Assembly: GCF_025526975.1 (NCBI RefSeq)
Contig: NW_026515682.1
Coordinates: 496,001-560,000, forward strand
Origin: Fimicolochytrium jonesii
Taxonomy: Eukaryota
Reading direction: 5' to 3'
Length of the DNA: 64,000 nt
Notes under the pieces: model-generated
Told to the model about the DNA's origin: nothing
What the model saw: only the letters and a program-made list of their open reading frames with translations
The model's database searches: none
Position numbers and translations under genes: made by a program
Part shown: piece after piece, positions 1 through 64,000 of the stretch
How the letters are laid out: each line of letters begins with the position of its first letter
Numbering within the stretch: the first letter of the stretch is position 1

Positions 1-2872
1 ATGCGTCTGGTCTGTGGCCATCGCCAAACACCACCAAACGCACAATCAAGAGAAAATACTTGGTGCTTAGGACATCCTGATTGTGCACTTTCATCCGTAG
101 TGGTCGTCTTCCAGGAATCCCAAATGGCGTCCAGTCTTGGTTGATACATTCGGGGTTGGGGCAAACCACCAATCCATGGACGTATTCCATTCTTCCCTTT
201 CTAGCTTGCCACGGCCGAGACAACAGCCGACGTCGGATGTTTTTCTTCACACGGCCGTGGCAGTCAGGGCACACGGACGACGTTCGATACTCATCCAGCA
301 AGTAGCATGGAATGCCGTTTCTCGCAAAGAGTGTGCGGAATCTGTTCCATGATGAGTTAGCATAATAGAATACATAGTAGATACCACCAATCTTGGTCAC
401 TCACCCCTTGGTCTTCGATGACTCCTGAAAGCGCATTGTTTTCCCGGCATCGCTCCAATCACCCAAGATGACCGAAAAATGCTTTCCATACCGGCGTCGC
501 ATGTTCTTAATGACCTTGCTCTCAGACTTTTGCCGCAGTGAGAACGCCTTGAATCTGCGAGCTACGTGAATCTCATCCTGGTAAAACTCATCCAGGGCGG
601 GATCTGGGATATTGATGGATGTCAGCCCATGTATTACCAAATTTGAAAATCAAAGTTGAAGTTGAACATCATACCCGCATGTTCGTAACCCACAATGAAC
701 GCTGAGAACGCCTTGATGTTCATGCTCTTGTGCGATGGAATATGTGATTCCATCTCAGCGATGCCGGCATTGATCTTTTGCTCTCTCATGTCTCTTTGAA
801 AGTACTGAGACTTTGTCTCGACCGCCCGTTGATTGGATGCGTATCTGGTATGGGGTGGTGCATTGTGAGAACGCTGCAACGGAATGTCGCCGCAACGGGG
901 ATGGTGGGGATAGGGGCGGTGGGAGCTGCAGCAAGAGACGGGGGGATGGTGGGCGGAGACGGGGGGCTGGCGGGCGGAGACTGGGGGCTGGCGGGCAGAG
1001 ACGGGGGGCTGGCGGGCGGAGACGGGGGGGGGGGGGGGGAGGTAGCGGGGACAGCAGTGCAGTAGTAATCAACTGAAACGTACCGAAATGGCCGCTCCTT
1101 CTTGATGTCTTGACAGAACAAGAGGTCACGCTTGCCCGGATCAATGCTGACGATGTTTGGAGCCTCCCTTAGTTCGGCGATGTGGTGCTCAAAATACAGC
1201 TGTTAGACTTCTTCCTGCATTTGGGCTTTGCTGCGCTTCCGGGCGCGATGGCCGTACTTGAGCCCTGGCTTCTTGAAGTGGATGGTAGCGGAATACCCGT
1301 TTGTGCTGATTGACCCATCAAATTTGAGACCAAGCTTCTTTCGATGCTTGCAGACCTTGTCCTAAAATCCGTCATTCAGCAAGGTAATCAGATTGAATCA
1401 AGCACAGAAGGGTACAGACTTAACTTACATTCACATTGAGAAACTGCCCCCGCATCTCCTGCTTGCGTTCATCGGTGAATTTCCCCATGCGATGGTGGCC
1501 CAAGGCCAGGATATGAGTGGTTAGGATCTTTGTGTCGATCCGAACAGATGACTGGATTCGAGATTTGCGCAGCGGGATAGCGAAAAACAGCCGCATTCCA
1601 AGGCGCTCATAGAGGCGTGAGAGCTCACAATAGGCACCTGTGATGATGCAGGTGCGGACTATGATTAGACAAAAGAGGAAGCAGCGGGGGGGGGGGGGGG
1701 GGCGTAAATATACAGGATGTAACTCACCTAAATATGGCATTACGTCCACCGCAAGGCTGTACGCAAGCGCTTCATCCTGGGGAGGAAACAGAGCCCATAA
1801 CTTGTCGAGGACGGTCCGCTCAAGTCGTGTGAGGTGCGCAAACTCTTCTTGGGTTGGAAACTCTTCAAACGTCGCAAATTTTGTAAAGTGACGGACCCGC
1901 TGATAATAGTGTTGCCGCTGCGCTCGGTTGACTCCAGCTCTAAGGGGATGCAGTGCGACTTGCTTCAAACCAAGCCTTTCGTTGACGTAGCGCAGAAACA
2001 TTTGCATGAAATGCTCTTATACGTTAACTTTGAGGTTTGTGAGGATGCTCGTAGCCGTGTACGCTGCGGTCTGTTGTCAATACCGCATGCGGATGGGGGC
2101 GAATCCGTGAACATCACAGTAGTCTTGAACCCATGGATGCAACTCTCGCGCGATCACCGGATTGCCGTTGTAGCCTGGATTGTTGAGCAGCTCAAACATC
2201 ACACTGATGTGCTTGTCAGTGATGTCCGGGAAATCACGTAGAGGATGATCAGCAGCGGTGGGCAGACGTGGTAGTCAGGACATTGTTATGGGAAATATTA
2301 TGGGAAATATACAGTGTACCTCAAAAACTCACCAAGGTAGTGCTTGAGAAAGAAGGTCGTGTGGCGCGCAGGGACTGAACATTGCCGATGAATGTTGTCA
2401 GGCGCTCCCTTTGAGCTTGATTCTGATTATGGATGACTTGGTGAAGGGAAACCTTGGTGCCGGCATGTGTTTGCGGGCGGGGTCGTTGAACTGGTGGTGG
2501 TGGCGGGGGTTCAAGCACCAGGGATCCACCCGGTGTGCTGGGAAAACGGAAAGGGATGGGCGCGGGGAGGTTCGGTGGGCGCTGCAGACCCCCGTCCACG
2601 GGTGAAAGCCCTCGCTGCTGCTGGTGCTGTTGCCCGTCTTCATCGCCGGAGCTCTCGCTAACCATGTCTGGAATTGCTTGGGGCAAGTGACGCTGGACAG
2701 AAGGTGGGAAATCGAATCACGGGGGTTGCATTGGTGTCTGCACAGCGGTTGGCGGATTTATGGGCAGCCGCGGGATAACCGGAGCAACCTTCCTCCTCTT
2801 CCGCCGTGGTGTGGTTGCTCTCGTAAAGAAGCCACCCCACCGGTGCCCCTGGAGCGCCTTGTGTGATGACAT
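1..2872 (-). pseudogene. Fanzor1 (TnpB-like RNA-guided RuvC nuclease) copy A, 7 exons, degenerate; 3' end runs just off the window start
   Basis: Spliced translation gives PRRKRRKV NLS, LFFAIPLRKSRIQSSVRIDT, FDGSISTNGYSATIHF, RuvC-I IVSIDPGKRDLL, FRYASNQRAVETK, VILGDWS, RuvC-II LLDEYRTSSVCPDC and RuvC-III HNQDVLSTK. Lesions: CGA>TGA at 2717-2719, 1-bp deletion near 2375, TAA at 1203-1205. Confidence 0.9.
941..1038. repeat. ~21-bp GC-rich tandem repeat in Fanzor intron 4
   Basis: About four GGGGGCTGGCGGGCGGAGAC-like units. The same repeat occurs in copy B at about 26876-26947 as the reverse complement. Confidence 0.85.
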
Positions 2873-3153
2873 GATGGCCGTGCTGTGCCGTGCTGTGCAG
2901 GCAGGTGGTGAGAGCAAGGGGCCTGCTCTCGAGGAGGATCCAGGACTCTCGCTTATTTGCGAAGCGCTGAAGGCTTTCAGAGACTGGCTGGGGGTTTGCC
3001 TTGAATGTGCGAGGGTGGAAGTGTGCGCAATTGCGCGCAATTGTAAGAATGAGCTCGGTCTCGGCGGTCTGTAATTTGTCTGCTCACGACCATGTAGAAG
3101 GTAGAAGTCTGCAGACGCGGAGCCCCAGGGCACGGTGAGCGACACCCGCGCCC

Positions 3154-3311
3154 GCGCTAACGTGGCTTCACAGGCGTTAGCACCCACCCTGCGCTAACGT
3201 GGCTTCACAGGCGTTAGCACCCACCCCGCGCTAACGTGGCTTCACAGGCGTTCGCACCCACCCTGCGCTAACGTGGCTTCACAGGCGTTAGCACCCACCC
3301 CGCGCTAACGT
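3154..3311. repeat. 37-bp tandem array of hairpin-forming units (4 copies plus a partial)
   Basis: GCGCTAACGTGGCTTCACAGGCGTTAGCACCCACCCY starts at 3154, 3191, 3228 and 3265, with a partial at 3302. Each unit has an internal inverted repeat GCTAACG...CGTTAGC. Confidence 0.95.
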
Positions 3312-3614
3312 CACAAGTCCAGCGCTAACGTGTGTGCGTGTCATTACGGCGCCCGCAGGATGGAGACACGCTGGGCGAGGTCTGGACGGGCAGCTCAGGC
3401 CTCCAGCCGCCGGAGCTTCACCGCGAGGTCCGGTCCATCACGTTCGCCCGCGCTACTGGAGCAAGCCCCTAGCCACATCGGACTCTTGTGCGCCAAACTC
3501 GCCTATTGATGAGGCCTTTCTGCACAGGCAAGGTCTACAAAATCTACGCAGGCGGGGCAGGCAAGGTCTACAAAATCTACGCACGAGGGCCGGCTGCTGC
3601 TGGGGGCGGCGCAG

Positions 3615-4195
3615 CTATTCGTCTTCATCTGGGAGGCCGTATTTCCGGATGGCCGCGGCCGTCGCCAGGGGCAGCGTCACAACAGCCGTGTGGCAACTGC
3701 CGCCGGACGTGTCAAGCACCGCCGTTCCGTGGAGCTTGTCAGACATCCACGTCCACATGCAGTCGGGCTGCAGCACCAAGCAGAAGCCTTGCTCTGGCAG
3801 CGCAAATATCCACTCGCCGACGACGGTTTCGGAGCGGCGGCGTAGCCTGCCACCCATTGCGTGCATAGCTTGCGGGCCTGAAGCTCCTCCGGAAGCTCCT
3901 CCTTGGGGGTCAGCTTCCATATGGCGCGGCCTGTGTGCGGGTTCAGCTCGCTGGCTACGCCGTCGTCCAACCGGTCGGAGTGAACGACCACTTGATAGTT
4001 GGTCGTCGCGAACAGCGGGGCAAACTCATCGGAGTGTGGCCCGTACACCTTTGGCATGGACATCATCAGGTAGGCCGCCGCGGTGGGGTTGCGTTTGGTG
4101 AGCTCCTGCAGCAGTCGCTTGGTGAACGCCTTTTCCGTGGCGACGAGAAACTTTGCCAAAATGTCAGCCCCTCCTTTGATTGAATAGTGCCACGT
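3615..4195 (-). pseudogene. Tet/JBP-like 2OG-Fe(II) dioxygenase, C-terminal catalytic half (frameshifted, cut off by the Gypsy insertion)
   Basis: FATTNYQVVVHSDRLD (HxD at 3974-3982), then after a frameshift GEWIFALPEQGFCLVLQPDCMWTWMSDKLHGT (distal His about 3730). The frame continues across the ACGT target-site duplication into the 13056-13229 reading frame. Confidence 0.65.
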
Positions 4196-5267
4196 TGTGG
4201 TGGTGGCCGGCAGAAGCGTGTCAAATACGGGGTTACGGTCGGGTGTCGGGAAAAATAAGCTGCTGGTCTCTCAATAGCACAAGAAGAGATCTCAAGCGAG
4301 AGCGTTGTCTTGCCACCTTAATATCCAGGTGCTTTGAAAGGAGTCCTTCTTCTAATACGGGGTCAGGAATTACGGGCACGGGCACGAAATACGGAATCGG
4401 AATATCTGCGGGTTTGACTACAAAACAAAACAACGGGGTTATCCAGTCTCACTCTCAGCTCTTCTTACGAGATTCCTGAACTATCAAGTCCTCGGCGACG
4501 TCAGCAAAGTACAAGTCACGACACTCGGGGTCGTCTTGTCTAAGCTTTCCGGGTCTATGAGCGCGCCTTGAAGATCTATCAGAAACTGTAAGAAGTCGTC
4601 GGGAGTAAAGAAGTAGAAAGCTCTGTTGTTGATCGGGATCTGTGTTCTGCGTATCGTACAAAGGTCTGGGGAAAACGCGCGGGTTTTTATCTGGATTTTT
4701 CTAGGCTACGGGATTTTGTCGAAGTCCAAACTCTCTACTAGTCTTCTCTAGAGGATTTAGCTACGTCGGGGTCTTTTTCTCTTTTCCTGCGGCGGTCTAC
4801 GTAGTTTTTCCTTTTTCCATTTGCAATTTTGGCGCTGATACAGCCTTATCGCTAATCTTTTCTCGGGGTTTTCTGCAACGTTCGGCGTATATGGCCACCG
4901 GAAATTGGTTTTCTCGTTTCGAGGTGATTTCTTCAGCGTTTCGGGCATTGTGGGAGCTTCTGGTTGGTTAAGAGGCGGGTCGAGGGTGCTTTCATGTGTG
5001 CCATCCTCTCCTACGCCTACATTTTTGCATGTCAGTCGTATCCGAGGACAAAACATCGTCGAGAAGCAAGGTTTCGGTAAAGATAGTTGTATTTGGTAAT
5101 CATCGGAGTGTCGGGAACGCGAGTGTGTCGATTTATTGTCGGAAGTTTTGACGATATTTTGACGTTGTCATATAAAGGTGATTTCATTCGCTCGTCGAAG
5201 ATTCTAGGCGTATAATCAGCGTCAAAATTTTATCGATTTCATGCGCAGTTTGAAGCGCAATACTACT
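4196..5267 (-). repeat. 3' LTR
   Basis: Direct repeat of 11976-13051, roughly 35 differences by manual count. A purine tract (CAAAAGGAAAGA-like on the minus strand, about 5268-5281) lies just inside it. Confidence 0.95.
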
Positions 5268-5298
5268 TCTTTCCTTTTGTCAAATATTGATGTCCTCA

Positions 5299-8200
5299 TC
5301 AATTCTCGTCCGTAATTTTGTCTTCTTCGTCTGTTTCTTCTTCGTCTTCGGCGTTGCCATCGACTATCGGTTGTGTCTGGGTTCGAGTTCGAAATATCTT
5401 CAATCGGTCTCCGGCTACAGGTTTGCGTATCGTTGTCTGGTCTAATTCTTCGATATAATACGTGCCGTTGTTGTTGGGTTTGGTAATTCTGTAGGGTCCA
5501 AACCATTTGTTGTCAGTCTTGCCGGTTTGTTGAGTCAATAGCTTCGTGTTGTGCAGGAGAACTATGTCGCCGGGTTCAAAAGGTCGGTTTCTAATTCGGT
5601 GTCGTTTCTCCCAATACTTCTTGTTTGCTCTTTGGCTTGCGATTAGTCGCTCTGTCGCTAGCTTCAGGTCTTTGTCTCTGTATTGGAATGTTCAATGCGG
5701 TGTTGTAAAAATGTCTCGGTTGTCATGGGTTGTTGAAGATTTGGTACTGTCATCCATGTTTCATACGTAAGTTCGATAGGTAGTACGGCGTCTCTTCCAT
5801 AAATCAGGTAGAAGGGTGTAAACTTTGTCGTTCTTTTCGCAGTAACTCGATCTGCCCATAATGCAGCAGGGAATACGGTTGGCCATTCTCTCGGAGCCGG
5901 TGCGGTTCGAATAAGACGTTCGATAATCGGGGCATGTCCTCTTTCTACTAATCCATTCGCTTGCGGGTGATATGCAGTCGTAATTCGGTGTTTGACACCG
6001 TATCGCTCGGTAAGATGTTGTATCATTTTGTTGACGTTTTCGGGTCCACCATCGGATACTAGGTTTTTGATTGGTCCGTGTCAACAGAATACTTCTTCGT
6101 ATAAGAACGCGGCAATCTTGTCTGCAGTCAGCTTGCCTCTGATCATTCGTCCTTCAGGGTAACCGGTTGCGTCGTCTCGTAAAATCATTCCTCCTTCAAT
6201 TGCGTTCGTTCCTTTTGTGATAAATACAAAGTCTAGTCCACATTTCTGAAAGGGTCGTGTCGTTCGAATTTCGATGTAAAGCGGTTCAAATTCACGTCGC
6301 AGGTCTCTGAATTGGCAGTTGTGGCAGGATTGAACGTAGGCCTTTACTTCTTTGTACAGTCTTGACCAATAGTAGCGTTGTTGTATCTTTCGGAATGTCG
6401 CAAGGATGCCTCGATGTCCTCCTCCTTCCTTGCTTTTGTGCATGAATTGAATAATTTCTTCTTGGTCTTGTTCATTCCCGATAATTTGCAGGGGTGGTTT
6501 CAATCTCCGTTTCGTAAGAATGAATGATTGTCTTGTAGGGCGTATCGGGTACATCGGTTTCGGAATTTTCTTCGCTGGCTAGGGTACTTGTATCGCATTG
6601 GTACGGTCATATCGGTCAGGTATTGACGAATTTCATTCAAATCACTTTTCCATTCGGTTGTGGCTGAATTGACTCGTAATACATGCATTTCCGAATTGTC
6701 GGAGTCTTCGTTTTCAGTGTCGGTGTCATTGTCTGCTCGAGGTTTTCTCGAAAGTCCGTCCGCAGGGTTCTTCTCTCCTTTGATATGTTTGCTTTCAAAG
6801 TCGAATAGCATTAACTGCGCTACCCATCGCATTATGGTGCTGTCGGGGAATTCGGGTTTTTGTAGTAGTTGAATCAAGGGTTTGGCGTCAATCCAGAGCT
6901 TGAAACGTCTGCCCCAAACGTAAGTTCGTAGTTTGCGAACTCCTTTGTAGGCTCCAAGTAATTCAAGTTTGACTATCGGGTCGGTATTTCGTTGCTGTTC
7001 GGTAAACAATCCACTTTCGAATCGTATCGGTCTTTCTCTTCCTTCGGAATCAACTTGGGAGAGTATCGCTCCCCACGAAATGGGTGTAGCGTTGGTCGTA
7101 ATAATGAACGGGGGTGCGTCTTCTTCGTAGTTCGGCGCAGCTAATACCTTGGCAGCGACGAATTCTTGTTTTAACGTATCCATACAGGTCGGTTGCTTGG
7201 TCGTCCATTCGAATCGGGCGTTTTTCCTGTACAACTTGTACAGGGCGTCAGCTTTCTTAGCAAAGTCTTTGATCCAGGCGCGGTAGAATAGAATAAGTCC
7301 GAGGAATGCTTGTACTTTGGTCAGGTTCTGGCAAGGGGGCCAGCTGGTGATTTTTCGGATCTTCAATTGTTCGGGTGCCCTTCCGTCGTAACTGCAGACT
7401 ATGCCTGCGAAACTTGCTTTCGACATTCCCCAGCTTGATTTCTCGCCGGAAAACGTGAGTCCTGAATCGATCATAAGAATAAATACTTTCTTGCAGTCGT
7501 CCATGTGGTCTTGTACGAATTTGCGAATGTTAGGTTTCACGTGTGTCTCATCTCAGTATTTCGGTCCTTTGATGCCCGTATCATTGACATATACGCTGAC
7601 GATGTCGGGTTTGAGGGATTCGAAAACTTTGTTGACTACTCGATGAAATTGAGCTACTGAATTGATTCCTCCTTGAGGGAGTCGGGTAAGTTGGTATAAT
7701 CCAAACGGCGTAAGCATGGCTGTAAGGTCTCTTGATTCGGGGTGTAGGGGTACTTGATCATATCCGGAATACATGTCTGCCATAGACAAAATCGAACGTT
7801 CAGCAAATTCTTGAGCGAAAACTTCTGCGATCGGCGCACATCCGGCATCTCGTATTGTCACGCTGTTGAGCATTTGTACATCTTGTACGAATCGATAAGT
7901 TCCGTTCTTCTTGGGAACGAAGACCCAGGGGTTGCGGTAGGGTCCAAATGAAGGTTCCAACAGTCCTGCGTCTCGTTTCGTTCGGAGTAGGTCTGTCGCG
8001 ATCTTTGTCATCTGCGGGGGTAATCGGTGTGGTTTAACCATCCAGGGCGTATGCGGAATCGTATGAATCTTGACAGGTTCTTCAATGTGTGGCTTCAATG
8101 TTCCTCTTTTGCGGTCGTTGAAAGCAAAAGCCATGTCGTATTTGCGCAATAGTCATAAGAACGCAGCTCGTTCTTCGGTAGTCAAATCTTCTCCGAAAGT

Positions 8201-9969
8201 ACGCAAGTATTCTTGCCCATTGAATCGGTTTTGTCGTACGGTACTTCTGGCGGGTGTCTCGGTAATCGTAGGTCTGGGTAAAGCTTCAGGTCGAATGCCT
8301 CCGGGCAAGGGTTGTGCTAGGGGCTTGATCTTCTTTGCAATGGGCTTGAATTTTGTTTGTACTTGCACGGAGTATAATTCTTCTTCAGAATCGGAGTCGG
8401 AGTGGTATTCGGAATAGGTTCGTCGTCGACTGGGCTGATACAGTTCCTCATAATCGATGCTGTAATCACTGTCGGAATCTGAAACAAGACTTTCTTCTGT
8501 GTCGGATTCTTCGGATAGCATTGGCATATCGTCCATGATTGACTGCTGTCGGTAGGTAAACGCTTGTACATGGTACTCGATTGATTGTTCGTAAGCTTCT
8601 TCAACGTCGTGTTCTGAATCCTGTTTGTTGTCGGTCGTAATCGTGTCGGTAGGTTCTTCAGTGACGTTTCCTTTTGTCGAATCATATTCTTCGCTGTCCG
8701 TTTCGGTCTCATAGTACTGGATCATGTACGATCGCATTTGTAGGGGTCGTCGGAGTTTGTGTCTGTAAAGCATGTCGATATCTTCGAGGTATTCGGGATG
8801 AACCCATCGTTTTATGTCTTCAGGTACGTGTCCAGAGGTTAAATCCCATACTTGGCTGGTGCGGCGAGGAATTGGGCGCTTTTGGCAGAGTCTGGGTCAA
8901 ATATACGACACCATACACTTCCATCATCGCAATTCTTCTCTTCTAATCGGGTAATGCGGCGGTAAGGTCTTCCCAGAATCAAATCGTGACTGAGGGACTC
9001 AGAACTGACAAAACAGGCGGTCGAGCAACTGATGGATGCAATAGAAATCTTAATGTCGTAAACGACACCATTAATTCGACTGGGTCTCCCCCCCATATTC
9101 TTAAATGTAATGTTTGCAGGAATGGTCGTTTCGATCGGAATGTTTAGTGCTTCGAATAAACGTAGCGACATTAGATTCACTTCGGCTCCGGAATCTAATA
9201 GTGCAACGATCAAGTTCGAGTACTGGTTGATTTTAACGATCGCGTGCAGGCTGATTCCACTTAGAGTCGGGGTCTTATAATGTTCCGTTGCGATTTGTCG
9301 AAACATCATCACTTCTCCTTCATCCATCTCTTCAGACTGAATGTTGTACACGTTTTTGAGGTACTGCTGAGGGCGTGCTGAATGTTGAATGGCGTTCACG
9401 TTGAACGACATTTGGGCAACTCGTTCGTCACGGGCTTTCTTCTGCTTTTCTCGATCACTTTGTTTCTTGATTCTTTCTTCATACTGGTCGATTGGTACAC
9501 GGTGTTGTTGTAGATCGGATGCAACGGATTTTCGAAATTCGGGACTGAGAGTCATCAGTTCCGGGAAGGTGATGCCAATATTGACATTCTTGTAAAGTCT
9601 GCATTTGATCGCGTCAACGGGATGATTGCCTTGGTCTGCAATGTCGGGATAAAACTTGAACTTCGGCTGTCTTCGCTTGGGTCGTTCTTCATCCGTATCG
9701 GTCTCAGTATCAGTTTCCATCGGCGTAACAGGTCGATCGTCAGTTGGCCGGTCTCCAATCGGACGGCATTTCTTTTTCTCTCCTGGTTTCAGGATATCTC
9801 TTCCAGCGAATTTCTCGGTTGGCTCGGGTGGGTAATTTTCTCTTTCGGACGGTGTCATCTGCATCTTCCGTATCGGTTCCAGCTCTGGCGGGTGCTTGTC
9901 CACTTTGGGGTCGGTTTCCGTCAGCTGGATCAGCAACAGCAGGTCGCTTCGGATCGCGGGCTTGGGCAA
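5299..9969 (-). pseudogene. Gypsy pol: aspartic protease, reverse transcriptase, RNase H, integrase (fragmented)
   Basis: ALLDSGAEVNLM (protease); DMYSGYDQVPL, RLPQG and YVND (RT, mutated YVDD); RNase H ...HIKGEKNPADGLSR; integrase H-x-GHRG...CHNC, TAYHPQANGLVER and WFGPY. Confidence 0.93.
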
Positions 9970-10318
9970 TAGTCGTATCGAAATGAATGGGATCGTCCCA
10001 GTTCGTAATGTTCCAAATCGTATAGGTCAAGTCTTCTGCATGTTCTTCAAGATAATCTCGGATTTCGGATGAGCGTTCGGAGGTTTCACGGGTCTTTTTC
10101 TTGCCGTCATTTCGCAGCATAAACGAATTGATTGAATGACTGTAGGATCTTTGATTGGCGGAAGTGTTGCGATTGCGAAGTACGGCGGCTTTGGCATCTT
10201 CGAAAACTTTCTTAATCCCTCCTCGTCCGATGTTCAAAGGGATTTCTTGTCCGGGTACTCCAATGGTCGTATTGTGAGGGTACGCAATTCGTCCTTGTCC
10301 GTTAAGAACTAGTTCTTC

Positions 10319-11588
10319 TCAGTTCTGAACCTCAGAAAAGTCTCTGCAAAATCTGCGCTGGTGTCCTTCTTGATCACAATAAACACATCGCAAGGGTCGA
10401 ACATTCGCATTGCCGGTACTCGTTGAGCTACTGCCTTGCGAATCGTTCGCAGGCGGAAGTCGGGTCGCAGGAGTCAAGCTCTGCAGGATTCGGTTCTGGC
10501 TAGTCTGCAACTGGGCCATTCGTTCGGTCATTTTGCGTACTGCTCGGTCAAGTTTACTCTCGGTCTGCAATACTTGTCCTTGTACGAAGTTCAGCTGGTC
10601 ACTAACGGTCGGGTTGGTAATACCGGGGATCGTAAGAATCGGTTTCTGAACTGTCATAGATCGCGCGTCGGAATCGGGTTGCTTGATAACTGTCGTAAGT
10701 TGAGAAAGCGCAGCAACTAGTTGCTTCGGTGATGGCTTCCATAACTCGGCTAACGGAGGGTAACTGAGTTGGTCGCAAGTGGGTTCCACGTTCAGCAGCG
10801 AGTCTTCTGGCTTGTTGGAGAACTCGTTTGTCGAAGCCGGGTTCGTCTTTCCACGGGATCAGAAGCAAATTGATCTTTTCTTTGTCAGCGACCCCATCGA
10901 TTCTTGCATATCCATAGGCCATTTCGTTGATAAATTCTGCAACGTTGGCAGTGTTCCGTTTGACATGGTCTCGTTGACTGAGAGCCCATTGTTCGAGGTT
11001 GTTGAAAGTATGGCGAGTTTGAAAGGAATCAAAGTTCAATATCACCTCTTCAGTAAACGTCACCCAAGTTGGTTCTTCTCTCCATCGAGTATATTTGGTT
11101 ATGTCAAGCGATTGGAAACTAGGCATACTACAAAGCAGCGGTCGAAGGCTTGGTTGCGAATACTGGATGAATGTCTGCATACATCGTTTGTGTTTCAATT
11201 CCACGATTTGTCGCTCCTCCTGATTAGCAATAGCAGGATCTCGCGGGTTGTACGGACTGCGAAGTGTGGTGTGCAGAGGGTTGAGGATGATGCTCGGGTA
11301 CTGGGCGTCAGGTTCATATCCAGCGTCGTTAAGTTGAGCATAGAATAGGTCGAGTTTCTCTTGTACATCTCGTCCATCGAACTCTATAGCTCCAGGTTGT
11401 CCTATCATAGGTAAACCTTTTGAACTAGCAACTCAAAGTAGCATAGCGAACTGGTTGGCAGTCACAGGAAACATCGGGTTGTTTGCCCCATAGTCAGGAG
11501 GCGGGTTAGGCGGATTGTTCAGGTTCGGGTTGGGATCTGGATTCGGGTCAGGATTCGAATTATCGGGCGGCGGATTAGCGTCTGCCAT
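10319..11588 (-). pseudogene. Gypsy gag with CCHC zinc knuckle (interrupted)
   Basis: ATG at 11588, Pro/Asn-rich N-terminus, early stop, FDGRDV motif and CVYCDQEGHQRRFC knuckle at about 10345-10390. Confidence 0.85.
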
Positions 11589-11950
11589 TTTGTCAAGAAA
11601 GTTGCTATTACTTGAAAAATGCGAAGATGTCTAAAATAGACGGTCGAAGATTGTCTCTAAAAAGGAGTCGGTTGTCGGAGTACGAAAGTGCTGACGTCAA
11701 AGAATGGCGCAGCAGAATGTACGTGTGAAAACGCGCTTTTGCATGTCGAAACAAGGGGTAGGCTGTCGAAAAGTCGGGCGGCGATGCGCTGTCGAGCTGT
11801 CAAAAAGCAGCTGTTTTTGGTAGATAGCGAGTCGAATAACTAGCGTATCGATTTTCGTCGGTTTTTGTTGTACGGTAGGTACAAAGTCTATACGGATAAG
11901 CAGGTTTAAAGGATGTCTGAGCGATAGAATCTCTTTTCGTCGAAGAAAAG

Positions 11951-11970
11951 GACTCCTGGTAGGATCGCCA
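11951..11970 (-). other. Primer-binding site, probably for tRNA-Arg(ACG)
   Basis: TGGCGATCCTACCAGGAGTC lies 5 nt inside the 5' LTR. Its complement GACTCCTGGTAGGATCGCCA resembles eukaryotic tRNA-Arg(ACG) 3' ends (from memory). Confidence 0.75.
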
Positions 11971-11975
11971 GTAAA

Positions 11976-13051
11976 TGTGGTGGTGGCCGGCAGAAGCGAG
12001 GGTCTGTCAAATACGGGGTTACGGTCGGGTGTCGGGAAAAATAAGCTGCTGGTCTCTCAATAGCACAAGAAGAGATCTCAAGCGAGAGCGTTGTCTTGCC
12101 ACCTTAATATCCAGGTGCTTTGAAAGGAGTCCTTCTTCTAATACGGGGTCAGGAATTACGGGCACGGGCACAAAATACGGAATCGGAATATCTGCGGGTT
12201 TGACTACAAAACAAAACAACGGGGTTATCCAGTCTCACTCTCAGCTCTTATTACGAGATTCCTGAACTATCAAGTCCTCGGCGACGTCAGCAAAGTACAA
12301 GTCACGACACTCGGGGTCGTCTTGTCCTCTCCGGGTCTATGAGCGCGCCTTGAAAGTCTATCAGAAACTGAAAGAAGTCGTCGGGAGTAGAGAAGTAGAA
12401 AGCTCTGTTGTTGATCGGGATCTGTGTTCTGCGTATCGTACAAAGGTCTGGGGAAAACAGGCGGGTTTTTATCTGGATTTTTCTAGGCTACGGGATTTTG
12501 TCGAAGTCCAAACTCTCTACTAGTCTTCTCTAGAGGATTTAGCTACGTTGGGGTCTTTTTCTCTTTTCCTGCGGCGGTCTACGTAGTTTTTCCTTTTTCC
12601 ATTTGCAATTTTGGCGCTGATACAGCCTTATTGCTAATCTTTTCTCGGGGTTTTCTGCAACGTTCGGCGTATACGGCCACCGGAAATTGGTTTTCTCGTT
12701 TTGCAGGTGATTTCTTCAGCGTTTCGGGCATCGTTGGAGCTTCTGGTTGGTTGAGAGTCGGGTCGGGGGTGCTTTCATGTGTGACATCCTCTCCTACGCC
12801 TACATTTTTCGCATGTCAGTCGTATCCGAGGACAAAACATCGTTGAGAAGCAAGGTTTTGCTAAAGATAGTTGTATTTGGTGATCGTCGGAGTGTCGGGA
12901 ACGCAAGTGTGTCAATTTATTGTCGGAAGTTTTGACGGTATTTTGACGTTGTTGTATAAAGGTGATTTCATTCGCTCGTCGAAGATTCTAGGCGTATAAT
13001 CAGCGTCGAAATATTATCGATTTCATGCGCAGTTTGAAGCGCAATACTACA
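11976..13051 (-). repeat. 5' LTR
   Basis: TGTAGTA...CACCACA termini on the minus strand; direct repeat of 4196-5267. Confidence 0.95.
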
Positions 13052-13743
13052 ACGTCCCCCTGGCATATCCCGAGTGCTTGACGCCACGACAAAGCCCGGC
13101 GGCGTGCATTGTGCCCCTTGAAGCCTTCCATCGAACCAGAGTGGGCCGGGATCCACAGGACTCGACGATGAGCCGCAGCCGCAGGTCATGTTCGCGACGA
13201 CCCGCGCTATTGTACGAGATTGTGGCCACAAGGGCGCCGTGCTCGTCGCGGATGTAGATGTCCGCCCCCCCCCCCCCCCCCCCCCCCCCCGGGGTTCAAT
13301 TCGCTCAAGCCCATCCAGGCCCCTCGCCTTCTCCGGCCTCTTCCTAAACCCCGCATAGACCATCTTGCCCTGCCAGCCATCGCACGAGGCGGGCGTTGGC
13401 ACCACGATGTGAACAGCCGGGCGGCTACCGAGGGCCGGGGGTCGACGGACAAGTTGGCCGCGGTAAGACCGCCATCGGTGATCGCAGCGATGATGTCGGA
13501 CTGGAGCCCAATGTGGTGCTTGGCGCGCTTCTTGTGGGGAAGGGACCGCATTGGCCTATTGGTCCACCAGCCCCAAAGGGTGGAATTGTCTTGCTTGATC
13601 TTCTTTGAAAAAAGGCCAATGGCCTTGCCCTTGTCTTCTAGGCTAGCGTCCCGGGCGGCAAGGCCGGAGCCTACCAGCAGCGGATACAAAAAGGCCACCG
13701 TGTCGCCGAAGATAGCTGTGGCGCGGCCCTCGCCCATGCCCAT
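13052..13743 (-). pseudogene. Tet/JBP-like dioxygenase, N-terminal half
   Basis: GKMVYAGFRK (13339-13370) resembles the G-x-M-x-x-G-W-R-K motif of fungal Tet-like oxygenases. The frame ...HSGYARGT joins WHYSIKGGADILAKFLV... across the retroelement. Frameshifts at about 13400 and in the C-run at 13265-13290. Confidence 0.55.
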
Positions 13744-13860
13744 CAGAAGAGCCTTGACCGTGGTGGGGGGCGACGGGGGCGTGGCCTGCAGCGCGGTGGA
13801 GGGGAAGGGGAGGGGGAAGGTGTTAGCGGCTCAGGCCGCGCGATCGCAATCACCGACGCG

Positions 13861-14096
13861 GCACAGCAGCATGCCCAGGCAGCGCATCCCATACCGGTCG
13901 ACCCCCCACAAGCGGCGGTCGTGCTCAAGATCAGCGCACAGCAGCATGCCCAGACAGCGCACCCCATGACGGTTGACCTCCCGCAAGCGGCGGTCGTGCT
14001 CAACATGGGCTGCGGGATCGGCGCATGGCAAACACGTCCAGACAGCGCACCCCATGCCGGTCAACCTCCCGCAAGCGGCGGTTGTGCTCAGCATGG
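13861..14096 (+). repeat. ~75-bp tandem repeat x3 (25-aa coding-like unit AQQHAQTAHPMxVDLPQAAVVL)
   Basis: GCACAGCAGCATGCCCAG...CAAGCGGCGGTCGTGCTCAA units at 13861, 13936 and about 14022. Confidence 0.85.
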
Positions 14097-14199
14097 ACTG
14101 CAAGCCCAGGCGGTCAACACCCGGCAGAGACGCCCACGGCTACACAGCAGCCACTCACCTCGTCAGCGCTGAGCATTCTCGGAGCGTGCTCTGTGTGAG

Positions 14200-15728
14200 T
14201 TGCCGGGCTTGAGCTGGAAGGAAGTAGGCGCCGGCCGGGGGGTACAAAGCCACAGGCGGCCCCGAGGCCTCAAAGCTGCTCGACGAAACCATGCACCTAT
14301 TCAGAAAGCTCGCGCTCAAAGGCCAATGGCGGGAAAGGGGGCAAGAAGGCGATCAGGCAAAACGTGGCAACTTTGGGGAAGGCAGCGGACCGCATATGAG
14401 AAGGCTACAGGGGCGTCGCAGACGACACTTACGCGCATGCAGGAAGCGGCAAAGCAGGTATGAGTGGGGTGAGTGGACGTTGCCGCAGTGCTGCGCTAAC
14501 GCGGGGTATCTGCGCAGGGGAGACGAGAGGCAAAACGACGGGCACCCAAACCCAAGCTGGCCGCACCGAAACTGGCCAAACGGGAGGAGTACTTGCTCGA
14601 CAACACCGAGGCGCGCGAGCACTGGCAGGTGGCGCCGCTGACGAGCATCGGATACTATGCAAAGGGTGTCCCAAAGTCATGGGCGGAGGTGGAGAGGGGG
14701 AAGGGCCTGCCGAAGCCTGCCTCAGTGGTGCCCTATGCGCGCGCCACCGGCCACGGCGAGATGCCCGGCTTCTGGACCAGCCGCCACAGGCTGTGATGGA
14801 CGAGTGCGCACGCCTGGCCCGGTATGGCGATGTCGGCCCCTTCACTCTGCCGCCGACCGTGCTTGGCCTCTACCCAAACCTGAAGGAGGCGGGGAGCGGG
14901 TGGATGGGCGCGCCTGACATGGCCAGCCGAGTGGGGAACATGGGCGGCAGGCCGAAGAGCGCAAGCAATTGGCTGTCGCTGACCACGATATACACGTACG
15001 TCGACACCCTGGCGAAGTCGGCGGCCGTGACCCGGAGGGAGACAGGGCAACCCCTACGACGCATGTGGACGGCGAGGCGCTGCTGATTGGGGAGGGGTGT
15101 TTGGCTCCCGCATACATTCACCCGGTAAGTGCCGTACATTCTCGGGGCACTGCCGCACATCCCGCGCTAACGAGCCCCCTCCACAGTAGCAGCAGAACAC
15201 GACGTCGCGCACTTCATCCTCCACAGAAACCGCAACTATTTCGCCTCGTACTGGTATGGCCGGACGGATGGCCGGCATTACTTTTACGACTCCATGTTTG
15301 GCAAGCGATCGGGGAAAATGAACGCGGCCGTATGGACCGAGGACATTCGCTGGCGCATCGTGGGCAGGGTGCGGTACATGATCCACTGTGGGTTTATGCC
15401 GGCAGGTGGGCCCACGTCCCCCCCCATCTATGTGTCGCACCCCCGCCAGCAGGACATGGACTCGTGCGGGGTTCTGTTGTGCTGCATGGCCAGCTGGATT
15501 ATTCACGGCACGGTGGGGGAGCGCAATGCAAAGGAGGCGCTTGTGCTCCCGGCCACGTATTCCACCAGTCAGGTCAACGTTGCGCGCTGGACGATCATGT
15601 GGACCATTCTGCACGGGAAAGCCTTGAACATCACGGCCGTGGGCAAGGATCGAGCGGTAAGACCGCGCGCCCCTGTTGTTGATGGATGGCAAATGCTAAC
15701 CCCCCCCCCCCCCCCCCGCCCCTGCTGA
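14200..15728 (+). pseudogene. Ulp1/C48 family SUMO-peptidase-like gene, multi-exon and degenerate
   Basis: NWLSLTTIYTYVDTL, HYFYDSM (Asp at 15288) and PRQQDMDSCGVL (Gln, Cys at 15465). The expected catalytic His position reads NYF (TAT at 15237, possibly CAT>TAT). GT-AG introns at 14458-14517 and about 15125-15186. Frameshifts present; start uncertain. Confidence 0.7.
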
Positions 15729-16173
15729 CAGGGCACGGAAGGCTGGGCAGCCCCTATGGGCGACGTGACCAGCTGGGTGGCCGGTGACGGAAACCACCGG
15801 CGGCCACAAGTGCAGCGACCTGCGCGGCAGAGGTGAAAACCGCAGAAGCCGTGGCAGGGAGCGCTGGCGGCAGGGAGCCGTCGGTCAAAGTGGTCGGCGG
15901 TGATGGTTGAGAGCTCGCCGTCCATCAAGGAAAGAAGAGGGAGAGGGATCCGTCGGCGGAGGCGGTGAGCGCGAAGAGGGTGTAGACGGGAAAGGGCGGC
16001 TGGGCAATAGCGTGACATATCCCACGCTATCGCGGCCACCATATTTAATACGGCACCGCTGAGTCACCCACGGATGCGCCACATTGATTTGTATGAAACG
16101 ATTAATGAAGCTATTCTGAAACGATAGCTTGCCGCCGCAAGATTTTTACTATGTAACAGATTTGCGAGGCGGT

Positions 16174-16306
16174 AAACGCTGTATTCTAAATTGAATCGAG
16201 ACCCTAACCCTAACCCTAACCCTAACCCTAACCCTACTTTGTAAACGTTGTATTCTCACTTGAATCAGGACTCTAACCATAACCCTAACCCTAAATTGAA
16301 TCAAGA
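16174..16306 (+). repeat. Interstitial telomeric (CCCTAA)n repeats within a duplicated ~69-bp unit
   Basis: (CCCTAA)5CCCTA at 16202-16236 and a degenerate tract at 16271-16294, each preceded by AAACGYTGTATTCT..TTGAATC. Confidence 0.9.
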
Positions 16307-16552
16307 AACTCAGAGGGTCCGAGAGAGCGTCCGAGAGAGCGTTCCATCACGTGGGTTTCATCACGTGAGCGTTGCGCAGGCTTTAATAAGTCTGATCAGC
16401 GCGTTCCCACGTTAATTTCGATTTACGACATCTCCGAAACGGTGTGGATTGGATCCCTCGATTTTGAAGAGGGTGCTGGTGCATGTCAAGCGAGCGGGTA
16501 GTGCACCTCGCCCGAAAACGCCAGCGAACTTCCAGCGATTAGCCAACGACAA

Positions 16553-17543
16553 ATGAGCTTCTCTAACCCTGCCCCAACCGGCCTCCTGCTCGCCTCCGAC
16601 ATTCCGAAAATTACCCACACAACGCCAACCGTCCACTTCACGTCCCTACAAAACGGCCGCTGGCTGACACTGGAGGAGGCGTCCTTTATCGATCCGTCGG
16701 GGGCAGAGCGTAAATGGGAGCTGTGTGAACGCGTACCGCAGGAGGCGAGGAAGAGAAGGGAGGATGATGTTGACGGTATGTGGAATTGAGACTGGGCGGG
16801 CAACAGGGTGATATGGCGTCGAGGCAAGACCTCACTCTGTGTGGCACTTCAGCGGTGGATATCGTAGCTGTCATTCGAGCCAGTTCCAAAGCGAAGTTTC
16901 CGTCGGAAGATGCGATTTTGCTGGTGCTGCAGTTCCGCCCGCCGACAAAATCATGGACGCTGGAGTTCCCGTCTGGTAAAGTTCGCCAGAATCCGGCTAC
17001 TTGAGTACCGCACGGCATCCATCAACACTCTGGATGTGTCTCCTGCATCAGGTCTAGTCGACGCAAAGGAATCCGTCGAAACAGCAGCTCTCCGCGAACT
17101 CTCAGAAGAGACAGGATTTGTGGGCACGATATCAAGCGTAGGCCCACCGATCACGTACGAGCCCGGAATTACGAGCAGCTGTTCGAGGATGGTTCATGTC
17201 ACGGTAGTTGCATACCTGCCTCTCCTGGGAACCTCTTATCTGGCTCAGTTCGTGACCGAAGCCCTAATTTCCAACTCAGATCAATGCGGAGGAGAACCAG
17301 GATCCGAAACCGAAACAGGAAGATGATGAGTGGAGTTTGCATCCCTGTGTATTTCCGTTGAAAAACCTCCTTGGGGTGTTGCATGGTATGGCAGGGCTAT
17401 GCTTGGAGTCAGCGGAGTGAAGGGAACATCGACCAACGCCACACCGTCCTTCTTCCGCAGAAGTGCAGGAGCGATGCAAGCACTTGAAGGTCGATTCGCG
17501 GCTGTACTCATTCGCCTCGGGATTGAGTCTTGCGACGTCGTAG
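16553..17543 (+). CDS. Nudix hydrolase, ADP-ribose pyrophosphatase (NUDT5/YSA1-like), 5 exons
   Basis: LVLQFRPP...LEFPSG|LVDAKESVETAALRELSEETG Nudix box; KVDSRLYSFA C-terminus; GT-AG introns. Confidence 0.88.
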
Positions 17544-18172
17544 GGCGGTGTTGATGAGGACAATCGAAAGCCGTACTGTAGGTCAATGTGGCTGATGAAA
17601 TGACGTTACCCACTGGCGAGTCTTTCCGCCTTATTCGACAAGTGTGATCCAGGTTTGGTTTGCTCAAGAAGTCTGACACCTTTAGTTTCAGGCAGTGTCG
17701 GGTACAAAGTAGATAACGCTAAATTAACTTAGGCGGAGATGACCTTCAGTAGCAGCCTGCAACAACCGAGCAAATAGGAGACTAGGCGAATTGGCGGCGA
17801 GGCGATGCCAACATGGTGCAACAGTAATCAAACATCACCACATCTGTATTGGAGGGCACTGCGATTACTACTCGAGCCTACATAGATAGAATTTGAATCA
17901 TGAATGTGGAAGTGCAGCAACAAATTGGTTCTGAGTTACATGGAGATGAGTGAAGGTGTGACTTGTGGGTGTTATGGCTGCAAAACTGTTCTACCTACAC
18001 ATTGCACAACACGTTTGGGACATGGGAAGGCGCTCCATGCGGGCATTCCGAAAAAGCTGAGCTGCTCATGTGCCCATTGTGGTTCCATATGTTCTCCCAT
18101 ACCCTGCTCTTCCATCCCGTTCTGCTCTAACCGACGCCAACCAAAGTTGACAAGTCCCAACCCGATGGTCAC

Positions 18173-19076
18173 TCATTGCTTGGCCTCAGCAGCATCAGCA
18201 GCAGCAGGCGCCTCGGTAACGACGCCCTTCTCGCGCAACAGACTGTCGAGCTCGCCGCTTTGGTGCATGTTGATGAGGATGTCGCAGCCACCAACGAACT
18301 CGCCTTTTACGAACACTTGTGGGATGGTTGGCCATGAGCTTGGGGGATTAAAGAGAGAGATTGAGTTGGTCGTACGCGGGTATCCGAGCCATTGAACAGA
18401 TCATCGAGTTCCATCCCGCGCGATGCCTATTCCCCCATCCTCCAACGAAAGGGCCTGCTGCAACGCTCACTCAAGTGAGCCACATCCAAAATCGTCCTGA
18501 TCTCCACTTCACTTCCTCCTTCCCGAAAACCCAACCCATTCCTCCCTTCCTTCCCAACATCCAATACCCATCATTACTCCATCACGCAAGCAAGGAAAAC
18601 TCACGTGTATTCCTTGATCCCAGACCGAACCTCCTCGTCAGCAAGCACGTTAACAGTCTTGAAGTCCTTGACGCCCTGGAGCTGCAAAATCTGCACAACG
18701 GCCCGGCTGAATCCGCACTGTGGAGCGTCCTTGTTGCCCTTCATGAACACCAGCACTTCGTGATCTTTGACTGCCTACGGAAGTGGAAAGTGTGAGACAA
18801 GGCTGGGAACTCAAACGCACGCAGCACGAGGTTCGTTATGCTACTCTGCATTCACAAGACCGCTAACTGAGGAAGCGCAAACTTCGGGCAGCGAACAAAG
18901 ACGATATCGGAACATACCTGGTCGATCTTCCCCTTGAGCGAGTCCGACAGGTTGCGACTCCAGACCGTTTGGAAAGCGGGCGCGACGGTTCTGGAGGCAG
19001 CGACCGTCGCCATGAGAGGCCTACGGGCGAGCAGGGACGACGAGGACCGGAGCAGGCGGGCTGTTATTGCCGACAT
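18173..19076 (-). CDS. GRX5: Mitochondrial monothiol glutaredoxin, 3 exons
   Basis: Arg/Ser-rich presequence; VFMKG...[26 protein letters not shown]. Confidence 0.95.
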
Positions 19077-19308
19077 GTTGTTTGGACTTTGCGTGGTGCA
19101 ATTCAGGACGAAAGTACCGGTAGAGTGGAGAATTACTCAGCTGCGTTCCGAGGTCGTTCTCACGAGTTCTCACGCGATGCTCGCCGTGTCGGAATTGGGA
19201 TTTTCAACGGGGAGATTGAGGCAACATCTTGGAGACATCAGCGACAGGCACATCGCTCAACAGTCCATAACACTTTATTACCGGGGGTTACCGGAGGGAG
19301 CAACTGCC

Positions 19309-22300
19309 ATGTCGAGCGACCCGCCGCCACGGAAGCGGCCGAGGACCAACACGGTGGACATGGACTGGGCAGCCACAGTCCCACCACCGACCATAGTGAA
19401 ACCGACGGAGGGACTCGAAGGAGAGGCCTTGAAGGAGGCGCCCAGCGTGCTAGTGCTTGCAACCGCGGCGGACGCGGATGGTGGAGACAACTTTCTGGAG
19501 ACTATCCCGGTGGACTTCGCAAATGTAAGAGTCGGGGCTCGAAGAATTATTGTTCCCACTACCTGCTGAGCCTCGTTGGATATCAGGCGTACAAACGTGG
19601 GTCGGAACTCATTTCACAAATCATCAACGAAGGAGCAGTTCCAACCGCACGTAAGTTACAGATTCTATTTCTATGTTCCAGCCGAAGTCGTCGCTAACTG
19701 GTCTCTGCAGCGAAGGGCGTAGATCTGGTCGGAGCAGCACGAGCCTTGCAGCTCCAACTGTCTGCCCTCTATTCAGGTGCGATTCTCGAAAGTGTGAATC
19801 AAGAGAGCACACAGCGATTCTCATGGAGGAACAGATCTGGTAGAGGAGCAGCACGACCGTATCATCACGCAACGCATCAAGGACTTTGAACACAATCGAA
19901 GCGTATGTAGCGTGGAACGCTTTGCTGTTGAAAAAGGGACGGATTTCACGAACGATACTCGCTTCTTTCTAGTCCCATCCGCCGAATGTTGAACGGGAGT
20001 GGCATTGGACACAGTTTTCGAATCTCGTGGAGAGTCTTGTGCAGCTGACACGACAGTTCATCGATGGACTGCGTCATCTAGGATCCCAGTGCGTACTGCG
20101 CGTTCTTGGCCGATTGCGTGATGGTTTAGTAACTCTACATGCAGCTGTTCGCACGCTGAGAGCCAGCTGAGAGATATCTTGGAAGGGAATCTGCGACTCG
20201 CCTTGACAGAATCGTGGTTCACAGAACTCGACTGGGCGTTCGAACATAGTTTCCAACTCTACCTGGAGAGTTTGGATTCCGACGAGGATGGTACGCGATG
20301 ATGAAAGAGTGTTAGGGATATCACATCACATAACAGCGTGCCTTGCTGACGCCATATCTGATGTAGAGATGCTGCCACAAATCGCTGCAAACAACCGCCA
20401 AGTCACGACACTCTTAGCTAACCTCAAAGAGCTCGGATTCCAAGCCGAAATCAATTCCGCCATCCTGGCGACTACCCGGAAATGCATAAAGCGCCGGGTG
20501 GATGAATGTTCTCGCCAATACGACGAACCGCAACTGGACGCTGCTGTCCAATGGGTCGATGACCACGTCACGAACGGCTGGCTACGGTCAATTTCCGAGA
20601 ACGCTGACATAACGAGCATCGGCGGTCGAGCTGACTGGGCTAGCGTATTTGAGCAAGCTACCCATCAGTATTTCTGCCAGTTGCGCATATCCGAGATCTT
20701 CGAGATAATCTGCGAAGCGATTGATGAGTTCCCCGAAGATGCCTTGAAGGATCTCCGCCGCTGCTTGACGACTACCGTCGAGAACGAACAGCTTGAACGA
20801 ACGTTGCATGAGGCGATCGAAGATCGGGCGCTGCATCCGGGAGTCTGCACTGATAACATCATCAACGTGCTGATTGCGACGGAAATGTGCTTAAAAGTGC
20901 TCGATCCGACGTCGTCGTTGCTGTTGAAGACGATCAGTCCGATGATGAAGTATCTTCGGCAGCGCACGGATACGGTCAAGCTTCTGTTGGCGAGAATGCT
21001 TGATGAGGAGGGGAGTCTGGCGGAGGCTATCAGGCATGGAGATAAGAATATTGCTGATGATGAGATGGACGATGATTATGAGGCTTGGGTGCCGGAGCCG
21101 GTTGACGCTGGTACCGTGCCCTTGTCGGAAGCATGCTATATGCACTTCGTTTGTAAAGCTCAAGCATTGCTCTTTTGCTTCTAGTTGGCAGTCGTCAGGA
21201 ACGTAACGCCGATATCATCACCCGAATCATCAAAAGCTTTGACGACCAAGACGCGTTTGTGGAGGAGTACCATAACCTCCTCTACGATCACCTGATTCAC
21301 AACGGCAGCTTCAACACTGACAAAGAGGTCAGTGAATCCTTCTCCGGCGCTCAGTCACTCAGTGGCACATAATTGATTCGGTTTACGTTCACTAGACATT
21401 GGAGATCGAGTTGTTGAAGACCCGATTCGGCGAGGACAGCTTCCACGATTGTGAAGTTATGCTGATGGATATGGCCAACTCGCGGAGATTGCACAATCAT
21501 TTTATCGAGAAAGTCGTGAGGTTTCCTGAGATTGTGAGTTTACAAACAGCCGCACATCACGGTTTGGCATCGTTATGAAACGGATATTCATTGGTTTCTG
21601 CAGGACACATTCCAAGCTATTGTCGGATCGCACCTATTTTGGCCGGAGATAGAAGAGACTGCTTTCAAGATTCCTTGGACTGAAATCGCTCGGTAAGCAG
21701 TTACTGCGGTTTGTTTTTCGACAATGCATGCATAGGGAGTGTTTAGCAAAATCCTCTGCACACCCCTTATTCCAGGTCACAATCAGTCTACGAATCAGTC
21801 TACAGCCAACAAAAGCAAAACCGCCACCTCGACTGGAAACACAACGCCGGCCAAGTCCAGCTCGAGCTCGAGATGGCCGACGGCCGCATCCGATCCGTCT
21901 CCGTCACCGAGCTGCAAGCCGCTGTCGTCCACTTCTTCTCCGACCTACCGGAATCGGGGTCCGCTGGCGTGGCGGAGGTTTTGGAGGCACTGAGGACGCC
22001 GGAGAGTAAGCCGACGCTGGGACGACAGGTTTTGGAGTGTGTGCAGTTTTGGTGTCAGCAGGGGGTTTTGGCGCCTGTGGATGAGACGCAGACGCGGTGG
22101 AAGGTGGTTGAGGATCCGGATGAGTATGATGATGATGGTAATGTGTCTGTTCCCACTGCCCTTACTGTTCTTTCGTTTGGGCATCACGTTGGTATTCATG
22201 TCTTATCATGTGACGTCTCACCAATCCTCCCTCACACTCCACAGACGGCACCCTACAAGCACCCACCACACACCCCACAGAAGCCCTCGAAGCCCACCAA

Positions 22301-22516
22301 GCCCAGCACGCCGCTCTACGCGCCAAAACACAACCAGCCATCACCGCCCTGCTAACTAACCAAGGCGCCGCGCCCATAGAAAAGGTGCACACTCTACTGC
22401 AGATGTTTATCGGGATCAGCGAGTCGGTGGCGGATGTGGGTAGGGTGTTGGATGAGCTTGTTGCGGAGGGTGTGCTGGCATTGGGGGCGGGGGGGAAGTA
22501 TGGGATGCGGACGTGA
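19309..22516 (+). CDS. APC2: Anaphase-promoting complex subunit 2 (cullin-like), multi-exon
   Basis: RALHPGVCTDNII...KVLDPT...YLRQRTDTVK; WVPEPVDAG; LLKTRFGEDSFHDCEVMLMDMANSRR. Gene ends are approximate. Confidence 0.88.
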
Positions 22517-22790
22517 TGTGGTGTGGAGGTTTTTCGGGGCGTTAGCCTGGCGTATGCGGCAGTGGATGAGACCCCGGCGCATCTACTAAAGAACGAGTCT
22601 ACATATAGCGCACATCTGTTAGAAGGATGTAGGGTTATTTGTGTGGTTTGATACCATTGGTTTGTACATCCTCATTGTTTACTCTGATCCATGTCCGCGA
22701 CGTCCGTGTCCCCCCACGTGACCGCATATTCCCTATTCCTTCTTACCTTCCCGCTGCCCTCTGATTCCTTCTTACCTTCCTACCACATCT

Positions 22791-23395
22791 GCGCCTGGAA
22801 TAGGGGCAGTCTCGCGGTACGCTCTCTCGCCTTCCGCAATCGCTTGGGGCAGCTTACCTCATAAACAAACACATCTCCTAACAGTGTTTTCACAATGGTG
22901 GACAGTACTTTTTCCTTAGGGTCCGCGCACTAGAGGCGCGAACCGGACTTTTTCTTCAGGGTCCTTTCGAACGGGTATAAAAGCAAACCAGTACTGACAT
23001 TCCCTCGCAGGCATGCGCCATCGCCCGAGACAGCTCGGAATAGGAGCAGCCTCGCGATACGCTACCTTCTTGACTCGCGATCGCCCGAGACAGCTCGGAA
23101 TAGGAGCAGCCTCGCGATTCGTTTGCCATTCTACGTCTGCCATTCTACGTCTGCCATTCTACGTCACAAACCCACTCCCATGCTCCCGCGATGACCTATG
23201 TACTCCGCCCCAACTAAGTCACATACTCCATTCACCAGGCAAATCACCATGACAGCATCAACGTCAAAGCCCCGTTCCGCAATCGCTTGGGGCAGCCCGG
23301 AATAGGGGCAGTCTCGCGATTCGCTTCACTCTTTACGACTTCCGCAATCGCTTGGGGCAGCCCGGAATAGGGGCAGTCTCGCGATTTGCTCTCTC
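22791..23395 (+). repeat. Dispersed/tandem ~48-bp hairpin-like repeats (period 60-65) in the Fanzor leader
   Basis: CGCAATCGCTTGGGGCAGCCCGGAATAGGGGCAGTCTCGCGATT and variants at about 22794, 23017, 23077, 23276 and 23341. Also (TGCCATTCTACGTC)x3 at 23124-23166. Confidence 0.85.
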
Positions 23396-23780
23396 GACTT
23401 CCTCAAGGCATCAGCATCCAATATGTTGCTCTAGCAATACGTTGGTCTAGCGGCACTACGCTCACCGGTGATGAAGCCACAACCATGATGGAACTGCTTT
23501 CTGACGAAGACTTCCATTACTTCACGCCGCCCACCTCCATCTCTGCTGAGATCCGATGATTATGGGTGAAAAAATGCGTGCAATTCATCAATCTCCCGAG
23601 AAGCGCATATTGATTCCCACATTTACGTAGCTTAGCTTTTTGCAAATCACTGTGGTTGGACTGCGTTTGGACCAACGTTGACATACTGTACTTTGCTGCT
23701 ATAGCCGTCACTCGCCTCCGGCGGCTCCCAATGTGTGAAGGGGAATAAAGTAACGAGTTCCACAATCAACCCCAGAGCTG

Positions 23781-23823
23781 CCCCACATCCTTTACACGCG
23801 TGTAAAAAACGTGGGGATCCCCA
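23781..23823. promoter_or_regulatory. Palindromic site upstream of the Fanzor gene
   Basis: CCCCAC-ATCC-TTTACACGCGTGTAAA-AAAC-GTGGGG, overlapping TGGGGATCCCCA. Identical in copy C at 61782-61824. Function unknown. Confidence 0.5.
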
Positions 23824-24096
23824 CTCTACTCTTCCTCACTCTTCGCGCTCCTCACGCTCTTGATTGCACCTCGTCATGGCCCCCAATTACATACCAACCC
23901 TCCTTCCCACCCCCCTTCCTTCCCAACGCAATTGTGAGCAGTAAGCATTCCCGGTTTCACCTTCAACCACCACCAGGTAACAACCGCAATTCCTCACCGT
24001 TCTCAGCCTCATTACCACAGCACTGACGCGAGTTCTTTGACACACAGCCATCACGGCAATCACCTGCAACACCTGTCTCGGCACAGCACAGCCATC

Positions 24097-27000
24097 ATGT
24101 CATCACACCAGGCGCTCCAGGGGCACCTGTGGGGTGGCTTCTTTGCCGGAGTTACCACACCACGGCGGAAGAGGAGGAAGGTTGCTCCGGTTACCCCTCG
24201 GTTACGTCTGCCAACCGCTGTGCAGCCAACCTCTGTGCAGACACCATTGCAACCCCCACGATTCGAGCTCCCACCCTCTGTCCATCGCCACTTGCCCCAA
24301 GCAGTTGCAGACATGGTTGGCGAGAGTTCCGGCGATGAAGACGGGCAGCAGCAGCAGCAACAGCAGCGAGGGCTTTCACCCGCGGACAGGGGCCTGCAGC
24401 GTCCGTTGAACCTCCCTGCTCCCATCCCTTTCCTTTTTCCCAGCACCCCGGGTGGATCCCTGGTGCTTGAACCCCCGTCACCACCACCCGCTCAACGACC
24501 CCGGCAGACACATGCAGGCACCAAGGTTTCGCTTCACCGAATCCATAATCAAAATCAAGTTCAAAGGGAGCGCCTGACAACATTCATCGGCAACGTTCAC
24601 ATCCTTGCGCGCCACACCACCTTCTTTCTCAAGTACTACCTTGGTGAGGTTTTGAGGTACACTGTATATTTCCCATGATATTTCCCATAACAATGTCCTG
24701 ACTACTACGTCTGCCCACCGCAGCTGATCATCCTCTACGCGATTTCCCGGACATCACTGACAAGCACATCAGTGTGATGTTTGAGCTGCTCAACAATCCA
24801 GGCTACAACGGCAATCCGGTCATCGCGCAAGAGTTGCGTCCATGGGTTCAAGACTACTGTGATGTTCACGGATTCGCCCCCATACGCATGCGAAATTGCC
24901 AACAGACGGCAGCATACACGGCTCAGAGCATCCTCACAAACCTCAAAGTCAACGTACAAGAGCATTTCATGCAAATGCTTCTGCGCTACATCAACGAAAG
25001 GATTGGTTTGAAGCAAGTCGCACTGCATCTCCGGAGAGCCAGAGTCAACCGAGCGCAGCGGAGACAGTATTATCAGCGGGTCCGTCACTTTACAAAATTT
25101 GCGACGTTTGAAGAGTTTCCAACCGAAGAGGACTTTGCGCGCCTCACACGACTTGAACGGACTGTCCTTGACGAGTCATGGGCTCTGTTTCCTGCCCAGG
25201 ATGAGCCGCTTGCATACAGCCTTGCGGTGGACGCAATGCCATATTTAGGTGAGTTGCATCCTGTATATTCACCCCCCCCCCCCCCCCCCAGGCTCGTGCG
25301 TGGCTGTGCAGTGCCTCGCTTGGTATGCCAACCTGGCCGAGTGGCTGCCCGCCGGGACCCCGGCCGACGTGGTTTGCGATGCGCTGTTGGCGCTGGGCGC
25401 CCGCACGCTTGGCTCCCGCGGCCCCCCCACCCCCCCCCCCGGCCTCGACGACGCCGCCAGTGCGCGCACAGCGGGCCCGGGGCGCGACCGATGCTCTTGC
25501 CCACCGCCATGGCGTCAACGTAACCAGCGCCGCCGACGTGTTCGCCGCGCGCCGAACATAACGCGAAACCCCCCCCCCCCCCCCCTGCGGTGCCCTCTTT
25601 TGTCTAATCATGGTCTGCACCTGCCTCGCCTCATCACAGGTGCCCACTGTGAACTCTCGCGCCTCTATGAGCGCCGTGGAATGCGCCTGTTCTCCGCTAT
25701 CCCGCTGCGCAAATCTCGAATTCAGTCATCTGTTTGGATCGACACGCTGATCCTAGGCACTCATATCCTGGATGTTGGCCGACGTCGCATGGGGAAACTC
25801 ACTGATGAACGCAAGCAGGAGCTGTGGGGGCAGTTTCTCAATGTGAATGTAAGTCTGTATCCTTTGATGAAGAGGCGCGCGAAGGTCGGGTGGATGGCGA
25901 GACAGCCGGTGAGGATGCAGTCGATGTAGGATTGCGGGATCGGTGTGCACGGGGTCGGTGTGTGCGGGGCTGCCGGTCCCGTGCACGCGCTTGTGCGGGA
26001 CGACGGGGGCTGGAGCTCGTACACCCACACGACAACGGGCGCGGCGGGGGATGTGGTTGTGGTTTCAAACGGGTGTGAGATGGTGGGTGAAGATGGCGGG
26101 GTGTTGAAGTGGAGGATCTCGATGTCCTCCACTCTGACCGTTCCGCGGACGTAGTCCTTCTCGCGCTCGTTGGGTGGGTGTGCGGACGGTGCGGAGGCGC
26201 GAGTGCGGGTTGATGAGGGTGCGGCTCTTATTTCAATCACCTTGCTGAATGACGCATTATAGGACAAGGTCTTCAAACATCGAAAGAAGCTTGGTCTCAA
26301 GTTTGATGGGTCAATTAGCACCAACGGGTATTCCGTTACCATCCACTTCAAGAAGCCAGGGCTAAAGTATGGGCATCGGGCCCGGAAGCGCAGCAAGGCC
26401 CAAATGCGGGAAGAAGTCAAGCAGTTGTATTTTGAGCACCACATCGCCGAACTACGGGAGGCTCCAAACATTGTCTGCATTGAACCGGGCAAGCGTGACC
26501 TCCTGTTCTGTCGAGATATTGAGAAGGAGCGGCCATTTCGGTAAGTTTCAGTTGATTACTACTGCCCTGCTGTCCCCATCCCCCCCCCCCTTCCCCAACC
26601 CTCGACTTTGCGGAAGATGGTGCGGAGGTGTTTGCGGACGTTGACTTGGAAGGGGTGGTTCCCCTGTTTGCGTACACGGGCAACGAATCTGGGCGAGAAT
26701 CCTTGCGGATCTGGGCGAGGAGTTCGTTGATAGAGTTGGACGAGCACGGAGCTGTCGATGGGAACGCCGCCAATGACGGAGCAGCCGCGGTTGGTTTGCT
26801 TGTCGCCGTCGCGCGTCATATCGCTCGTCGCGTGGCCCATGTTGATGACCTGCATGACGGTGTCGAGGCCAACCCTGTCTCCGCCCCCAGCCCCCCGTCT
26901 CCGCCCCCCAGCCCCCCGTCTCCGCCCGCCAGCCCCCCGCCCGCCCGGAGAGACATGACAGAGCGGAAGATCAATGCCGGCGTTGCTGAGATGGAATCAC

Positions 27001-27769
27001 ATATTCCATCGCACAAGAGCATGAACATCGAGGCGTTCTCAGCGTTCCTTGTGGATTACAAACATGCGGGTATGATGTTCTACTTCAACTTTAATTTTCA
27101 ATATTTGGTAATACATGGGCTGACATCCATCCATATCCCAGATCCCGCCCTGGATGAATTTTACCGGGATGAGATTCACGTCGCTCGCAGGTTCAAGGCG
27201 TTCTCACTGCGGCAAAAGTCTGAGAGCAAGCTCATTAAGAATTTGCGACGCCGGTATGGAAAGCATTTTTCGGTCATCTTGGGTGATTGGAGCGATGCTG
27301 GGAAAACGATGCGCTTTCAGGAGTCATCAAAGACCAAGGGGTGAGTGACCATCATTGGTAGTACCTACGATGTATTATAATATGCTAACTCATCATGGAA
27401 ATCAGATTCCGCACACTCTTTGCAAGAAACAGCATTCCATGCTACTTGCTAGATGAGTATCGAACGTCGTCCGTGTGCCCAGACTGCCACGGCCGTGTGA
27501 AGAAAAACATCCAACAGCGGCTGTCATCTTGGCCGTGGCAAGCTAGAAAGGGAAGAATGGAATACGTCCATGGATTGGTGGGTTGCCCCAACCCCGAATG
27601 TATCAACCAAGACTGGACGCCATTTGGGATTCCTGGAAGACAACCACTACGACTACGAATGAAAGCGCACAATCGGGACGTCCTAAGCACCAAGAATTTC
27701 CTCTCGATTGTGCGTTCGGTGGTGTTTGGCGATGGCCGCAGACCAGACGCATTCTCCCGTAACCGGTAG
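24097..27769 (+). CDS. Fanzor1 copy B, 7 exons; no stops in exons, but RuvC-I D>E and the start of exon 5 is deleted
   Basis: Exons 24097-24643, 24724-25248, 25640-25848, 26263-26540, about 26933-27069, 27142-27340 and 27406-27769, with consistent phases. Motifs: ILTNLKVNVQEHF, IVCIEPGKRDLL, VILGDWS, LLDEYRTSSVCPDC, CPNPEC, HNRDVLSTKNF. Confidence 0.9.
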
Positions 27770-27934
27770 TCTAGAATTTTCACCCCATTCAATGTTCCGT
27801 GGTGGTTATCTGCCATCCACATCATTGTACCTCTGCCGGAGGCATCGCCGATGATGGCAACTTGTAAACAGAACCATGACAGCCGGCGAAGATACGGGCC
27901 ATCTCAAATATTTACATTTCCAAGCTACGGTTAC
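27759..27934 (+). ncRNA. Candidate Fanzor omegaRNA scaffold
   Basis: Overlaps the stop codon and extends 3'. Nested stems: 27759-27776 with 27918-27934, GTGGTT/AACCAT, TGCCATC (27811) with GATGGCA (27853), and CCTC..GAGG and CATC..GATG hairpins. Confidence 0.5.
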
Positions 27935-28298
27935 TATCGAGAAAGCTACCAGCCATCATAACGGAGTGAACAGCACACTTGAGTGGATCCGTCTACCCAA
28001 GTAGAGAGATCCTTTGCTGGCTGCTACTAATACAAGCCCGTGTTGACGCAGCGGCCCAGGATATTCGTCAAGGAATGTGCTCGTTGCACTCAACCCGCTG
28101 CAAAATGCAGTCTTACGCCGCTCGCGTTCATGGGTATATCCACCCGACAGAGCCCGCCGACGCGTCCGTCAATACTCTCAATTGAGGGACATCATGCGAC
28201 CTTTGCATGGACAGGGCCTTCCCTCTCTGACTCCCGTGATGGTGAAAGATGCTCATCCCACACGACAAGCGGTAAACCACCACCATACCTAATTTCTA

Positions 28299-29364
28299 TC
28301 AATCCCTACCCAACTCTCCTTCCTCCTCCTCGCCACGAGTATCGCCACCTTCCCGCCCAACAACATCCATCCGCTCCGCCGCCCCATCCTGACTCTGCGT
28401 CCCGGACCGATCCCGTCGCGCGTTATCGGCATCGTCCACGTCCATCCCCGTATGCTCCGCTGTCGCTGGCGCGCTGCTCTCGTTCGTAGTGTTCAGTGCG
28501 GCTTTGCGCTTTGCTTCGAGGAGGAGTTGTGTGGTCTTGTCGTTGTGTTCTTTGGGGAGGTAGTAGATTTGGGAGCGGCGGCCGTTGTGGGTTTTGAGGA
28601 AGTGGGATGTGTTGCGGATTTGTGCTTTTATGTGCTCTTTCTGGAAATTTTCGAGCGGGAGTAAGTGGCGGTCCTGAATACTTCACGAGCCATAGATCTT
28701 CATTCCCCTTCCTACCGTTTTCTCTATCCTCTCCTGATCCTCTTGCTCCCGTTTCGCTTTCATCATTGCGCTGCGCTCTTTGAAATCCTGCTCCACCTGC
28801 ACCGCCAACTCTTCCTTCTCTTTCTTTAGCTTCTCTTGCAGCTTCTGCTCGATCTCCTCCCTTCGTTTCTCCTACAACCGTGCGGCACGTTGGTTAGACT
28901 GCGGAGTTCATCACACCACCAGTTCCTAGCGCCTGTACGAGTCACAAAGACAAGTTGTTGGCCACGACATGAATGGTACATACAGCTTCAGTCTTCCGAG
29001 TCGTAGATTTAGCCGCTTTCTGCAGTGTCCCGTTCAGTATCCCGAACATTCGTCGTGATCGCTTTGTGAGGTTCTCGTCCATGCTTAACCGGGGTCGTTT
29101 CTATGTGTATGCGGAGATCATAGCTTCAGTCTCGACGCCGCGTAACATATCCTGTCCGGTCGTCCAGCGTACCTCCCCACCGTTGCTAACGGGTGCTGGT
29201 AAATCCCTTACGACATCTTCGTCGCCATCCATTTTCCTGCAAAAGCAATAGCATTGGAATTCGAAGTGATACCACGCGCCCCGTTTCACCGATCTCTCCG
29301 CTTACTCTTCTTTTACCGGTGCTTCCACCGGTGATGGGTCAGAAGGCTGCTCTTCGACCATCAT
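28299..29364 (-). CDS. Pinin/SDK/memA-domain protein, multi-exon
   Basis: KRSRRMFGILNGTLQK, EKRREIEQKLQEKL and HFLKT...IYYLP motifs. Confidence 0.78.
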
Positions 29365-29591
29365 GATTGCGTGGTGTTTGGGAGTGTTTGCTTGACAGGT
29401 GCTGTAGTTCCTGTTTGTGTGCATGCAGTGTTGCATGAGGGTGTGGGGCCCAACGACAGCCGAACTATATTGATGCGTCACGTGGTTCCAAATCATTCTT
29501 ATTTCAACGCCCAAGCTCCAGCAACCGAGCAACGCTTCAAGATTAGCACCATCGCCACTTCTACGCACCGAGAACAAGATTAGCAACAGCC

Positions 29592-30890
29592 ATGCACCGA
29601 ACCGCCGTCGCTCGTCAGACGGCGAGCCATACCTACTGCAGTGCGAAATGGGCGGACTACATCACCGCCACTCGAGCTCGTCGTTCACTGCTGCAGCAAG
29701 GAATGGCCGGCCCACGATGTCCTAGCAATGTACGGCTGCTATGTAGCACACCGTGCATACGAGCGAACGATAACTGGAAGAGTAGCGGCTTCACTCCACG
29801 GCCACCACCGCGGCGGCCATTGCCGTCTCTCGCGGGTCCCCCACGAGGGCCACCTCCGTTTTCTCCCTTCCAACGGCAACAACAGCAGCAACAACAGCGG
29901 GACGCCGTTGACCAGAAGGAGCAGAATTCGCCGCTTCAGCAGCCTGAAACACCACCACAACCCAAAGCAGTACCAGGATGGCGAGCTCAGCTGGAAAGCC
30001 AACAGCAGGCGCGAAACAGTCGCGGCAAAACGGGGTCGCCATCCCCCGCTTCAGCCGGTGCCACGCCGGTCGAACCCGAGCGACCGATGAACGAACGCAT
30101 CCCATACCCCACCATCATCCTCGTCTCCATCACCGGCGAAAACCTCGGCCCAAAACCGCTCACCGAAGCACTCACAACATTCGATCGCGCAACAGCCGAT
30201 CTCGTCCTCGTCAACACGAAGCTGGACCCACCATTATGCCGCGTGATGCCAAAAGACAAAGCAAAAGCACGCGCAATAAAAGCGGGTCTAGCGGCGTTCG
30301 AGAAACCGGTGCGAAACGCCAAAATCGCAAAGGAGGTGGAAGGGAAGGTGGTGGTGGTGGACGTCGAGACAGGGACCACGAAAGGCGTGATGTCTGTCGA
30401 CGACGCATTGAAGGATCTCAAACTCGACACCTACACACTGCTGCTGTACTCCCAGGGCACCGTACCCAAATCCTTCCCCAAAGCGACCGTCGAACCACCA
30501 GAGAACGGCGCGGTCGTGTACATCGTCTCCCACGACGAGCAGGACCGCCTACGCGCCGAAGGCCGCTCCTCCTCCTCCTCCTCGAAATCCAAATCCAAAT
30601 CCGGGAACGCATCCAACAACGTCGTAAAAGAGATCGAACTGGGCTCAACCATCTCCGCGCACGATCTGCAGATCAAGCTCGCCAAGGCGCGGCAGTTCCT
30701 TGAAAGTAAACATCGGCTGCAGATTGGAATTGTGCAGAAACGCGGCGCGCCAAAAGGAGCGGTCCAGACGCTGGTGAAGAGTGTCCGGCATGAGTTGAAG
30801 GGGTTTGGAACGGTGGTGAATGAGCAGGAGGCGGAGAATGGGAGAAAGACGTTGTTGGATTATACGCCGGGGCCGCCGAAGAAGAAATGA
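29592..30890 (+). CDS. Mitochondrial translation initiation factor IF-3 (start may be the later Met at 29703)
   Basis: MNERIPYPTIILVSITGENLG...DLVLVNTKLDPPLCRVM (IF3-N) and KEIELGSTISAHDLQIKLAKARQFL (IF3-C). Confidence 0.85.
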   Translation: MHRTAVARQTASHTYCSAKWADYITATRARRSLLQQGMAGPRCPSNVRLLCSTPCIRANDNWKSSGFTPRPPPRRPLPSLAGPPRGPPPFSPFQRQQQQQQQRDAVDQKEQNSPLQQPETPPQPKAVPGWRAQLESQQQARNSRGKTGSPSPASAGATPVEPERPMNERIPYPTIILVSITGENLGPKPLTEALTTFDRATADLVLVNTKLDPPLCRVMPKDKAKARAIKAGLAAFEKPVRNAKIAKEVEGKVVVVDVETGTTKGVMSVDDALKDLKLDTYTLLLYSQGTVPKSFPKATVEPPENGAVVYIVSHDEQDRLRAEGRSSSSSSKSKSKSGNASNNVVKEIELGSTISAHDLQIKLAKARQFLESKHRLQIGIVQKRGAPKGAVQTLVKSVRHELKGFGTVVNEQEAENGRKTLLDYTPGPPKKK

Positions 30891-31347
30891 GCGGGACTGG
30901 ATTTGGCAACCCTCTGTCGAAGCCCGCGCGTCCTTGGCCCAAAGTTTCATATTTGCCAGCCATTTGCCCGCTTTTCTCGGGGTCAAAAAAGCTGTTTGTA
31001 AATACGTCGAATACACTGCGGCGTGGGAAGGGATGGTTTACATCCGTGATGTGCGACGCATTTCAGTATGCAAAGTGAAGTCAGTATGCAAAGTTCAGTA
31101 TGCAAAGTGAAGTCAGCCCTGTTGCGTGTGGGATTCAATTCATCCCACGAACAGTTTTCCAATACTTGTGTCTCGAAGTTTCCACGCAGCACAGGCAGCA
31201 CAGGCATGTCACGGAGCAGCGCATCCGGCACGCAGAAGACGCAAGACGCTGCCAAGGCAAAACAATGAGCGGGTGAGTGACTTGGACATGGACTGAGGCA
31301 ACATGATCTCCATGTTCTCACGCTAACGCAAGTTCCCCTCCAGAAAG

Positions 31348-32685
31348 ATGGTGACCCCGCCAGACAATAGGCCCGATGCCGTGGAAGCTGCAATTCTCAA
31401 ACAGGTTGAGTACATACTTCTGACCCAAGAGCAGAAGTTGAAGCTTAGTCTACGCATGACCGCTAACCCACTTTCCACAGACGAAAACCTCCCAAAAGAC
31501 AAATACCTCAACGAAGTCCTCCGGCTGCACCAAGGCTGGGTGCCCATTTCCGTCCTGCGGAGTTTCAAAAAATTGAAAGCGATTCAGTCCGACAGCGTGC
31601 GGATAGCCATTGCGTTGAAGAAGAGTGATGGGATGCTTGAGGTCGATGGGACGGGGAAGAAGGTTAGGAGGAGGACGCGGATATCTGCGAATGCAAAGGG
31701 GGTTGACAAGGAGGCACAGAGTAAGGAGGGGAAGAGGAAGACAGAGGATGAGCAAGGAGAACGGAATAGCGATGAGGTATGTGAAGGCAGCTTTCTTGCG
31801 AGAAGGGGGGGGGGCTTCCTGTGTTTGTTAGCTCACATTCTTCTTTCCTACACACCTAGACCGCCTCAAAGAAACGTCGCCAAACACAGCCCACCCCATC
31901 CACCACCCACCCAATCCCACCCGCCACAGCCCTCGACATCTTCCACACCCGCCACTTCAGCCAATCCGTCAAACAAACCTTCTTCCAAAACCCCATATTC
32001 GGGCCTCTCACATCGTCTACGGCCGCGCCGATAGCGCATGATGCAGACAATTACTGGTCAAAGTTGTGCACACCGTGCGCAGAGTACTGGTCGAATTACT
32101 ATAGCCAGCAGCAGGACACGTTAGACGTCACGGGTGTCACGGATGAAATGGCCCCGACTGAGGAAGATGAAACATGGGAAGCGGACGAAGATGTTACATA
32201 TGAGGAAGATGTTACATATGACAACGAAGTCGCATACGACGACGACAAAGATGCCGCATACGATGACGAAACCGAACCATCCTACATCCTAACCCCCGGC
32301 ATGATCGACATGTTCCGGCACCCGGCCACCTGGAAGATCGAGAAGCGCCGGATAGCGGAGGAGATGGAGGCGAAGGAGGCTGCAGGTACGTTTTCTCCCG
32401 TTTCACGCGCCTACCCCACGTACATATTGCCGCCACAATCTCACATATCAGCCCATTCTCTCATTCTACCTGCCAGAAACAGCAGCATCCACAGCCCAAT
32501 CCAACCTCAACACATGCACCCCCGCGACCCGCTTCGCCGCTAAACAACATCTGGATGGCGCCGATGGTGCGTACAAGGTTATTCTGATGGAAGACGCTTT
32601 GACGGAGTGGGTCAAGACGGGGACGGAGAAGGGGAAGGGGAAGGGGCGGAAGAGGGTTGTGTGGCCTATTGTTCCTATCAAGTAG
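31348..32685 (+). CDS. La-motif (HTH) protein with a Gemin8-like C-terminus
   Basis: ILKQVEY...DENLPKDKYL...GWVPISVLRSFKKLK. Introns 31777-31859 and 32387-32476 give an in-frame C-terminus LTPGMIDMF...KVILMEDAL...VVWPIVPIK*. Confidence 0.65.
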
Positions 32686-32726
32686 GGGCTAGACGTAGGG
32701 ATTTCCCCCACCACCGACCACCGCCC

Positions 32727-35700
32727 TCACGCCTGACTCGCGCCCCCAGCCGCCGCGGCGCCAAAGAAGTTTGCGCGATTGGGATCCATCATCCGATGCA
32801 CGCGCACATCATCCCCGTTGAGGCCGGGCACGCTGCCCATGGTCTGCGGGGTGATGAAGATGTACTGGCACGGCTTGTCGGACTCGCGCGCGTTCTCGAT
32901 CATGGCCGTCATTGCGGCGCGGCGGTTGACGGCGTCCTTGAATTCATCCGAAAAAAAAACACAGGGCGGTCAGATAGGATGCATGTAGGAAAGGGGAAAC
33001 ATATCTTGGGAGAGAAAGGGTTTCTTACCATGAACACATCAAACTCGTCCAGCGCTCTGAACGGGCTGCCCATGGATTCCCACAACGCGAGCAGCAGACA
33101 CACGGTCGAGAAACTCTTCTCGCCGCCGGAGAGCGATCGCGGATCCTTTTCCTTGCCCTTGCCTTTGGCCGACCGGCTGCTTTCGTCGCTGTTGACCGTT
33201 ACCTAGAGATAACGGAGGGGGGGGGGGGGCGGGGGGGGGGGGGGGGGGGGGGTGAGGACGTTGCATCTCGAAAAGGGGAGGCCCAACGAAAGAACAGTAC
33301 CGCCAGTTCCAACGCCCCTGCCTGATGATTCAGCTTCAGCCGGCCCCTGTACCCCCTCTTGCCCATCAGCTCCCCAAAGAGGAACTTGGCGCGAATGGAC
33401 ACGTAGCCGCGGTACGCGATCCACTGTGCCATGCGCACGTTGAGCGCCTCGCCAACGGCCTGCCCAAGCTTGCGCCAGTCCTTGATCTCGTTCCTGGCTT
33501 CTTCGTACGCGTGCAGTTTGGCGAGGTACGTGGTTTTCATGACGTTATAGTCGCCGTGGCTGTGGGAAACATGGGAGGGGGGGGGGGGGGGGGGGGGGCG
33601 GAGAAATCTATCAGTTTTCCCAACCCCCAAAAAACAAGCCACAAAAAAAAAGGGCAGAAAAGACAAAACCACCCACGTCTGAGCAATCTGCCTGATCGTC
33701 GCCTCCAACGTCCTTATGTCATGCTCCAACGCCTCCCTCCCACTCCGTGGTTCCACACGCTCGCAATACGCCTCCGCCTTCTCCACCTCGCTCCGCAGCG
33801 CCTCCTCCGCCTCCGCGACGGCCTGTTCCGCGTCGCGTAAGTCACCCTGCGCCTGGACCAGCCCGGCTTCGTAGCGCTCGCGCTGTGCGGTGGTTTGCGC
33901 GAGGGCCAAGGTGGCGGCGTTGATGTGCTCGACCACCTGGTTGATTTCGCGCTCGATGATGCGTTGCTCGTCGTCGAGGTGCTGGATCTGGTGCCGGATC
34001 GGTTGTTCGGAGGCGCGGAGGTCTTGTTGGCGGCGCAGGCATTCGCGCGATTGGTTGGCGGTGGCTTCGATGTTGGCTTCTTCGGCCTGGGAGTCTTTTA
34101 GTTCGCCCATCCTGCGGATGTGAGGCATGCAAGACGGCTCAGTTGGAATCCATACCCTTTTAGCCTCACGCAAGGGCCCGATATTATCCCCTTCATTCTC
34201 ATCCTAAACCATCGCCCGTCAAAATGTCAGCCAGCGTGCTGAGACCCCCCTCCCCAAAACCGCCAGCAAGCCAGCGCGCATACCACCAAATCATCATTCA
34301 TCTGCGCGATATCCTGCACCGTCTGTGTATGGTGCCTTTGTGACTTGGCATGTTCGTTCTGGAGATTCCAGGGGGAAAAGGAAAAGATCCCATCAGGGGT
34401 GTCAAAGATACTCAGCCACCCCCAACCAATGTGATGGCAGTACCCTCAGCGTCTTCTGCTTGTCTTCCACGTGCCGCAGATGTCCTTTGGCTTCGAGCAA
34501 GAGCGGGCCCAGCCGGTCGATCTCGCTCTCCGTGGCTCGGAGTTCCCTTTCCGCTTCTCTGCGGGTACAAAAAAACAAACGTGCATTCATCAGCGAAACG
34601 TACCCAACCGAATATCCCAGAGAGCGAGATGTACGACTCTCTCGGCTAGCGCGGGCGCCCCCCCCCCCCCCAACTCACCGAATAACCGAGGAAATATCCT
34701 GCAGAATCCTCGGGCGGCCCCTGTACTGCATCAACGAGCTCGTGCTCAGCCCCCCGCCTCGGTTCCCGACACTGAAACAGTTCTTTGTCACGACCACATT
34801 CACATTCTGCGGGAACCCACCGCCGGTGATCTGCTCGCCCTCGCGTCTCGTATACACCAACACGCTCTTCTCGACCGCGTGGTTGAGGACCAACTGGCGG
34901 AGGATGATCTCATTGTCGACCTCGATGGCGCGGTAGACGGTCATGAGGTCCTTGTGGGGCTCGCCGCGGGAGATGTCGATGCGCTGGTTGCGGTAGCGGA
35001 GGATGCTGGAGCGGCAGCCGCAGGGGTCGAGGATGTGTTTCTGGAGCGTCAGGACGTCCTCGGGGGTCTCGACCGCGAAGGAGTTGAGGGTGTTTCCGAG
35101 GAGGGTTTCGATCGCGTTGCCGAAATCGGTCTGCCGGAGCTTGACGTGCAGCCCGATCGGGCCGAGGGGTTTGGCGCCTTTCCAGCGCTTCTCGCGCTCG
35201 AACCGCTCGATCTGCTCCATCACCCGCCGCATCTCGCGCCCAAACGCCTCGAGGCGGTCAGAGCTTTGGTTGCTCAGGCTGTGCAGGCGGTCCTGCTGGG
35301 AGCGCTGGGCGGTCTGCAGACGCTGCATGTTGCTGGTTAGATCGTGGACCGCTCGTTTCGCCTGGTCCCATTCCTGGTCTACAGCGGCGCGCTCGCCGTC
35401 GTATCGCCGGAGCGTCGCCTCGATCTCGGCCTTTGCGTCTTCGCGCGCTTTGATGGCTGCAAGCTGGTTGAAGCGGGTCATTTGTCCATCCACCTGCAAT
35501 TTCTGCGTCTCCTCCTCGATGCGTCTATCGATATCGGCAATGTTGCGTCGGTTGAGCGTGACGGCCTCGTTCATCTCCTGTATTTCGTTATCGACTTCCC
35601 TGAGAGCCTTGTGCACTTCTTCCAACTCCGCTCTCAGGTCCGCGCGCTGCCGCACAAGGGGCGCGCTACGTCCTTGTTGTGCAGCGAGTTGAGCTTCCAG

Positions 35701-37023
35701 CGCTTGGACTTGCCCATCCAGCTCCTCGCATTTGGCAACGGAGTTTTGGAGCTTTTGCGTCACTTTGGTCAAGCATCTCTGTTTCTGCACCACGTCGGCC
35801 TTTCGGGCCTCGAGGTTCTGCTCGACTTCTTTGACTTCGGACCAGACCCACATCTCTTTGAGCATCGCCACCTCTTCCTCGATTTTACGCGCGCGTTCGA
35901 GACCTTTTACCACCTGTTCCAACCTTTTGACCTCCTTCTTCATGTCCGGTAGGACCTCGGATCTGCGCCGGATTTGCTGGTCTAAGGTGTGGCGACTCTC
36001 CGTGATGACGGAGTAGTCGGCGCTCAATTGCCGGAGACCGGTGCCGGTAAGGAAGAACTGATACTTTTCCTTGGATGTGCTGTTGGCGAGGAAGCCCCGC
36101 GCGGCGTCCTGTGTGAGGATCGTCATGGGATTGTCGGCATGGATGCCCATGCTGTCCATGATGTTTAGGAGCTCCTCCCGCTTTGTGGATATGACTCTGC
36201 CATTCTTGGCTCTGATCTTGTAGCCGCCGGAGCCCTCCCTGCTGATCTTTCGTTCGACAATGATTCGATCGCCGTACTCGCTCGGCTTGTAGGCGTCGTT
36301 GCCTTCATTTCGGATGGTGACAGTGATGGACCCGACATTGCAGCCTTCTTTCAGGAAATCTTTCACGCTGTTTGCTCGGTTCGTGAGGGTTGCCCGAGCG
36401 CCGAGACAGACGGTCAGGGCGGTTAAGACGGCGCTCTTGCCTGATCCGTTGTGTCCGACGATGAAGTTGATCTTTGGGCCCAAATCGATTTTGAGGAATG
36501 TATGGCACATGAAGTTGGCCACCTCGACTTGGGCGATGGAGCCAGTGGCATCTTCTTGCTTTCGTTTGCCTGCCGACCGGCGCTGAAATATATGTTTCGA
36601 AGAGGCACTTGAGTCGGGGGGCGGGGGCTGGTCGTCAAGATGTTGAACGATGCATGCCGCCAGAACCCTTGCTGTCGCCGGCTGTGCAGTGTCCCAGTTC
36701 GCTCATCACACTCCCCTTTCACGCGAACCCACCTGCAAAGCCACCTCCTCCTCTCCCAAGCCATCGTCTACTCCGTCGTCGTCGTCCTCGTCCTCCTCCT
36801 CTTGAGACTCCTCTTCATTCTCGTCGTCGTCCTCCTCCTCGACCTCCGATCTGCGCTTCTTCCGGATATGCTCGTCCTTCGGACCCTCCGCAGAGTCTCT
36901 CTCCGACCTCTTCCTCCTAGCGGTGGGTGTAGGCGGCTCGTCGAACAAGAAGTTTTGGCTCGTCGCTGGATAGTCTTCGTCGTGGTCGTCGTCGCCGCGG
37001 TCGTCGCGCAAGTGGCCGTTCAT
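32727..37023 (-). CDS. SMC6: Structural maintenance of chromosomes protein 6, multi-exon
   Basis: NFMCH...[23 protein letters not shown]; coiled coil and hinge (PLGPIG); [19 protein letters not shown] and QYIFITPQ. Confidence 0.96.
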
Positions 37024-37036
37024 GGTGGCGGGCGGG

Positions 37037-37068
<32 letters not shown>

Positions 37069-37120
37069 GTGAGAGCAGTAGTAAGAGTGTTTGTCAAAGC
37101 GAAGTCTGAGCGAGGGCGAG

Positions 37121-37412
37121 GGGGAGTGAGAGGGCGGGTGGCGGTGCAAGTCAATAAAGGGAGCGGACGCGAGAGAGAGAGGCAGAGAGAGGGAGACACA
37201 GAAGAGAGAGAGAGAGAGAGCGGGGGAGTGAGAGGGCGGGTGGCGGTGCAAGTCAATAAAGGGAGCGGACGCGAGAGAGAGAGAGGCAGAGAGAGAGAGA
37301 GACAGAAGAGAGAGAGAGAGAGAGAGCGGGGGAGTGAGAGGGCGGGTGGCGGTGCAAGTCAATAAAGGGAGCGGACGCGAGAGAGAGAGAGGCAGAGAGA
37401 GAGAGAGACAGA

Positions 37413-37440
<28 letters not shown>
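37121..37440. repeat. ~103-106-bp tandem repeat x3 containing (GA)n tracts
   Basis: GGGAGTGAGAGGGCGGGTGGCGGTGCAAGTCAATAAAGGGAGCGGACGC(GA)n at about 37122, 37224 and 37330, in the SMC6/oxidase divergent promoter. Confidence 0.9.
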
Positions 37441-37443
<3 letters not shown>

Positions 37444-37561
37444 CCGAACAGACCAGACAGGGATCCCCTCGCATCACGCCCCCCCCCCCCCCCCCCATCT
37501 CGCCAGCTCACTCTCTCTCACACAAACTATTATTATTCACCACATACTGTACTCTATCACA

Positions 37562-39202
37562 ATGCTCACAGAACCACCACTACTAACTACTGCCCCTCCC
37601 CCTCCCTCACTCACTGACCCTATCCTCATCATAGGCGGCGCTGGCACCTTCGGCCTCTCAACAGCCTGGCACCTCGCTCAACGGGGTTACGCAAACATAA
37701 CCTGTCTCGACAGGTTCCCCTTTCCCTCAAAGGACTCGGCCGGATATGACTGCAACAAGATGGCCAGGAGCGAGTATAACCCCGACTCGACAACAAAGCC
37801 CGACCAGGTCATACACAGGCTCTCGCAGGAGGCCTTGAAGGCTTGGCGGGAGAACCACCTCTTGAGGGGGACGTTTCATGAGACGGGGAGGATCTCCATT
37901 GCTTCTTCCACTGAAAATTATGAGGAGTTGCGTGAATATTACACGGAATTACAGGTGGGTCCCGCACCGCAAGCGCAATTCTAGCGAGCGAAGTGAGCAT
38001 TAAATGTGAGCGACAGCGAACGGTCGTTTTGATGACACGTCGCTCCGCTTCGCTCATGCCGTCAACCACCCATCAACCAACGATCAACAAACGATCGCTT
38101 GGCTAACCAATCATCGCTTCCCTTCCTTCCCTGATTTTCTATTGAGTAGGCCGGTCCACGAGCAAAGGACGTTAAATGGTTCGACTCGCCCGCAGAACTC
38201 AAACAGTTTGCGCCGTACCTCACCGGCGAGCTTGCAAACGCAAAAGCCGTCTTCAACCCCGAAGGCGGCTGGGTCTACGCAAAGGAAGCTATGCAGAGAG
38301 TCGGAGAAGAATGTAAACGTTTGGGAGTCAAATTCGTCTCCGGCGGCGCTGGCACCGTCCGTGAGTTCATCTTTGCCTCCTCCCAAATCGACAATGACGA
38401 CGACGACGACAAGACATCACCCCCCAACTCCTCCCGCATCATCGGCGTCCGCTGCCAGGACGGCACAACCCACCCCGCCGCCCACACCATCCTCGCCGCC
38501 GGCGCCTGGTCCCCCACCCTCCTCTCCCTCCAATCCCAACTCATCTCCAAATGTTGGACCCTCGCGCACATCCCCATCACCAACCCCACCGAACGCGCCC
38601 TCCTAAAAGACATCCCGGTGATTCTCGACCTCGAAAAGGGGTTCTTCTTTGAACCGGAAACGGCCACGGGGCTGGTCAAGATATGCAATGAGTTTCCGGG
38701 GTTCACGCGGTGGGTCGACGATATGAGTGTCCCGGACGCGGCCGGGGTGCTCCATAAACAACGGATTTCGGTTCCCCGGGGCCACGGCTCGCATCCAACG
38801 GACGGGATCCCCACCCGCTCCACGCAAGAGATCCACGACCTGCTGCGGCTCCTCAAACCCGAATGGGCCGACCCGGAAACGTATCCGTTGCAGGACGTCA
38901 AAATGTGCTGGTGTACAGATACACCCGACCGCGAGTTCCTGGTTTGCTCCCACCCACACATCTCGTCGTTGACGCTCGCGACCGGGGCCAGCGGCCACGG
39001 GTTCAAGATGCTGCCGACGATTGGGGACTATGTGGCCGATCTGGTGGAGGGGAGGAGGTTGGAGGCGGCGTTGGAGTCGGCCTGGAGGTGGAGGCCGGAT
39101 GCGGGGGAGAGGCCGGGGGATGGGACGAGGCCCGGGGCCGGGGGGGATTTGGGGGATGTGGGTGGCTGGAGGAGGGGCGAAGATGAGAGGGCGAGGGGTT
39201 GA
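37562..39202 (+). CDS. FAD-dependent amine oxidase (fructosyl-amino acid/saccharopine/sarcosine oxidase family), 2 exons
   Basis: ILIIGGAGTFGLSTA, SAGYDCNK, CWCTDTPD, ATGASGHGFKMLP and WRWRP; intron about 37955-38148. Confidence 0.92.
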
Positions 39203-39762
39203 TTGAAGACAAAGTGCACTTTACGTCCCCCCCCCCCCCCCCGATGGATGTTGCATACATGTAGAGTAGGTAAATCATATAGAAAGTCGGCAACAGACGA
39301 GTTTGCGGACTAGCTTCGGCATCCGATAGCATGAATCATTTTCCCTCATTTTTTCCTGTTTCGATTCTTCTGCTTCTCATCCGGTCGATGTCTCATACTG
39401 TATATGTGTGTGTGGGTGTTTCTCCTCCCGCAGCCCAACATTCACACGGGTTTGCTCGGGCTACACTAGGTGTTGCAGCGGTCCCATTCATATGACCATC
39501 GCGTCCATCCTGTCAAATGCGCACATGCGACCGGCCAAGCCACGCCCCTCGAAACTCCGCTCACCCAAGGTGCTTCCCGCCCGCCCACAGGAGAGCAACT
39601 TGCGGTCGTCCCGCCGGGTACTCAACTCTTCTGATCGTCGCATCTCTCGAGCCCGCCCATTTTCCACATTAACCTTCGTCTTTCTTCCTTTCTATCCCAC
39701 TCGCCTTTCTTTTTCTGGATATTACGACCATCGTGCCTTCAGATGGAAAAGACCCAAGAATA

Positions 39763-42579
39763 ATGAAGCAATCATTCAAAAGCAGGGTGACGGAATGGAA
39801 GGCGAACCATACGTATGTCATCCTCAAGAACGAGCCGTTAAACAAACCCTTCACTAAACCCTCGTCCCCAAACCAGGAAAGAAAAAGACAGAACCCGCCC
39901 GTCCACCTCAACAACCATCAAAAAGTCCGCCGACCTCACCCCCGACCCAACAACACCCACAACAGCAAGAAGCCCAACCCCACCCTCAACCTCCCTCCAC
40001 GCCCTCCCGTCGGAACCCCCTCCCCTGCCCCCCTTCCTCCCTCCCCTCCCCGCCCACCTCGCCACCCTCATCCTCTCCCACCTCCCGCCTCCAACCCTCC
40101 TCCTCTGCACCCTCGTCTCGCGCACCTGGCGCCACGCATCCCTCCACCCGCTCCTCTGGCAGCAGCATTGCGTGGATGAGGGGATCGGGATCGGGCCGGG
40201 CAGCGAGTACCTGTTGGAGACATGCGAGGGGGATCTGGGCCGGTGGTGGTGTGCTGTTTACAGGGACGGGGTGGTGAGACGGCGGAACTGGAGGCAAGGG
40301 GTTTATAGGTTCTGGAGCGTGCCGGTGGTGGAGGTGCGGGACAGCATTAACTGGTGCGTGGGGGGTGAGTTGTCTGTCTACAGATGGAGTTGCCTTTTTT
40401 TTTTTTCCCTAAAGCCGTATATATACTTCATTTGTTGGGGTTTACAGTTTCTGGTACGACACCGACAAAATCATCCTCGGCACCCGCCGCCACAAGCTCC
40501 TCCTCATCACCATCCCCACCCCCACGCTCTGGTCCGACCTCGCCTCGCTGCCGACCCCAACCCCGCCACCGCCGCACCTCACCTTCCACTCCGCGCACAC
40601 GGTGCCCATCATGTCGCTCGCCCTCCCGCGGCCCACGCACACCTCACAACACCTCCTCGCGAGCGTCGACGGCGGCGGGACCCTGGTCCTGTGGAACGTG
40701 TTCACGGGGCAGGAGATTGCGCGGCTGGCGGGGGCGCACGAGGGCGGGATCAGCAGCGTGGCGATCGTGGAGGGCGGGCGGGCGGTCGTGACGGCCGGGT
40801 TCGACAGGCTGGTGCGCGTGCACGAGGTGCGGGAGGTGTGTGCGGATCCCGAGGACGGGTCCGAGGAGAGTTTGGAGGCCGACGGGACCGTGCCGTCGCC
40901 GGGGGCGTCGAATGAGGATGTGGACGGTGGCGGTGGGGACGGCGTGGATTCGCAGAGTCGCACGCACTCACTGTCGCGCCGGACGACGCCGGGGCCGCGA
41001 AGACGCCGGAGCGCGGATACCACCACCCCTACCCCCACCACCGAACCCGCGCAGGGTGTAACTCGCAGCGCAACATTACCGCCCCACCCCGGCCGTCGGC
41101 GCCGGTCCACCAGGACATCATCATCCCCATCTACCCCCGACGGCGGGACCTCTGCCCCAGCCACCCGCCACCCCCCCGCCGCGAGCCGAACGCCAAGTTT
41201 CCTCAAACGCCGCTCCACGAAGGACACCACCGCCACCTCCGACAAACCGCCCCCGGCGCCGCAACACACCCACCCCTCCGCAGTCGCCCGCCTGGCGCTC
41301 AAAGTCGTCACCCCGTCGCACCCGCTCGTCCCGCCCGCCCCGCTCAAATACCGCCTCCGCGCCCAATTCGAGAAACTGAAGCACAAAAAACAAAAGGAGG
41401 GTGCCGCCGCGACGGCCGGTGGGGAGGACGGCGGTGGGGGTGGGGGTGGCTCCGGTGGGGCGGAGGCGGGCTTGGGCGAAGGCGACACGAGGAAGTTTGA
41501 GCTCGCGACGGTGGGGACGATGCGCGGGCATACGGGGGATGTGTTTTGCATGGCGGTTGTGGAGGGCGAGGGGAGGGTGGTTACGGGGAGTGTGGATCAG
41601 AGCGTCAAGGTGAGGGGCCAGGGTGATCCAGTAGGGAGGGGGGATGAGTTCGACTGAAGTTTTTTTTTTTTCCCCCGAATAGGTGTGGAACCTCGCGGAC
41701 AGGACGTTGATCCGGAGCATGCGCGGCCACCGCGACTCGGTCACCTGCATCGCCGTGCAGGACGACTACGCCTTCAGCGGGTCGCTGGACATGACCATCC
41801 GGCGTACGTCTCCCCCGCTCCCATTTCATCGCCTCCAACTTCCCTAACATCCGTCTCCCCTCTGTGTAGATTGGGACATCTCAACCGGCGACTGCATCCG
41901 CACCCTCACCGCCCACACCAAATGGGTCAAAGCCCTCGCCGTCAACGACGACTACCTCGTCAGCGGCGGGTGGGATGAGTGCATCATCGGTACGATCCCC
42001 CGGCGTCCCCCCCCCCCCCCCCCCCCCCGATCTATCCTAACCATCCCGATTGTTTCAAACATAGTATGGGACTGGGCAAAAGGCACACACCTCCACACGC
42101 TAACCATCGACCACGGCCCGATCGTGTGTCTGCAGTTTGACGAGAGTAAGGTTGTGGCGGTGTGCAGGGGGGAGGGCGTGCAGCACTGTGTCGCTGTGTT
42201 GGAGTTTGCGGGGTGGGTGCCAGCTGGGGCGACGGGCGCGGGAGGGGATGTGGTGAGGGCGGGTGGGGCGGAGACCACTTCCAAGGATCGACCATCCCCG
42301 CAGCTGGAGGGAGATGCGACGGCCCCGGAAGAGGCGGCAGCGGAAGCGTTACCGATACTCCGCGAACAGACGGAAATCAGCGTGCGAGCGGCGTCCATCC
42401 CACATATCGAGGCCGCGGACGCTATCCCGCGCCGAATCCGCGACGTAGGACGGGATGAAGAAGAAGCTGTGGAAGCTTCCAAAGGCGAGCCACAAGCGTC
42501 AGGGTTGTCGGCGAGCAGCAGCGAAGAATGTTTTGAGGATGCGCGGGAGGATCTGTTGAGCGAGACGGAGGAGGTGTAG
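39763..42579 (+). CDS. F-box/WD40-repeat protein, multi-exon
   Basis: F-box LPAHLATLILSHL...LVSRTWR...LW; several GH...WD repeats (MRGHTGDVFC, MRGHRDSVTC, SGGWDECII). Confidence 0.88.
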
Positions 42580-42886
42580 ATGCGGTCGATGGATCTTTGC
42601 CGGACACCTCTTCTCATGCCGTATATGTATACCCGGGTTGCTGATCTTTGGCATGATTTGCCTCGTATTATTGAACGTATTGTCACTGTATTTACGCATT
42701 TAAGTAGTTTGGTACGTCAACCCTTGATCTCCACTCGTTCCCTGTAGCATCTCTGCAGGCCGCAGAACTCCTGCCCATCATTGTGAAAGAACCTTCTCAA
42801 TTGTGACGATGTGAAATGATGGCCAAAGGTATATTGCAAAATACATAGATGATGTCTATCGTGCTGCTCTCCACTCCACCAAAGTC

Positions 42887-44302
42887 TTACAGCTTCTGGG
42901 TGAGTTCGGGGACGGCCTTGGGAACGTCGATTAGCTATGATTTCTCGTCCGTCAAACCGAGTTGCACGTAGCTCACCTGGAAGAGATCCGCAACGAGTCC
43001 GTAATCCGACACCTGGAAGATGGGTGCGTCGGCATCCTTGTTGATGGCGACGATGCACTTCGAGTCCTTCATCCCTGCCAAGTGCTACACGGACGGTAAC
43101 ATGCGTCAGCTTCTGTGCCCTGGCTCGTTGTTGGAATCTCCGATTTGTAAACTAACCTGGATGGCTCCGGAGATACCGACAGCAATGTAAAGCTCAGGCG
43201 CGATGATTTTTCCGGTTTGTCCGATCTGAAGATCGTTGCTGACGAATCCAGCGTCTACGGCGGCACGGGAGGCACCAACTACAAGGAAAATAAGTGTTCA
43301 GAGCCCGCCGTTCGGCGTAGGAACATGGAAATGGTATCCACGGAAACATACCAGCCGCTCCGAGCTTGTCTCCGAGATCGTAGAGAAGCTTGAAGTTGTC
43401 GCCACTCTTCATACCACGACCTCCTCCAATGACGACCTTGGCTCCCGTGAGTTCAGGCCTGTCCGTCTTCACAATGTCCTCCTTCAACCACTCTGTTGTT
43501 GCTATATATGATGGGATTCATTAGTTCTCCATCGAGCGATACCGGCAATCACCCTCTCCCTTTGTCAACATACACGCAACATCAGCAGATGGGGCGGTCT
43601 CAGTAGATCCAGAGCCTCCAGTCTCAGCGACGGGGAAAGCGGAAAGACGCACTGTGATGAGCTTGATGGGGTCCTTCGACTTTACCGTGGCAACAGCGTT
43701 TCCGGCGTAGATTGGGCGGACAAATGTGTCCTCTCCCTTGACGGCGGTGATATCGGATATTTGGTTGACGTCCAAGATCGCAGCGGCACGCGGAAGCACG
43801 TTCTTTCCGAAAGCGGTGTGTGGAGCCAAGACGTGGGTGAACTTTCCAGCCTTGGCGGCCGCGACGATCAGAGGCGCAAGGTTCTCGGGAAGCGCATTCT
43901 TGTATGCGTCGTGTTTGGCGACCAGGACCTTCTCCACCCCCTTCACGTTCTTCACCGCCTTTGCGACGTTGTCAGGCGCATTGCCTGCAACCAGGGCGGT
44001 CACTGGACCACCGAGCTTGCTGGCAGCCGAGATGGTATTCAACGTAGAGGAGACCAGCGCGTCGTTCTTGTGCTCGACAAGGACCAATGTGCTCGCGTTA
44101 CGAGCAGCCAAGAAGCGTCGCAGCTGTGCCTACAGATATGCACCGGTAGGATAAGTCTCCAGCATTGCGGAAAAAGCAAGCCGATAAAAAGAAAGGCTTT
44201 CGCAGGCCACGATTAGCCACCAACGACACTCTCTTGGGCAAGGCACCTTACCTTTGGCGGCGCACAACGCACGGCGGTGGATAGCAGGCTGCGGGAGTAC
44301 AT
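42887..44302 (-). CDS. ETFA: Electron transfer flavoprotein alpha subunit, mitochondrial
   Basis: [58 protein letters not shown]. Confidence 0.96.
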
Positions 44303-44705
44303 GGTTGCGTGTGTGCGGAGAGAAGGACGACGATGAGCCAGCCCTTGGACGATGAGGATTTCAGCAATGTCTGTCAATCCCAAAAGGCGCCCAACGCACG
44401 CATGGGCAGAAGCGCCGGCCGGAACTTCCCGGAAGCGAGCGCACGCACAACTGGAGAACACACTCGGGCCCAACTTTCGGAATCGGACGGGGGGTGGTGG
44501 CTGTGCACGCAATAACTTGTCATCCCGCCCTCCACACGCGCCTGGGAACTTTTTGGCGTGGGAAACGGTCGTTGGCTTTTCTCCCATTGCAAGTCCGCAT
44601 TGCAGGCCCACGACGACGACAAAAGCGAGGACTGATATCTGGGGTTTTCAGAGGTTGCCATTGGTGGAGGCACCCATGATTGTCGGCTGGTTGAGTTAGC
44701 ATTCA

Positions 44706-47700
44706 ATGGACAAGTTCCCAACGAACAACCTGGAAGAGCAACTGCAATGGTTCAGGTCCACCCGCTCCTCCTCGACGGCATCGCAGAAGGAAGCCGAAAA
44801 TGAGACGAGACCAGTGCCAAGCTTCCGGCCCGGAGTGGCAGTCGCCTTTCAGCCTGCTATTTTGCCGACCCCTGCAGCTCCGAATGTGCACGCAAGGCAG
44901 TCTTTCACTCCGATGGCACCGAATTCCTTTGCCAGATCGTGCGTGGGACGTTATACGGTTCAGCCCCAAAAACAGGCTTTTGCTAACGAATATCGTTATA
45001 GGAACTCCACCGCAGAAGCCGCGAGGCCCTCTTTCAATACTCCTCAAATAACCAGCCATGGTCAGGTACGGACGCCGGTTCAAATGGGTTGGTTGTAAGG
45101 TAGCGGCATTGCTCAACGGTGGCCAATATAGCCGATGGCCAGGTCGAACTCTGGTGGAACTGTCGAAACATTCGCGAGGCAAAAGACCACGGTTGGAAGT
45201 TTTGGATCCGCTATCTCGACCGTCCCCACACGATTCAAGGCAACGAGGACGACTGAAGGGGCACCTCCGAACCGCCCGAAACGCAAGTCGGACAGTTTCG
45301 CTGTGGAAGATGGTATTGCAGTACTCTCCGCGTAGTTATGGTCGAAGGCTGACTTGGGACGCTGAACGGCCTTTTGACTGACCGCCAGACGATCTTGCTT
45401 CCATGACGACACCTTCCTCTCCGGAGGAAACGCGGAAACGGCAAAGAACCAGTCCTGCGCCCGTTGAAGGGCCTTGGGAGTCGGGAGATGATGGTGGGAA
45501 TGCCTAGAATGGTTTCGAGAGTTGGTGAATGCAAGATGCTTACTGGGGGTCACCATCATTGCAGAATTTTTTGGCGTCGATGATGATGACATGCTCAACG
45601 CGCAGATGCTCGAGGACTTTGAATCGGTAAGCATGTCCTGCCGTCTCACCACATTGCAAAGGGCTCACAGAAACGAAATCAGGACTTCTATGCTCAAACA
45701 AATGGCAGCGAGGGCGCTCTGATACCCGTGCAAGGCGCTCGTTCTAATAGTAACTTCACGGGCCACGGTCCCAGCCGCCTGGAACTCGAAACATTGCGCA
45801 CCAAGTTGATCGACGAGAAAAGGACTGTATCCGATTTACTACTGGACTTGATGGGAGCTGGTAACGTGGATCCTATACGATTGTGCCAGTTGCAGGAGCA
45901 GCGGTAGGTTCATAGGTTCACGAACGATCGCGGTTGCGCACGAAGAACGAGTAGTTGCTAATCGGAGATGCAATTCCATAGGGCTGGCATTCAGAAGAAG
46001 ATTCACGAAGTTGAAGAGTTGCTATCTAAACAGGTGGGACTGCTCACCTCCGTCATTTGTCATTTACCGCGAGCTCACACCTGTAAGCAGGTCATCGCAA
46101 GTTTGAACGATTCTACCCCAATGAGAGGATCGGGGATGACGGACCATCGGAATGGCAACCTTAACCGAAGCGTCACACAAACCTCACACTTCCGGAGCCA
46201 GTCATTCGCCAGCACCACCCCTTTTCCGTCAATGAACTCAAGCAACACCACCCCGTTCCCATCGACTACCTCAAGCTTCAATCCTCAACCGGACAACAAT
46301 TTTCAAAAGGGCTTCACTCCACAATTGAAAGCGGGGCCTTCGTCAGGCTTTCCTCCACCAAACTCTTTAACCCGCAACGCGACATCGACGCCATCCATAA
46401 ACTCCATGCCTTCCATGTCCCATTTCCCCACGCATCAACAATCCGCCCCAAGAGCAACACCACGCAATCAAGCTCAAGGTGCTCTGGCTACGCGCCCTAG
46501 CCCGTCCCATGATATTTATAGCAGACCCGAGTATCAGTTCCCATGGTCAAGGGACGTGCGGAAAGCGATGAAGCAGATCTTTAAGTTAGAGGACTTTCGC
46601 ACGAATCAGGTTGAAGCGATAAACGCCACCCTCCAAGGGAAAGACTGTTTCGTTCTCATGCCGACGGGCGGTGGAAAGAGTTTATGCTACCAACTTCCTG
46701 CAGTCGTGCCCACCGGAAAGACAAACGGAATGACGCTGGTCGTATCACCGTTGCTCTCACTCATTACGGATCAAGTCCAGCAACTCAACGCGAAGGGAGT
46801 CATGGCCATCCCCTTGACCGGCACCCTCACCAACGAACAGAGAGACCGGGTGTACGCGGAGATATATGCACCAAATTCGGACGTTCGGTTGATATACGTC
46901 ACCCCTGAGATGATCATGAACAGCGGAAAGTTCCAAGACCTCGTGAAACACCTCCACGAGCGCGGCAAGTTGGCAAGGCTGGTCATCGACGAAGCCCATT
47001 GTGTCAGTCAATGGGGCCACGATTTCCGACCTGACTACAAGAACCTGGGTAACTTCCGACGCCAATACCCCGGCCTGCCCGTCATGGCACTCACGGCGAC
47101 CGCAAACGAGAAGGTCAAGCTGGACATCATTGACTGTCTCGGCATGCACAACTGCGCGCGGTTCGTGCAGAGTTTTAATCGAAGCAATCTCCGATATGAA
47201 GTGCGGAAGAAGGAGAAGCAGATCGTGAACGATATTTGCTCGCTTATCGAGACGTTTTATCCTGGACAATGTGGGATTATCTATTGCGGGTCTCGGAAGA
47301 ATTGCGAGGATGTTACGGACAAATTGAAGGTGTGTTCCAACTGACGCGTATTGGATGTTTGAACCCCCCTGCGAATTGGCTTCTAATGAACGAGTCCCGC
47401 AGAAAAACGGAATGGACATTGATTTCTACCATGCGGGACTGGAAAAGGACGATCGGTTGCGGATACAATCAGCATGGGCGACTGGCAAGATCAAGATTAT
47501 CGTGGCAACGGTGGCGTTTGGCATGGGTAAGCTTTACTGTTAAGCCCCCCATCGACCAACAGCACTACGGGCTGATCGAACAAAACCTCTCTACAGGTAT
47601 CGACAAGCCTGACGTCCGCTTCGTCATCCACTACAGTCTTCCCCACAGTCTTGAGGGCTACTATCAGGTACGTATGTGCACTCATCCGGAATCCGGTACG

Positions 47701-49077
47701 CAACCTAACTTTGGTGCAATAGGAAACCGGGCGAGCGGGGAGGGACGGCAAGGAGTCCATGTGCATTATGTATTACTCGTACCGGGACAAGACAATGGTG
47801 TGCATAGGCGTTTTCGCCTCGTCTGATGGAGAGCCAGAACTGATGATCACTTGCGTAGATCGATACAATGATACAGAAAGGTGAAGGGAGTCATGAGCAG
47901 AAAGAGGTGTGTCGCATCGCCAACGTGAACTGTGCTTTCAAGTTGCAGACCCACTCATGCGCATTCCACACATAGCGGCAAAGGAATAATCTCCGACAAA
48001 TGGTCGCCTATTGCGAGAACAAGATTGATTGCAGACGACAGCAAGTGCTAGCCGTGAGTATCGATTGGAACTACAGCCCCAGATCTCTTCCTGGCATCGC
48101 AATTGAATTGAACACATGGCACTTTTCCAGTACTTCTCCGAAAAATTCGATCGCGCCAACTGTCACAGGACTTGCGATAACTGTCGACGAAATGCGAAAG
48201 GAATCACGAAGGATGTGCGGCAGGAGACTATGGACATTATCGAACTTGGTAGGTGGTCGATATTGTGCCTAACCTGCGGCCAAATTTCCTGGTCAATAGT
48301 CGAACTCACCACTCAAATGTCCCTTTCCTTCGTGCACACCAGTCCGTTCTGTCCAAGAAGAACGCGTCACGATGAACCAGTGCATGGATATCTACCGGGG
48401 CGCGAAAACCACCAAAGTCACCAAGTTTGGACATAATGAGTTAGGACAGTACGGAAAAGGTACGTATGCCCCCACGTTTGTGTTACGTCCCCACCTCACG
48501 TTTATCCCACCAACAACGATATCTCCCTCACAGGAGCCAACCTCGGCAAAGGCGAAGTCGAACGCCTCTTCCGGTTCCTCGTCACCCACCAAATCCTCGG
48601 CGAGTACTTCAAAGTCAACGGCCAAGGCTTCACCAACGCCTACGTCGCCGTCGGCCGGCAGAGCGAGACGTACCGGTACGGCCGGGTGCCGATCCAGTTT
48701 ACGTTCATGGAGGAGCAGCAGGCGCAGTTGCAGATTCAGGGTGGGGAGAGCGCGGCGTCGGCGAATGCGAGGAAGGCGACGGCGGCGAGGGCGACGAAGA
48801 ATAAGAAGGCGGCGGCTGCTGCTGAGGCGAATAAGGAGTAAGAACAATATATTGGATGTTCCATCTTTCTATTTGAAGACGGTATTCTAACAACCCCTGG
48901 ATTCTCCGTAGTTCAACAACATCACCACATTTCACCAAGAAAACCACAAAAACGACCAAGACAACAACCACCAGAACAAAACAAGCCAAAAACACAGCAG
49001 GTGCGAGTGCAAGCACCGGCAGTGGTGGAGGATCGCGGTTACCGTCCATGACCAGGGCTCGGAAACTGCCGTTTTGA
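44706..49077 (+). CDS. SGS1: RecQ-family DNA helicase (Sgs1/BLM-like), multi-exon
   Basis: NNLEEQLQWF N-terminus, MPTGGGKSLCYQLP, VIDEAHCVSQWGHDFRPDY, ATVAFGMGIDKPDVRFV, RQC Zn site CRRQQVL..C..TCDNC. The end is 48841 if the last intron is not spliced. Confidence 0.92.
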
Positions 49078-49308
49078 ATATCATTAGATCAGACTTGCAG
49101 TGCCTCTCGGTTTGAACCTTCACTTTTCTCCCATCATGTACATATTATACTAACGGCTTAGGGGATCAGCTTTTTGAAAAGTACAAATATACCTGTGTCA
49201 ACTGTGCAATTTACTCGCCTCTCTGGCTCTATTCGTTAATTTACATATATACACCCCTCTCCACCATATTCCTACATACACATTACCTTCGCGCCTCTAC
49301 AGAACCCA

Positions 49309-50791
49309 CTACACCGCCCCATCCCCTTCCACCTTCCCCTCCGGCCCCCCCACGCCCCGGAGCACAATCCTCCCAACATCCACATCCCTCTCCACAATAA
49401 CAATATTATCCCGATGCACCAGACAATCGGAATCGGCATAGCCCAACAACCCCTCAATCTCCGAACTCTTGCGCCCTTTGATCCGCGCAATTTCGGTGGA
49501 GCTGTAGTTTACGAGACCCTTTGCTATTTCTACTTCTTCTTCTCCTCCTTCTGCATCCGTGGGTGACGTTGAGGATTTGACGATCGTAACAATCCGCACA
49601 CACTGCTGCGCGTTGAAATCCCCGGCCACACTGACAACCCCGACCGCAAACAACGACGAGCGTTGTCGTCGTGTGAGGGCTTGCACGGCGCCCGCGTCGA
49701 TGTACAGCGTCCCCGCGACCGCGAGCGAGTGCAGGATCCACCACTTGCGGTCGTCCAACAGCGCGTGGTTGGGTCGGGGCAGGAAATGGGTTCCCGTAGT
49801 CGGCTCATGATGGTGGGTGGTGGTGTGAGTCACTGTCCCGTCCTCAGACGTCGTTGAGGTTGTTGTGGGCGGGTTGGCGCGGATCTCGTTGAGGATTTGA
49901 GGGATGAGGTGCGGCGACGACCCGAGGGTGATGATCGTCCTGCACCCCGCCGCGCTCGCCAGATCCGCCGCAATCAGCTTCGTCACCATCCCGCCCGTGC
50001 CCAGCATGCTCCCCGGCGCATCCACCCGCACGCTTCGTCGCAGCTCGGCGATATCCGTTACCAGCCGCACCGGGCGTGCGTCCGGGTTCGTGCGCGGGTT
50101 GTCGGTGTAGAGGCATTCGACGTCGGTGAGGAGGAAGAGGTACTCGGCGTGCACCATGCCCGCGGTGATGGCGGAGAGGGTGTCGTTGTCGCCGAAGCGG
50201 AGCTCGGAGGAGGAGACGGTGTCGTTTTCGTTGACGATGGGGATGACGTTGAGGGAGAGGAGCTCGCGGAAGGTGTTGCGGGCGTTGAGGTATTGGGAGC
50301 GCTGGGATATTCCCCAAATGGACATGGTAGACGTTAGATTCAGATATTCCTGGGGGCGGCCGGCTCTTCCCCCGCGCTGGTTACAACGGGGTGTATGGGT
50401 AACCTACCTCAGAAAGACAATCCCTCGTCAAAAGCACCTGCGCAATCGGCACCCCAAAATGCCCAAACAACTGATCATACATCGCCATCAGCCTCCCTTG
50501 CCCCACCGCCGCAACCGCCTGACTAACCGCCAGATGCTTCGGCCGCTTCCCAATCCCCAACCTCCTCAACCCGGTCCCCACCGCGCCGGAGGAGACAATG
50601 ACGACCTTGTGCCCCGCGTCGCGGAGGGACACGACGGTCTCGACGAGGAGGGACAGGGTCGCGAGCCGCGGGTTGAAGGTGGTTTCGGAGCAGATGGAGG
50701 AGGTGCCGAGTTTTAGGACTATTGTGGGGGGGTGTGTCCCGGTTGGGGATGGTGGGACGGCATCGGGGGTGGTATCTTTGGGGCTGCCCAT
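49309..50791 (-). CDS. PRO1: Glutamate 5-kinase with PUA domain, 2 exons
   Basis: IVLKLGTSS, VSSGAVG, AAVGQGRLM, PIVNENDT, FGDNDTLSA, GTGGMVTK. Confidence 0.96.
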
Positions 50792-51356
50792 AATGCTTGT
50801 CGTCAGGCCCTATTGTGCGAACGGAGGGTTTGCGTATGTTGCGTACAATTCGCGGAAAGCAATTGGTGCTCGGTGGAGAACGGCAGTGCCAACAGAATGC
50901 TGGTGGAAGGGCTGAGCGATCTCTGGTTCGGAGTTTTGAACTTATTGCCAATGCTCAGTCCCGACGCTCCCGACGAGACGGACGCGCCATTCACGTTGCT
51001 CATTCGAGTCAGGGGACGGACGAACCCTCATCTCTCCCATGGGCAAGCATCAATGCCCCCCTCTCCAAACTCGACCAGGCGCCGACCTCCCGAACCTCCC
51101 AAACCATCGCCGTCATTTTGAAATAATGCTGATTAAGGGGACCTCTCACAGATTTGAACAATATACAAAGGCAAAGGAATCAAAGGCTGCTCGCTAAACG
51201 CTTGTCTTCACCCTCATGTTGAGAAAAAGACACCGAGGTTCCCCTAAATAACACGTCTAGCGAGTGGTCGATGGTCGAATCTTCCCCGGGTGTGTGTGCG
51301 AAAACCCCCCGCCTCCTCCTTTCCCCATGCTAAACAACGAAACCACACGTCACCAT

Positions 51357-52683
51357 CTATTGCCTGCGGTTGCGGTTGTCGCGGAAGTTGGCGCCGACGA
51401 CACGGTCACCGACGTTAGACTCCTGTGTGGCGAGCTGGACGCCGGAGATGTCCTCGAAGTTCAAGGCCTTGAGAAGGGCCTGCATAAAAAGAAACGAGCG
51501 TAGTGAGTTGACCATGTCGTCGAATGAAAGCGGAAAAGGTTCGCCAAGAAACGCAGTGAGGGGAGGGAGTAGTGCGCTTTGGCGCAATGTGGGCTCGCCA
51601 CGCTCGCGCTTCGCTTTGCTCGCGAAAGCGTTCGCCCTGGTCGACCTCGCTGACGCTCGGTCTTTCAGACCGAATCAAAACTCGCCTGCCTCAAGCATCC
51701 CTGCACTTCCCCTCGCTCGTCGCAGTCTCCTCCCTCCGCTTGCGGCAGACGCTAACTCTCGCCCGATCAGAATCCCTACCTGAGTGTCCTTGTCAATCTC
51801 GATGGTCTCGACGGCGAGAGCAGAGACCTCAGGAACGTAGTTGTCCTTCCTCTCACGCTCCTCCTCCTGCAGCTTGAAGGAGATACCACGAACGGGACCA
51901 CGCTGGATACGCTTCATCAAGTGGGTGGTGAAACCCGCAATCTTGTTGCGAAGACGCTTGGAGGCGATGATGGCGACCTCATCGGCGATCTTCTTGTTGG
52001 TTTGGAAGTCGAGGGTAAGACGAGGGTAGTACTTCTCGATGATGACCCTGGCGGCCTTCTTCACGGTCTTTGTCCTTACGCGACCTGAATTTCGTGGACA
52101 AGAGGGTCAGCGTTTGTCCCGTGGACTAATTGTGGTTCGAACCGTCTCCCGGTGTACTGAGCCCCAGCCCTAATCGCCAGTTCATTCCAAGTCCCGGCGG
52201 GCAGCATTCGCTCCTCCAGTTTCAAGAATTCAAAATGGGGGCATTGAATCACCTCCGACGATGAGCCAAAGCACCTCCATCACCTCCTGCTCTAGCTTCC
52301 CACTGCCCTTCGCCTCCAGCCGTCCCAGTGTCCAGCGTTGATAACCTCTTGCACATTCGCAAAAGGATTCCCATCGCCGACATATTCCCACGAACACAAA
52401 ACATGCAGAGGTCCACCAGCAACAGCGGAACCAACGGTTCTGTGGTGATGTGCTGAATGCGGCCCATTGCCTCGTGTTCGTCTTATCGAGTATAGTTCGT
52501 CGTAATGTCGAACTAATCCCCATTCCCGTTCCCACCACTTCCGTCGACCCAAACCACCCATCCATCCATCCGATCCATCCATCCATCGACGAGCGTCTAT
52601 TCGATCGATAGGTTCCCTCTGCCCCTGGCGTATGTCGTCCTGTGCGTCGTTCGCAGCCGAGAGTAGGAAAGGTACTCACCCAT
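51357..52683 (-). CDS. RPS17: 40S ribosomal protein S17 (eS17), 3 exons
   Basis: [28 protein letters not shown]...[14 protein letters not shown]; exons 52683-52680, 52085-51779 and 51480-51357. Confidence 0.97.
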
Positions 52684-52885
52684 GGTGGCAGTGTAGCTTC
52701 GGGTTGTCTGGTCGAAAGCGTAGAGGAGGTTCTAATTGAAGGCTGCCCGAGCGACGTTCCCTATGCACCCCGAGCGAGCCGCGCGACCGACCGACAGCGA
52801 GACTGGGCTGCGCCACCGACTATTTCGCTCTCATCAGTTTGTTACCAGCTTTTCGGATCGACACCAAGATCCAGACTTGCAGACC

Positions 52886-53677
52886 ATGACTCACGCGCCC
52901 ATTTGGCCATTTGGGGAAAGTGTGCTGCGGGGCCTCTCGTCTCGTCTCTCTGGACGCAACTCCAACGCCAACAACAACCCCACCTCCCTTCCCTTGTTCT
53001 CTTTACAACAACAGATAATATCCGAGGATGAAACTCACGCTTTTTCGACTTCGGTACGTAGTTTCGGGACGGGTTAACTCTCAATAACTGCCGCCTGCCG
53101 CGGCTTCATCTTCCCAGCATCCTCGTCGCCGCCGCGTGGGTACAGGGTAGGCGCAGGTCAGGCGGATGGCTCGAAACAGCTGTTTGGGATGTTGGCGACA
53201 CTGCAGAGTGAACTGGGGAGGTTGGTGAGGAGAGGTTGGCTGGCTCTTAGGCATTGGGGGATGCCAGGAGGTGAGTACCGAGCGGAGCGGAGAGAGTCGC
53301 GAGTACGACAGCGAGCGGCGGTGAATGACATCGACCGGTTGAAACTCCAATGCTTCAAATCAGCCTGGATCATGAGTGTTTTGCATGACGGGCTTGGCGT
53401 GCCGAGGGAGATGGTGTGTGTGCCGAATGATGCGGATGACGGCGGGAGGGGGGTGGATGTGCATGGCGAGGGTGCGAGTTCCGATCCAGCGTTTGAGAGT
53501 GTGAACGAGATTGGGACGTTTAGTGTGAGTTGGACGTTGGGAGCGATTTTGTTGCATGTTGCTGCCACCATACCGAGGGCGGAGGAGGAAGCGCAGGGGG
53601 TGGGGCGGGTGGCGACGACGGAAATGTTAGCTGACGCGCTCACCAGACCCCTGCCGATCCAGACTTCACATGTCTGA
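52886..53677 (+). pseudogene. GDA1/CD39 (YND1-like) apyrase fragment: C-terminal part only
   Basis: RLKLQCFKSAWIMSVLHDG and ACR5-like VSWTLGAILL are present. ACR1-4 are not found, and there is no room for them before RPS17. Confidence 0.65.
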
Positions 53678-54005
53678 TGAGGGCTGGAATGCACTTGGAG
53701 GCTGCAGAGTCTTTAAGAGCCCTTTTTGCCTGTCCTCCACCTGATAAAAAGAAGCGAACGCCTTGAGCGGAAACCAAAGTTGTTATGACACCCGTGAAGA
53801 GAAGGATCGTCAACGGAACCCATGCTCCACGTGGATGTAAGCCGGCAGGCATAGAGACATGCAGCAATCAACCAGATATGGATATGCTATTGATCAAAAC
53901 ACAAATTCTATATCTACAAAATGCCCACGGAAGAGCAATCCAGCCGGAAGTATATGGTCCAAACTTGCTTCTACTTGCTTCCAACCAGAAATCACAGTCC
54001 CTTAT

Positions 54006-54703
54006 CTACATGGACCTCTGGATCCTGAATCCAAGCGTCTGTCCTTGGTTCTGATCGAACGTGCAGATACGACAGTGTTCATCTTCGGACATGTTGGTGT
54101 AAGCGTAGGCGACGTCGCAGACGCGCTCTGGGTCGTCTTGGTTCTGGGCCTGGGCCGCGTTTGCCTCGCAGATGGCATTGCATTGGCTGGCGCTTGCCAA
54201 GAAGCGGGTGCATTTCTGGTTCTGTTTCGCAAGATGAAAGATTAGAAATGGGGAAACTGATGCATCCCCAACGAAGTATCTTTGTTACTTACCACAACGT
54301 TAAGTCCGTTGATGTGTTCGCCAACAAAGGCAGTGCCAGGTTTGGCGGGGTTCCAGCCGGCCATGTGGAGCCTACCTCCCTCGAGCTGGACGGGAACGTC
54401 CTTGAATCCCTTAGGGTAACATCCCTGCGTGGCGGAGTTCCACACGAAGATGGCCGCAGGGATGGTGCTACCGCTGGGCGCGGTGGTCAGGATGGCGTTG
54501 GCGCAGGAGCAAGCGTCGGGGAACTTCTTGTCCCAGACGGGATGGTTGGGAAGGTCGGCGACGCCCGTCCAGTCGGTGTTTTCGCGGATGACCCAGTCGG
54601 CGGCGCAGCTGCTGTTTGAGTCGGCCCTTGCCGGGGAGGCGGGAGCAGCGTTGGCGGCAGCGCTGAGGAGAGCAGCTGAAGCGAGGACGGTTTGGAAGAG
54701 CAT
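54006..54703 (-). CDS. Small secreted cysteine-rich protein (PAN/apple-like modules), 2 exons
   Basis: Signal peptide MLFQTVLASAALLSAAANA; CxCxxx...FVW...CYPK and CxxxC patterns; intron 54223-54292; TATA-like TATTTAAG at about 54845. Confidence 0.72.
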
Positions 54704-55646
54704 TTTCGATGTGTTAGAGAGTGAGAGATTGGGAATGACTCGATTGGAGATAGAACGCTTGAGATTGGCTTTGCGAGATGTTGTTGTTTGCGGGTGTCGC
54801 TGATGTTGATGATGGTGACGGGATGTCGCTGAACCTCCCTCCTTAAATAGTTGGGGAAACGGGATCTCCTTACTCTCTGATGAGGGCAGCTTGGGCAGAG
54901 GTGCAGCAGAGGCCAGCATCGCTGCCACGCCTGAACAGCCTTTGCGGCTTTCGAACAGTCGCAACAGCTATGCACCGCCCCGCGGCCCATGAGCACCCAT
55001 GTGCAACGACAGCCGTCGAGCATCATACCTTTCGAGGGTTTGCAGGCGCACGCACCGCTCGTACCGGCCAGCAAATGTTTGCGAGACCATAGCGGGAAGA
55101 ACTTGCATCTCGCCGCATCTCAGCCCGTCCTCATTGACATATTTATCGTACATCTACAAAACTTTTTGATGTTAAACCGTTCTTGTGGATATGCATATAC
55201 GTCAATCCCAGGTCCGCGATAATCCGTGCCGCTCTGCCACTAATGTTTGCCTGAGCCCCTGCACCGCATGTACTGGAGAACGGACCGAGTGCCAATGCTG
55301 GCCTCTGCCAATGCAAAGGTACAAACTTGAAGCAACCCAGAACGCGGAAGACGCGCGATGGGCCGCATGTGGCAGTTGGCCCGCAGATGATTCGAATTTC
55401 CGACAATCTGGAAGGCAAAATAATTCGGAAGTTCAAAGGGGTCGGAGAACATTTCAATAATTTCATCGATTTTTCATGTCTAACGACGTCACAAGAGTTG
55501 GGAGGCCGCAAGTCTACGGCCAGATGCTATCTATGTATGATGCAATACGCCAGAAACACCGCCTTTCGCGGCTCTGCACTACGCTGGTGTTCGGGGTGTC
55601 CTTCGATGTGCGCCGCCGTACAATACTGTACATCACCCGCTGCACC

Positions 55647-56989
55647 CTATTCCCCACGAAGCCCTTTCAGCATCTCCCCGACGGTCCAAACCACCAGATT
55701 TGTGCGAGGCGACAAGAAACAATCAAAGGCGTGGTGAGCGGCCGGGATGAGTACTGTATGTACGCGGGGCTGTGAGGACGGCTTTGTGGGACGTCGTCAA
55801 ACGGGAGGTCACCGCCTCTGCGCCGTTGCGTGGCGGTGGTCAAGCGGTTGACAAACTCCTCAACGGCGCGAGTCGGTACCATTGCCCGTTACCATACCCA
55901 TCGGGCATGCGTTCTTCCGGACCCATTCGGCCTGATTGAACTCTGGCTTGCAGATGGTGCTCGCGAACCAGGCGGCATAGCCGTCGGGCGCATGACCGCT
56001 GGTGTTGGTCAAGTCGATTGGTGGGTAGAAAGCCATGCATGCGCTGAACCGCGTGGAAACCGCCTCGAACCCAGGTTGAAATGTGGGGTTGTTCTGAGTG
56101 AAGGCCATGATAGTTGCGAGATGTCCGCCCGAGGAACCGCCAGCGATCACTATGGAGTCTTCCTAGGAGAGTCAGTACCTGAGATGGATGACACCACTAG
56201 GTACAGGAAGACTCAGCTGACCTGGATCACCGCCATACTCCTTGATATTTGATTTGACCCATCTTAAAGCCCCAACTCCGCCATATGCCAGCAAATCGGA
56301 GTAGTCAGCCGTCGCTTATCGCCCATCGACCACCTTCCGCCGTGAATGTACATGAAGACCGGTCTGAGCTTCGAGGGTTGGTGTTGTGGACCGACAGAGG
56401 ACTTCGCTTGAATGACGTCTAGTTGCACGAGTTTTTTTATGGCTTTATTGATGTCATACTCGGCTAGCTCGTCCGTAGTCATGTATAGCCATGGACTACG
56501 AGCCCCATGGGGCGCCAGGCCGGGAGCAGGGATCGGACCTGAACGAAACCCTGCATACGAAGACATCAGTAATTATAGAAGACCGTCCGGAGCACAATGC
56601 GCAATGGAGCTCTCACCTCTTCATGTAGCTGCTCATTCTGGCCTCTGTGAGTTCCTTAGCAATGGGATGCCTAGCTTCTTGCAATTTGCGAAGTTCGTCG
56701 AAAATCGAATTACGAGCAGTATAGAGGCTGCTTACAGCGGCTCCTACAAACGTCACAATGTTCACCGCCAGGACGATGCAGATCGAGAGAGTCAGAATCA
56801 GATTCTGGCTGTTCAACAGGTTCGCAAGATACGCCACGAAGGTTATGAATTATTAGATGCCAAGGCATACTACGCAGTTTTGAAGCAATTCTTGATGACC
56901 GGGGGGTTGTAGGAGATATATTGGAGTAAGACTGACGAGCCCAGGAGCAGCAGCAAGCCGCTGGACACCAAGACCGTCCCAATATCCAT
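55647..56989 (-). pseudogene. Alpha/beta hydrolase (HSL-family esterase/lipase), frameshifted
   Basis: RPVFMYIHGGRWSMGDK, IAGGSSGGHLA, FYPPIDL and AHHAFD...SPR. Frame breaks near 56835, 55885 and 55755; the HGxxD segment is missing. Confidence 0.75.
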
Positions 56990-58950
56990 CTCAGAGTTGG
57001 CCTTGGCGATTTTCCTGGAGCAGCGGTCACCAAAGGCAGCACTCAGGTAGAAAACTTTGATGAGAATCTGCATAAACCTGGTTGTCTGCGCTTCAGATTG
57101 CCAGACTTACCCAGTGAGACGGGCTTCGAGACTTCGAGATGGAGATGGGATGAATGTGCTGGAAAACCGTTGACGTTACCGGTTTCCCGGGCACTTCACG
57201 GAGCCTCCGGAGACAGAACTCAGAAACTCTAATAGTTGGAGGCGTAACTTGAAGACTCTCAGAGAAACTCCGTTACTTGCACAAATAACTGTAGGATGCT
57301 ATGCAGCTTTATACAGAATAAGAGAAGATGGGATGTTGGGCATCGAGTTGCGTCTATCCGCTCGGCCGCAATGCTGAGAATGGGGCCATTACCAAGTACC
57401 TCGAATTCAACTCGGTGCATGTTCGAACTTCTGAGCAACCGTCTTTCCCGATCTAAGCAGCGTTTTTTTTATCAAGCCTCACATCTTTGAAGGAAGCCGT
57501 GAGTCTTGAGCCGTCACGATACGTAGAATTGACCGACCGCGTATATGCATATTCAGCATTGACAAACGTTCCCCATTTCTTTCAAATGCGGCTCTGCAAC
57601 TCTGAATGGATGGCAGGGTAAGGGATGGCACCACGTCGCGCAGCAAGCACCTTGAAGACATAATGTGATATGTATCGACGCCTTCACACGAAAGCAGGTA
57701 CTGAACTTCGCACCGCTTGGGACGGAATCTCCGTGTCGGAGCCCATATCGGACAATTGAACCTCCGATGGGTCTATCCGGCAGAGGATCGAAATGAGCCA
57801 GCAATTCCCGATAATGGAATGCCGCCTTCTACTAAATTACTCCAGCACATATTAGGGGACTCTGCGAACATTCATTCGCAACACTTTGCGGAGATTTCGC
57901 TTGTTTTGGAATATATACATGTAACGGAGCTCCTCACTCGCCCCAACACGTTTCGACGGGATCTCAGTGGTACTAGAGACGTCGTCTCCAACAATTCTGT
58001 CGATGGGAGCTGAAACGGGAAATTGAATACAATCGAAGCGACATCGGGGTTTTAAAAAGAGCCGCGGAGTCCCCGACGAGAGATTGCTGCGCATGACATC
58101 ACTACATGAGAAGATTCTCCCCGTGTGTTTCAATATCGGACGCGCGATGAAACTGGAGACGCGTTCGGACAGCGGAGTGAGCTCCCGTGTTGAAACGAGG
58201 AGCCTCTGCGTTTGCCACCACACAATCCGCTCTGGCATGTCCTAAGTGTATCGTATCTTTTTGGGCATAATGCCACCGCCCGAAGCGTCCCGATAAAGAC
58301 ATATCTGCGTTATAGTACGTATATGGGCGCCCTTTGGGGATCCGCGGACTATACCGCTATCCGCACTTTGTCCTTTAAAACGCTGCCGCACCGCTGGATT
58401 GGTTAATGGAGCATGTTGAGCGCATTCCACTATGTCGTTCGATCTCCTTGCCCACCTCCGTTTGCCCCCTAGCCCCTTTCATATGGGCACTGGGGGTGAC
58501 GTTTTGCATTGCTTTGCCTTGCTTGTTGTCCGATCGGAATTAAATGGGGGCGACCGGGCGGGTGCATTATGAACGAATGCGTGCCGTTCGCAGCTTGTTT
58601 TGAGTTGAAAAGGCCGCGTGCACATCCACCCCCCCTCGCGTGCTCTCGAAACTGGCCTTGCTTGCCGCGTATCTCGAAAGACACCGAAAGCCACCGGAAA
58701 ACGGGCCAGAATTAGCCCAGGCAGAGTCCAGACCCTCGCAACTTTAAACCTTCCACATCGGCTTCCACTTTTCCCACACCGCCCTTCGGTTTGCCTTCGA
58801 TCCTTACCCTCATTACCGACTGGCTTCTTTTGGAAGCCTAATCGCACAACGCAGTCTACTACCTACAGCGCGTCGGACTTGGTACTCTCTTCGCTGTGCC
58901 GGAGACCGTAACAAAGCAAGCCCGGTCATTCAAAGTATCGACAACGACCA

Positions 58951-60730
58951 ATGGCGACAAAGGACGAGATTCTCAGCTGGGCCGACGGTGTCAATGCTTA
59001 CAAGAACTCCGACTGGGATGGAGCGCTCGACTCCTTTCAGGTAAGGATGGAAACGGTGGTTTTCCCGTGTGAACAACGAACAACATGCAACCCCTGAGAG
59101 AATGGTTCTAACGACTTTCCTGTTTCCAGCGTACGGGCGACTTCTCCCGAGTTCACTTCAACATGGGCATAATATATACCCGCCTGGACGACTATGAAAG
59201 TGCGTCCATGTGCTATACAAACGCTATCGGCGCAGACCCGTATCTTGCGGTGGCTTTCTTTCAAAGGGCGTACTGTGCCTACATGACCGAAGACTATCAA
59301 AGGGCTGACGGAGACTATGCCATGGCTTTGGAGGTAAGGGGAAAGATACCTGACGGAAGTTCCCAGGCAGGTGCTAACAATGATCTCTTTCCCCACTCCA
59401 TCAGTTACTCCGAGAGAATGATTTTATCGACTACTCACAGCTTGGACTGAAGTACCGGCTATACCGCTGCGAGGCTCATTACAACCGTGCCATGTGCGCT
59501 CACTCCATCGGCGACGATGCTATCTGCACACAGGATGTATTGGCCGCACAGCGAGTCGCAAGAACTACTGAGCAAAAGGCGGTCATCGATCGCGCCGCCC
59601 GAGTGGGAGTCGAAACAGTGACTTTGTTCACTGTCCCTGTTGACGCCGTTTTCGAGGTTCCGGAGAGCAAGTTGAAGAATATCAACGAGAGGTCGTACCT
59701 CAAGGATGCCAAAGTGGTCATCGACAGTTCACCCGGGGCGGGAGGCGACGGCCAAGCCAACTGGGCAGGATTCGACGGTGCCCTTATTCTAAACAAAGAC
59801 ATCATCAACGCGCAAAGTGATGGCATGAATCGAACAGGAACGGTCGTGAGGAACGCAAGAAACGGCGTCGAAACCATGGGACGGCGACGAGCGGAAACAG
59901 ACCCAAATCGGGGCTTCCCAAGCGGTGGTTCCGGGAGGTTCGACTTCAACAACGCACCCACTCTTCCCCGTCAGGATAGCCTCCGCTCCCGACGTTCGGA
60001 TCCTGACGATTACATGAAAACCGAACCTCAACAGTCTTACCAAAGGCGCCAGTACAACACTGCAGAACCTGAGGCTCGACCAATACGTCGTAGCTTCGAC
60101 GGCTCATACCCGGAGCAGCAGGAGATGGCGGACCAGAGGCAAAGGCCACGATTTAACAACACCCAGTACCCGACTCGAAATGGGAGTAACTACTCACAAA
60201 ACTCTGTCACAATGGGACGGAACGTTGGAAATGAGTCTTACTCCGCACGGTCAGACCCACAACCACGAAAGACATCGATGCCAGAAACCTCCTACAACAA
60301 CAACAACAACAACAACAACAACCAGAACATTGACTACTACCCACCTCGCAAGCTCTCTACACCAACATCTCCCGCAGACTACATGGCCGTCAACCGGTCA
60401 CGAACAATGAACTCCACCCCATCACCACCCCTCTCAACACCCTCTCTCGGCCCAGGCAAAATGAAGATCAAGCTGCACAGCATCCCCAGCAACGGCGGCA
60501 ACCAACGCACAGTCATGCTCCTCGTCGACGCCAACCAATTCCCCGCAATCACCTACAAGACTCTGATCACCAGGTGTCGAGACAAGTTCGGCTACCGCAA
60601 CCCCACGGTATCCTACAAAGACCCCGAGGACTACAACCAGCACGGCATCTCCGTCGTCGATGACGATGATCTCAGCGTTGCAATGGAGATTTTGGACGGA
60701 CGGGTTGAATTCTGGGTCTCAGATAACTGA
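58951..60730 (+). CDS. noxR: NADPH oxidase regulator NoxR/p67phox-like (TPR + PB1), 3 exons
   Basis: SRVHFNMG, DPYLAVAFFQR, IDYSQLGLKYRLYRCE; C-terminal PB1 with KIKLH...YKDPED..SVVDDDDL. Confidence 0.9.
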
Positions 60731-61051
60731 TCAACGCTGCTTTCGCAACAAGAGTTACCCGCGGCGTCGACTCTCTGGTACCCTATTTATCAACCCCAAC
60801 AATTTTGCAATCCCCGGCGTAACTCCCCGACTTTCCGAAACCACCTCCCGTACTTTGTTTAGAGTCTCACCCCTATTGCACCAATCCACAGGGTTTCCGT
60901 GCTTTTGTACATATACGCCCTGTATGGTCGGCGTTTTTCCGATTTTTTGTTTCGAATGTTCCTCCCCTACACATAGAAGATGAGGCGGGTTCGCCCAATC
61001 TGTTTAACGGACGGACCCAACTTGTACATAAACTTTCTGGCCCCCCCCCCC

Positions 61052-64000
61052 CCGCATATTCCCTCTGATTCCTTCTTACCTTCCTACCACATCTGTGTTG
61101 TGGAACTCGTTACTTCTTATTCCCCTTCACACACACCACTCGTTTTATAGACATTCGATCGGACGGTCTGCACACACACACAACCAGCTCTCTATCTGCA
61201 GAGAAGAAAAGGGGGAGGGGTACGGTAACTATAAAAAGGAAGCTGTGGTTGAAACTGGTTGTTTACAACACTCCCTCTCAGACTGCAGATCGAATTTCAG
61301 TTGCCGTCGCAGTCGCAGTCGCCGTCGCCATTGCTCCGCATTCTGATCTCAACTTCCGCGATCGCTTGAGTCCAGCGAGGAATAGTCGCCGGGTTCGCGA
61401 TTCGCTTTTCAAGTCACCTTCACGATCGCTTGAGGTGTAGCCTGGATATGGGCACTCGCAATACGCTGTCATATCGCTTTTCAAGTCATCTTCAAGATCA
61501 AGATTCCCCAGTCTGTCCGCAATCGCTTGGGGCAGCCCGGAATAGGGGCAGTCTCGCGGTACGCTCTCTCAACTTCCGCAATCGCTTCGCTGTCATAGTC
61601 GCTTCACCAACGGACACTAGCAATAGCAATAGGTCTATGATACAGAAATTGTTTCCGCTCTCACCAATTTACAATGTTATTGCTCTGATGTTCTTTGAGG
61701 AAAAATCTAAGGTTCCACAATCAACCCCAGAAGCTACCCTCGCTGCCCAGCTAGCTGCCCTGGAAGCCAGCCTGGAAGCTGCCCCACATCCTTTACACGC
61801 GTGTAAAAAACGTGGGGATCCCCACTCTACTCCTTCAACCCCATAACACAGCCATCATGGCAATCACCTGCATACACATCATCTCTAGCGGGCACGCAAA
61901 AGGCACAGCATGTCATCACACCAGGCGCTCCAGGGGCACCTGTGGTGTGGCATCTTTACTGGAGCAACCACACCACGGCGGAAGAGGAGGAAGGTTACTC
62001 CAGTTACCCCGCGGTTGCCCATACGTCTGCCGACCGCTGTGCAGACACCATTGCAATCACCCCCGCGATTTGAGTTCCCACCGTCTGTCCATCGCCACTT
62101 GCCCGAAGCAATTGCAGACATGGTCAGCGAGAATTCCGGCGATGACGACGGGCAGCACCAGCAGCGAGGGCTTTCACCTGTGGAAAGGGGTCTGCAAGGT
62201 CCGTTGAACCTCCCCGCTCCTATCCCTTTCCCTTTTCCCAGCACACCGGGTGGATCCCTGGTGCTTGAACCCCCGCCTCCACCACCAATTCAACGACCCC
62301 GCCCGCAGACGCATGCCAGCACGAAGGTTTCCCTTCACCGAGTCCGTAATCACAATCAAGTGCAAAGGGAGCCCCTGACAACCTTCCTCGGCAATGTTCA
62401 CGTCCTTGTGCGCCACACCACGTTCTTTCTCAAGTACTACCTTGGTGAGTTTTTGAGGTACACTGTATATTTCCCATAATATTTCCCATAACAATGTCCT
62501 GACTGCTACATCTGCCCACCCCACCACAGCTGATCATCCTCTACACGATTTCCCGGACATCACCGACAAGCACATCAGTGTGATGTTTGAGCTGCTCAAC
62601 AATCCAGGCTACAACGGCAATCCGGTCATCGCGCAAGAGTTGCGTCCACGGGTTCAAGAGTACTGTAATGTTCACGGATTTGCCCCCATCCGCATGCGAA
62701 ATAGCCAACAGACCGCAGCGTACACCGCTCAGAGCATCTTCACCAACCTCAAAGTCAACGTATAGGAGCATTTTATGCAAATGTTTCTGCGCTATGTCAA
62801 TGAACGGCTTGGTTTGAAGCAAGTTGTACTGCATCTCCGGAGAGCGCAGCGGCAACACTATTATCGTTGTGTCCGCCAATTCACAAAGTACGCGACATTT
62901 GAAGAGTACCCAACGGAAGAGGAGCTTGCCGGCCTCACACGACTTGAGCGGACTCTCCTCGACGAGTTATGGGCTCTGTTTCCTCCCCAGGATGAGCCGC
63001 TTGCGTACAGCCTTGCGGTGGACGCAATGCCATATTTAGGTGAGTCAGCATATTTCCGCCCCCCCCCCCCCCCCCTCGGCTTCCTCTTTTGTCTAATCAT
63101 GGTTCACACCTGCCTCTCCACAGGTGCCTATTGTGAGCTCTCACGCCTCTATGAGCGCCGTGGAATGCAGCTGTTTTCCGCTATCCCGCTGCGCAAATCT
63201 CGAATCCAGTCATCTGTTCGGATCGACACGCTGATCCTAGGCACTCATATCCTGGATATCGGCCAACGTCGCATGGGGAAACTCACTGATGAACGCAAGC
63301 AGGAGCTGTGGGGGCAGTTCCTCAATGTGAATGTAAGTTAAGTCTGTCCCCTTCTGTGCTTGATTCAATCAGATTGCGTCGCTGAATGACGGATTGTAGG
63401 ACAAGGTCTTCAAACATCGAAAGAAGCTTGGTCTCAAGTTCGATGGGTCAATTAGCACCGACGGGTATTCCGCTACCATCCACTTCAAGAAGCCAGGGCT
63501 CAAGTACGGCCATCGCGCCCGGAAGCGCAGCAAAGCCCAAATGCAGGAAGAAGTCAAACAGCTGTATTTTGAGCACCACATTGACGACTTAAGGGAGGCT
63601 TCAAACATCGTCTGCATTGATCCGGGCAAGCGTGACCTCCTATTCTGTTGAGACAACAAGAAGGAGCGGCCATTTCGGTAAGTTTCAGTTGATTACTACT
63701 GCCCTGCTGTCCCCACCATCCCCCCCCCCCCCCCCAACCCTCGATTTTGCGGAAGATGGTGCGGAGGTGTTTGTGGACGTTGACTTGGAAGGGGTGGTTC
63801 CCCTGTTTGCGGACACGGGCAACGAAGTCGGTCCAGACGGCGTTGGCGGCTTCCGCAGCAGCCATGTTGGCAACGAGGGCCTCGGTGGCGCTGATCATGT
63901 TGTAGCAATTGCCACCGTTGCGGATCTGGGCAAGGAGTTTGTTGATGGAGTTGGACGATGACAGAGCCATCTACAGGGATGCCGCCCGCCGATGACGGAG
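61052..64000 (+). mobile_element. Non-autonomous Fanzor element, copy C (truncated by the window end)
   Basis: Shares the left boundary, ~48-bp repeats (61355, 61420, 61516, partial 61575), the palindrome and the Fanzor gene with copy B. Confidence 0.75.
61910..64000 (+). pseudogene. Fanzor1 copy C, exons 1-4 and part of intron 4
   Basis: Same exon/intron layout as A and B. Intact STDGYS and IVCIDPGKRDLL, but TAG at 62763-62765 and TGA at 63649-63651. Confidence 0.9.

What the first reader, a model, noticed from the sequence alone, without database searches (positions are those of the whole stretch)
2873..16200. Fanzor copy A abuts a cryptic element carrying a Tet/JBP-like dioxygenase and a Ulp1 peptidase
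Seen: copy A shares only about 20 bp upstream of its ATG with B, then enters unrelated DNA. With the Gypsy removed, this ~4.5-kb block has a hairpin array, a Tet-like gene co-oriented with and directly upstream of the Fanzor, a divergent Ulp1-like gene, and telomeric repeats at its far edge. Known: TET/JBP dioxygenases and C48 peptidases are cargo of large fungal DNA transposons (Kyakuja-Dileera-Zisupton; MULEs for Ulp1). Inference: this may be a composite element combining an RNA-guided nuclease, a base-modifying or demethylating enzyme and a deSUMOylase, i.e. a homing plus anti-silencing module. It could instead be simple nesting that replaced the Fanzor leader. No transposase is visible.
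Basis: partly seen in the sequence, partly recalled or inferred. Interest (0 to 1): 0.8.

Follow-up and report, generated by a model that had tools for sequence, protein, structure and literature searches.

The report
Fanzor-TET-Ulp1 composite mobile element
In a chytrid fungus, the gene for an RNA-guided DNA-cutting enzyme (Fanzor) sits joined to genes for a likely DNA-demethylase-type enzyme and a likely SUMO protease, and this package likely recurs at several places in the genome, which would make it a jumping element that carries its own defence against gene silencing; this copy is broken.

Summary
The window matches gene models of the chytrid Fimicolochytrium jonesii. Upstream of a SpuFz1-like Fanzor (copy A) lie a 37-bp array, a TET/JBP-like dioxygenase gene split by a Gypsy element, a divergent Ulp1-like gene and telomere-like repeats. 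The block is a multi-copy family: four further Tet/Ulp1 gene models lie on four other contigs. Three of these four are within two accession numbers of a Fanzor model (chance about 4e-5 under a uniform null). A Fanzor model on a sixth contig reads this same leader into its start, so the junction near 2890 recurs. All genes in this copy are dead. Repeats in the window mutate preferentially at CpG, which fits host methylation and an anti-silencing role. No transposase, terminal repeats or target duplication were found. The linkage rests on gene-model order, not on DNA, and both folds failed. The Tet gene also has three copies in Powellomyces hirtus, where I found no Fanzor. Each part is known transposon cargo; I found no report of the combination, or of TET-bearing transposons in chytrids.

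The parts
1..2872 (-). Fanzor1 gene, copy A (intron-containing, SpuFz1-like; premature stops and frameshifts; 3' end and omegaRNA region lie outside the window)
   Evidence: family member P0044 vs PDB 8gkh E 4.6e-149, 44% identity to P0067
2873..3142 (-). A-type leader joining the cargo block to the Fanzor start; only about 20-35 bp are shared with copies B and C; also read by gene model P0064 on another contig
3143..3311 (.). Tandem array, 4.5 x 37 bp, each unit with GCTAACG-N12-CGTTAGC; candidate protein-binding or subterminal array
3615..4195 (-). TET/JBP-like dioxygenase, 3' part: HxD at 3974-3982, second His at 3729-3731, Cys codon at 3693-3695 where relatives have the 2-oxoglutarate-binding Arg; frameshift near 3830
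4196..13051 (-). Gypsy LTR retrotransposon inserted in the dioxygenase gene (LTRs 4196-5266 and 11976-13051, target duplication ACGT); not part of the family
13056..13809 (-). TET/JBP-like dioxygenase, 5' part (extent of homology; start codon not fixed); frameshifts near 13430 and in the 26-base C run at 13265-13290
13861..14101 (.). Three 71-nt repeats between the two divergent genes
14196..14236 (.). Point at which the window copy lacks sequence present in P0002 (residues 474-699) and P0003 (residues 1-555 have no window match)
14237..15907 (+). Ulp1/C48-like peptidase gene, spliced: WL motif at 14970, Tyr codon at 15237-15239 where P0002 has the catalytic His, Asp at 15288, Gln and Cys at 15450-15467
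16172..16306 (.). Probable far end: a 54-nt unit duplicated at 69-bp spacing, with (CCCTAA)n repeats; GC falls to about 0.40; a host NUDIX-like gene follows (named from its sequence motif, not from a search)

Best explanation
The block and Fanzor A are likely one non-autonomous composite DNA element (Ulp1-like gene, TET-like gene, repeat array, Fanzor1) that was likely copied as a unit to at least five loci, and the window holds a dead copy. Shown: the layout in the window, other copies of both cargo genes on four more contigs, a repeat of the leader-Fanzor junction on a sixth, and the decay of this copy. Inferred origin: an older Tet-bearing module, also multi-copy in Powellomyces hirtus, was joined 20-35 bp upstream of a Spu-1-like Fanzor start and replaced its leader. 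Inferred function: the dioxygenase oxidises 5-methylcytosine that the host lays on repeats at CpG, keeping the element expressed and slowing CpG decay; the peptidase removes SUMO or a related tag from silencing or repair proteins; Fanzor with its right-end guide RNA cuts empty sites and favours retention or re-copying. Movement would need a transposase in trans or Fanzor-triggered repair copying, as none is encoded in the parts seen.
For: Adjacency: P0002 KAI8817536 / Fanzor P0047 KAI8817537; P0005 KAI8816868 / P0055 KAI8816869; P0003 KAI8826971 / P0058 KAI8826973, each pair on a contig of the same length. That is 3 of 4 within two RefSeq numbers of one of 57 Fanzor models over 9,767 numbers; P about 4e-5. 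Control that numbers follow position: P0030 equals window copy B (100% over 120 aa) and lies five numbers after the window's own Ulp1 model P0001. P0064 (KAI8819411, contig 615,915) begins with residues matching window 3087-2860 on the minus strand and continues as Fanzor. P0002 is collinear with 3389-4165, 13316-14195 and 14237-15907. No B/C-type leader lies beyond the far edge of the block, as a plain insertion would leave. Tet relatives keep HxD..H..R; Atlas scores 0.95 for a cluster with 2OG-FeII_Oxy_6 (15% of members) and 0.91 for one with Tet_JBP (16%). CpG-biased transitions: 13 of 20 assigned between the LTRs (P 0.0015), 30 of 63 between Fanzor A and C (P 2e-5).
Against: No DNA of the other loci could be read: distance, orientation, ends and flanks are unseen. 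The null assumes an even spread, and transposons cluster. One of four cargo models (P0004) is 24 numbers from the nearest Fanzor model, though the window's own Fanzor A also has no model in the list. Only about 5 of 53 Fanzor loci show the link; most Fanzor copies apparently move without it. The four Tet-adjacent Fanzors are no closer to each other (91.5%) than to the rest (92.0%) and do not group in a poorly resolved tree, which a single recent fusion would not predict. No P. hirtus Fanzor appeared among 50 hits and no P. hirtus Ulp1 among 3. Pfam gives no Tet hit and only E 0.13 for C48. No activity was measured.
Confidence: 0.66

Rival explanations
1. A separate Tet/Ulp1 element inserts again and again at one preferred site just upstream of the Fanzor start, so the link reflects targeting, not joint mobility.
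For: It predicts the same junction and Tet-adjacent Fanzors scattered through the family, as seen. The Tet gene is multi-copy in P. hirtus, where no Fanzor was found.
Against: The displaced Fanzor leader should lie beyond 16306, but no B- or C-type leader sequence is there and host sequence follows. No target duplication of the 2890 region was seen at the far edge.
Confidence: 0.13
2. The Ulp1-Tet-Fanzor form is the ancestral full-length element of the whole Fanzor family in this genome (a larger master may also hold the transposase), and the other copies are derivatives that lost or swapped the 5' part, as in the one-ended Fanzor Helitron2 elements of Chlamydomonas.
For: Tet-adjacent Fanzors are as diverged as the family overall. 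Leaders vary while the Fanzor part is kept, genes have introns, and foreign pieces sit in introns of B and C, as described for CRe-1,2,3 (PMC3627910 passages). P0003 has 350 extra residues resembling unnamed basidiomycete clusters (0.92-0.93).
Against: B and C share a distinct leader with no match in the block. No RepHel or DDE domain was found in P0002 or P0003. The closest characterised relative, Spu-1, is a 2.1-kb single-gene element.
Confidence: 0.13
3. One chance nesting was later spread by segmental duplication or ectopic gene conversion and the genes have no joint function.
For: All copies seen are decayed or partial gene models, and no ends are defined.
Against: Six different contigs are involved, cargo and Fanzor both differ by roughly 5-20% of residues between loci, and the Tet-adjacent Fanzors are not each other's nearest relatives.
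Confidence: 0.08

Closest known systems
TET+ fungal DNA transposons (Kyakuja, Dileera, Zisupton, hAT7, IS3EU, PHISTA, EnSpm, ESTA, Plavaka, Helitron1/2; Kojima 2025, PMC12730594; parts 1, 3, 4 of 7 read, term searches, supplement searched)
   Same: A multi-copy element carries a TET/JBP-like gene; anti-silencing is the proposed, unvalidated role; TET genes pass between transposon families.
   Different: Those are from rusts, mushrooms and Pezizomycetes and encode a transposase. The text has no 'chytrid', 'Ulp1', 'peptidase' or 'Fanzor'; the supplement lacks Fimicolochytrium, Powellomyces, Spizellomyces and Fanzor. Here there is a Fanzor, a C48-like gene and no transposase.
Spu-1 / SpuFz1 of Spizellomyces punctatus (Saito 2023, PMC10432273; section 7 and passages read)
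   Same: Fanzor 44% identical, catalytic D383, E541, D606 kept, 4 of 6 TAM-contact residues kept (Q129, Q130, R291, Y345); many copies; no transposase; Gypsy insertions common.
   Different: Spu-1 is 2.1 kb, one ORF, 30-nt inverted repeats. Here the gene has introns and about 130 extra N-terminal residues, no clear terminal repeat and kilobases of cargo. Saito notes 11 loci with further genes, naming only Gypsy; 'dioxygenase' and 'Ulp1' are absent from 9 searchable supplements (one PDF could not be read).
CRe-1,2,3 Fanzor1 Helitron2 elements of Chlamydomonas (Bao and Jurka 2013, PMC3627910; passages read)
   Same: Spliced Fanzor1, non-autonomous, variable 5' part with captured sequence.
   Different: No Helitron ends or RepHel shown here; no TET or Ulp1 cargo is mentioned in the passages seen ('Ulp1' 0 occurrences).
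Ulp1-bearing transposons: Vandal/KIU MULEs and Ginger1 (PMC13317346, PMC2836005; passages read)
   Same: A C48 domain as transposon cargo, tied to anti-silencing in Vandal elements, which act through short motifs in their own non-coding DNA.
   Different: No Fanzor or TET in the passages seen; plant and animal hosts; the role of the Ulp1 domain is stated to be unknown.

Membership tests
TET/JBP dioxygenase | HxD...H iron triad and downstream Arg | tested here: met
   Kept in P0005-P0008; the window copy has HxD and H but Cys at the Arg site
TET/JBP dioxygenase | Profile match to Tet_JBP or related family | tested here: inconclusive
   No Pfam hit; no PDB hit under E 0.4; Atlas 0.95 and 0.91 to clusters in which 15-16% of members carry the families
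TET/JBP dioxygenase | Double-stranded beta-helix fold | tested here: inconclusive
   AlphaFold2 failed, mean pLDDT 28
TET/JBP dioxygenase | Oxidises a methylated DNA base | not testable with these tools
   Needs an assay
Ulp1/C48 peptidase | His-Asp-Cys triad with oxyanion Gln, in C48 order (pattern recalled) | tested here: met
   P0002 has NWL, NHF, YFYDS, QQDMDSCG; the window has Tyr for His
Ulp1/C48 peptidase | Profile or fold match | tested here: inconclusive
   Best Pfam hit is Peptidase_C48 over the catalytic region, E 0.13, under cut-off; no PDB hit; fold failed, pLDDT 38
Ulp1/C48 peptidase | Cleaves SUMO | not testable with these tools
   Needs an assay
Fanzor1 | Homology to characterised Fanzor1 and RuvC D-E-D | tested here: met
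   copy A keeps the three residues but has stops
Fanzor1 | omegaRNA at the right end | tested here: inconclusive
   A's end is outside the window; B's downstream DNA folds no better than shuffles (z -0.3 to -1.0); no Rfam hit
KDZ / TET+ DNA transposons | Encodes a DDE or HUH transposase | tested here: not met
   None in the block or in P0002, P0003; unseen parts of longer copies remain possible
KDZ / TET+ DNA transposons | Defined termini and target duplication | not testable with these tools
   One end is outside the window and no genome is held
Spu-1 | Single ORF between 30-nt inverted repeats | tested here: not met
   Introns; best right-end versus leader match in copy B reached by 16 of 300 shuffles
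Helitron2 (CRe-type) | Asymmetric terminal repeats, terminal hairpins, insertion after TTTT | tested here: inconclusive
   The far edge does not fold and follows three T, not four; the 3' end is unseen

The most novel reading that the evidence does not exclude
A eukaryotic mobile element that couples an RNA-guided nuclease to its own DNA-mark eraser. The dioxygenase strips N6-methyladenine or 5mC from the Fanzor target motif and from the element, licensing homing in a heavily adenine-methylated genome, while the peptidase disarms SUMO-dependent silencing. Pointers: the two species in which the gene was found are two of three chytrids named with unusually high 6mA (1.84% and 1.43%; PMC11258239); the SpuFz1 motif CATA holds an ApT; fungal CcTET oxidises 6mA. 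Both species belong to one family, and two TAM-contact residues differ.
Probability: 0.15. Interest if true: 0.88.

Novelty: new variant of a known kind. Interest (0 to 1): 0.63.

Why it matters
The natural role of Fanzor nucleases is open, and so is the role of transposon-borne TET genes. An element carrying both, next to about 48 sister loci without a seen cargo link in the same genome, gives a built-in comparison: methylation, expression and CpG decay of cargo-bearing against cargo-free copies. It also adds a divergent chytrid branch of TET/JBP-like enzymes, with three near-identical, motif-complete copies in Powellomyces hirtus that can be expressed and assayed on 5mC and 6mA.

Tried and rejected
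Scans of metagenome and viral contigs for Tet and Fanzor relatives gave none. Both AlphaFold2 models were unusable, so no fold search was run. The protein tree of 47 Fanzor C-terminal rows was the quick fallback, 30 of 43 inner branches open; it neither shows nor excludes a Tet-linked clade. Three short cluster members (P0028, P0053, P0057) are unrelated peptides and were dropped from the Fanzor count; P0021 was left out because its accession was not looked up. A 30-nt likeness between DNA downstream of copy B and the Tet gene (2 of 300 shuffles, one of seven tests) had no protein-level support and was rejected. A giant-virus origin found no support. Terminal inverted repeats were not found for A, B or C. 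Literature searches for the combination; none listed a Fanzor element with TET or Ulp1 cargo, but most subscription papers and Repbase are not covered and Iyer et al. 2014 was not read (known only through Kojima 2025). One search fetched an unrelated paper through a wrong id. Earlier scan notes held nothing on this genome or protein.
Full report
Source. No genome is held for the window. A search with the Ulp1-like exon returned three proteins of 163 candidates, all Fimicolochytrium jonesii gene models. One, P0001, is the window's own locus, and Fanzor model P0030 equals window copy B over 120 of 120 residues. The host is therefore this chytrid (Powellomycetaceae).

Anatomy. Three Fanzor copies lie in the window: A (1-2872, minus), B (from 24097) and C (from 61910), 85-93% alike in DNA. 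A matches B for only about 20 bp upstream of the start. B and C share another leader, which has no significant match in the block or at its far edge. The block holds a 37-bp array (3143-3311), a dioxygenase-like gene on the Fanzor strand, a Gypsy element inside that gene with an ACGT duplication, three 71-nt repeats, a divergent peptidase-like gene and a duplicated 54-nt unit with CCCTAA repeats at 16172-16306. The array has a 7-bp inverted repeat per unit but no unusual folding energy; its core also resembles this genome's intron branch-point motif.

Gene identity. The Fanzor family is close to SpuFz1 (E 4.6e-149), with the three RuvC acids kept. The dioxygenase search over 1.84 billion representatives gave three hits: two F. 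jonesii models and one Powellomyces hirtus protein whose cluster has three members on two contigs. These relatives carry HxD..H..R. The Atlas placed the P. hirtus domain next to clusters with 2OG-FeII_Oxy_6 (0.95) and Tet_JBP (0.91), each family on about 15% of members. Pfam and PDB profiles did not detect it and folding failed, so 'TET/JBP-like' is well supported but not proven. The peptidase has the C48 motif order, with His intact in P0002; the best Pfam hit is Peptidase_C48 at E 0.13. In the window the dioxygenase has three frameshifts, the Gypsy and Cys at the Arg site; the peptidase has Tyr at the His site; Fanzor A has stops. The copy also lacks at least 226 codons present in P0002 and P0003.

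The decisive test. I could not read DNA, so I used accession order. The control shows that numbers follow position: P0001 (14-16 kb) and P0030 (27 kb) are five apart. Two Fanzor searches and two member look-ups gave 57 F. jonesii Fanzor models with accessions, about 53 loci; three unrelated short members were dropped and one model was not looked up. Of four cargo models outside the window, P0002 and P0005 are immediately followed by a Fanzor model, P0003 is two away and P0004 is 24 away. The chance of three of four within two is about 4e-5 under an even spread; clustering of transposons would weaken this. The window's own Fanzor A has no model, so misses occur. Independent of order, model P0064 on a sixth contig reads window 3087-2860 into the Fanzor gene, and P0002 is collinear across both cargo genes from 3389. 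The junction thus recurs. The cargo list is incomplete: the Ulp1 search covered only proteins over 294 residues, and the Tet search only 50% representatives.

Results against. The four Tet-adjacent Fanzors are 91.5% identical to each other and 92.0% to the rest and do not group in a poorly resolved tree. This fits an old or ancestral composite, gene conversion among copies, or repeated targeted insertion, and not one recent fusion. No P. hirtus Fanzor was among 50 hits that did include Spizellomyces proteins at 42-47% (only 418-1332 residues and 7,994 candidates scored), so the link may be limited to F. jonesii. No transposase or terminal repeat was found.

Mechanism. Host pressure is visible in the sequence: transitions between the LTRs and between Fanzor copies are enriched at CpG (13 of 20 and 30 of 63 assigned; P 0.0015 and 2e-5), the pattern expected from 5mC on repeats (established knowledge; also reported for Phycomyces in PMC11258239 passages). 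I infer that the dioxygenase counters this mark, the peptidase counters SUMO-type silencing or tunes repair, and Fanzor favours retention by cutting empty sites, with mobility supplied in trans or by repair copying. None of these steps was tested. A bolder variant is 6mA as substrate: F. jonesii and P. hirtus have 1.84% and 1.43% 6mA, exceptional among chytrids, CcTET oxidises 6mA and the SpuFz1 motif is CATA. The two species are close relatives and two of six TAM contacts differ, so this is a lead only.

Comparison with the literature. TET genes in fungal transposons, Ulp1 domains in MULE and Ginger elements, and Fanzor capture by many transposons are all in print (passages or parts read, none in full). 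Ten searches and two supplement searches found no Fanzor element with TET or Ulp1 cargo and no chytrid TET transposon; coverage is limited to open papers, one supplement was unreadable and bioRxiv supplements are closed. It works like a TET+ transposon and like a Spu-1 element but fails a defining test for each (transposase; single ORF with inverted repeats), so it is filed as a new variant, not a member.

Verdict. A real, recurrent composite of known kinds of parts in an unreported combination. Interest 0.63; it would rise if DNA confirms common ends and the dioxygenase proves active.

Noticed in passing
window 22757-24096 and 61041-61909: Copies B and C share a second leader type: a common start motif, arrays of a roughly 45-bp repeat, a 35-bp segment present in opposite orientations, and an identical 56-bp stretch holding a strong palindrome at 23781-23816, a candidate true left end.
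   Followed up: partly
window 25290-25569, 25855-26235, 26597-26870 and 63736-64000: Foreign segments sit inside introns of Fanzor B and C, two of them at poly-C runs; one is shared by B and C, and a similar piece occurs in model P0025. This suggests capture or deletion at C runs.
   Followed up: no
protein P0093 (KAI8816659), next to Fanzor piece P0060 (KAI8816658): A tyrosine-recombinase-like domain (Pfam Phage_integrase E 6e-4, under cut-off) is fused to a Fanzor fragment; probably a DIRS- or Crypton-type element nested in a Fanzor copy, but a candidate mobiliser worth checking.
   Followed up: partly
protein P0003 residues 80-440: An unknown domain in the longest Ulp1-bearing model resembles unnamed basidiomycete clusters (Atlas 0.92-0.93, no Pfam), as does the Tet domain's top hit.
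   Followed up: partly
F. jonesii Fanzor family (P0009-P0066): About 53 loci of an intron-containing SpuFz1 relative with a proline-rich N-terminal extension and a basic stretch resembling a nuclear localisation signal; several models look complete (such as P0044), and the species is absent from the searchable Saito 2023 supplements.
   Followed up: partly
window 2871-3074 (+): A 67-codon protein-like frame runs antisense through the A-type leader, and the 37-bp unit resembles an intron branch point plus acceptor on the same strand; possibly the remnant of a gene cut by the fusion. No NCBIfam or PHROGs hit.
   Followed up: partly
proteins P0006-P0008 (Powellomyces hirtus): Three 607-aa copies about 94% alike with a complete dioxygenase motif: a young Tet-bearing repeat family in a chytrid, the best material for an assay.
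   Followed up: partly

Follow-up and report, generated by a model that had tools for sequence, protein, structure and literature searches.

A Gypsy-split pseudogene in Fimicolochytrium jonesii and a predicted TET/JBP gene family of chytrids that is probably mobile

Which gene was broken where a Gypsy element now sits on contig NW_026515682.1 of the chytrid Fimicolochytrium jonesii (assembly GCF_025526975.1), and what was that gene doing in the genome? The window, meaning the whole stretch analysed here, covers 64,000 nucleotides (contig positions 496,001 to 560,000), and all coordinates below refer to it. A sequence-only reading saw a Tet-like 2OG-Fe(II) dioxygenase gene split in two by the insertion. 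On balance, the locus is best read as a dead, Gypsy-split and triply frameshifted copy of a dispersed chytrid gene predicted to be of the TET/JBP type, likely cargo of a DNA transposon whose silencing it would weaken. Being a dead pseudogene, the locus is of value as a pointer to a predicted chytrid TET/JBP lineage that Pfam misses.

The Gypsy insertion and the pieces of the gene

The element at 4196–13051 (minus strand) is a Ty3/Gypsy LTR retrotransposon, with every hallmark that was looked for. Its 3' LTR (4196–5267) and 5' LTR (11976–13051) are 96.0% identical over 1079 columns, with 32 substitutions in 1068 aligned columns. A purine tract on the minus strand lies just inside the 3' LTR, from 5268, and the target site ACGT is duplicated at 4192–4195 on the left and 13052–13055 on the right. 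The frames of the internal region (5268–11975) are broken, and Pfam still finds an aspartyl protease (gag-asp_proteas, 3.3e-4), reverse transcriptase (RVT_1, 1.4e-13), RNase H (RT_RNaseH, 1.1e-20), integrase zinc finger (Integrase_H2C2, 6.1e-18) and core (rve, 0.0021), and an SH3 domain (SH3_Tf2-1, 0.012), in the order protease, reverse transcriptase, RNase H, integrase. A minus-strand gene is thus indeed interrupted by a Gypsy element, as first proposed. The LTR pair shows CpG decay, in line with host methylation: transitions have struck 15 of the 162 CpG sites, compared with 8 of the 344 remaining C/G sites (p = 0.001). As counter-evidence, the interrupted gene shows little CpG loss (observed/expected 0.86–1.0), and 13 of its 49 differences from the paralogue majority are readable as CpG transitions.

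The earlier reading had also claimed that removal of 4196–13055 restores one continuous frame. This holds from about 13265 to 3830, including the junction, where HSGYARGT-WHYS corresponds to YARGTSHYS in uninterrupted paralogues, and fails for the whole gene, in which three frameshifts remain. The N-terminal blocks (13292–13809, minus strand like all parts of the gene) encode a predicted helical domain and are one base short near 13426. They are followed by a poly-G run (poly-C on the plus strand) at 13266–13291, where 26 bases stand in place of three codons, 17 more than in the paralogues; this is either a real expansion or an assembly error. The next block (13056–13265) carries the conserved Arg of VRW (13133–13131). 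Beyond the Gypsy element, the middle block (3830–4195) has the HxD motif at 3982–3974 and an Asp five residues after its His (His+5), and then an insert of about 35 residues. One base is missing at 3828–3830, so that HxD and the distal His (codon 3731–3729) lie in different frames. The last block (3615–3827, stop codon at 3617–3615) is 86–93% identical to the paralogues, and a profile built from 10 distant relatives only gives 43.5 bits on the frame containing it, against 3.0 for the best shuffled or reversed control. Given the three additional frameshifts, the Gypsy insertion is not the sole lesion, and the copy is almost certainly dead. The other breakage may have come before or after the insertion.

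All peptides quoted in the sequence-only reading are found in the sequence. One of them, GKMVYAGFRK (13369–13340), had been taken for a Tet-like motif and turns out to be a private mutation, since Gly stands in all nine paralogues compared at the site of the window's Arg; the conserved motif of the GxMxxxGxR type is instead GTMHAAGLxRG, present here as GTMHAAGLCRG at 13115–13083. The suspicion that the 2OG-binding Arg had decayed was well founded: its site after the distal His is TGC (Cys) at 3695–3693, and among the sequences that span this column, Arg is found in 7 of 9 paralogues and in 14 of 15 outside relatives.

Relatives and predicted fold

F. jonesii has 12 paralogous gene models, each on a contig of its own, and the window copy is 76–89% identical to the 10 that were compared. 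Altogether, dispersed near-identical copies occur on 14 contigs (at least 14 copies). Most are broken: the HxD...H iron triad is kept in 6 of the 12 models (its residues also exist in the window, in two parts that are out of frame), and all catalytic motifs in 4 of the 12. Apparently intact are P0002, P0010, P0011 and P0016, the last from Powellomyces hirtus, which has three copies (92–95%); these are automatic gene models, and intactness was judged from the protein models alone. A paralogue profile run against 1.84 billion proteins found P0020 (E 1.1e-6) and P0021 (E 8.5e-4), which match Pfam family PF20515 weakly, and a profile search in the reverse direction recovers the F. jonesii family. 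The sequences point to a chytrid lineage in Fimicolochytrium, Powellomyces and probably Geranomyces, with more distant relatives in soil that are AT-rich. Its members are annotated merely as 'uncharacterized'. No usable match to P0002 was found in the protein atlas, and no close relative was confirmed among 71 metagenome and 5 viral contig matches to a P0002 pattern. Viral contigs likewise held no close relative of P0020, and two matches in phage records are at chance level.

The check suggested for the dioxygenase claim, Pfam and structure prediction, gave a divided answer. No TET family of Pfam matches any window piece or F. jonesii model, the P. hirtus proteins do not match PF20515, and PDB sequence searches with the window pieces, P0020 and four profiles returned no TET match. 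A double-stranded beta-helix of the TET type is nonetheless predicted. The model is that of P0002 with a 26-row alignment, leaning on aligned distant sequences (pLDDT 72.8, pTM 0.64); modelled with no alignment, the same protein is unusable (pLDDT 35.7). In Foldseek, CcTet takes 9 of the top 10 rows and TET2 the other (E 1.0e-7 to 8.1e-7); among the matches listed, FTO first appears at rank 20. The top viral structural matches that carry names are JBP1/TET domain proteins. The direct sequence searches would also suit another 2OG-Fe(II) oxygenase, such as an AlkB-like enzyme, or an unrelated protein that carries the motifs by chance, and AlkB proteins do match the fold, with Z up to 12.4. However, on structural realignment the best 16 rows are all TET2, CMD1, NgTet1 or CcTet (Z 13.9–18.9, 222–267 residues aligned), the next row is ABH3 (Z 12.4), and AlkB proteins align over about 170–195 residues. 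Moreover, the relatives match PF20515, and clusters of both PF20515 and Tet_JBP lie among the neighbours of P0020 in the atlas. This alternative is very improbable, being largely refuted by Foldseek and the realignment, and a MULE transposase, which the first reading had named as a possible contrary outcome, was not seen as best match. With the family Arg and motifs conserved, the intact relatives are very probably TET/JBP proteins as judged from the model, and the proposed Tet-like identity is borne out.

Within TET/JBP, relatives of the chytrid family score 13.9–19.8 bits against PF20515, where the cut-off is 27, and the family is treated as related to this PU-type family and not as a member. 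HxD is found throughout, and not the HxE of the PE type (Kojima 2025). The AG type, with CcTet, has Gly or Ser at His+5; this residue is Asp in the chytrid copies and Arg in the distant relatives, and in the P0002 model it lies where a segment of pLDDT below 50 begins or ends. In TET2, NgTet1 and CMD1 an aromatic residue six positions after the Arg (Arg+6) stacks on the base (PMC7854593). The chytrid family has Thr there by residue count, where TET2, NgTet1 and CMD1 have Tyr or Phe, and its base pocket would therefore differ. The PU-type sequences examined likewise lack an aromatic at this position.

A companion gene and the possible carrier

Next to the pseudogene, in divergent orientation, lies a spliced gene (14237..15907, plus strand) that matches P0013–P0015 and ends in a putative Ulp1-like (C48) protease region, so labelled from the His-Asp-Gln-Cys order of its motif. 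No Pfam or PDB match was found for the companion proteins. The motif His is Tyr in the window copy and is present in P0014. The 5' part is missing here, a loss equivalent to 555 or more codons of P0015, and the window copy appears to be a deletion derivative that has lost it. The same two genes adjoin at three loci. Model P0014 reads through the TET gene in antisense and then the companion, and P0015 is accession-adjacent to the TET model P0010, their contigs being equal in length. Three repeats of about 75 bp upstream of the pseudogene (13861–14094) are common to other copies, whose gene models translate them. Further out are a 37-bp tandem array (3143–3311), a possible subterminal repeat of the cassette with a weak inverted look-alike near 16024–16035, and a pair of 54-bp direct repeats containing telomere-like CCCTAA units (16172–16294), possibly the right subterminal region. 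GCTAAC-rich subterminal repeats are known in hAT7 elements too; the motif is short and not diagnostic.

It is likely that the TET gene is mobile cargo, and its carrier would be a DNA transposon. An alternative is that the copies form a family of host genes, which segmental duplication or passive capture would have spread. Consistent with this, the window's cassette showed neither a transposase or Rep/helicase gene nor terminal inverted repeats or a target duplication of the element. The 4 weak candidate ends that turned up do not exceed chance, which yields 0.53 on average and up to 6. The companion, too, is demonstrated at just 3 of the 14 loci, in a search that covered annotated proteins of at least 194 residues. 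Against a host family, however, the copies lie on 14 different contigs and are mostly broken, the cassette is flanked by repeats and has tandem arrays, and near-identical dispersed copies exist in a second species. The host family is thus unlikely, and mobile cargo remains the preferred reading. Two more specific placements were dropped: the palindrome 3028–3043, not followed by CTRR, as the 3' end of a Helitron, and insertion of the cassette into a Fanzor-like repeat, the remainder of which is not at the right end.

Possible chemistry and known TET systems

In the favoured reading, HxD and the distal His would bind Fe(II), two Arg residues would bind 2-oxoglutarate, and a flipped-out 5mC would be hydroxylated. 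Oxidised methylcytosine would in turn weaken host silencing of the element that carries the gene. Oxidation of 5mC with 2-oxoglutarate is somewhat favoured, and 5mC is the best guess at the substrate; it is preferred over 6mA because Asp stands at His+5, by analogy with NgTet1, CMD1 and TET2. In Spizellomyces, one study restricts 5mC to transposons and places 6mA on expressed genes and not on transposons (PMC12695648). A 6mA demethylase like CcTet would suit the 1.84% 6mA given for F. jonesii (PMC11258239), and CcTet is the top Foldseek match. However, according to the CcTet study, this enzyme admits 6mA through Gly at His+5 and Asn or Asp there clashes (PMC11040006), CcTet has the lowest Z of the four TET proteins, and 6mA on expressed genes, as in the Spizellomyces account, leaves a transposon little to gain. 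A 6mA enzyme is therefore quite improbable.

The same family and carrier could also perform other chemistry, either attaching a fragment of vitamin C to 5mC as CMD1 does or oxidising thymine. CMD1 shares first place among the structural matches (Z 18.0, rmsd 3.5, 267 residues aligned), and identity to it is the highest (14–15%, against 8–11% for other TET proteins). In CMD1 the aligned Arg is kept and displaced by Trp358 (PMC7854593), so that the presence of Arg does not prove use of 2-oxoglutarate, and in the chytrid family the residue four positions past the invariant Trp, on the strand after HxD, is bulky (Tyr, His or Trp). Yet equivalence with Trp358 is a matter of residue count, 15% identity is near noise, and Arg in 14 of 15 outside relatives is what 2-oxoglutarate binding predicts. 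A family lacking this Arg, like CMD1, was also considered, and is ruled out by the same count. Other chemistry is unlikely, and with the altered pocket and the closeness to CMD1 there is a similarly small chance of a DNA modification other than 5hmC. Oxidation of 5mC thus stays the preferred reading. There is a rather low probability that chytrids have a separate lineage of mobile two-enzyme anti-silencing cassettes, in which the Pfam-missed TET/JBP protein and a head-to-head deSUMOylating protease would remove DNA-methyl and SUMO-type marks.

TET-carrying DNA transposons of fungi have been published for rusts, agarics and Pezizomycetes, and the word 'chytrid' does not occur in the available portion of this 2025 survey, which also states that the function of mobile TET enzymes lacks experimental validation (Kojima 2025, PMC12730594). 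The present family would extend transposon-borne TET genes past these three groups, in a host genome that combines CpG decay in repeats with high 6mA. The four apparently intact enzymes, with their unusual predicted pocket, could be used to probe mobile TET function. Among known systems, the PU-type transposons (PF20515) are likewise multi-copy, dispersed and placed beside another mobile-element gene, and by eye the PU-type sequences compared have the same motif order (GxMxxxGxR, F..TxN, HxDxxD, G.F.FP, W...HxT, Arg). The chytrid family differs in its host, in falling below the PF20515 cut-off, in an insert of 35–65 residues after HxDxxD and an N-terminal helical domain (residues 25–121 in the P0002 model), and in that neither transposase nor ends were found in the window. 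CMD1 of Chlamydomonas (PDB 7cy4–7cy8; Z 17.2–18.0, 262–267 residues) shares Asp at His+5, but it uses vitamin C, with Phe416 and Arg418 for the base where the chytrid family has Thr and Pro, Thr or Ser at the counted positions. CcTet of Coprinopsis cinerea (AG type; PDB 7vpn, 7w5p, 8jkk; Foldseek E 1.0e-7) is fungal and transposon-associated, but it has Gly at His+5 instead of Asp, and a lower Z (13.9–14.4). Human TET2 (Z 18.4–18.9) and NgTet1 of Naegleria (Z 15.3–15.4) have HxD, the distal His and two Arg in the order of the chytrid family, whereas identity is 8–10%, Arg+6 is Thr by count instead of Tyr or Phe, and the chytrid gene is not a single-copy host gene.

A TET/JBP-like gene interrupted by a Gypsy element

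Two long direct repeats (LTRs) at 4196-5267 and 11976-13051 are 96.0% identical over 1079 columns, and ACGT flanks them on both sides (4192-4195 and 13052-13055). Between them, on the minus strand and in broken frames, aspartyl protease, reverse transcriptase, RNase H and integrase profiles match in succession, which by these matches is the Ty3/Gypsy arrangement. Paralogues without the insertion read YARGTSHYS at the junction where the window has YARGTWHYS, so the empty site is independently confirmed. The LTR pair, the ACGT duplicates, the domain order and this empty site bear out the sequence-only reading that a Gypsy element splits the gene. Excising 4196-13055 by coordinates does give a single reading frame over the junction, but the frame is not restored elsewhere, as other frameshifts remain relative to the paralogues.

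Alignment to the paralogues divides the window copy into five blocks of reading frame. One base is lost near 13426 and another at 3828-3830, between the HxD motif (3982-3974) and the distal His (3731-3729); one codon is absent near 4155, and a 26-base poly-C run (13266-13291) stands where paralogues have three codons. The poly-C stretch may stem from misassembly; the 1-base losses lie outside homopolymers of such a length. As read from its DNA, the window locus is a dead copy, also for reasons besides the Gypsy insertion. Long poly-C and poly-G runs are numerous in the window (at 13266, 15700, 33213, 37030, 42007 and others), several within coding frames, and may reflect true slippage or assembly error.

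The 93-residue segment to the left of the insertion was compared with 100 candidates; eight proteins matched, each of them from Fimicolochytrium jonesii, a chytrid in the Spizellomycetales. Further searches brought the F. jonesii paralogues to 12 gene models, each on a separate contig, the 12 contigs differing in length; once the companion-gene loci are included, TET copies occur on 14 contigs overall. Identity between the window copy and 10 of the paralogues (P0006 and P0009 omitted) lies at 76-89%. Four of the 12 models (P0001, P0002, P0010 and P0011) retain both Arg residues (first and second) together with the GTM motif, HxD and the distal His, as judged from automatically annotated protein models and not from DNA. 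Among sequences reaching the column, an Arg follows the distal His in 7/9 paralogues and 14/15 outside relatives. Because it is so widely kept, the TGC at this site in the window (3695-3693) confirms the earlier suggestion that the 2OG-binding Arg has decayed in this copy. GKMVYAGFRK, proposed at the same time as a family motif, did not hold up: Gly replaces its Arg in all nine paralogues. GTMHAAGLxRG is the motif that even distant relatives keep; in the alignment it pairs with GIMVGVGWRKG of the distant relative P0020.

Predicted fold and distant relatives

The paralogue P0002 was folded with a 26-row alignment (mean pLDDT 72.8), giving a helical domain (residues 25-121), a core rich in beta structure and, at 332-367, an insert modelled with low confidence. 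Foldseek placed CcTet and TET2 on top, CMD1 and NgTet1 next, and FTO/AlkB proteins below. When the 1000 best chains were realigned by structure, Z was 18.9 for TET2 (rmsd 3.8, 255 residues), 18.0 for CMD1 (3.5, 267), 15.4 for NgTet1 and 14.4 for CcTet, followed by ABH3 at 12.4; among viral matches that bear a name, the best are JBP1/TET domain proteins. With a DSBH fold predicted and TET2, CMD1, NgTet1 and CcTet leading the matches, the model indicates that the original Tet-like family assignment is correct.

A profile of eight paralogues, run against 1.84 billion representatives, gave nine matches with E up to 0.001: three own paralogues, two Powellomyces hirtus proteins, one from Geranomyces michiganensis (N-terminal only) and three others. 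One P. hirtus protein is present as three copies of 92-95% identity; the second P. hirtus relative (P0018) has neither the insert nor an Arg at the aligned column. Repeated peptides open the P. hirtus models P0016, P0022 and P0023, and tandem repeats of different sequence lie directly upstream of the F. jonesii TET gene (13861-14094).

Two distant relatives, P0020 (E 0.011) and P0021 (E 0.00089), match PF20515 (Tet-like 2OG-Fe(II) oxygenase), both under its 27-bit cut-off. From 12 AT-rich metagenome loci akin to P0021 came full-length relatives, with a weak PF20515 match in 5/5 tested. These contigs (18-28% GC) carry open full-domain relatives without the insert and, since their atlas neighbour is a Mucoromycota cluster, may at a guess come from arbuscular mycorrhizal fungi. 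P0020 itself is closest in the atlas to a Mucoromycota cluster (0.96), closely followed by clusters with PF20515 in 15% and Tet_JBP in 16% of members, at a recognition value under the reliable range. In the strand that comes after HxD it has a Trp at a position that is Tyr in most relatives, which by count recalls Trp358 of CMD1. A profile from only 10 distant sequences gave 43.5 bits to the window's last block and 50-66 bits to the F. jonesii models retaining the C-terminal block, against at most 3.0 for any of 903 shuffled or reversed controls.

Host methylation and possible substrate

In F. jonesii, 6mA is reported at 1.84% (PMC11258239). Transitions between the LTRs affect 15/162 CpG sites versus 8/344 other C/G sites (p = 0.001), and in the related Spizellomyces 5mC is described only in transposons (PMC12695648); on these two grounds the host appears to methylate CpG in repeats. 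CpG depletion in the TET gene itself is small.

According to PMC11040006, an Asn or Asp at first His+5 in TET2, NgTet1 and CMD1 binds 5mC and blocks 6mA, while Gly at this position in CcTet lets 6mA in. The chytrid copies have Asp, which by analogy favours 5mC as substrate, the equivalence being by count and the residue bordering the disordered insert. Where the solved enzymes have a base-stacking aromatic (PMC7854593), the chytrid family has, by residue count, Thr. A chemistry other than 2OG-driven 5mC oxidation is a less likely alternative: CMD1, with the highest identity to the P0002 model (14-15%), retains the aligned Arg, yet uses vitamin C (PMC7854593).

Companion gene, carrier and known systems

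Beside the TET gene lies a spliced plus-strand companion gene (about 14237-15907). In its 3' region His/Tyr, Asp, Gln and Cys follow in succession, an order we take to be that of Ulp1-type proteases; neither Pfam nor PDB gave a match confirming this label. A search with the companion found three proteins among 11 candidates: P0013, the model of the window's own companion, whose exact runs span 364/368 residues and so place the window in F. jonesii; P0015, whose accession adjoins the TET model P0010 and whose contig is equally long; and P0014, which covers a TET copy in antisense and runs on into the companion. Thus all three companion loci found carry a TET gene. The unit common to the copies covers at least 3389-15907, and since P0014 residues 500-699 and P0015 residues 1-555 are absent from the window, its cassette would be a deletion derivative. 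Close to either end of the cassette there are tandem arrays; no terminal repeats or target duplications above chance were seen in the window, and no transposase for the cassette was found. From dispersal, decay and published precedent we infer that the carrier is a DNA transposon.

Other features surround the cassette. Just downstream of the TET gene are a perfect 16-bp palindrome (3028-3043), a 37-bp tandem array (3143-3311) and a 26-bp direct duplication (3525-3583); telomere-like CCCTAA units (16202-16231 and 16283-16294) sit within a 54-bp direct repeat pair, with no visible chromosome end nearby. A repeat with three copies of 86-93% identity (1-2890, minus; about 24040-27750 and about 61850-64000, plus), whose last frame weakly matches Cas12f1-like_TNB (E 0.0065), is presumably a decayed Fanzor/TnpB-type element; its left copy ends at about 2890, adjoining the cassette. 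Ordinary host genes occupy 16500-52000 (NUDIX, APC2, IF3, SMC, FAD oxidoreductase, F-box/WD40, DEAD helicase, and amino-acid kinase with a PUA domain).

That fungal transposons carry TET genes is already known as a principle. Kojima 2025 (PMC12730594) reports 11 lineages of transposons with TET/JBP genes, from rusts, agarics and Pezizomycetes, and proposes escape from silencing, a function that the paper itself calls not validated; its available text contains none of the words "chytrid", "Ulp1" and "protease". In the accessible part of a 2026 review (PMC13297926), only Basidiomycota and Pezizomycetes are named for transposon-borne TET genes, and the corresponding parts of PMC12344493 and PMC4738411 hold nothing on chytrid TET genes. 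Neither a TET/JBP gene from a chytrid nor a cassette of TET with Ulp1 came up in the literature listings searched or the papers named here; the main survey, Iyer et al. 2014, could list chytrid members in its text or supplements. Resemblance to the PU type is by eye, and the chytrid family differs in falling under the PF20515 cut-off and in having its own insert and its own N-terminal domain. New here are the phylum (chytrids), a lineage that Pfam misses, and the companion gene.

Follow-up and report, generated by a model that had tools for sequence, protein, structure and literature searches.

Here, we observe three broken copies of a six-intron Fanzor1 gene within 64,000 nt of DNA from Fimicolochytrium jonesii (contig NW_026515682.1, positions 496,001 to 560,000; this whole stretch is called the window in the following). 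We read them, with a probability of roughly 0.68, as remains of a DNA transposon of which the Fanzor1 gene likely forms the right-end cassette, and which in some copies carries a predicted TET/JBP dioxygenase. The gene structure, the homology, the aligned catalytic triad, the copy number in the annotation, the lesions, the CpG-biased decay and the adjacency of the partner gene were observed. The new part of the finding is the likely Fanzor-plus-TET element; introns and nuclear localisation signals (NLS) in Fanzors are already published, according to the accessible parts of PMC10530073 and PMC3627910.

Three broken copies of a six-intron gene

The copies and the parts of copy A are the following:

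24097-27769, + strand: Fanzor1 copy A, seven exons, broken
24097..24643, + strand: copy A exon 1, with an NLS-like motif (PRRKRRK), a Pro/Gln-rich extension (~125 aa) predicted to be disordered, and the beginning of WED/REC
24724..25248, + strand: copy A exon 2, REC domain; SpuFz1 Q129/Q130 sites kept, N133 replaced by Ala, R96 loop without Arg
25640..25848, + strand: copy A exon 3, PLR..IDT motif and the site equivalent to SpuFz1 R291
26263..26540, + strand: copy A exon 4, STNG, Tyr matching Y345, RuvC-I (IEPGK)
26951..27340, + strand: copy A exon 5 remnant, (26951)-27069, with intron 5 (27070-27141) and exon 6 (27142-27340)
27406..27769, + strand: copy A exon 7, RuvC-II Glu (DEY), CxxC and CxxxxC zinc ligands, RuvC-III (NRD), stop
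2872 to 1, - strand: Fanzor1 copy B, broken, truncated at the window edge ahead of its stop
61052..64000, + strand: copy C, with 5' blocks in common from CCGCATA (61052) on and the gene from 61910, intron 4 cut by the window edge

The three copies lie on opposite strands (A and C forward, B reverse) and are 85-93% identical in matching blocks. Splicing of copy A, whose introns have GT..AG ends and in four of six cases a branch-like motif, yields a protein of 747 aa. Copy B has all six donors at the positions of copy A (introns of 80, 90, 67, 239, 71 and 63 nt), and the four donors visible in copy C are placed identically, exactly as the original prediction had claimed. Since the acceptor of intron 4 is deleted in copy A, together with the first 51 nt (17 codons) of exon 5, A and B have six positions in common, not six intact introns.

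All three copies in the window are broken. Besides this deletion, copy A carries Glu in place of the first catalytic Asp (IEPGK). In copy B, exon 1 is frameshifted by 1 nt, four stops lie in frame, the intron-1 acceptor is CTG and NRD has become NQD; copy C carries two stops and lacks 15 nt. Exon 5 onward is visible only in A and B, so that a majority of the three copies, from which a repair of each lesion noted had been expected, cannot settle that region. The Fanzor1 motif set claimed at the outset is present, but copy A reads IEPGK and not IDPGK, and STNG and not STDG, the latter being confined to copy C in the window (STNG occurs in 22/66 and STDG in 4/66 sibling gene models). Mismatches by codon position are distributed as 51/47/86 between A and B and as 42/23/82 between A and C, a third-position excess that would be expected if much of the divergence had arisen under selection on the protein.

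Relationship to SpuFz1

The family is a real member of Fanzor1 and a close relative (~42% identical) of SpuFz1/Spu-1 from Spizellomyces punctatus (PDB 8GKH, 9CEU-9CEZ; Saito 2023, PMC10432273; Bao and Jurka 2013, PMC3627910). Fold and alignment tests were carried out with the annotated sibling P0022, an unbroken frame of 761 aa, instead of spliced copy A. P0022 aligns with SpuFz1 chain 8gkh_P in a single collinear stretch (residues 129-759, E 4.6e-149). The structure search against Fanzor1 that had been proposed with the original prediction returned SpuFz1 as the best four Foldseek matches of the P0022 AlphaFold model (mean pLDDT 84; TM 0.90-0.91 on the target, 41-43% identity in the structural alignment), followed by PpFz1 and GtFz1. 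The model has the bilobed WED-REC-RuvC-zinc finger fold with enlarged REC of a Fanzor1, and its pLDDT falls below 50 at residues 1-56, 73-89 and 91-120, which is the basis for calling the N-terminal extension disordered. Counted by hand, D497/E656/D731 of P0022 align with D383/E541/D606 of SpuFz1, as numbered in the accessible parts of PMC10432273 and PMC11423790. The RuvC-II Glu sits beside the zinc finger, as expected of Fanzor1, and the C4 finger (CPDC and CPNPEC) lies between RuvC-II and RuvC-III. Pfam gave nothing significant on single exons (best Cas12f1-like_TNB, E 0.09) or on eight sibling models. Splicing, alignment (E 4.6e-149) and fold (TM 0.90) bear out the multi-copy six-intron Fanzor1. 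As eukaryotic gene features, GT-AG introns and an NLS, the latter recognised by motif only, are present, and the predicted NLS-like motif and spread via DNA with introns retained are likewise supported.

A family of about 58 loci

In F. jonesii, 66 gene models at about 58 loci belong to the family and are labelled 'uncharacterized', so that it is unrecognised rather than hidden, as the original prediction had it for the ORF track. Nor is copy A missing from the annotation: model P0032 (203 aa), also labelled 'uncharacterized', is 100% identical over 120 aa to the last exon of copy A and reads as its exons 5-7. Many models are partial, and the six junction peptides are found in 12, 13, 20, 31, 42 and 42 of the 66 predicted models. 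The median identity of the Fanzor copies is 91%. The genome-wide count and the search for an intact copy suggested earlier thus led to these numbers and to P0022, whose frame is naturally unbroken, but which has Lys at a conserved Thr (Thr in 49/52 models).

In the tree, Gaertneriomyces sp. P0057 is sister to the Fimicolochytrium family (100/99) and 52-53% identical. A first metagenome scan found no relative of the family, a second one found five Fz1 loci (L001-L005), and a viral scan found two distant loci of 24-25% identity. In L001, L002, L003 and L005, introns occupy two different sites (near residues 273 and 698) and none of the family's six. In the literature that was searched, neither an account of this family nor one of a Fanzor paired with a TET gene was found, and 'Fimicolochytrium' does not occur in the searchable supplements of PMC10432273.

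Element ends and carrier

Two non-coding features of copy A bear on the extent of the element:

22722..24096, + strand: 5' non-coding region of copy A, blocks common to C from CCGCATA onward, ~65-bp repeats, hairpin block
27792..27868, + strand: candidate omegaRNA scaffold of copy A, TTCC, stem-loop and A at 27795-27821

Copy A lies between two host genes, with no Met-ORF above 79 codons in its flanks. For this copy the claim of a spread without an own transposase holds; it missed the TET/JBP-like gene found at B and at least six other loci. As to a KDZ or other DDE carrier, no transposase domain was found in the window, beyond which the 3' side of B extends. Neither inverted repeats nor a target duplication were found for A, and its 3' flank has no inverted match in the 5' flanks of A or C. 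With six introns and no inverted match, the family departs from the Spu-1 layout of 30-33 bp inverted repeats around a single ORF of ~2.1 kb. Sequence shared by A and C begins at CCGCATA; CATA, the SpuFz1 TAM, at 22725-22728 is a candidate left end, a reading that rests on one shared boundary, located beside a poly-C run in C. Aligned four ways with MAFFT, the 3' flanks were uninformative.

A motif derived from SpuFz1 occurs with one mismatch 26 nt past the stop of A, against 0.48 matches expected in the whole window; its template was the omegaRNA layout in the accessible parts of PMC10432273 and its supplement. A second match at 3725 indicates that the motif also arises elsewhere. The candidate folds no better than shuffled sequences (z -0.48) and has no match in Rfam. 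The TTCC-stem-A module after the stop is also present in both independent relatives with a 3' flank (L002 and L003/L004), as judged by a pattern drawn up after these sequences were seen. A 30-nt likeness between the candidate (27794-27823) and the antisense of the LHG codons of the partner gene (3724-3753; E 0.12) was dismissed as chance, there being no protein match.

A Helitron-type rolling-circle element, as for the CRe-1/2/3 Fanzors of Chlamydomonas, is a possible but rather unlikely carrier, and one that is compatible with our main reading. It would account for the variable 5' modules (the 5' regions of the three copies differ), the captured intron fragments, the hairpins and the lack of inverted repeats. 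Introns 2, 3 and 4 of copy A contain foreign DNA, some of it also in C and in model P0027, and a 56-nt hairpin block (23776-23831) is identical in A and C. Moreover, CRe elements insert behind a tetranucleotide and comprise 5-10 exons, and TET-bearing Helitrons exist in fungi, according to the accessible parts of PMC3627910 and PMC12730594, respectively. However, none of the 73 long reading frames of the window has a Rep/helicase domain, and the inverted repeats of Spu-1 are those of the nearest characterised relative.

A TET/JBP-like gene linked to some copies

The surroundings of copy B contain:

3615..13848, - strand: TET/JBP-like partner gene, upstream of B on the same strand, in five pieces (13848-13423, 13426-13289, 13265-13044, 4195-3830, 3827-3618), split by an LTR element
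4194..13053, - strand: LTR retrotransposon that interrupts the partner gene (with protease, RT and RNase H; 96% identity between its LTRs)
14230..15730, + strand: divergent, GC-rich broken reading frame, possibly of the same element as B

The LTR retrotransposon is not part of the Fanzor element. The frame at 14230..15730 may resemble an Ulp1/C48 protease (YFYDS..QQD..SCG), for which Pfam, PHROG, NCBIfam and PDB gave no support; neither this resemblance nor a glutamylcyclotransferase-like one was borne out by any search.

The partner gene is predicted to code for a TET/JBP dioxygenase. The gene in the window keeps HSD and LHG and has Cys at the likely 2-oxoglutarate Arg; the eight annotated models carry HxD (HSD) in 6/8, the distal His (LH) in 7/8 and the Arg in 5/8 cases, these residues being assigned by eye from family motifs and the accessible part of PMC12730594. 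ESM Atlas gave the partner a score of 0.96 for a cluster in which 15% of the members carry PF20515 and of 0.90 for one in which 16% carry PF12851 (Tet_JBP), whereas a piece of 170 aa had no usable match. The initial suspicion of a transposase was dropped on the motifs and these clusters. No Pfam, PHROG, NCBIfam or PDB sequence match was found, and relatives were absent from viral contigs, prokaryote genomes and phages. The AlphaFold model is poor (pLDDT 34), which makes its fold search uninformative.

Six of the eight partner models are at most three accession numbers away from a Fanzor model, where ~3-6% are expected per gene (P 2e-8 to 9e-7), taking accession order as gene order and with a background that transposon-rich regions could raise. 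Linked are copy B and at least six other loci, i.e. about 7 of some 58, and most Fanzor loci are without a detected partner gene. It is improbable, in our judgement, that a plain Spu-1-like Fanzor-only non-autonomous transposon explains the data, with the partner as a separate element brought close by one ancestral nesting or by shared transposon-rich regions. This would fit the small number of linked loci, copies A and C, which adjoin host genes without a partner gene beside either, the GC content (63-65% for the partner versus 52% for the Fanzor exon) and Spu-1 itself, described in the accessible part of PMC10432273 as having no transposase between its repeats. Against it stands the adjacency of six of eight partner models; the partner copies are also 82-90% identical to one another (seven fuller models), a spread similar to that of the Fanzor copies and in keeping with joint amplification. 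Even one nesting event with joint spread afterwards would amount to a composite element. TET-linked Fanzor copies do not cluster in the poorly resolved tree (5 changes, shuffled mean 4.8), and the flanks of the metagenomic Fz1 loci gave 0 TET-like matches in 734 pieces.

Activity and decay

Fanzor1 activity, in any version of the gene, is predicted at most. The triad is kept in 35/36, 52/52 and 48/48 covering gene models (D, E and D); in copy A itself, the first residue of the triad is Glu. Other sites have changed throughout the family: the counterpart of the DNA contact R96 lacks Arg in 13/15 models, the DNA contact N133 is Ala in 19/20 and the metal ligand N385 is Gly in 35/36. The R291 site is variable, with Arg in only 11/20. 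These changes would suit a family that was already nuclease-dead or unable to open DNA during its spread, a passive or binding-only passenger, which we regard as slightly less probable still than a Fanzor-only element. According to Xu et al., GtFz1 is reported to lose its activity once the equivalent loop Arg has been removed, and the intron-containing CrFNuc gave no cleavage when tested, according to the accessible part of PMC10530073. However, the triad and zinc ligands are kept almost throughout and the third-position excess points to selection on the protein; the relative P0066 also has Gly after the RuvC-I Asp-Pro, and TAM contacts are reported to vary among Fz1 proteins (PMC11423790).

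Among the Fanzor copies, C-to-T changes affect 34/196 CpG sites and 35/621 others (P 2e-6), a 3-fold CpG decay. That some lesions or intron insertions are assembly errors at poly-C runs, the real copies being less decayed, is the least likely explanation: the inserts of introns 2 and 4 begin or finish at such runs, and C or G runs of at least 9 nt number 20 in the window, but A and C have the intron-4 insert at the same place with sequence differences, and the stops and CpG-biased changes lie away from homopolymers.

Proposed mechanism and significance

For the Fanzor1 cassette of a DNA transposon with an occasional TET partner, we propose that active ancestors would have made a spliced mRNA and from it a nuclear nuclease, which would bind an omegaRNA produced immediately behind the stop codon. 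Host DNA flanking the right end of the element would serve as the guide, the nuclease would cut the empty site beside a CATA-like TAM, and the element would be copied back in the course of repair (homing). Host methyl marks would be oxidised by the TET-like enzyme, which would keep the element expressed, and a transposase may act in trans or sit outside the window. The same Fanzor cassette stands behind different 5' modules, TET-bearing in B and repeat-rich and non-coding in A and C. That the transposon joins a Fanzor1 homing nuclease to its own TET/JBP demethylase, with the cassette swapped between 5' modules and the TAM-reading segment varying, we hold to be slightly better than an even bet.

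The nuclease itself is one more Fz1 orthologue, close to the solved SpuFz1. Its TAM contacts carry natural changes (R96 loop, N133, variable R291 segment), from which a related TAM, though not an identical one, is predicted; this is useful for building tools. From about 58 insertions dated by decay in one genome, the TAM, the right end and homing scars can be read off directly, and the differing intron sets within one Fz1 clade are a clear example of a mobile gene that gained introns repeatedly. If the TET link is true, Fanzor elements carry an epigenetic counter-defence, the dependence of Fanzor expression on self-demethylation becomes testable, and TET-bearing transposons extend to chytrids, the nuclease countering loss of the element and the TET enzyme countering host silencing.

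Comparison with known systems

The closest known system is SpuFz1/Spu-1, with a collinear protein, the same fold and triad, an N-terminal basic motif, multiple copies in a spizellomycete chytrid, a UUCC-stem-loop after the stop, CATA at the candidate left boundary and no transposase seen. Unlike SpuFz1 with its one ORF, our family has six introns and a disordered N-terminal extension of ~125 aa, it does not keep R96, N133 and N385, and some copies are linked to a TET-like gene; unlike in Spu-1, 30-nt inverted repeats were not found, and the 5' regions are mosaic and 0.9-1.4 kb or longer. The metagenomic L002 and L003 share the omegaRNA-like module and differ in their intron sites. CRe-1/2/3 (CrFNuc; Helitron2, Chlamydomonas) are likewise multi-exon Fanzor1 genes spread as DNA, non-autonomous and with variable 5' parts, as far as PMC3627910 and PMC10530073 are accessible; host and carrier evidence differ, with no Helitron ends or helicase seen here. 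Concerning the partner gene, the accessible part of Kojima 2025 (PMC12730594), whose main text contains neither 'Fanzor' nor 'chytrid', describes TET/JBP transposons of rusts, agarics and Pezizomycetes, proposed to escape methylation silencing. Their TET/JBP gene lies beside a transposase, whereas here no transposase was found and the neighbour is an RNA-guided nuclease; in both cases a multi-copy TET/JBP-like gene with HxD..H lies, here probably, inside a mobile unit.

Copies, lesions and family identity

Self-comparison of the window yields three broken Fanzor1 gene copies, whose matching blocks are 85-93% identical:

24097-27769 (+): Fanzor1 copy A
2872 to left window edge (-): Fanzor1 copy B
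61910 to right window edge (+): Fanzor1 copy C

Spliced at GT..AG sites, copy A consists of seven exons and encodes 747 aa, stop-free. Donors at its six places are also present in B, and C shows the same at its four visible ones. Lesions occur in every copy. In A, the RuvC-I Asp is replaced by Glu, the intron-4 acceptor and 17 codons are deleted, the conserved Y-x-x-N-Q-R motif among them, and introns 2, 3 and 4 contain foreign DNA. The reading frame of B is shifted once and interrupted by four stops, and one of its acceptors is CTG; C contains two stops and has lost 15 nt. In both A and C, the intron-4 poly-C run holds one and the same foreign coding-like fragment (26585-26870; 63720-64000), and the annotated model P0027 contains a fragment resembling A's intron-2 insert. 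An open piece of 125 aa in the intron-3 insert of A (25860-26235, -) may resemble a glutamylcyclotransferase-like host gene; this insert gave no Pfam or PDB match.

A last-exon search returned 13 clusters, all of 'uncharacterized' models from the chytrid Fimicolochytrium jonesii; P0032, the annotated 3' part of A, is identical to A's last exon across 120 aa, which makes this species the very likely source of the window. Cluster look-ups gave at least 66 Fanzor models with accessions at approximately 58 loci (neighbours merged), a lower bound in which some chimeric models are counted. Their median identity to P0022, an unbroken sibling of 761 aa, is 91%. P0022 shows all motifs in its unbroken frame; it may itself be impaired, because it has Lys where 49 of 52 models keep Thr. 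Outside the window, P0061 has a tyrosine-recombinase-like N-terminus (Phage_integrase, E 6e-4) fused to a Fanzor piece. This is probably a chimera that arose when nested elements were annotated as one gene; a Crypton-type carrier is the less likely alternative.

The predicted Fanzor1 identity was confirmed on P0022, which aligns with the Spizellomyces punctatus nuclease SpuFz1 in a single collinear match spanning all six junctions (E 4.6e-149), followed by PpFz1 and GtFz1. In its structure model, confidence is high beyond residue ~130, and the part N-terminal of that is disordered; with this model, the top four Foldseek matches are SpuFz1 structures (TM 0.90-0.91 on target). Counted along the sequence alignment, D497, E656 and D731 correspond to D383, E541 and D606 of SpuFz1, named in Saito 2023 (PMC10432273) and Xu 2024 (PMC11423790). 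In a tree of 31 proteins picked from top matches, the family pairs with a Gaertneriomyces protein as its sister (100/99), apart from the Spizellomyces group. The Fanzor1 family is real, recently amplified and now decaying.

When each copy is read against the three-copy majority, C-to-T changes affect 34 of 196 CpG cytosines versus 35 of 621 other cytosines, an excess that would fit the pattern expected of CpG methylation on inserted copies.

Introns and mode of spread

Each of the six junction peptides appears in between 12 and 42 of these 66 predicted gene models. In four relatives from metagenomes, GT-AG introns occupy one or two different positions, around residues 273 and 698, and the SpuFz1 element Spu-1 is one ORF (PMC3627910, PMC10432273). 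This suggests that the six introns are likely separate gains; alternatively, relatives may have lost them. Intron and NLS gain in Fanzors has already been published (PMC10530073). We agree with the earlier proposal of DNA-level spread, since the copies keep their introns. Two related Fanzors (L002, 510-570; L003, ~3695-3760) start with KITSFF or QKITDFF, which we take to resemble a PCNA-binding motif; the Fimicolochytrium jonesii family lacks this start.

Element ends and candidate omegaRNA

Copy A has an APC2-like gene on one side and a pinin-like gene on the other, and neither flank contains a long frame. Upstream, A and C have blocks in common across 1.4 kb (A) and 0.9 kb (C), from CCGCATA onward. 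CATA is the TAM and left-end motif of SpuFz1, and its position at the start of the shared sequence makes it a candidate left end, a single boundary that is suggestive only. No inverted repeats were found around the flanks of A and C.

A stretch of 56 nt is identical between A (23776-23831) and C (61777-61832), while the genes themselves differ by about 10%. It folds into a hairpin built on an ACGCGT palindrome (z -2.6) and may serve as a signal at the end of the element or, on our assumption, as a cell-cycle promoter box. Repeats of ~65 bp occur upstream of both A and C. Telomere-like (ACCCTA)6 interstitial repeats at 16172-16300 lie in a short duplicated stretch bordering the GC-rich block; they are a possible left-end mark of the element that holds copy B and its upstream partner gene.

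At 27795, 26 nt past the stop of A, TTCC is followed by a stem-loop and A, the layout of the 5' part of the SpuFz1 omegaRNA (PMC10432273). A motif of 16 letters derived from SpuFz1 fits this site at all but one position; it has two matches in the window versus 0.48 expected, the second within the partner gene. L002 and L003 also have the TTCC-stem-loop module just after their stop codons. Folding of the 77-nt candidate is not above shuffles. The 3' flank is visible in A alone, B and C both being cut before their 3' ends. The candidate (27794-27823) shares 24 of 30 nt with the antisense of the partner's LHG codons (3724-3753), likely by chance; no broader match between the two regions was found beyond these 30 nt.

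A TET/JBP-like partner gene

The upstream sequences of B and A diverge ~18 nt 5' of the ATG. On the strand of B, a GC-rich gene ends ~740 nt upstream of it, interrupted by frameshifts and a retrotransposon:

3615-13848 (-): TET/JBP-like partner gene
4194-13053: LTR retrotransposon inserted in the TET-like gene (protease, RT, RNase H)

The retrotransposon has stop-broken frames, LTRs 96% identical and ACGT at both flanks. Tandem repeats of 37-bp and 75-bp units lie either side of the partner gene (3143-3311; 13861-14100). A broken frame at 14230-15730 (+), divergent from the TET-like gene, has what we take to be an Ulp1/C48 protease look, for which no database support was found.

Before the Atlas result, we took the HxD, distal His and Arg of the partner to be TET/JBP dioxygenase motifs. 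In the ESM Atlas, it scores 0.96 against a cluster in which 15% of the members carry PF20515 and 0.90 against another in which 16% carry PF12851, and its ten best family matches all fall in one family or clan. HMM searches gave no match and structure prediction no usable fold. We predict a TET/JBP dioxygenase with a probability of about 0.8.

Its relatives are eight models, all from Fimicolochytrium jonesii. Six lie 1, 1, 1, 1, 2 and 3 accession numbers from a Fanzor model and the remaining two 24 and 81; taking accession order as gene order, P ranges from 2e-8 to 9e-7 with the gene count assumed. This reading of the order fits the consecutive numbers of split Fanzor halves (P0052/P0222, P0056/P0225), and at P0056/P0225 the partner adjoins the N-terminal half, as with B. 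In a tree built from 36 C-terminal pieces, which is star-like, five TET-linked copies are scattered, and the linkage therefore does not show up as a subfamily. The cassette may have moved between 5' modules, copies without a detected partner may have lost it, or the tree may be underpowered.

Proposed mechanism and comparison with known systems

Judging by homology, the nuclease would be guided by an omegaRNA to cut the empty site next to a CATA-like TAM, and homing repair would follow; from the linkage, the composite element would also carry a demethylase-like enzyme. The main candidate for its carrier is a Helitron-type element, alongside a Spu-1-like one.

The SpuFz1 TAM contacts R96, Q129, Q130, N133, R291 and Y345 and the metal ligand N385 (PMC10432273, PMC11423790) are only partly retained. 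Every family model that covers Q129, Q130 or Y345 retains the residue, and Arg occupies the R291 site in 11 of 20; the N133 site is Ala in 19 of 20, the R96 loop is without Arg in 13 of 15, and N385 is replaced by Gly in 35 of 36. The R291-equivalent segment (25760-25795) occurs in several forms (ALG, GLS and DVG types) across 20 models, the contact residue being Arg, His, Gln or Cys, and differs between each of A, B and C.

Transposons that carry TET genes are reported from three other lineages of fungi by Kojima 2025 (PMC12730594), with escape from silencing as the proposed benefit; its main text mentions neither Fanzor nor chytrids. By itself, the nuclease is a further member of a known family, and it is the likely pairing of Fanzor with TET that sets the finding above one more such nuclease.

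Follow-up and report, generated by a model that had tools for sequence, protein, structure and literature searches.

A probable omegaRNA of the SpuFz1 type behind a decayed Fanzor1 gene in a chytrid

Three copies of one Fanzor1 gene in the window

The window analysed here is a 64-kb stretch of intron-rich eukaryotic DNA that carries three related copies of one Fanzor1 gene, 85–93% alike: copy A on the minus strand (1–2890), and copies B (~24040–27769) and C (61846–64000) on the plus strand. Copies A and C run past the window at their 3′ ends, as the original prediction had stated. The gene in copy B (24097–27769) is decayed and ends with the stop codon TAG at 27767–27769. Its exons were mapped one by one by tblastn using annotated relatives and SpuFz1, with splice sites listed, giving seven exons and six introns on the plus strand; exons 1 to 4 are located at ~24097–24643, 24724–25248, 25640–25848 and 26263–26540, and exons 5 to 7 at 26949–27069 (start lost), 27142–27340 and 27406–27769. 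A shifted acceptor suspected at 27405 was ruled out, the acceptor being intact.

Judged by homology, the copy B gene is a Fanzor1 homologue, which bears out the name Fanzor given to it in the original prediction; Fanzors are relatives of CRISPR nucleases encoded on mobile elements. A member of the family (P0009) compared with solved structures matched only two, SpuFz1 (E 5.5e-84) and PpFz1 (E 6.5e-23), and the last exon of copy B shares 88–93% identity with ten annotated proteins of Fimicolochytrium jonesii (a chytrid of the order Spizellomycetales). The Fanzor1 nuclease pattern D-X(125-275)-[TS][TS]xx-C4 zinc finger-X(5-50)-RD, with its rearranged RuvC-II E, was found; the last exon of copy B contains DEYRTSSVCPDC...C..C...NRD, and the family has DPGKRD. 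Pfam named no Fanzor family at threshold, and 12 pattern matches of the last exon in viral contigs included none confirmed as a relative. Identity to the SpuFz1 protein, encoded by the Spu-1 element of a related chytrid, Spizellomyces punctatus, is 36–50% per aligned segment; whereas SpuFz1 is one open reading frame (ORF), the window family has six introns and a low-complexity N-terminus that is ~130 amino acids longer. The N-terminal PRRKRRK of copy B is likely a nuclear localisation signal, and Fanzors with introns and nuclear localisation signals have already been reported. Fanzor proteins of Fimicolochytrium jonesii are listed in Table S2 of Yoon 2023 (PMC10711439), where the genus name occurs 33 times, and are apparently the same protein family as the window copies; the rows examined list only proteins, with neither an RNA boundary nor a right end or a TAM given for the F. 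jonesii family. The genus is absent from the searched supplements of Saito 2023 and Jiang 2023, and a search of open-access papers found no published description of the RNA of this Fanzor1 family; the one paper that named both Fimicolochytrium and Fanzor was unrelated in content.

Copy B is, on its sequence, a pseudogene. The RuvC-I catalytic position (26482–26484, plus strand; D383 in SpuFz1) encodes E in copy B and D in copies A and C, both of which contain stop codons. Alignment with copy A showed that foreign and repeat DNA (26597–26948, plus strand) has taken the place of the acceptor of intron 4 and of ~17 codons at the start of exon 5, so that an active nuclease from copy B is unlikely; counterparts of SpuFz1 R414, R415 and R419 are also absent. 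The RuvC-II E (27455), the C4 zinc finger and the RuvC-III D (27677) are intact in the last exon (27455–27679, plus strand), and copy B lacks both an intact D-E-D triad and a complete ORF. Further insertions are present in introns 2 and 3. The foreign pieces lie at 25270–25570, 25855–26230 and 26597–26948, with another listed at 63735–64000; poly-C tracts occur at two of the three pieces in copy B introns, the part at 26600–26780 is partly common to copy C and absent from copy A, and Pfam found no match in ORFs overlapping the foreign DNA of copy B.

Ordinary host genes lie near copy B (ANAPC2-like, 20288–21184; IF-3, 29592–30890; La domain, 31348–32034) and further along (SMC, 34675–36522; DEAD-box helicase, 45968–47344). 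The window also contains a Ty3/gypsy-like LTR retrotransposon (4196–13050) with 1.07-kb direct repeats (4196–5266 and 11976–13050, 96% alike), whose minus strand encodes pieces of protease, RT and RNase H, and six copies of the telomere-like hexamer ACCCTA (16201–16236).

Right end of the element and the putative 75-nt scaffold

Parts of the stretch were found in two DNA metagenome runs: one contig of run X1, covering the ORF only, and eight contigs of run X2. Neither run had a contig covering 27881–28198, an absence that by itself is no evidence. Three of the eight, all soil-metagenome contigs, match 27808–27866, 27808–27867 and 27828–27866 and then continue into unrelated sequence. The loose ends begin after 27866 in two contigs (median 76 nt) and after 27867 in one (23 nt only), and mutual agreement of the two loose ends at 27866 was 0.62, as for unrelated sequences. 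One contig is identical to the window over 27808–27866. A fourth contig spans 27731–27837 and joins the end of the ORF to the scaffold; its differences from the window (3 substitutions and 5 gap letters) all fall at 27764–27794, with none listed at 27795–27837. The shared sequence therefore starts near 27792–27795 and ends at 27866. From these alignments, which comprise three short contigs of one metagenome run, the right end of the element is likely 27866, directly after CTTGTA (27861–27866, plus strand); distant Fanzor1 loci often end in CTAGTA or similar. A conserved 3′ region with a sharp end followed by variable flank, the arrangement expected of a Fanzor1 omegaRNA, is thus present in this small sample from one run. 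The original prediction had placed the scaffold end near 27934, and the drop in conservation among related contigs lies far from that position, an outcome that it had itself listed as counting against it. An exact 24-nt right-end pattern gave no matches in the metagenome contigs. The shared sequence terminates in TA, as in SpuFz1, and this TA may be a target-site duplication, placing the element end at 27864 or 27866; retention of target-site duplications in the scaffold has been reported for Fanzor1.

The SpuFz1 RNA is reported to consist of a 75-nt scaffold and 14–15 variable nt (Saito 2023, PMC10432273); U5, C6, C7 and stem-loop 1 are reported to contact the protein, C40–G70 being dispensable. 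Measured back from 27866, 75 nt reach 27792, and this likely omegaRNA scaffold (27792–27866, plus strand), delimited by the contig ends and by fixed-register similarity to SpuFz1, ends in TA like that of SpuFz1. It follows the stop codon by a 22-nt spacer (27770–27791, plus strand) that is variable among relatives and is 21 nt in SpuFz1 (by eye). U5, C6 and C7 fall at 27796–27798. The register ending at 27866 matched 10 of 18 named SpuFz1 positions, a score reached by 0.6% of window positions and tied by a second register, ending at 27854. Identity to the published SpuFz1 scaffold, counted by eye over ranges that, like the descriptor used below, were picked after the sequences had been seen, was 13/19 at positions 1–19 (binomial 8e-5), 19/37 at 1–37 (5e-4), 7/38 at 38–75 (0.87) and 26 over all 75 (0.04).

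The UCC and stem-loop 1 (27796–27820, plus strand) were assigned by pair probabilities, shuffle z and descriptor match: 27799–27805 pairs with 27813–27820, with U27816 bulged, a UUAUCUG loop and 7–8 pairs, at probabilities of 0.8–0.98 in one fold and 0.67–0.88 in another. The fold of 27792–27826 had z -2.46 (3 of 200 shuffles as good), and that of the whole 75 nt was no better than shuffles (z -0.34). As in SpuFz1, stem-loop 1 has seven pairs with a bulge, a pair number reported for three Fanzor1 RNAs (Xu 2024, PMC11423790); compared by eye, three of the pairs have both bases changed relative to SpuFz1, the loop is UUAUCUG here versus UUGUCG, and stem 2 is without similarity. The Parasitella parasitica PpFz1 RNA is reported to have UCC, a 7-nt arm, a UUAUCG loop, which is almost that of the window, and a very short basal stem 2 (Xu 2024, PMC11423790), but its protein is more distant and carries an FRI insertion, its total RNA is 75 nt and its TAM is ATN. 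Copy B keeps only 7 of the 17 SpuFz1 residues contacting the 5′ end or stem-loop 1. A TCCG-plus-hairpin descriptor matched solely at 27796 within 27700–28000, and with one looser descriptor 27796 was the most stable of 17 matches in the window. Rfam gave no match at E<=1 over 24000–30000; a scan for promoters and terminators was empty, these being bacterial signals that do not apply to eukaryotic DNA.

An alignment-driven scan provided 63 metagenome and 9 viral Fanzor1 loci of 22–52% identity for comparison; 44 of them extended past the protein match and were searched for a 3′ module. TCCG plus a hairpin was found behind 14 of these on the coding strand and behind none on the reverse strand, the 14 representing a few related subfamilies and not independent cases. 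Thirteen loci (10 distinct rows) were aligned; their 7-pair stem was 97% paired, with both partners altered in 3 of the 7 pairs, and its covariation score was reached by 0 of 500 shuffles, the rows being related and selected for the hairpin. C6 and G20 were invariant in the 13, matching the C6–G20 pair of SpuFz1. Different loci ceased to resemble one another no more than ~100 nt from module position 1, in most cases at 60–90 nt and often at CTAGTA. In this distant group (L010, L012, L013, L015, L016, L018–L020, L022, L024–L033, L038, L040 and L051), the module starts up to ~330 nt after the protein match, with UCC, a 7-pair stem and a 6-nt loop ending in G, and CTAGTA often precedes the variable flank.

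A covariance model (R1) built from the 13 loci gave nine matches at E<0.01 in 29 further loci, one of them a duplicate of a training locus. It failed to recover the loci whose proteins are closest (L001/L002, L003 and L007) as well as the UCC and stem-loop 1 present at 27796–27820; its 12 matches in the window were at chance level, with none at 27792 (E<=10). The distant family thus backs the architecture and is not a sequence-level confirmation. Ungapped comparison of 27792–27810 with the 3′ regions of 39 loci was uninformative (best 7–12/19), and free alignment with L001 did not place the modules in register. In L001 (4025–4100; SpuFz1-like, 40% identity) the stop is followed after 13 nt by T5CCG, with a 5-pair hairpin and, 76 nt further on, TTGTA; L002 represents this same locus, so that L001 is without an independent end.

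Taken together, we consider it probable that the element ends at 27866, that its last 75 nt (27792–27866) encode a SpuFz1-type omegaRNA scaffold, and that the next ~15 nt of host DNA would serve as the guide. The original prediction expected the guide to come from the 3′ end of the element with its spacer read from the flank, and the present reading, by analogy, agrees with that logic; the scaffold is, however, likely ~75 nt and not ~175 nt, being 68 nt shorter on the 3′ side, and the guide is predicted to start with AACAGAACC at 27867 instead of TATCGAGAAAGC at 27935. The 15-nt guide predicted from the variable extension of SpuFz1 (27867–27881, plus strand) has no second exact copy in the window.

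Alternative readings of the 3′ region

The 27866 boundary is also compatible with an omegaRNA homologue that is an inert relic at copy B, untranscribed or misfolded, a reading that we regard as a substantial possibility although not as the favoured one. It arises because copy B is a pseudogene and its own guide is predicted to invade stem-loop 1. When this guide was attached in the folding of naked RNA, the pair probability of stem-loop 1 fell to 0.05–0.12 and mispairing between guide and stem-loop 1 reached 0.65, due to pairing of AACCAU in the guide with GUGGUU in the 5′ arm. The GTGGTT/AACCAT helix of the original prediction (27802 and 27872) is thus recovered as a predicted pairing, but with the guide of copy B itself, so that it joins the scaffold to locus-specific flank. 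The catalytic substitution, three insertions and lost exon start of copy B, the stop codons of copies A and C, and the report of small RNA at four loci in S. punctatus all fit a relic, whereas the scaffold is undecayed relative to related contigs, and scaffolds of ORF-less ghost loci are functional with SpuFz1.

It is distinctly unlikely that the right end is 27866 but that the 5′ end of the mature RNA lies farther upstream, within the spacer or last codons, or that the RNA folds otherwise, for example as an AUCAUUG/CGAUGAU stem with an unpaired 3′ tail. The free fold does prefer this stem, pairing 27821–27827 with 27849–27855 (-19.6 to -20.7 kcal/mol); in the linker and stem-2 region (27821–27866, plus strand) the free fold reached -20.7 kcal/mol versus -15.8 for the SpuFz1-like register, in which stem 2 has four possible pairs (two G-U) and lies ~5 kcal/mol higher. 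SpuFz1 activity is improved by 5′ extensions, and the module went unrecognised by the covariance model. Against this, relatives vary at 27764–27794 with no difference listed at 27795–27837, and both the UCC register and the spacer length agree with SpuFz1.

A separate small repeat at 27808–27866, such as a MITE or terminal repeat unrelated to a Fanzor RNA, is very unlikely. Contigs over this interval were deeper (11–21) than ORF contigs (4–8), depth being a weak measure, and one contig shares only 27828–27866 with foreign sequence on both sides. However, another contig joins the end of the ORF to 27837, the UCC/stem-loop-1 signature lies upstream of 27828, and ghost loci are expected to yield surplus copies of the end (a reported 134 versus 42 in S. 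punctatus). The contig sharing only the last 39 nt (27828–27866; record 8 of run X2) is either a ghost with another 5′ part or, read in reverse, a left end belonging to a related element.

The ~175-nt scaffold of the original prediction was to be closed by a stem between 27759–27776 and 27918–27934 and to enclose TGCCATC/GATGGCA and GTGGTT/AACCAT helices. The quoted motifs lie where they were placed (TGCCATC at 27811, GATGGCA at 27853), and RNAfold paired the two arms in the 206-nt transcript 27755–27960 at probabilities of 0.4–0.78, but this pairing is at chance level. The proposed region folded with z -0.87 (37 of 200 shuffles as good) and 27759–27934 with z -0.79 (101 of 500), and none of 12 sub-regions of the proposed omegaRNA region reached z -1 in a shuffle test. 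Of 2000 random 250-nt stretches, 28% contained an equally good partner for the 18-nt arm, and among 2000 random 18-mers 55% found one within their own downstream 250 nt. The TGCCATC/GATGGCA helix had a pair probability of 0.0 in the 75-nt scaffold alone and is incompatible with stem-loop 1. As the element likely ends with CTTGTA at 27866, the 3′ arm of the stem (27918–27934, plus strand) is likely host DNA, flank 50–70 nt past the element end. Despite the stem formed in the long transcript and the reported GtFz1 RNA of 150 nt that overlaps its stop codon, a 175-nt scaffold with the guide from 27935 is largely refuted and close to untenable, given three contigs that diverge at 27866–27867, a stem energy at chance level, 4 of 18 named positions matched by a 75-nt register ending at 27934, and shared sequence in relatives that stops within ~100 nt of the module start and not at 143 nt.

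Left end, carrier and predicted guide function

Spu-1 is reported to be present in multiple copies, many of them partial (Saito 2023, PMC10432273; Bao and Jurka 2013, PMC3627910), as is the family here, but its 30–33-bp left inverted repeat was not found in any of the three window copies. Terminal inverted repeats (TIRs) of the Spu-1 type with CA-TA at the left were not found, though decay of the window copies could mask them. The best local inverted-repeat scores upstream of A, B and C were 20–22 versus a background of 16–26, no reverse match to the last 37 nt with <=12 mismatches occurred in the whole window, and no TIR was among the five longest pairs listed for L001, L003, L007 and L064. 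A GCCATCA-like match at 24048 and CATA at ~61842, tried as left-end candidates, scored at background. Copies B and C share upstream patches back to ~22720 and 61050, and copy A differs upstream of ~24070 and has an unrelated 37-nt tandem array (3143–3311). The shared patches (22720–23840 and 61050–61840), which contain 40–65-nt repeats and a palindrome with 18-bp arms (23781–23816/61782–61817), may belong to the carrier's 5′ part or to that of another repeat. Just upstream of the shared region in both copies is TTGTACAT (~22672–22679 and ~61022–61029); the final 5 nt at the right end are likewise TTGTA, and the likeness may be chance.

The CTTG-TA end and short hairpins, with no TIR found, might fit a carrier of the Helitron type, which has a subterminal 3′ hairpin, a CTRR-like end, no TIR and a Rep/helicase partner; no Rep/helicase was found among 21 window ORFs scanned. 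A broader scenario, which we regard as unlikely, is that a SpuFz1-class nuclease moved from the inverted-repeat Spu-1 carrier to a one-ended Helitron-like carrier with a CTTG-TA end, variable 5′ ends, six introns and captured filler DNA, keeping its 75-nt RNA and changing its TAM, with broken copies such as B forming a guide library for a few intact copies, and with UCC, a 7-pair stem and a UUAUCG-type loop as a signature of Fanzor1 guide RNAs. If true, this signature would make it possible to recognise Fanzor1 guide RNAs across fungi on the basis of single loci.

On the preferred reading, a SpuFz1-type scaffold ending at 27866, and by analogy with SpuFz1 and PpFz1, an RNA of ~90 nt (~27792–27881) would span the element end, attach to the RuvC/TNB surface through its UCC and stem-loop 1, and retain the terminal TA within the scaffold. 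By means of the guide taken from the flank, a Fanzor encoded by an intact copy elsewhere would be led to the empty insertion site, where the cut would adjoin a TA-ending motif, so that retention or copying of the element would be favoured. Copy B would be at most a guide donor in trans, as may likewise hold for Spu-1 ghost loci, which keep a scaffold without a usable nuclease gene; in copy B, unlike in those loci, the ORF is still present and disrupted. Of the TAM residues of SpuFz1, Q129, Q130 and Y345 are kept in the broken copy B, whereas R96 is replaced by G and N133 by A, so the TAM likely differs from CATA.

The decayed Fanzor1 copy likely carries at its right end an omegaRNA of the SpuFz1 type, an ordinary example of a kind already known, and the known mechanism is unchanged by it. 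What the corrected boundary adds is a concrete, testable scaffold (27792–27866), together with the position where the guide would begin, in a close relative of SpuFz1 previously catalogued as a protein. With its changed TAM-reading residues, an intact member of this family would be a modest prospect as a compact editor that uses a different TAM, and the shared UCC/stem-loop-1 module may serve as a practical marker for Fanzor1 guide RNAs.
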